Positions 1 to 23,845 of a DNA stretch of 23,845 bases are shown here, one piece after another (within the stretch, counting starts at the first letter, position 1; each line of letters starts with the position of its first letter). The stretch is from Nitrospirota bacterium (lineage in GTDB: Bacteria > Nitrospirota > Thermodesulfovibrionia > Thermodesulfovibrionales > Dissulfurispiraceae), in assembly GCA_040758355.1 (NCBI GenBank), contig JBFLWF010000031.1, positions 1 to 23,845 of the forward strand, in the 5' to 3' direction. Made by a program: the position numbers and the translations under genes. Under the pieces are notes generated by a model. The model was not told the DNA's origin and did not search any database. It saw only the letters and a list, made by a program, of their open reading frames with translations.

Positions 1-122
1 CAAAATTCGTGTTATACAGAGAAGGGCTTACGGTCTCAGAGACGAGGAGTATCTGCGCCTGAAAATACTTACATGTATGCTCAAGGAGATATAAAATGAC
101 CCACTCGATTACACGAAGAGCC
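1..122 (+). mobile_element. Right end of an ISL3-family insertion sequence (transposase C-terminus at 2..94 plus terminal inverted repeat)
   Basis: Frame 2..94 reads KIRVIQRRAYGLRDEEYLRLKILTCMLKEI*, matching the ISL3 C-terminal 'RRAYG(F/L)R' motif. The element ends in ...CACGAAGAGCC (reverse complement GGCTCTTCG, an ISL3-like IR start). An identical inverted copy lies at 23722..23843. Confidence 0.88.
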
Positions 123-123
123 A

Positions 124-208
124 AAATACTAAATGCGAAATCCTAAATTCTAAACAATATCTGAACCATCCATTTTGTTTAGAGTTTAGATATTAGTGCT
201 TAGAATTT
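124..208. repeat. Inverted heptamer arrays forming an imperfect hairpin (AAATNCT-type units)
   Basis: Left arm: aaatact aaatgcg aaatcct aaattct aaacaa (124-157). Right arm 175-208, reverse complement: aaattct aagcact aatatct aaactct aaacaa. Confidence 0.75.
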
Positions 209-1250
209 CTAAAAACCTCTTCATATCGAACTCTGTTTCAATAAGCTCTTTTGCACGGGCTATCTTGCCCTTTTCCCTTATCCGTGCCTTTCCCACTGTG
301 GCCTCTATCCTATCAATAGCTGTAAAAGTGTCCTCTGCCACCGATATAATTGGGATGCCCTTTGACTGTGCCCTGCCGATAACAACATCGTTTGTATAAA
401 GTCCACCTGTGAGGATTATGCACTTTGTTGAAGTCTCCATTGCAGCAAGTTGTATGTCGGAGCGGTGGGCACCTGTAATTACTGCCTTGTTGGGTATCCT
501 GCTGAAATAACTGAGGGCGCTGTCCACGTCCATAGCGCCTATGGAAAAGTTCTCCACAAAGTCATCGAGTCTGTCCTCACAGCAGAGCACTCTGCCGTTA
601 AGGATTTCAACGAGCTGTCTTATGGCGATGGATTCCAAAAGGCTGTCCTTAGGGAAAACGCCGAATATTGCAATTCCATTCTTCTCCAGAAACGGTCTCA
701 TCTTCTCCCTGACATGGGCCGCTGCATTCTGCGGCACTTTATTAATAACACCGCCTATAAACCTATTGCCAAAAAGTTTGTATGCCCCGATGAGGGTATC
801 CATAGTGCTGTCTCCCCTCCACAACTCCACCATCATGATATAAGCATCCATCTCCTTTATAAGCTCGATGGCATCGATATTTATAGATGCCCCTTCAAAG
901 AGGTCTGCTGCGCCTCCGATAATGACAATATCTTTATTTTTCTGTAATTCAACTGCTTCCATTATCCTATTTTTTACATCCCCTATCTTTCCCTCAAACA
1001 ATAAATTTTGTTCCTCATAGCTGAAGACAAAAGGGGAAACCACATCAAGGCTGTCTGGCAGGGAAAGGGCTTCTTTTATAAAAACAGCATCCGCATCGAA
1101 TATATGCCGACCAATTTTTGCAGGGGCTTTGCCGAGAGGCTTTATATAGCCAACCCTGTATCCCTGCTCGATTAATTTCAGTCCGAGGCCGAGGGCAAGA
1201 AATGTCTTGCCGCTATGGCTTCTGTTTGATGCTATAAATATTGGTATCAT
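186..1250 (-). CDS. Phosphotransacetylase-family protein (BioD-like/AAA_26 N-terminal domain plus DRTGG domain, no PTA catalytic domain)
   Basis: N-terminal SGKT P-loop and GYIKP motif; DRTGG-type region 'IGAM...AVITGAHRSDIQLAA...ILTGG'; 354 aa; start overlaps the stop of the upstream ligase. Confidence 0.85.
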   Translation of the reverse strand: MIPIFIASNRSHSGKTFLALGLGLKLIEQGYRVGYIKPLGKAPAKIGRHIFDADAVFIKEALSLPDSLDVVSPFVFSYEEQNLLFEGKIGDVKNRIMEAVELQKNKDIVIIGGAADLFEGASINIDAIELIKEMDAYIMMVELWRGDSTMDTLIGAYKLFGNRFIGGVINKVPQNAAAHVREKMRPFLEKNGIAIFGVFPKDSLLESIAIRQLVEILNGRVLCCEDRLDDFVENFSIGAMDVDSALSYFSRIPNKAVITGAHRSDIQLAAMETSTKCIILTGGLYTNDVVIGRAQSKGIPIISVAEDTFTAIDRIEATVGKARIREKGKIARAKELIETEFDMKRFLEILSTNI

Positions 1251-3343
1251 GTCTCTCTCCTTTCAAAAATAATCCGTGCATCTATGGCAAATGCGCCGCT
1301 ATTCATAACAACAAGGGGGTTTATGTCAAGCTCCCTTATCATTGGGAAGTCCATAACAAGGGACGATATATTTAAAATCCCATTAACTATTGCCTCTATG
1401 TCCACAGGCCTCTCTCCACGCGCACCCTTCAGGAGTGCAGCGGTTTTTATTTCATCTATCATGGATACCGCCTCCTTTCTGGACACCGGCGCTATCCTGA
1501 ACGATACATCCTTTAAGACCTCCACATATATCCCGCCCAATCCGAACATGATCATATGTCCGAATGTCCTGTCATAAGTTACTCCTAAAATCACCTCTTT
1601 GCCGCCCTTTATCATCTCGTAGATCATTACGCCGTTTATCAATGCATTCGGCATGAACCTTTTTGCATTGGAGGTTATCTCTACAAATGCGTCCTCTGCC
1701 GCAATCTCGGAGTTTATGTTGAGCTTCACGCCTCCAACATCTGTCTTGTGAAGGATGTCAGGAGACGAGACCTTCATTACCACTGGAAATCCTATCTTCT
1801 CTGAAACAGCTGCAGCCTCTTTTGCCGAACGTGCCAGAGCCCTCAGGGGAAATACGAATCCATAATTGGAAAGTATTGCCATTGCAATGTCTTCTCCTGC
1901 CTCGTACCTTCTGGCCTTCAGCAAACTGTCGATTATCCCCTTCGCTGCATCTTTATTGTACACATGCCTCTGTATTTCTTCTTCGATGCCTTGCCTCCAC
2001 ATATTGTAGTCATAGAGTTTCTTGAAGGCCTTGACCGCTGTCTCAGGATAAGAGAAGTTCGGGATTGCGCTTGCCTTAAGCATTTCGATGGATTCCCTTA
2101 CCCTCATTTCACCCATGAAAGATGCTATAACTGGTTTATCCGCTGTTTTTGATTTGTTGATGATTATCTCCGCTGTATTCTCCACGTCTGTCATTGCCTG
2201 TGGAGTGAGTATCACAATAATACCATCGACATTGGGATCGGTAATTGCCCTGTTCAGCACAACCTCATAACGCTCTGATGTGGCATCGCCGATTATGTCC
2301 ACAGGATTATAGAGGGATGCGTTCTTTGGCAAAAGCCTTGCTATGGCCTCTATGGCATCCTTAGACATCTGGGGCAGTTTCAGCCCAAGCTTTTCTGATG
2401 CATCTGCTGCAATTATTCCCGGGCCTCCAGCATTTGTGACAATTAACAACCTGTCCCCTGCAGGCAGTTTGCCCTCTGAAAAGGCAAGGGCTGTATCAAA
2501 GAGGTCTTGAATCCCATTTGCCCTGATAACGCCAGTCTGTTTAAATGCTGCACCAAAGGCGGTCTCAGAGCCTGCAAGGGCGCCTGTGTGGGATGATGCT
2601 GCCCTTGCACCTGCCTCAGTTCCTCCCGACTTTAAGAGGATAATAGGTTTTACCTTTGTTGCCTTTTTGGCAACATTTAAGAACCTCCTGCCGTCAACCA
2701 CGTCCTCTATGTATCCGAGGATGACATCGGTCTCGGGATCATTAATAAAAAATTCTATAAAATCTATTTCATTGAGATCTGTCTTATTGCCGAGGCTTAT
2801 GAACTTTGAAAACCCCATCCTGTTTCCGATTGCCCAATCCAGTATGGCAATGCCGAGGGCCCCTGATTGCGAAAAGAATGCATTTCTTCCCCTCGGCAGC
2901 ATGCCTGCTGCAAAGGTGGCATTCATGCTGTTGGCTGTGTTGATTATCCCGAGGCAGTTTGGGCCCAAGATGCGGATATTGTTGTCCTTGCTTATTATCC
3001 TGATTTCTTGTTCCAGCCTGATACCCTCCGGACCCGCCTCTTTGAAGCCTGCGCTCACAATTATCGCTGCCCTGACCCCTGCAGCAGCACAATCACCAAG
3101 GGTCTCGGGGACAAATCTGGCAGGGACTGCTATAACCGCAAGGTCGATGTTTTCGCCAACTTCCGAGGCCTTCTGATAAGCCTTAAGCCCCAAGATATCC
3201 GTGGCAGATGGGTTTATAGGGTACAGCCTGCCTTTATAACTGAATCTAACAAGATTATTTAAGACAACACCGCCGACCTTCTGTAAGTCTCTCGATGCAC
3301 CAATGACAGCAATGGAATCAGGATTAAACAGGGATTCAAGCAT
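1247..3343 (-). CDS. Acetate/acyl-CoA ligase (ADP-forming), fused alpha-beta subunits
   Basis: CoA-binding domain (IAVIGAS, GPNCLG), SQSGA, phospho-His motif ASSHTGALAG, TNAGGPG, NPVD, and an ATP-grasp domain (HKTDVGGV, ELDINP). Confidence 0.92.
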   Translation of the reverse strand: MLESLFNPDSIAVIGASRDLQKVGGVVLNNLVRFSYKGRLYPINPSATDILGLKAYQKASEVGENIDLAVIAVPARFVPETLGDCAAAGVRAAIIVSAGFKEAGPEGIRLEQEIRIISKDNNIRILGPNCLGIINTANSMNATFAAGMLPRGRNAFFSQSGALGIAILDWAIGNRMGFSKFISLGNKTDLNEIDFIEFFINDPETDVILGYIEDVVDGRRFLNVAKKATKVKPIILLKSGGTEAGARAASSHTGALAGSETAFGAAFKQTGVIRANGIQDLFDTALAFSEGKLPAGDRLLIVTNAGGPGIIAADASEKLGLKLPQMSKDAIEAIARLLPKNASLYNPVDIIGDATSERYEVVLNRAITDPNVDGIIVILTPQAMTDVENTAEIIINKSKTADKPVIASFMGEMRVRESIEMLKASAIPNFSYPETAVKAFKKLYDYNMWRQGIEEEIQRHVYNKDAAKGIIDSLLKARRYEAGEDIAMAILSNYGFVFPLRALARSAKEAAAVSEKIGFPVVMKVSSPDILHKTDVGGVKLNINSEIAAEDAFVEITSNAKRFMPNALINGVMIYEMIKGGKEVILGVTYDRTFGHMIMFGLGGIYVEVLKDVSFRIAPVSRKEAVSMIDEIKTAALLKGARGERPVDIEAIVNGILNISSLVMDFPMIRELDINPLVVMNSGAFAIDARIIFERRET

Positions 3344-3349
3344 AAAATA

Positions 3350-3378
3350 AGTCTATCCGTTAATAATCGTGCGGTCAA
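3350..3378 (-). promoter_or_regulatory. Sigma70-type promoter TTGACC-N17-TAGACT, 6 nt upstream of the ligase ATG
   Basis: Minus strand: -35 at 3373-3378, -10 at 3350-3355, ATG at 3343. No Shine-Dalgarno sequence in between. Confidence 0.65.
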
Positions 3379-3387
3379 GTGCCGTGC

Positions 3388-3416
3388 TTGACACCATACC
3401 TACAAAATGGTAGGCT
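3388..3416 (+). promoter_or_regulatory. Sigma70-type promoter TTGACA-N17-TAGGCT (extended TG) for the HD-GYP gene
   Basis: -35 at 3388-3393, -10 at 3411-3416, ATG at 3426. The inverted repeat CCTAC-N6-GTAGG overlaps the spacer and -10. Confidence 0.65.
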
Positions 3417-3425
3417 TGGTAAAAA

Positions 3426-4397
3426 ATGTGGACTAAGGCCAAAATAAGGGAATATTTCAGGATCGACAAGGAATTGATCATTATCTTCCTCCTTGTTGCC
3501 ATAACCGGAATTACATTCTTTTTCGTGTCCAGCCAGAGGGCATTTTTGAACTTCTTCTACATCCCGGTACTCATCGGCGCCTATTTTTTCGGGAAGCGTT
3601 ATGCTACACATTCGGCAGTATTGTCAATAATCATGATCTCTGTGATTGCCTATGTTTATCCGGAGAGCTTCGCATTTTCTTCTGACGAGGAACTCTATAA
3701 ATGGCTGGATATTGTTACATGGGGAGGATTCCTCTTTATTACCGGTTATTTCATGGGACTCCTCTTTGAGAAAAAAGAACGGGCTAAAAAGGAGATAAAA
3801 AATACATACAGGGGAATCATCGAGATGCTTTCTCTTGTAATCGATTCTGTGGACAAACAGACCCAGAGCCATTCTTACAGGGTTTCTGTAATTGCCGAAA
3901 TGATATCGAGAGAGATGAGATTGCCAGAGGCTGAGGTAGAAAATATAAGGATTGCTGCCCTGCTTCATGACCTTGGGAAAATAGGCGTGAGTGCAGAAAT
4001 CCTTCACAAAATCGGAAAGCTGTCCGAGGAAGAAAGGGAGAGTATGAAGAGCCATCCCACGCTGGGCGCGGGTGTGCTCGAGCCTGTTGGCGGAAGGGTC
4101 CTGCTACTCCTGCCTTTAATCCTGCATCACCACGAAAAGTACGATGGCAAGGGGTATCACGGCCTTATCGGAGAGGGTATCCCCATCGGCGCAAGGATCA
4201 TAGCGGTTGCCGATGTCTATGATGCACTGACTACAGACCGTCCATACCGTACAGGGCTTTCGCCCCTGCAGGCAAGAAAAGAGATTGTGTCAAATGCCGG
4301 AACGCATTTTGACCCGGAGGTTGTAAGTGTGTTTGATTCCATATTCCATAAGCTGGATTCAGAACTGCCGTTTCTTCCGACAAAGTTAGAGCTTTAG
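3426..4397 (+). CDS. Membrane-anchored HD-GYP domain cyclic-dinucleotide phosphodiesterase
   Basis: About 4 N-terminal hydrophobic segments; [45 protein letters not shown] and FDP motifs. Confidence 0.9.
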
Positions 4398-5159
4398 CAA
4401 AAGAGGGTCTTTGATTCCTGCCTCTTTGAATCCCTTTGCCCTGAAGAGACAGCTATCGCATCTTTCGCATGGCCTTCCATCCGGCAGTGGGTCATAACAG
4501 CTCCATGTGAAGGAATAGTCGAATCCCATTTCTGCACCTTTTCTTATTATCTCTCCCTTTGTCATATAAAGGAGTGGCGCCTTTATTTTAAATTTGATTT
4601 TGCCTTCCACAGAAACTCTTGTTGCAAGGTTCGCCATCTCCTCAAATGCCTTTAGGTATTCAGGCCGACAGTCTGGATAACCGCTGTAATCCACTGCATT
4701 TGCACCGATGAAAATATCCGGTGCCTCAAGCACCTCTGCCCATCCGAGGGCAAAGGAAAGGAAAATCGTGTTGCGGGCAGGGACATAAGTAACGGGGATA
4801 TGTCCTATAGGACTTATGGTACCTATTTGTTGGAGAGGGGACTGTCCCAGATTTACGGACGGAGCAGAGCGGAGTCGTAGAATCGGGACTGTCCCCGTAT
4901 TGTCTGCGCTCTTTTTTGGTACTTCAATATCAGCCGTTAACGCCGAGCCTCCGATCTCTCTAAGGTCAAATTTTATTATCCAATGTTTCTTAGCACCGAG
5001 ACTTTCAGCTACTTTCTTTGCAGACTCAAGCTCAAGCCTGTGCCTCTGACCATAATCAAAGCTCAATGCATAAATATCGTATCCTTCTGCTTTCGCAATG
5101 GCTGCAGTTGTTGAGGAATCAATCCCGCCGCTTAAAAGGACAACCGCTTTCTTATTCAT
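4386..5159 (-). CDS. queC: 7-cyano-7-deazaguanine synthase, with an internal in-frame insertion
   Basis: [28 protein letters not shown], and the Zn motif SCY...CERCDSC. Confidence 0.96.
4800..4826 (-). repeat. Three degenerate nonamers (ATAGGTACC ATAAGTCCT ATAGGACAT) inside queC
   Basis: Encodes IGT-ISP-IGH and contains the perfect 12-bp palindrome GTCCTATAGGAC at 4802-4813. Confidence 0.6.
4837..4896. repeat. 60-bp REP-like palindromic element inside queC
   Basis: GGGGACTGTCCC at 4837-4848 and GGGACTGTCCCC at 4885-4896. The arms ggggactgtcccagatttacg and cgtagaatcgggactgtcccc form an imperfect long hairpin. Confidence 0.8.
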
Positions 5160-5170
5160 AATTTTGCTTC

Positions 5171-5205
5171 CACTATAGCCTTTAGCCTATTGCCTATTGC
5201 CTATC
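5171..5205. repeat. Heptamer tandem array (GCCTATT-type, 5 degenerate units)
   Basis: cactata gccttta gcctatt gcctatt gcctatc; spans the plsY stop codon. Confidence 0.75.
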
Positions 5206-5783
5206 TTTTCCCCTATCTTACTCTCTGTCCCCTGCATAAGCCTCTTAATGTTGGCTGCATGTCTTATATATATTAAGACAGTAATTGCAACTGCGATTAT
5301 CATCTTTTCCTTTGAATAATCCAGCATGTAAATACTCAGCGGCAGCAGGCCGAATGCAATTAGTGCGCTTAAAGAAGAGTATCTTGTCCATCTTGCTGTC
5401 AAGAGCCAGAGGGTAATGGTAAGAAGTGCGACATGGGGCGAGAAAGCAAGCAAAACTCCTATGCTTGTAGCAACGCCCTTGCCTCCCTTAAATTTCAGGA
5501 ATAATGAAAAATTGTGGCCTAATATGGCAGAAATGCCGAGAATGCCTACATCAAAAATACCCAATCCAAAAAACTTTCCGATTGCAACCGGAAGCGCTCC
5601 TTTTGCAATATCTCCTAACAGAGTAAATAAAGCCGCTTCCTTACCCACTGCCCTGAGGACATTTGTCGCGCCTATGTTTCCGCTGCCAACCTTTCTTAGA
5701 TCGATTCCCTTGGTCTTTGCAATCAATAGACCTGTAGGGATAGAGCCTATGAGAAACGATAGGATTATTAATGCAGGCATCAT
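5187..5783 (-). CDS. plsY: Glycerol-3-phosphate acyltransferase
   Basis: GSIPTG, GSGNIGATNVLR, DIAKG, GHNFS...FKGGKGVAT and RHAANIKRL..GTE motifs. Confidence 0.96.
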   Translation of the reverse strand: MMPALIILSFLIGSIPTGLLIAKTKGIDLRKVGSGNIGATNVLRAVGKEAALFTLLGDIAKGALPVAIGKFFGLGIFDVGILGISAILGHNFSLFLKFKGGKGVATSIGVLLAFSPHVALLTITLWLLTARWTRYSSLSALIAFGLLPLSIYMLDYSKEKMIIAVAITVLIYIRHAANIKRLMQGTESKIGEKIGNRQ

Positions 5784-6316
5784 TGGGTCTGCCTCCAGAA
5801 AGAAATTGTGTATTTAACTCCTGATGCCAGAGCAAGGATAAGGGCAATATACATGAGAACAAGGCCGACATCGTAAAAATCCAGATCCCCTATGCCTCCC
5901 GGCAGGAGGAGGAGTATTATGGCTGTCATCTGGGATGCTGTCTTCAACTTGCCTCCTGTCTCTGCAGGAATGACAATATTCTTCGAAAGGGCAACGACCC
6001 TCAATGCTGTTACAACAAACTCCCTCACTATAATTACTATTGCTACCCATGCAGAAAGCCTTACCATATCAACGAGCAGTATAAGCGCAGAGATTACGAG
6101 AAATTTGTCTGCAATAGGGTCAAGGATTATCCCGAATTTCGTTATCTGTCCTGATTTCCTTGCTAAGTACCCGTCAAGAAAATCCGTTGCAGATGCAATG
6201 ATAAAAATTGTTATGCCCAACAGCGGGCTTTTCGGTGTTATTAAGACAAAAAAGGGAATTAATATTATCCTGCTGAATGTAAGGATTGTTGGGAGATTAA
6301 ACCGTATAGTACTCAT
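5780..6316 (-). CDS. pgsA: CDP-diacylglycerol--glycerol-3-phosphate 3-phosphatidyltransferase
   Basis: CDP-alcohol phosphotransferase motif TDFLDGYLAR...FGIILDPIADK, plus IVREF and GKLKT; ATG at 6316. Confidence 0.93.
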   Translation of the reverse strand: MSTIRFNLPTILTFSRIILIPFFVLITPKSPLLGITIFIIASATDFLDGYLARKSGQITKFGIILDPIADKFLVISALILLVDMVRLSAWVAIVIIVREFVVTALRVVALSKNIVIPAETGGKLKTASQMTAIILLLLPGGIGDLDFYDVGLVLMYIALILALASGVKYTISFWRQTQ

Positions 6317-6839
6317 CAACCAGCTCTTTCCACTTTCCGTTTGACTTCAGTATGAGGTCGCATATTTCCCTGACAGCACCTCTTCCCCCGCGATTCTCTG
6401 TAACGATCATTGCCTCTGCCTTTGTCTCTTCTGTGGCGTCTGCAACAGCAACAGAGAGTGCAACCCTTTTAAAGATTGGAATATCCACAATATCATCCCC
6501 GATATATGCCACTTCTTTGTCACTGATCCCCATCTTCTCTATAAGATGTTCATAGGCGACAGACTTTATGTGGCACCTCTGATAAACCTCTGTTATGCCG
6601 AGCTCATGCGCCCTTCTCTCAACGACCTTTGAGTGCCTCCCTGTGATTATAGCAACCTTAATCCCTGCTTTTTCGAGCATCTTTATTCCATGCCCGTCCC
6701 TCACATGGAATGCCTTAAACTCATTTCCTTCGTTGTCAAGAATAATGCTTCCATCCGTTAAAACTCCATCCACATCGAGGATGAGGAGTTTGATGCTTTT
6801 GGCGATTGCCTCTATCTGCTTTTTCGTTTTTTTCATCAT
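6297..6839 (-). CDS. kdsC: 3-deoxy-D-manno-octulosonate 8-phosphate phosphatase (HAD family)
   Basis: LDVDGVLTDG, RDGHGI, IITGR, YIGDD and GGRGAVRE motifs. The start ATG at 6839 overlaps the toxin stop (ATGA). Confidence 0.92.
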   Translation of the reverse strand: MMKKTKKQIEAIAKSIKLLILDVDGVLTDGSIILDNEGNEFKAFHVRDGHGIKMLEKAGIKVAIITGRHSKVVERRAHELGITEVYQRCHIKSVAYEHLIEKMGISDKEVAYIGDDIVDIPIFKRVALSVAVADATEETKAEAMIVTENRGGRGAVREICDLILKSNGKWKELVDEYYTV

Positions 6840-7330
6840 TCTCCAACCGCCTTTAAAGCTTCTTGATAAAGGGAGTCTTTTATCCAAAAACCCGCTTTAT
6901 TTCTTAATTTATCCAGAAGTGGTTTTAGCAAGGGTACTTTATTTTCCAGTTTTGCCCTCATTAGAATTCCTATGACTCCAGTCTTCTCTATTCCATAAAA
7001 ATCCGCAATCTCTCTTGCATCATCCTCGTCAAGAAGGACAAGGGCGTTCTTTTTCTGAAGGGCATATGCAATAGTTTCCGCCTCTCCGTTATCAAGGTCT
7101 TTCTTCAAAAGCCGCACGAGTGGCGTTTCTTCAACCTTTACAACTTTTATCCATTTAGCTTTCTTTATCTCGGAAACGCCTGCTTTACCTTCCCCGTCCA
7201 GAACTGTTTCTTTCCAGACGGCCTGAGTAATATGGATTTCAGAAAAAAAATCTTTTAAGAGGCCTAACTGACCTATGATAGCCAAATTCATTATAGGAGA
7301 GGCGTTACTGACTACAAGTTTCTCTGGCAA
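6836..7330 (-). CDS. DUF3368-type PIN-domain protein (putative TA toxin)
   Basis: VSNASPIMNLA, AVWKE, LDNGEAETI, LLDEDDAR, GVIGILMRAK and GFWI motifs typical of COG2405/DUF3368. Confidence 0.85.
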   Translation of the reverse strand: MPEKLVVSNASPIMNLAIIGQLGLLKDFFSEIHITQAVWKETVLDGEGKAGVSEIKKAKWIKVVKVEETPLVRLLKKDLDNGEAETIAYALQKKNALVLLDEDDAREIADFYGIEKTGVIGILMRAKLENKVPLLKPLLDKLRNKAGFWIKDSLYQEALKAVGE

Positions 7331-7580
7331 ATTTCATGTCCTCCTTAAGCTCCTTCTCGGTATAGTGTCTTGGAATCTTGCGTTTCCCGAGTTCTTCCTG
7401 AAATTCCCATTTGCTCATTCTTGCCAGCTCTCTTGCTTTTCCAAGGGAAAGGATATGCCTCTCATATAGGATAATAGAAAGTTCTTTAAGAAGTTCTTCC
7501 TGTATCTTGTCCTTAGGGATTTTAAGTGAAAGAATAATATCTTCAGGTATTTTTAAAGTTACTCCTTGTCTTGCAGGCAT
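7305..7580 (-). CDS. UPF0175 family protein (putative antitoxin)
   Basis: LYERHILSLGKARELARMSKWEFQEELGKRKIPRHY..EELKED signature; AAGGAGG RBS before the ATG at 7580; overlaps the PIN gene. Confidence 0.85.
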   Translation of the reverse strand: MPARQGVTLKIPEDIILSLKIPKDKIQEELLKELSIILYERHILSLGKARELARMSKWEFQEELGKRKIPRHYTEKELKEDMKFARETCSQ

Positions 7581-7660
7581 TGCGCACCTCCTTCTTTCTA
7601 ATATCGGTAAATTTTTTCGGATACCCAATTAACGCAATTTTATCATAAACAAAATCTTCA

Positions 7661-8629
7661 TTACACTATCCCCTGCTTCAGTATATCGTGCAGATGTATT
7701 ATTCCCACTGCCTTTCCATTATCATCAGGAACTACAATGGATGTGATTGAGTGCTTCTCCATTATAGATAAAGCCTTTAATGCGAGCTCATCCTCTGATA
7801 TGGTCTTTGGATTTTTTGTCATTACCTCTCCTGCATTCATATCAAAAAACGCCTTGCCCCACTTCTCTATGCCCCTTCTTAAGTCTCCATCCGTAATAAT
7901 TCCGAGAATTCTTTTATCGCTGCCTGCAACTATCGTAACTCCCAATCTCTTTGATGATATTTCCACTGTAGCCTTTATCATCGGCATATCCGGAGATACA
8001 AAGGGCAGTGCATCGCCTGTATGCATAAGGTCTTTGACCTTAATGAATAGTTTCTTGCCGAGGCTTCCTCCTGGATGGAAAAAAGCAAAGTCTTCCTCTT
8101 TAAATCCCCTCTTTATCAGAAGAGCAACTGCCAATGCATCGCCCATTGCGAGTGTTGCAGTCGTTGATGCTGTCGGAACGACCCCCATAGGACATGCCTC
8201 CTCTTTCACGGAAATATCGAGGGTAACTTCTGCAGCCTTTGAAAGGGTTGAATCAGGATTCCCTGTCATGGAAATCAGGCTTACATTGAATCTCTTTAAG
8301 AAAGGAATCAGGCCCACAAGTTCTTCTGTTTCTCCGCTGTTGGAGATTGCAACTATTACATCATTAGCAGTGACCATACCAAGGTCTCCGTGGCTCGCTT
8401 CTGCTGGATGGAGAAAAAATGCAGGAGTGCCTGTTGAAGCAAGGGTTGCGGCAATCTTTTTGCCCACAAGCCCTGACTTGCCCATGCCTGTGACAACAAC
8501 CCTGCCCCTGCTGCTGAAGATTATCTCAACTGCCTTTTCAAAATCGCTGTTGAGCTTTTCTATCAGGGCAGATACAGCATCAGCCTCAATTTTTAGAACC
8601 TTTTTAGCTATATCAAGAATATCATCCAT
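7661..8629 (-). CDS. kdsD: Arabinose-5-phosphate isomerase (KpsF/GutQ family, SIS plus CBS pair)
   Basis: GMGKSG, HPAEASHGDLG, SNSGET, PTASTT, FHPGG, TDGDLRR and HLHD motifs. Likely start is the ATG at 8629 with a GGAG RBS (the ORF extends to 8665). Confidence 0.95.
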   Translation of the reverse strand: MDDILDIAKKVLKIEADAVSALIEKLNSDFEKAVEIIFSSRGRVVVTGMGKSGLVGKKIAATLASTGTPAFFLHPAEASHGDLGMVTANDVIVAISNSGETEELVGLIPFLKRFNVSLISMTGNPDSTLSKAAEVTLDISVKEEACPMGVVPTASTTATLAMGDALAVALLIKRGFKEEDFAFFHPGGSLGKKLFIKVKDLMHTGDALPFVSPDMPMIKATVEISSKRLGVTIVAGSDKRILGIITDGDLRRGIEKWGKAFFDMNAGEVMTKNPKTISEDELALKALSIMEKHSITSIVVPDDNGKAVGIIHLHDILKQGIV

Positions 8630-8646
8630 TACTCCATCACTCCAAT
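8623..8646. repeat. Octamer tandem repeat (ACTCCATN-type, 3 degenerate units)
   Basis: catccatt actccatc actccaat; the minus strand reads ATTGGAGT GATGGAGT AATGGATG. Confidence 0.5.
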
Positions 8647-8654
8647 TTTGACTC

Positions 8655-9155
8655 TCACCAGTCAAATTGGCATCTCAGCCATCCTGGCGGAATGCCCTTT
8701 CTATGGGCCTCGTCCTCGAAATCGCTGAGATCCCTCTCTGCATTTCTGAGCTGCTTCTTTGACTTCCTGAGTTTACTATTCAGTTGTTTCAGTGCCTTTT
8801 TGCTCTTTTCACCCGGCAAGGGGTTTCCTTCAATTTCAGCGAGCTTCTTCTCTGTTTCCTCAACATCTTCCTGCGCCTTCTCTATTTTCTTTTTATACTC
8901 TGTTGCCCTTTTGCACCAGTATTCCTTTTCCTTCTGCTCCTTTGTTTTTTCTGCCCTCTTCTTTGTTTCTACTGCCTCTGCTCTTGTTTTAGGCGTTTTA
9001 TTATCGGAAGGGCTTTTGTATTTTTCGATATCCTCGTTTGAAAAATACGGCGATTCTTTTTGTTGGCGGCTATCTCCGCTAACAGCAGGAGAGTACAATC
9101 CGATGACGCAAATAATGGCTAATATAAAGAAATAAAGCAAGTGCCTTTTCTTCAT
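8655..9155 (-). CDS. Hypothetical exported coiled-coil protein
   Basis: Signal peptide or TM segment (MKKRHLLYFFILAIIC...), K/E-rich helical body, C-terminal GIPPGWLRC; start overlaps the kdsA stop. Confidence 0.75.
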   Translation of the reverse strand: MKKRHLLYFFILAIICVIGLYSPAVSGDSRQQKESPYFSNEDIEKYKSPSDNKTPKTRAEAVETKKRAEKTKEQKEKEYWCKRATEYKKKIEKAQEDVEETEKKLAEIEGNPLPGEKSKKALKQLNSKLRKSKKQLRNAERDLSDFEDEAHRKGIPPGWLRCQFDW

Positions 9156-9964
9156 TTCAGCAGCTCGCATATTGCTTTTATGGTATTTAACATCTTTTCC
9201 AGATCAGACAATTTTATCATATTCGGGCCATCGCACAATGCCTTGTCAGGCTCTGGATGGACTTCCATGAATAATCCATCAATGCCAACTGCAACTGCTG
9301 CCCTTGCAAGGGGCTCTGCAAACTCCCTTTGTCCGCCTGAGCTACTTCCTTGCCCTCCAGGAAGCTGGAGGCTGTGGGTAACATCAAAGATAACGGGGTA
9401 GCCAAATGAGCGCATAATGGGAAATGCCCTGTAGTCAACAACTAAGTTGTTGTAACCAAAGGATGCACCTCTTTCTGTTATAAATAGGTTTTTGTTGCCC
9501 GTAGATACGAATTTATCGATGATATTCTTGACATCCCACGGTGCAAGGAACTGTCCCTTCTTGATATTGACAGGTTTTCCTGTCTTTGATGCCTCGATTA
9601 TTAAATCGGTCTGCCTGCATAAAAAGGCAGGTATCTGCAATGCATCGAGGACTTCTGCTGCGTGCTTCGCTTCATCAACTGAATGCACATCAGATATTAC
9701 AGGGATATCGAATTTGCCCTTGATATCCGAAAGTATTTCCAGCCCTCTATCGATTCCAGGGCCTCTGTAGGATGACAGTGATGTCCTGTTCGCCTTGTCA
9801 TAAGAGCTTTTGAATATAAATGGAAGTCCAACAGTGCTGCATATCTCTTTTAATTTCTCTGCTGTATAAAAGGTTATGTCCTCGTTTTCGATCACGCAAG
9901 GACCTGCGATGATTACAGGCAGATTGCCATTGCCTATTCTTATGTTTTCTATTGCCACTTCCAT
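9152..9964 (-). CDS. kdsA: 3-deoxy-8-phosphooctulonate synthase
   Basis: IAGPCVIE, KSSYDKANRTS, QIPAFLCRQTDL, KKGQF, ERG.SFGY, FDVTHS and EVHP..ALCDG motifs; likely start MEVAIE at 9964. Confidence 0.97.
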   Translation of the reverse strand: MEVAIENIRIGNGNLPVIIAGPCVIENEDITFYTAEKLKEICSTVGLPFIFKSSYDKANRTSLSSYRGPGIDRGLEILSDIKGKFDIPVISDVHSVDEAKHAAEVLDALQIPAFLCRQTDLIIEASKTGKPVNIKKGQFLAPWDVKNIIDKFVSTGNKNLFITERGASFGYNNLVVDYRAFPIMRSFGYPVIFDVTHSLQLPGGQGSSSGGQREFAEPLARAAVAVGIDGLFMEVHPEPDKALCDGPNMIKLSDLEKMLNTIKAICELLK

Positions 9965-9995
9965 CAGATTGCATCCTGTTCTGTTTTGATGGTTA

Positions 9996-11873
9996 TTATA
10001 CCACATGGCCGTTAATCATCGATTCCTTCAGTCTTTCTTCAAATTCCCTTATCTTGATGTCCAGTTCTTCAGTAAGCGATGACAGTTCGTCAAAAAGGGT
10101 GTCGATTCTTGCCTTTGATTCATGAATGGATTTTGAGAGTGTCTTGATAGATTGTCCTTCGCCCTTCACGGAAACTTCTAAAAGTGCCTGTGTATCCTGC
10201 TCAATCTGGTTTTCGAGGTGCATTATAGTTTCTTCCACTTCTGTAATCCTTTTCTGCAAAACCCCAAGTATTCTTGAGCGGCTGTTGATTAATTCTGCCC
10301 TGATACGGCGCATATCTTTTTTGCTCGCACCTTTTGTCTGCTCATTGTTTTGCCCCTTACTATTCTGGCTTTCGGTTATCTCGCTTTTCCATCCGACCCT
10401 GTCGAGGAAGTCCTGATATGTGCCTTCAAATACTCTCACCTTTCCATCATCAAATACAATCAGCCTTGTGGCTATGGCATGGAGGATCATCTCGCTGTGG
10501 GTCACAATCACAACAGCGCCTTCAAATGCATCTATGGCCTCAAGGAGGGAATCTATGGATTCCATATCGAGGTGGTTTGTGGGTTCGTCCAGCAAAAACA
10601 GGTTTGCCGGACTGACAAGCAATTTTCCAAGAAGCACTCTGCTTTTTTCACCTCCTGAAAGAACGGAGATTTTCTTCAGGGCATTGTCTCCCTCAAACAT
10701 CATTATACCGCATATATTTCGCGCTGCCCTGCGGTTGTATTCAGGAAGCATTTCGAGGATTTCTTCTTCAACAGTCCTTTGAGGGTCAAGACGCTGTATA
10801 TTTGTCTGTCCAAAGTATGCGAGCCTTAATTTCGGGTTATGATTAACCGTACCGCTTATTGATGGCAGTTCGCCTGCAAGCAGGTTAAGAAGAGTGGTCT
10901 TGCCCTTTCCGTTTTTCCCTATTATTGCGATGCGGTCGTTTTTCCCTATGGTTATGCTTAGTTTATCGATCAGGGAATGGCCTTCAGTGTTAAATGAAAA
11001 TGATATGTCATTTGCCTCTATAAGCCATTTGCCAAGGAAAGGCTCTGACTTAAATTCAAAATCGAGGTTTTTTATTTCTGAGATTTTTTCCAATCTCTCT
11101 TTTTTCTGGAGAGCCTTTATCTTTGACTGGACTGCGCGGGCGCGTGTGGCCTGCGCCCTAAACCTGTTTATAAACTGCTCTGTTTCCTTGCGCTTCTTTT
11201 CTTCATTTATCCTTGTCTTTTCGTAAACCTCTTCTTCCAAGAGTATCTGTTCATACAGCTTTTGCGTTGGACCTTCTATTTTCCGTATCTTACTGCTGTG
11301 GATGCCCATGGTATGCGTGGTTATACTGTCCATAAAATCCCTGTCATGGGTGATTAATATAAGCTCGTTTTTCCAGTTTCGCAAGAATTGGGTGAGCCAT
11401 CTGATGGACAGGATGTCCAGATAGTTCGTCGGCTCGTCAAGCAGCAAAAGATTAGGCTCTGAGACCAGCAGCTTTGCGAGGTTCAATCTAATCTGGTATC
11501 CGCCTGAAAGCTCCAATGGGTTACGGGTAAAATCTTCTTCAGAAAATCCAATGCCCATTAAGACGGTTTCCACCCTGTAGGTCTCATCTCTACCGTCTTC
11601 TGCAGGGCTAAGGCTCAGGCATCCCTCCTTTAAGATAGAATCCCCGGTAAAACTGATATGCTGTGAAAGATGGCCTATTTTATAATGATTCGGAATGCTG
11701 ATAACCCCTGAATCAGGCTTCTCCTCACCGAGTATCATCTTAAACAGGGTGGTCTTGCCGTGGCCGTTTCTGCCCACAAGACCGATGCGCTCGCCTGCAT
11801 TGACAGTAAAGCCTATATCGTCAAAAATAACCTGCTGGCCGTAGGCCTTATATAAATTACTGCCCTGTATCAC
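9996..11873 (-). CDS. ABC-F family ATPase (two ABC domains, no TM domain, C-terminal coiled coil)
   Basis: GRNGHGKT/LSGG/LLLDEPTNYLD and GKNGKGKT/LSGGE/LLDEPTNHLD; likely GTG start at 11873. Confidence 0.92.
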   Translation of the reverse strand: MIQGSNLYKAYGQQVIFDDIGFTVNAGERIGLVGRNGHGKTTLFKMILGEEKPDSGVISIPNHYKIGHLSQHISFTGDSILKEGCLSLSPAEDGRDETYRVETVLMGIGFSEEDFTRNPLELSGGYQIRLNLAKLLVSEPNLLLLDEPTNYLDILSIRWLTQFLRNWKNELILITHDRDFMDSITTHTMGIHSSKIRKIEGPTQKLYEQILLEEEVYEKTRINEEKKRKETEQFINRFRAQATRARAVQSKIKALQKKERLEKISEIKNLDFEFKSEPFLGKWLIEANDISFSFNTEGHSLIDKLSITIGKNDRIAIIGKNGKGKTTLLNLLAGELPSISGTVNHNPKLRLAYFGQTNIQRLDPQRTVEEEILEMLPEYNRRAARNICGIMMFEGDNALKKISVLSGGEKSRVLLGKLLVSPANLFLLDEPTNHLDMESIDSLLEAIDAFEGAVVIVTHSEMILHAIATRLIVFDDGKVRVFEGTYQDFLDRVGWKSEITESQNSKGQNNEQTKGASKKDMRRIRAELINSRSRILGVLQKRITEVEETIMHLENQIEQDTQALLEVSVKGEGQSIKTLSKSIHESKARIDTLFDELSSLTEELDIKIREFEERLKESMINGHVV

Positions 11874-12528
11874 TGGAATTTTGTTCGGCGCTCTTTGAAT
11901 AAAAGTCCATGTTGATTGCGACCATCTGCTGCTGGACTTCCCTGTAATCAATTCCAAAGTCTTTCTGAAGTGTTGCTGCTATGTCGGCATAACGTCCGAA
12001 GACTTCGCCGATATTCGAAATACTGTATTGATGAATAAAGTCCTTGCAAAGCTTATGGGCTTCGTCTGTATCTATGTATGGTGTATCCCGAAGGGCATTT
12101 TCGACCTGGATTTTAATGTCCCTTTTGATCTCATCCGTTTCTTCGCCGTTTGCACGCCTTTTAAATAGTCCTCCTATGGATAAATTTTCTATTTCGAGAC
12201 ACTTATTGAAATTCCGGCAATTCGGACAGCAGAATCTCAGCTCGTCATTTAATGTTTCGATGAGATATTTTTCGAGGATTCCCTTGAATGCACCATCTGT
12301 TTCAGGGCCTTTCAATTCCAACAGTTTTGAGACAAATCCCTCAGCGTCTTCAACAATGCCTTCCGGAGTCTCTTTTATCCTCTTTGAATTTTCAGAGCCG
12401 ATAATGCTGCCTGCGAGTATGACGTAATAACGCAAATCTTCAGGGAACATATGGAGCTTTCTCTGGAATTCCCTGTCATTGAGTTCATAAAGGATAGCGT
12501 ATAAAGAGAAGGTTTTATTGTCGGACAT
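11857..12528 (-). CDS. Hypothetical protein with a Cys cluster (CCPNCRNFNKC...C)
   Basis: 223-aa ORF co-oriented with and overlapping the ABC-F start; TGtTATAAT extended -10 upstream (-10 at 12574-12579). No family recognised. Confidence 0.75.
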   Translation of the reverse strand: MSDNKTFSLYAILYELNDREFQRKLHMFPEDLRYYVILAGSIIGSENSKRIKETPEGIVEDAEGFVSKLLELKGPETDGAFKGILEKYLIETLNDELRFCCPNCRNFNKCLEIENLSIGGLFKRRANGEETDEIKRDIKIQVENALRDTPYIDTDEAHKLCKDFIHQYSISNIGEVFGRYADIAATLQKDFGIDYREVQQQMVAINMDFYSKSAEQNSSDTGQ

Positions 12529-12670
12529 TTAGTTTGTTTCTTCAGGTTCGAATATATTCAACTGGTATGGATATTATAACATTAAATGAGGTCTGGGCAT
12601 TAGCCTTCTGGTTTCCAGTGAAAGGTGATATTATTTTATAAAAGAAAATACAGGATAGCTCGAGGAAGAA

Positions 12671-13792
12671 ATGGGAGCAGATAAACTAAGAAGTCTTATA
12701 CAGGAAGTCCTGTCTCCTGCGGGCATCAACATCAATGGGAATCAGCCATGGGACATTCGGATCAATGACGAGAGATTTTATCAAAGGGTCTTGAGTGATG
12801 GGAGCTTAGGACTGGGAGAATCTTACATGGATGGATGGTGGGAATGTGAGAATCTGGATGATTTTTTCTGCAGGCTTTTGCCAACTCAGCCGGAGAATAA
12901 AATCAAAAAGAACTGGAGATTGCTCCTTCACATCCTTAATGCAGTGATTCTTAACAGGGGCTGTAAATCGAGGGCATTTCAGATTGGGGAAAGGCATTAT
13001 GACATGGGAAATGAACTTTATAAAAATATGCTGGACAAAAGGATGGTCTATAGCTGCGCTTATTGGAAGGATGCCAAAAGCCTGGATGAAGCTCAAGAAG
13101 CAAAGTTGGATTTGATTTGCAGGAAATTAGACCTGCGGCCTCGTGATAAAATCCTGGATATTGGATGTGGATGGGGAGGTTTTGCAAAATATGCAGCTGA
13201 AAAATACAAGGTTGAGGCAGTTGGTATAACCGTCTCTAAAGAACAGGTGGAACTTGGGAAAGAATTATGCAAGGGATTGCCTGTTGAAATCAGATTGCAG
13301 GATTACAGGGATATTCACGGGGAGTTTGATCATATTGTTTCTGTCGGCATGTTCGAGCATGTCTGCTATAAAAATTACAGGACTTATATGGAGACCGTTA
13401 AGCAGTGCTTAAAAGATAACGGGTTGTTCTTATTACACACTATAGGAGATATCCGGTCTCAGGTCACAACAGACCCTTGGTTCGGTAAATATATCTTCCC
13501 CAACTCACTCATCCCGTCAATGAAACAGATCAGTGCTTCTATCGAAGGATTATTTATTATGGAAGATCTGCATAATTTTGGCGCTGATTACGATGCGACC
13601 CTGATTGAATGGTTTAAAAATTTTGATAAAAATTGGGATAAATTAAAAGAAAGGTATGATGAGAGATTTTACCGCATGTGGAAATATTATCTTCTAAGCA
13701 GTGCAGGAGCATTCCGGTCCAGGTGTGTGCAGGTCTGGCAAATTGTTCTTTCTAAGAGAGGAGTTCCCGGAGGATACCACGCGGTTCGTTAA
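12671..13792 (+). CDS. cfa: Cyclopropane-fatty-acyl-phospholipid synthase
   Basis: [51 protein letters not shown] and [11 protein letters not shown] motifs; GAGG RBS. Confidence 0.95.
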
Positions 13793-14760
13793 CCGTTCAG
13801 AATCCTTGCTGCGTCTTTTGCGAAATAGGTGAGGATTAAATCAGCGCCTGCCCTTTTTATTGATGTGAGGATCTCCATCATCGCCCTGTCTTCGTCAATC
13901 CATCCGAGTTTTCCTGCAGCCTTAACAAGGGAGTATTCTCCGCTCACATTATAAGCTGCCACCGGAACAGCAAAGGATGATTTTACATCGGATATAACAT
14001 CGAGGTAAGAGAGTGCGGGTTTGACCATAACAATATCAGCCCCTTCTTCTATATCGAGGGCAACCTCTTTCAATGCCTCACGCCTGTTTGCAGGGTCCAT
14101 CTGGTATGAGCGCCTGTCTCCGAACTGTGGTGTTGATTCTGCAGCCTCCCTGAATGGCCCGTAGAATGCGGATGCATACTTTGCTGCATATGACATTATG
14201 GGGATCTCGCTGAATCCCTCTCTGTCCAGCGCAGTCCTTATTGCAGCAACCCTTCCGTCCATCATGTCCGAAGGTGCGACCATATCGGCTCCTGCCCTTG
14301 CATGGGACACAGCCTCCATTGCGAGGAGTCCAAGGGTTTTATCGTTGTTCACATCACCCTTTTCTATAAAGCCGCAATGTCCGTGGCTTGTGTATTCGCA
14401 CATGCAGACATCGGTAATTACATAAAGTTCTGGAACAGCGTCCTTTATGGCCTTAATGGCATTCTGGACAATTCCGTTGTCATCATAGGCGCTGCTTCCC
14501 ATTTCGTCTTTGTGTTCGGGGATGCCGAAGAGTATTACTGCTGGTATGCCGAGGGAATAGATCTCTTTTGCATTTTTTACAAGCTCGTCGATTGATTCCT
14601 GATAGGATCCGGGCATTGTGGATATTTCTTTTCTAATGCCCTTGCCAAAGGTTACAAAAAGGGGATAAATAAAGTCATCAGGAGAGATGGCTGTTTGTCT
14701 CACCATCCTCCTGATGGTCTCGTTCTTTCTAAGCCTTCTGCATCTGTGTATTGGGAACAT
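13789..14760 (-). CDS. hemB: Porphobilinogen synthase (delta-aminolevulinic acid dehydratase)
   Basis: RRLR, Zn site [41 protein letters not shown] and YNVSGEY motifs; ATG at 14760 overlaps the upstream TAA. Confidence 0.97.
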
Positions 14761-15089
14761 TATCCGCAGCTGCTGCAGCCTGAACTGCAAGCCGAACCAG
14801 ATGGACCAGCGCCGCCGCTGAGCATGAAACCTTCCCTTTCTCCATCGTCATAATAGTCGAGCTGCATACCGGTTAAAGCAGAAAGTGTATTTTTATCAAC
14901 AAATACCCTGAGGCCGTTCTTTTCAATTACCTCGTCATCGGCCGTCGGCCTTTCGTCTATATCAAGACCGTAAGAGGGTCCGCAGCATCCTCCTTCGGAG
15001 CTATAGATCCTTAGACCCCAGCTATCTTTTCCTTCTGCTGCAAGAATGGCTGTAGCCTTCTCAGCAGCCTTGTCTGTGATTGTTACCAC
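14760..15089 (-). CDS. HesB/IscA-like iron-sulfur cluster accessory protein
   Basis: VTITDKAA...[13 protein letters not shown]...[12 protein letters not shown]...LDY pattern; GGAGG RBS before the GTG at 15089; Cys-rich tail. Confidence 0.85.
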
Positions 15090-15197
15090 TTCATACCTCC
15101 AAAAGTTTGATACTATTAGCATAAAAAATTATCCACTTAAAAAGCAAACTTGTTTTTGACCTTTTTGTTCCCGATAGGATATTTTATATACTTGGGT

Positions 15198-16259
15198 ATG
15201 TTATTGATACATAGGTCAATTCTGAAGGAGCTGGCATCATCCCTCCTCCTTTCCATCCTTTTTTTGAATTTTACCCTTATGATGGAAAAACTGCTGAGGC
15301 TGAGCAGGGTTCTCTCTGGTGTCGGCACCTCTGTTGCGGATATCTCAAAGATAATCCTTTATCTACAGCCTCAGATACTCATCCTTACCATACCCATGGC
15401 AATGCTCCTTTCAGTGCTCCTTACATACGGGAGGATGAACACGGATAACGAGATGATCGTCCTGAGAGGCAGCGGCATGTCATTCAGGGGTATATCGACA
15501 CCTGTTGTATATCTGGGCATTGCATGTTTTGTTTTAAGCCTTGCCATGAGCTTTTATTTCAGCCCGAAGGGAAGCGCATTGCTGAGGGGAAAGGTATCCG
15601 AGATACTGACCACAAGGGCGCCCATGACCATAGAAGAAGGAATATTCAACACAGCTTTTAAGGACATTATCATTCTGGTTAAGGAAAAACCGGCTCCGGA
15701 GAGGCTTTCAGGAATATTCATCGTGGACGAAAGGAAAAAGGAAGAGCATAAGGTTATAGTTGCAAAGGAAGGAAGGATAGTTCCGGAACAGGAGTCTCTT
15801 GCCTTCTCACTATCCAGCGGGCATATCTATATAACAAAGAAGGACATCTTTACCGATATATCCTTTGGCAAATATCACTTCAAACTGAATCCGTCTGTGG
15901 AGTCTGCAGAAAAGAAGAACAGCGAATTGACGCCATTGGAATTGCTTGCAGCATCAAAAAAGTCTCCTGAAAAACGGGTACAGTTCTTCCTTGAGTTCTA
16001 CCGTAGGCTCTCCATGCCTGCAATATGTCTTATAATCATATTCTTAGGGCCTTCCCTTTCCCTCATGGCAGGAAAATCAGGGAGGCTCGGAGGGCTTACA
16101 GTTGGATTGTCGGTATTCGCTGTTTACTATACGCTTCTGCTCTATGGTGAGAATTTAGCACGGTCGGGGCAGCTCCCGCACCTCGCGGGCGCATGGATGG
16201 CCTTTGCCGTTTTGGGATTATTTTCGCTGTTAATATTTGAAAGGGTGAACAAAAAGTAA
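15198..16259 (+). CDS. lptF: LPS export permease, LptF-like
   Basis: TIPMAMLLSVLLTYGRMNTDNEMIVLRGSG motif; 3 TM + periplasmic domain + 3 TM layout; TAATG coupling to lptG. Likely start at 15198. Confidence 0.85.
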   Translation: MLLIHRSILKELASSLLLSILFLNFTLMMEKLLRLSRVLSGVGTSVADISKIILYLQPQILILTIPMAMLLSVLLTYGRMNTDNEMIVLRGSGMSFRGISTPVVYLGIACFVLSLAMSFYFSPKGSALLRGKVSEILTTRAPMTIEEGIFNTAFKDIIILVKEKPAPERLSGIFIVDERKKEEHKVIVAKEGRIVPEQESLAFSLSSGHIYITKKDIFTDISFGKYHFKLNPSVESAEKKNSELTPLELLAASKKSPEKRVQFFLEFYRRLSMPAICLIIIFLGPSLSLMAGKSGRLGGLTVGLSVFAVYYTLLLYGENLARSGQLPHLAGAWMAFAVLGLFSLLIFERVNKK

Positions 16260-17380
16260 TGCTTATAATACAGAGGTTATACATCAAAGAATTTTTAAAG
16301 GTTCTCGTAGTCCTGGGACTTGGAATATCCGGCGTCTTCAGCATCATAGGGCTTATTGACAAGATCGATGACTTCATGCCCTACAAGCCTTCATTCGGCC
16401 TGCTCATGCAGTATACGGCATTAAGCATTCCAAGATACACCCATTATCTCCTGCCAATGGCAATCCTTCTCAGCAGCCTCTTTATATTCTCACAGGCGAT
16501 CAAGAGAAGGGAGATCGTTGCCATAAAGGCAGCATCAGGGAAGATGAAAAGCCTGCTTATGCCATTTGTGGTGCTCGGGGTAATCCTTACGCTTTCTGCC
16601 TTTGCGCTCGGAGAGATCATTGTCCCAGCCACATCAAAAAGGCTCCATTCCATAAAGAATAAAATAACAAAAAAGGAAAAGGGTCTTACCTTTAAGGAAG
16701 GGACCCTTTACATGCGGGGAAAGGACGGCTCGGTAGTGAGGATTTCCCTTTATCTCCCTGATAAAAACATCTCAAAGGGCATCAGCATCTTCAAATTTGA
16801 CGGAGAAGGGCTGAGGGAGAGGATTGACGCAGAAACCGGGGAATGGAAGAGCAATGCATGGAAACTGAAGGATGTGACCCTTTATGATATTGCAAAAGGG
16901 CAAATAACAACAATAAAAGAGACAACCTATCCTGCAATAGAATCTCCGAAGATATTTCAGGAGGACATGTGGAAGGTGGAAGAGATGACAATGATGGAGT
17001 TGATGAAATATCTTAGAAGACTGAATGAGGCCGGGTTTAAAAACATAAAATTGACCGTTGACATCGGCTCAAGGCTTTCATATCCGCTGATCAATCTCTT
17101 TATGCTTCTCCTCGGCATATCCCTTTCCCTGGGCGGAGACTTCGCAGAACAGCGGCTTTTAAAACTCGTTTCTTCACAAAAAATGAAGGAAGGGGCATTT
17201 GGAAGCGGCATCATTGCAGCAGGATTAGGGCTTTTAATAAGCCTTATTTACTGGTTCGGATATTCCCTGTTCCTGTCCCTCGGGTATGCAGGAACTATCC
17301 CGCCGCTTGTCGCACCATGGATCGTGCCGATAATATTCGCAGGGGTTTCGGTTTATATGTACAGTCAGATACCTGAGTGA
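16259..17380 (+). CDS. lptG: LPS export permease, LptG-like
   Basis: LPMAILLSSL...EIVAIKAASG, GEIIVP and LGYAGTIPPLVAPW.P motifs; second YjgP/YjgQ-family paralogue in tandem. Confidence 0.85.
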   Translation: MLIIQRLYIKEFLKVLVVLGLGISGVFSIIGLIDKIDDFMPYKPSFGLLMQYTALSIPRYTHYLLPMAILLSSLFIFSQAIKRREIVAIKAASGKMKSLLMPFVVLGVILTLSAFALGEIIVPATSKRLHSIKNKITKKEKGLTFKEGTLYMRGKDGSVVRISLYLPDKNISKGISIFKFDGEGLRERIDAETGEWKSNAWKLKDVTLYDIAKGQITTIKETTYPAIESPKIFQEDMWKVEEMTMMELMKYLRRLNEAGFKNIKLTVDIGSRLSYPLINLFMLLLGISLSLGGDFAEQRLLKLVSSQKMKEGAFGSGIIAAGLGLLISLIYWFGYSLFLSLGYAGTIPPLVAPWIVPIIFAGVSVYMYSQIPE

Positions 17381-18060
17381 GCCTCTTTCATTATCTCAAC
17401 GCCTGCGCTTGTCCCTATTCGCATTGCGCCTGCTTTTATGAATTGCAGGACCTGAGATAATGTCTTTATTCCTCCTGCTGCCTTTACCTCTGCCCTGTCT
17501 CCGACAATCTTTTTAATCAGCTTCACATCCTTTATGGTTGCGCCTTTTGTGCCAAAGCCTGTTGATGTCTTAATAAACTTAGCGCCGAATAGAGATGCCA
17601 CCTTTGTGGCTACAATCTTTTCCTCCTCGGTGAGATAGCATGTCTCGATTATAACCTTGTGAACTGCCGATTTTGTGGAAGAGATAATCTCTAAGAGTTC
17701 CTCACCCACATAGTCCCAGTTCCCTGATTTTGCAGCGCCTATGTTCATTACAATATCGAGCTCGTCCGCTCCATAAAGGACTGCCTGTTTTGCCTCATAT
17801 ATCTTTGCATCCTTTAGGGTCATGCCGAGGGGAAAGCCTATGACGGTGGTTACTTTTGTTTCATGCCCCTTGAGGAGTGCATTGCATAAAGGCACAAAAT
17901 AAGGATTAACGCATACCGAATAAAAATTATATTTTATTGCTGTTTTGCAGAGCTTGATAATATCTGCCTCTGTTGCCTGGGGCTTTAAAAGGCTCTGGTC
18001 TATAAACTTAGCAATTTCACTCCCAGAGAGACGGGCCTTCTGCTTTTTTCTCTTTGACAT
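17365..18060 (-). CDS. deoC: Deoxyribose-phosphate aldolase
   Basis: SVCVNP, VIGFPLG, GADELDIV, KVIIETC, FIKTSTGF, VKAAGGI and RIGTS motifs; start at 18060 or 18066. Confidence 0.95.
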   Translation of the reverse strand: MSKRKKQKARLSGSEIAKFIDQSLLKPQATEADIIKLCKTAIKYNFYSVCVNPYFVPLCNALLKGHETKVTTVIGFPLGMTLKDAKIYEAKQAVLYGADELDIVMNIGAAKSGNWDYVGEELLEIISSTKSAVHKVIIETCYLTEEEKIVATKVASLFGAKFIKTSTGFGTKGATIKDVKLIKKIVGDRAEVKAAGGIKTLSQVLQFIKAGAMRIGTSAGVEIMKEAHSGI

Positions 18061-18913
18061 AGCCATTCACCTCTTGCCGATATTTCTTTAGAAGCAGCTT
18101 TGAAATCTCTCCCACCCTGAATTCTGTCTTATCAACCCCTTTATCAACCCTGCGGGCAGGCATTACCTCCATGGTTGTATTTGTTATAAATACCTCGGAT
18201 GCCGTGTATAGTTCTTCAGGAGCGAATTCTCCTTCCTTTACCTCAAGGCCGTTCTTTAAGGCGAGGTCTATAACCAAAGCCCTTGTTATGCCGTCGAGGA
18301 TTCCGCATTCAACAGAAGGCGTGCATAAAATTCCATTCTTTACAAAAAATATATTGCTTATCGTACCTTCTGTAAGATGGCCTGCAGCATTGAGCATTAT
18401 GGCTTCGTATGCACCTGCCTGCTTTGCCTCAATCTTTGCAAGGATGTTATTGAGGAAGTTAAGAGACTTGATTTGGGGATTGAGCGCCTCTCTGAGATTC
18501 CTTCTGACAGATGCGACTGTTAATTTTATTCCCTCTTCGTAATAAGACTTAGGATAACTCTTGAATTCATTTGTCATCACAACAAATGTTGGCTCCTTGC
18601 AGAGGTCGGGATCAAGGCCGATGGGGCCGTAACCTCTTGATATGGTCAGCCTGACATAGGCATTTGTCAGGGAGTTTGCCTTTAATGTTTCGTAGATTGC
18701 TATTTTTATATCGGGTATTTTTTTAGGAATAGCAAGACCTATAAGGGATGCAGAGCGATATAATCTTTCGATATGCTCATCGAGCATAAATACAACGCCG
18801 TCATAAACACGCATTGTCTCATATATGCCGTCTCCGTACAAAAAGCCGTGGTCGAATGCAGAGACCTTCGCATCCGATGCAGGAACGATTTTATTATTTA
18901 AATATACATACAT
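18017..18913 (-). CDS. PLP-dependent aminotransferase class IV (IlvE/PabC/Dat family)
   Basis: FDHGFLYGDGIYET, IKSLNFLNN, EG..SNIF, GILDGITR and EVFITNT motifs. Confidence 0.92.
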   Translation of the reverse strand: MYVYLNNKIVPASDAKVSAFDHGFLYGDGIYETMRVYDGVVFMLDEHIERLYRSASLIGLAIPKKIPDIKIAIYETLKANSLTNAYVRLTISRGYGPIGLDPDLCKEPTFVVMTNEFKSYPKSYYEEGIKLTVASVRRNLREALNPQIKSLNFLNNILAKIEAKQAGAYEAIMLNAAGHLTEGTISNIFFVKNGILCTPSVECGILDGITRALVIDLALKNGLEVKEGEFAPEELYTASEVFITNTTMEVMPARRVDKGVDKTEFRVGEISKLLLKKYRQEVNGYVKEKKAEGPSLWE

Positions 18914-18916
18914 TTT

Positions 18917-19258
18917 TTAAAATGCCTCCGGTATATGATTTACTTCTGCATTTCCGTCTCTGGATATGATGCTCACAATATCAAACCTTACAGGTAATTC
19001 TATTTTATTATGCTTTAGATAATAAAGGGCAATCTTTTTGAGCTTTTCCTGCTTCCTGTGATTAACGGCTTCAAATGGCTGTCCAAAGGCATCGCTGCTC
19101 CTTGCCTTAACCTCGACAAAAATAATCATATCCTTATCCCTTGCTATAATATCAGCCTCGCCGAGCGGCGTTTTGTAATTGCGCTTGAGGATCGCATAGC
19201 CGTTTTTCTTCAAATACTCCACGGCGATATCCTCGCCGCTAACACCTAAGGATTTCAT
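18917..19258 (-). CDS. yraN: YraN/UPF0102 family putative endonuclease
   Basis: GEDIAVEYL, GEADIIA, FVEVKAR and RFDIV motifs. Confidence 0.93.
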   Translation of the reverse strand: MKSLGVSGEDIAVEYLKKNGYAILKRNYKTPLGEADIIARDKDMIIFVEVKARSSDAFGQPFEAVNHRKQEKLKKIALYYLKHNKIELPVRFDIVSIISRDGNAEVNHIPEAF

Positions 19259-19263
19259 GTAAG

Positions 19264-19292
19264 ATTATACGATTTTTCAGCGCATACTTCAA
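19264..19292 (-). promoter_or_regulatory. Sigma70-type promoter TTGAAG-N17-TATAAT, 5 nt upstream of the yraN ATG
   Basis: -35 at 19287-19292, -10 at 19264-19269, ATG at 19258; no room for an RBS. Confidence 0.7.
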
Positions 19293-19353
19293 AAAGGAAG
19301 TTCAAGGAATTTTGACAAAGCTCTCTCATTCCAGATTCTCCTTCGAAAATGGT

Positions 19354-19397
19354 CATCACTGTTCTAAAATAAAAATTGCCTGTCAATTTTATTGGAT
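19354..19397. repeat. 44-bp direct repeat, copy 1
   Basis: catcactgttctaaaataaaaattgcctgtcaattttattggat; 43/44 identical to 20094..20137. Confidence 0.92.
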
Positions 19398-19427
19398 CTA
19401 TTATTGCGAAAGAATAAATGCGTGAAA

Positions 19428-19790
19428 CTAAAAAGGCAGAATCTTTACCCGTGCCCTTATTTCGTCAACTGTAATAAATGCTCCACTTTCAATGACTGAC
19501 TTGTATTTTTTAAGTGTTTGTACCAATCTGCTGCCGAGGGCTTGTGGCATAACATCTCGTGTGCGAACTTGAATAACGCTTGGGCCTTCAGAATGGGTAG
19601 CCGCCAGAAGTGCTCCAAAGTCTAAATCGTGCGTGAATACAATATAACCTCTTTCACTCGCCCACTCCATAATAGCTTTGTCGGTTGCCTTCATATCTCC
19701 CACCGCTGACCAATGAACAGCTTCCAATCCGTGCTGTTTAAATAGTTCAACCCAGTCTGGAGAAAGGTTCATGTCTATCAAGATTTTCAC
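19428..19790 (-). CDS. DUF5615 PIN-like protein (VapC45-type putative toxin)
   Basis: MKILIDMNLSP, HWS.VG...A.D..I, VFTHDLDFG.LLA and PSVIQVR motifs; GTGA/TGA overlap with the upstream gene. Confidence 0.88.
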   Translation of the reverse strand: MKILIDMNLSPDWVELFKQHGLEAVHWSAVGDMKATDKAIMEWASERGYIVFTHDLDFGALLAATHSEGPSVIQVRTRDVMPQALGSRLVQTLKKYKSVIESGAFITVDEIRARVKILPF

Positions 19791-20017
19791 GCAGAAACAA
19801 GAGGGACTTCAATCTCTTCAGATCTCCATGCAGCATAGGTAAGCGCTTCCTGAATGTCTTCTTCTTCGAGATATGGATATGCCTTCAGTATTTGGTCGTG
19901 AGTGTATCCAGATGCGATAAGTCCTACAATTGTTCCCACCGTGACCCGCATGCCCCTTATGCATGGCTTACCGCCCATCACGTTCGGATCAAATGTTATG
20001 CGTTTTAGCTCCTTCAT
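19787..20017 (-). CDS. DUF433 family protein (VapB45-type putative antitoxin)
   Basis: RITFDPNVMGGKPCIRGMRVTV...YPYLEEEDI.EAL.YAA; GAGGGG RBS; TGcTATAAT extended -10 upstream. Confidence 0.9.
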   Translation of the reverse strand: MKELKRITFDPNVMGGKPCIRGMRVTVGTIVGLIASGYTHDQILKAYPYLEEEDIQEALTYAAWRSEEIEVPLVSA

Positions 20018-20093
20018 TTTTAGCTCCCCTCTTTAAAAAATCGTTTATAATCATTATAGCACACGGAGATAAGGACTTTTGCGGCATTCCTCC

Positions 20094-20137
20094 CATCACT
20101 GCTCTAAAATAAAAATTGCCTGTCAATTTTATTGGAT
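20094..20137. repeat. 44-bp direct repeat, copy 2 (contains the stop codon of the adjacent membrane protein gene)
   Basis: catcactgctctaaaataaaaattgcctgtcaattttattggat. Confidence 0.92.
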
Positions 20138-20833
20138 ATTAAACAGCTCGGTTATATTGTCATAGCCGAGCCAATAAACTGTTGTCCAGAGAACAGCATG
20201 GATCGCTGTGATGGTTATCAAAGCAAAAATCAGTCTTGTCCGGGTTTTTAGCTCATCCCTGAAAAACATCACCGTGTAGTCCGGTCCCGACCAGAAAGAT
20301 GCAAGAGTAATTTCATAGATGAAAACAATACTTCCCGCTATTTTCGAATGAGAAAGAATGACATTTGCCATCCGGCGATATGAACGGCCAAGCGTCATGT
20401 CCCGTCCGGTCTTCTCGTATATTGCGACAAAAATTACCGATGATGGAATATCGATGACAAGCCATATACCGCAGACAGCCGTCAGATATGAAAACCCGAG
20501 TTCCTTCAATGCTATCACCAGACCAAAGCTCGATGCCGCCAAAACATAATCAAGCGATGAGTAAAATATCCTCTTAGACATTGTTCCGGTAACTTTTTTA
20601 GTTTTTGCGCCAGCGCCGTCTGCTTGATTTATATCAAAGAAAACATCAGAAGCTTCATCAAAAATCCGCCAATACGCAATCGACAGCACTGTTATTAATA
20701 ATGCTGCCGGCAATCCGATTTTCAGCCCGCCGAAGTTATATGAAACAAATCCAGCGACAGCCGTAAACAATATGCAAAACTTCACAACTATCCATGGCTT
20801 CTCCCGTAGAGCTTTCAGGGTTAAGTTTTTCAT
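20129..20833 (-). CDS. Hypothetical multi-pass membrane protein
   Basis: About 6 hydrophobic segments; likely ATG at 20833 (234 aa); no family recognised with certainty. Confidence 0.75.
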   Translation of the reverse strand: MKNLTLKALREKPWIVVKFCILFTAVAGFVSYNFGGLKIGLPAALLITVLSIAYWRIFDEASDVFFDINQADGAGAKTKKVTGTMSKRIFYSSLDYVLAASSFGLVIALKELGFSYLTAVCGIWLVIDIPSSVIFVAIYEKTGRDMTLGRSYRRMANVILSHSKIAGSIVFIYEITLASFWSGPDYTVMFFRDELKTRTRLIFALITITAIHAVLWTTVYWLGYDNITELFNIQ

Positions 20834-20840
20834 GTTATAG

Positions 20841-21293
20841 TCAGGCCGTTTTCCCTCCCTGCCTGGCTTCGCAATTGGCAATGTCGAAAACACCGGTGGT
20901 GTTTTTCAGATTAAATACAATGGCAGGAGCGATTGCCGCCAACAAGAACAGCTTCAATTTGAAGCCGATGTCCTTCTTGTGAACAAAGACATAGATAAAA
21001 TAAAAGCTCAAAAAGAATATCAGTGGGTCCAAGATTCCAAAAAATGACCAGAGGAACATGATTATACGGCTGTCTATATTTGTCCAAACAACAAGACTAA
21101 AAAAAACCCACAAGGAAAAAACTATCGAGAGAGATAATAAAATTTTACTTGCTAAATTTCTACTCTTATAAAATATAAAAAGACCGAAAAACAAAGCAAC
21201 AATAGCCGTTGGAATGTGTGAGTAATAGAGCAAATGAGGAATCGAATCGGAAAAAATGAAATAATTTGGCGCTGGTATATCCGTGCAAAACAT
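20841..21293 (-). pseudogene. Probably truncated N-terminal 7TM-type sensor domain of a histidine kinase
   Basis: 150 aa with about 4-5 TM segments (LLYYSHIPTAIVALFFGLF...WVFFSLVVW...FDIANCEA), then an abrupt RQGGKTA* ending. It resembles, from recall, HisKA_7TM-like heads of CPR kinases; no HisKA/HATPase domain follows. Confidence 0.5.
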
Positions 21294-21294
21294 C

Positions 21295-21819
21295 TTATTT
21301 TTTCTTAATTTTGTTAATTTTATCTTGCAAAAAATATTGGAAGTATCCGTCATATCTTTTTTGCAATTCCGGAATTTTCCAGTCATTGTCAGTCACCCAG
21401 CCGCGGCAATTTGACGATCCGCAAAGACATTTGAATTTGTACGGCTTTTCTCCTTTGGCTCTGTAAAGGCACATCGCGTAATCAAAGGTTACTTCCTCGC
21501 CTTTTTTTATATCCCTCATCGCTTCCAAAAATATCTGCCCGCGAAACCCGGCATTCGGATTGCAACTGTGATTAAAATAGCTTGAAGTTTCAATCCCCGG
21601 ACCATTTAAAACTAGGTTTTCGGAAATTTGAAGGCCAGAATCTCTGATTTCTTTTGGCAATTTCAATTCTTCCTTTGTCGTCATAACATAACCTCCGGCG
21701 ATATTTAACATCTCACCTCTTTTAATATTTTCTTCCGCGAACACGCCATTGCCGCAATTCTTCGTTTTTCTTACTTTTAATTTTGGATTTGTCCAGTCAA
21801 AAGATTTTTTATTTTTCAT
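21295..21819 (-). CDS. SET-domain protein-lysine methyltransferase with post-SET motif
   Basis: GNGVFA, YFNHSCNPN, GEEVTFDY and CLCGSSNCRG motifs; start at 21819 (GGAG) or 21834. Confidence 0.92.
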   Translation of the reverse strand: MKNKKSFDWTNPKLKVRKTKNCGNGVFAEENIKRGEMLNIAGGYVMTTKEELKLPKEIRDSGLQISENLVLNGPGIETSSYFNHSCNPNAGFRGQIFLEAMRDIKKGEEVTFDYAMCLYRAKGEKPYKFKCLCGSSNCRGWVTDNDWKIPELQKRYDGYFQYFLQDKINKIKKK

Positions 21820-21840
21820 ACTCCACAATGCCATTTTGAA

Positions 21841-22335
21841 TTACACATTCATAAATTTTTTGTTTTTCTTGAAGTATTCGGGATCTTTCCAGTCGTTGCC
21901 GGTGATTATTTTTCTGCAATTTTTTGATCCGCAACGACAACGCATTTTATATTTCGGATCAGTAACTGAAAAACCATAATCTTGGGTTAATTCCTCTCCC
22001 GCCTTAACATTTTTTATCAAAACCAAATCGCCTTTTTTATTGAAGCCCATATTTGGATCGCAGCTATGATTGGAAAACCATGACATCGGGAGGTAATTTA
22101 AATCCGGAACAGAATAAAACCCATCATAAACCTGTGTACAAAAATCGGTTATTACCTTGCTTGTTATTTTATCTAATTCTTCATATGTTTTCTTGCTAAA
22201 ATATTTTTCATTGCAAGAGAATGTTTTGTTTATTACCGTGTCTTTTTTCAATGAACGGAGAGCGAAAAGACCAACTTCTCCCGGAAGCATTTTTGATGGC
22301 TTTACTGTGATTATGGCTTTTGGAAATTTTTTCAT
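21841..22335 (-). CDS. SET-domain protein-lysine methyltransferase with post-SET motif
   Basis: VGLFA, FSNHSCDPN, GEELTQDY and CRCGSKNCRK motifs. Confidence 0.92.
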   Translation of the reverse strand: MKKFPKAIITVKPSKMLPGEVGLFALRSLKKDTVINKTFSCNEKYFSKKTYEELDKITSKVITDFCTQVYDGFYSVPDLNYLPMSWFSNHSCDPNMGFNKKGDLVLIKNVKAGEELTQDYGFSVTDPKYKMRCRCGSKNCRKIITGNDWKDPEYFKKNKKFMNV

Positions 22336-22475
22336 AACACTTTTTTAAAATCTAAATTATTCTCCCTCGCCCAGTCAATTATATACCCATTTACGCTTGG
22401 CGGGTAGCAAAATTACATTTTTCATTTCTTTAATATTATCGCGACTGATCATTTCTTCAGATGTATATAGATCGC

Positions 22476-23597
22476 TCACAAAATAAATTCCAGATAATTA
22501 TCCCTGCTTATAACTTTGTAATTCGCGTTTTTGTATGTTTTCAGCCATTCTTTAGGCGGATGCTTTTTGCCTTTTGACCATTTTATTTCATAACCGAAAA
22601 GTTTGCCGTCCCTGTCTTCTACCAGATCAATCTCATAGCCGCTGTAAGCGCGCCAAAAATACGTATAGCCGTGTATTGATTCGTAAGAAAGCTTTTTCAG
22701 CCGCTCGCAAAAAATGAAATTTTCCCACAGCGCGCCGACATCATTCCTGTTTTCCAATTCGTTAAATTGCGCTATCACGGCATTGCGGATGCCGTTATCA
22801 AGAAAATAATATTTCATTTTTTTGGTCACTTCCTTTCTGAGATTACGGCTGAATCCGCCCACTGAACGGATAACGAAACTTTTTTCCAGCAAATCCAAAT
22901 AACGCGCGACTGTTCTTATGTTCACGGAGAGCTGTCCGGCCAATTCATTCAAAGAAACAAGATTACCGATTTGAAAAGCCAAAAGCTTCAACAAATTCAG
23001 AAGCGTTTTGGGAGATTTGATATTTTCCAAGGCCAGAATATCTTTAAGCAAATATGAGTCAACGATTTCGGCTAGTATTTTTACTTTTTCTTTTTTGGTT
23101 TTGGCGGTAACAACCTCCGGATAAGAGCCGAAAACAAGAAATTCATCCAGCTTTTCTTTCAACTCATAACGATTGTAAATGGCGGATAATTCTTTCTGGG
23201 AAATCGGGTAAAGTATGATTGTCTCTTTCCGGCCGGTCAGCGGTTCGCCGATTTGTTGCGAAAGGTCAAATGATGACGAGCCAGTAGCGATAACCTGCAT
23301 TCTCTTTGCTTGATCCGCTATTATCTTAAGTCCGGTTCCTATACCTGGTATCATCTGGGCTTCGTCAATCGCCAAGAGTTCGTAACCTGCGACATATTCA
23401 AGAATTTTTTCAAAATCCCCGGAGCCCAGAATATTTTGCACTCTTATATTGTCTCCATTATCATATTTAAATTTGAGTTTCGTTCCGTCAAGAAAATTTT
23501 CCAGCAGAGTTGTTTTGCCAACGCGCCTCGGGCCATAGATAACCAGAACCTTCCCCTGTTTTAAAAGTTTTCCTATTTTGTAATGCCTTTTTATCAT
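22476..23597 (-). CDS. AAA+ ATPase (AAA_14 plus DUF4143, C-terminal PD-(D/E)XK-like motif)
   Basis: GPRRVGKT, IDEAQ, ATGSSS, LTGR, GSYPE, YFLDNGIRN, WENF and EIDLV...YEIKW motifs. Confidence 0.9.
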   Translation of the reverse strand: MIKRHYKIGKLLKQGKVLVIYGPRRVGKTTLLENFLDGTKLKFKYDNGDNIRVQNILGSGDFEKILEYVAGYELLAIDEAQMIPGIGTGLKIIADQAKRMQVIATGSSSFDLSQQIGEPLTGRKETIILYPISQKELSAIYNRYELKEKLDEFLVFGSYPEVVTAKTKKEKVKILAEIVDSYLLKDILALENIKSPKTLLNLLKLLAFQIGNLVSLNELAGQLSVNIRTVARYLDLLEKSFVIRSVGGFSRNLRKEVTKKMKYYFLDNGIRNAVIAQFNELENRNDVGALWENFIFCERLKKLSYESIHGYTYFWRAYSGYEIDLVEDRDGKLFGYEIKWSKGKKHPPKEWLKTYKNANYKVISRDNYLEFIL

Positions 23598-23604
23598 CAA
23601 AACA

Positions 23605-23649
23605 ACTGTATATTAACTACATAAATTTGTCAAATTTTATGCAGTAATA
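23605..23649 (-). promoter_or_regulatory. Promoter TTGACA-N17-TACAGT overlapped by a ~39-bp imperfect palindrome
   Basis: -35 at 23628-23633, -10 at 23605-23610. Arms: tattaactacataaatttg (23611-23629) and caaattttatgcagtaata (23631-23649). Confidence 0.6.
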
Positions 23650-23721
23650 ATGCAAAGATTGGGATTGGCCCTGCTGTTTTATATAGCGCCATATAGCGAT
23701 TCTGCCCTACATTTTTTATAT

Positions 23722-23845
23722 GGCTCTTCGTGTAATCGAGTGGGTCATTTTATATCTCCTTGAGCATACATGTAAGTATTTTCAGGCGCAGATACTCCTC
23801 GTCTCTGAGACCGTAAGCCCTTCTCTGTATAACACGAATTTTGTT
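23722..23845 (-). mobile_element. Right end of a second copy of the same ISL3-family IS (transposase C-terminus at 23750..23845)
   Basis: 23722..23843 is the exact reverse complement of 1..122; it begins GGCTCTTCGTG. Confidence 0.88.

Follow-up and report, generated by a model that had tools for sequence, protein, structure and literature searches.

The window, the 23,845-nucleotide stretch of a Nitrospirota bacterium (Dissulfurispiraceae) analysed here, ends in part of an accessory island that is, with near certainty, DNA of the host chromosome. The core of this island, comprising hyp254 (hypothetical, 254 aa), two SET genes and the head of a kinase gene, likely stems from a Moranbacteria-like member of the CPR (Patescibacteria), judging from its relatives in sequence. 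A moderately probable account of the whole is an island at two sites with a Patescibacteria core, captured repeatedly by natural transformation through recombination at a homologous module. Features are listed in Table 1.

Table 1. Features of the island and its borders in the window (contigs of the studied assembly, C; other genomes, G; sequencing runs, X).
Feature	Position	Strand	Remarks
ISL3 end, transposase 3' side	1..122	.	contig break; pairs with C1 by 8-bp duplication
yraN	18917..19258	-	last backbone gene ahead of island
Accessory island A, part inside window	19322..23721	-	continues via ISL3 into C75
44-bp repeat, copy 1	19354..19397	.	direct repeat, 98% to copy 2
DUF5615 PIN-like toxin	19428..19790	-	host-like composition; in G004 at other insertion site
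DUF433 antitoxin partner	19787..20017	-
IS481-like element, 3'-end remnant	20066..20093	-	matches C51:812-839, end of rve_3 ORF
44-bp repeat, copy 2	20094..20137	.	gives membrane gene's last codons and stop
Membrane protein, 234 aa, rare family	20129..20833	-	C52 copy ends differently
Histidine kinase head	20841..21293	-	N-terminal 147 aa of a 550-610 aa membrane kinase, cut off
SET1, SET + post-SET	21295..21819	-	motifs NHSC, DY, CxCG
SET2, SET + post-SET	21841..22335	-
hyp254, third-allele 3' end, ~24 codons	22332..22409	-	stop overlaps SET2 start
AAA_14/DUF4143 ATPase	22476..23597	-	PADLOC PDC-S01 candidate defence gene; missing from copy B
ISL3 target duplication, 8 bp	23714..23721	.	repeated on C75; empty site in X1
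ISL3 end inserted within island	23722..23845	.

The studied assembly (G000) is 99.18% complete and 0.32% contaminated. The backbone of the window is Dissulfurispira-like, and the LPS genes (kds/lpt) that the initial annotation read in it are borne out, kdsA passing its NCBIfam cut-off and kdsC, kdsD and lptF/G being best matches at or near theirs. From the shared IS, that annotation weakly favoured one genome over a chimera. Fragmentation of the assembly into 93 contigs, and evidence at the level of contigs rather than raw reads, would favour a chimera or contaminated bin in which a CPR contig was joined to the host. This reading is very improbable and already largely refuted. Island DNA meets the host at two distinct junctions, on C31 and C52. 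A 5308-bp contig from a different study (X3, record 18) carries yraN (18915-19114), the toxin-antitoxin (TA) pair, the membrane gene and SET2 together, with the block as a variant. Assembled contigs of run X1, a related strain, bridge the repeat junctions (18606-19392, 19368-20095 and 20418-21064), and X1 record 8 runs from 21795 beyond 23721 into C75 sequence without ISL3. Depth in X1 is at host level over AAA_14 (180.5, against 192-249 for the backbone) and reaches 319 in the shared part of the membrane gene. Possibly X1 is the source sample itself, and X2 and X3 could belong to a single campaign. Run X4 covers yraN and the TA pair only, and runs X5-X13 hold small shares. A second assembly also speaks against a chimera, for a 72,033-bp contig named Nitrospirota carries the copy-B proteins.

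Further evidence for a single genome comes from the insertion sequence. Both window ends are the same end of an ISL3 transposon (123 bp, 100% complementary), the transposase of which scores 306 bits against a cut-off of 180 (NF033550). The assembly holds 26 A-side and 24 B-side ISL3 ends, and 21 of the 26 have a partner with an identical 8-bp duplication (mean after shuffling 1.2), so that ISL3 is identified by both its transposase and its target duplication. The C31-C1 order is found in G022 as well. The ISL3 end at the right of the window has its partner on C75, and there the block resumes. A host ISL3 jumped into the block as a later event. The identity of the ISL3 ends had been noted correctly at the outset, but their role as a border did not survive: with ISL3 inside the block and missing at the same site in X1, a composite transposon is rejected. 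Joining the island interiors via IS3 target duplications was also rejected, these duplications being too short to trust.

Homology to G001 stops at 19321, and to relatives generally at 19321 or earlier. Close relatives lack the block at this site, as for a genomic island, and in G001, G002 and G004 other accessory genes occupy the two island sites. In G003, G011 and G019 yraN adjoins a gene homologous to G000 C9:2467; the FNR gene adjoins the C25 cluster in G002 and G003. Across 40 relatives, the TA pair and some short pieces were the only island A DNA found. The 44-bp direct repeat first taken as a block border does exist, with a third copy on C52, but it flanks the DUF433/DUF5615 pair instead, and attL/attR of the block are therefore rejected. 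Also rejected are a structured RNA (z 0.72, -0.12 and 0.05) and membership in an intact IS481 end, the match being limited to the adjacent 27-28 bp. Promoter and terminator counts are no higher than chance.

The reported shift to AT-rich DNA is real; its onset lies near 20.86 kb rather than at 20.1 kb. GC is 0.423 over 20094-20857 and 0.359 over 20858-22335, compared with 0.442 in the backbone. For 20858-23721, a stretch picked after looking, GC is 0.372, CpG odds are 1.25 (host, 0.76) and dinucleotide distance is 0.155, above all 1806 sliding genome windows, in agreement with the compositional break first proposed. Atypical composition extends from hyp254 to the membrane gene, beginning at the border of a PurD-like gene and hyp254; the PurD-like gene and the TA pair are host-like. 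The next-scoring foreign windows in G000 (C16, C22 and C25) contain restriction/defence-like or Lys-rich genes.

The five co-oriented genes described initially are present as minus-strand ORFs (20129-23597), and the CPR assignment of the sensor head and short SET protein gains support. Among 120 matches listed for each, all 5 taxon-named kinase matches are CPR (48-59% identity), as are all 6 classified taxon-named SET1 matches (54-59%). A 63% kinase match clusters with a Moranbacteria protein, and named relatives of the two proteins are 48-63% identical overall. Organism names stand on 7 of the 120 SET and 5 of the 120 kinase matches listed, and the CPR call therefore draws on few labels. In quick trees with most forks open, the nearest named neighbour of the kinase head is Moraniibacteriota (support 88). 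No homologue of the kinase head occurs in 300 other Nitrospirota. SET and kinase matches agree in length for 7 contigs (chance mean 0.7, maximum 5), one of them Patescibacteria. One SET match without an organism name (P0074) has the same sequence as a Nitrospirota protein, and in Nitrospirota family f23 SET1 homologues at 54-57% identity, as close as the named CPR matches, are found in 7 of 12 genomes. Derivation of SET1 from f23 is rejected, as it falls in a separate clade with support 100 in the quick tree. A CPR-type origin of kinase head and SET1 is likely on these comparisons. BurB, a methionine S-methyltransferase, belongs to the bacterial SET proteins (PF00856), and the SET and post-SET motifs of that group are also in the SET proteins of the window. 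Matches are to BurB (PDB 9l4t) at E 8.7e-07 and to human KMT2A at E 8.8e-10; unlike BurB, the window's proteins have a putative small-molecule substrate suggested by their neighbours only.

That all five genes derive from CPR, as initially proposed, is not supported. The membrane family has 33 matches, and the single taxon name outside this strain group is Muproteobacterium; among its Atlas neighbours are clusters of Thermodesulfobacteriota and of Acidobacteriota. Membrane proteins of G278 and G174 were rejected as homologues (4.3 and 0.3 bits). AAA_14, a widespread candidate defence gene, has homologues at 63-67% in other Thermodesulfovibrionia and is found in 18 of 150 genomes of the class.

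A second, divergent copy (B) lies at C52:7108-9370 and is 89.8% identical. The two islands share a far end (C9:925-1981 and C25:281-1337, 94%) and a near end. Between the copies pS is 0.76 in hyp254 and dS is 1.87 in SET2; both have CpG odds of 1.0-1.5 against 0.76 in the host. With the copies partly saturated at synonymous sites and both foreign in composition, several donor alleles were probably captured, separately and in more than one uptake, rather than in the single transfer first envisaged. The alleles form a mosaic (64-98% aa), and X1 and X3 carry further block variants. The kinase is cut identically in both copies, which agree at 609 of 611 bp across the cut and at 127 of 127 in the speH tail, suggesting gene conversion between them. 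No contig was recovered for the region upstream of the shared speH tail.

None of the 8 hyp254 matches looked up is taxon-named. Homologues at 29-36% identity occur in 2 of 300 Nitrospirota. In G278 and G174 the neighbours of hyp254 homologues are a TA pair, an XRE regulator and a gene for a membrane protein, and hyp254-SET fusions exist (P0446 and P0458). No usable Atlas match, PDB sequence match or Foldseek match at E 0.001 was found for hyp254. Its predicted model (pLDDT 96) is closest to BshC and class I LysRS, with Z 7.4 (rmsd 4.8) in the range of common arrangements. The PurD-like gene (C52/C75) is GARS-like and below the purD cut-off (TIGR00877, 99 against 288 bits), so that its identification as PurD (GAR synthetase) is rejected; a distant, separate purD-type match is present on C14. 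The PurD-like gene is present in 3 of 300 Nitrospirota and also in a phage. The speH product matches the AdoMet_dc domain. Together with a PurD-like ATP-grasp ligase, a HUP-fold enzyme and the SET methyltransferases it is predicted to act in forming or altering a small amine or amide; the sensing kinase would already have been broken on arrival.

Homology-facilitated illegitimate recombination is known in natural transformation. In the favoured account, CPR core DNA would have been taken up more than once through the comEC/dprA/comM/yraN set, with one homologous anchor in a resident homologous module and illegitimate joints at the kinase cut and beside AAA_14. An anchor with a truncating joint would fit both the kinase cut and the hyp254 remnant. 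As in the ComM/YraN system (PMC13663708), comM, dprA, comEC and yraN are present; comEC, dprA and comM are above their cut-offs in the genome. Since comEC is also found in 10 of 14 controls, its presence shows no uptake. Scans of genome contigs, metagenomes and viral contigs returned no near-identical donor genome: SET1 found 3 distant loci in genome contigs, a 93.8% AAA homologue found one partial metagenome locus, and in viral contigs hyp254 had 0 hits and the PurD-like gene 1. Proteins from Logan and JGI are 88-99% identical, and a 4131-bp contig is the same size as the host-depth X1 record 8.

Delivery by a mobilisable or integrative element that acquired the CPR DNA elsewhere, the host never having met the donor, is unlikely. 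The common far and near ends of the islands, the TrwC relaxase on C51, the IS481-like remnant at the near end, the company of the hyp254 homologues in G278 and G174 and the PurD-like island on a phage contig would all suit such an element. Set against these, the allele mosaic is not two copies of one element, the 44-bp repeat pattern has 0 matches in viral contigs, and neither island, outside its unassembled interior, has an integrase, att pair or transfer gene linked to it. An integron integrase gene, intI (C3:122521-123477), is not linked to the island, and no shared intergenic repeat was found between the cargo genes.

More improbable still is a broad-host accessory cluster from some other CpG-rich, AT-rich bacterium, the CPR labels reflecting which genomes have names. 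It would account for the Muproteobacterium name and Atlas neighbours of the membrane family, the SET1-like genes of f23 and the spread of AAA_14 in the class. It is opposed by the uniformly CPR labels among the listed kinase and SET1 matches, by the length-matched SET and kinase pair on a Patescibacteria contig, and by the lack of the kinase head in 300 Nitrospirota. Uptake of a Patescibacteria core by transformation remains the preferred reading.

For aquifer and sludge MAGs, transfers of genes or gene fragments linking CPR with other bacteria have been predicted, with fragments of 518-5,730 bp in the second of two reports (PMC12455944, PMC10031880). The present case is similar in being a cross-phylum exchange in similar habitats. 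It differs from those cases, mainly gains by CPR in their available text, in that the recipient is not CPR, the insert is present in two copies and several alleles, and its junctions are supported. Of the 27 Nitrospirota events covered from Table S4 of PMC12455944, none has a Patescibacteria partner, and 'Nitrospir' is absent from the supplement of PMC10031880. A Thermodesulfovibrionales MAG, in a figure highlighting Dissulfurispiraceae, has been predicted to host a CPR bin (PMC11974145), and Patescibacteria co-occur with Thermodesulfovibrionia in groundwater (PMC8672522), a study that notes the lack of strong evidence for lateral transfer even where a pair of CPR and host is confirmed. The recipient group is the same here. 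Those reports, in the parts available, rest on co-occurrence and metabolic fit; the evidence here comes from sequence and bears on DNA flow rather than on attachment. Moranbacteria are named in the accessible part of PMC10811913 only as candidate episymbionts of Thiothrix. In literature mostly outside subscription, no paper joining the SET domain with Patescibacteria was found, and look-ups gave no earlier example of a related speH/PurD-like/kinase module in a non-CPR host.

A junction-supported, multi-gene, multi-allele insert of CPR type in a predicted CPR-host group provides a defined pair for study. It is also a warning that a CPR-like gene in a non-CPR MAG need not be contamination. Had the DNA arrived free or by a mobile element, this would be a well-documented but fairly ordinary island. 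To our knowledge, the hosts of most Parcubacteria have not been established. A CPR origin of the island core would amount to gene flow from Patescibacteria symbionts into a larger bacterium, short of showing the latter to be their host. It is a tentative and rather doubtful idea that the lineage hosts Moranbacteria-type episymbionts and that its two islands keep a continuing record of DNA passed repeatedly from symbiont to host. If true, the host of an uncultured CPR lineage could be readable from the host genome.

The island is real: it lies in a Dissulfurispira-like chromosome in two copies (A, in the window and contig C75; B, on contig C52) and in multiple alleles. The source genome (2.77 Mb in 93 contigs, the window being the entire contig C31) is 99.18% complete with 0.32% contamination. 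Dissulfurispira sp. and Thermodesulfovibrionales proteins share 90% clusters with the window's backbone proteins, and kdsA clears the cut-off for its family, with kdsC, kdsD and lptF/G as best matches. Thus, the host is a Nitrospirota that makes LPS, the trait that the initial annotation had read from the backbone.

Coordinates of features in the window and in the sequences compared with it
Sequence	Position	Feature
Window	124-208; 4831-4901	REP-like imperfect palindromes; element near 4835 multicopy genome-wide
Window	6836-7628	UPF0175/DUF3368 PIN-type toxin-antitoxin (TA) pair separating kdsC and kdsD
Window	11847-12644	32-nt inverted arms (72% complementarity) enclosing a 223-aa orphan ORF (11857-12528)
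Window	18917-19258	yraN, flanking a variable slot
Source genome, C9	10143-11639	comM, other flank of the slot
Window	20858-23721	Segment of foreign composition
Source genome, C3	122491-129324	Integron integrase above cut-off, then a row of small ORFs
L021 (genome G001)	6300-14800	yraN slot with ~12 small lipoprotein/secreted genes, starts duplicated
L095 (G278); L096 (G174)	8169-11133; 8096-10653	hyp254 homologue (GNAT-like fusion in G278), small membrane gene, TA pair, XRE regulator; two other Thermodesulfovibrionia families
L079 (phage contig, 60% GC)	7911-11473	35% GC island: PurD-like ligase, decarboxylase-like and transporter-like genes

The initially described five ORFs, 44-bp repeat and identical ISL3 ends are all present, but the borders drawn from them are not those of the block: the 44-bp repeats enclose a DUF433/DUF5615 pair (the TA pair in the text below), and the right ISL3 end pairs with C75, on which the sequence continues with the tail of speH, a PurD-like gene carrying a frameshift, and a 254-aa hypothetical gene (hyp254). 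ISL3 has ~25 genome copies, and exact 8-bp duplications pair 21 of 26 ends, against 1.2 by chance. The suspected foreign composition is borne out by the sliding-window profile, in which the segment's distance (0.155) exceeds that of each of 1806 genome windows; its CpG odds are 1.25 versus 0.76. Similarity of relatives to the window ends at 19321 or earlier.

A chimeric assembly, which the initial annotation had left possible, is contradicted by assembled contigs (the evidence used here, rather than reads) from metagenome runs. In X3, a run from another study whose backbone differs at 132 positions over ~3,770 bp, yraN, the TA pair, the membrane gene and SET2 share one 5308-bp contig. In X1, possibly the source sample (12 differences in 3350 bp), contigs link yraN with the repeat and cross both the TA pair and the kinase cut, and a single contig runs from SET2 across 23721 into C75 sequence without ISL3. 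Depth in X1 is 180.5 for AAA_14, 192-249 for the backbone and 319 for the shared part. Copy-B proteins (MFZ6006840.1) also occur on a 72,033-bp contig named Nitrospirota.

Copy B comprises the speH tail, PurD-like gene, hyp254, SET2, SET1, kinase head (the cut-off N-terminal part of a membrane histidine kinase) and membrane gene, and additionally a weakly beta-barrel-like gene and TA modules. Island A is flanked by yraN and a gene at C9:2467, and island B by an FNR-type gene and the C25 cluster; both ends are common to the two. At the DNA level the block was not found in 40 relatives, apart from the TA pair and short pieces, and in several of them the sites hold other accessory genes. The yraN and comM flanks, partners in natural transformation, are ~8 kb apart when the slot is empty.

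Identity between copies is as follows: PurD-like 70%, hyp254 64%, SET2 78%, SET1 91%, kinase head 98% and membrane gene 93%, with dN/dS of 0.06-0.25 where measurable. In each copy, foreign composition starts abruptly where the PurD-like gene, itself host-like, meets hyp254. Synonymous sites of hyp254 and SET2 are saturated or nearly so, yet both alleles are still foreign in composition; as divergence within the host should have wiped out that signal, these alleles likely diverged in donors and came in separately. A third hyp254 3' end lies downstream of AAA_14, and in run X2 a repeat of this end flanks AAA_14 on either side. Both copies have one and the same kinase cut, lying within 609/611 identical bases, which points to a single origin followed by spread through duplication or conversion. 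Insertion of ISL3 would be the last event.

The source genome carries comEC, dprA, comM and yraN. The favoured route would be DNA uptake through a single homologous anchor plus an illegitimate joint; the main rival is that a mobile vehicle brought in the island DNA. YraN and ComM process transformation D-loops, according to PMC13663708. Elsewhere in the genome, C51 (L036) and C62 hold TrwC relaxase, replication-like and HTH genes, with a coupling-protein-like ORF on C62 (by eye), and read as an integrated mobilisable element disrupted by IS; the small ORFs on C3 are likely a cassette array.

The proposed CPR (Patescibacteria) origin of the block is supported for some genes only. The kinase head has 158 full-length relatives, and the organism-named ones among 120 matches listed are all CPR (5/5); a 63% match clusters with a Moranbacteria protein, and 0/300 other Nitrospirota genomes contain it. 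For SET1, 6 of 7 organism-named among 120 matches listed are CPR, the seventh being an 'uncultured bacterium'. Counting against CPR origin, SET1 homologues at 54-57% occur in 7/12 genomes of one Nitrospirota family; they form a separate clade in a weakly resolved tree. In that family (L049-L055) a fixed SET1-like gene, possibly an older, separate transfer, adjoins a typA-like gene and falls within the radiation of CPR-named SETs. SET and kinase matches have 7 same-size contigs in common (0.7 by chance), which suggests that donor-group genomes carry these genes as neighbours. None of 400 Nitrospirota genomes has the membrane protein, and its sole other named relative among 33 matches is a Muproteobacterium; its homologues share contig sizes with those of hyp254 (468,885 bp) and SET (8294 bp), the latter overlap being at chance level. 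AAA_14, which matches PDC-S01, is not CPR-diagnostic, though foreign in composition: homologues occur in 18/150 class genomes (best 63-67%).

The predicted hyp254 fold is confident (pLDDT 96) and weakly resembles BshC and class I LysRS (Z 7.4, rmsd 4.8, 211 and 182 aligned), and some homologues are fusions to SET. Together with speH and the ATP-grasp ligase, this suggests a predicted role in small-molecule modification, not protein methylation. The truncated sensor and copy A's frameshifted ligase indicate that the module may be decaying.

No comparable island was found in the literature searched, part of it judged by titles and abstract starts, and Table S4 of PMC12455944 gives a Patescibacteria partner in none of its 27 Nitrospirota rows. 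The island core is likely CPR-derived, and a host-symbiont link between a CPR episymbiont and this Nitrospirota is plausible.
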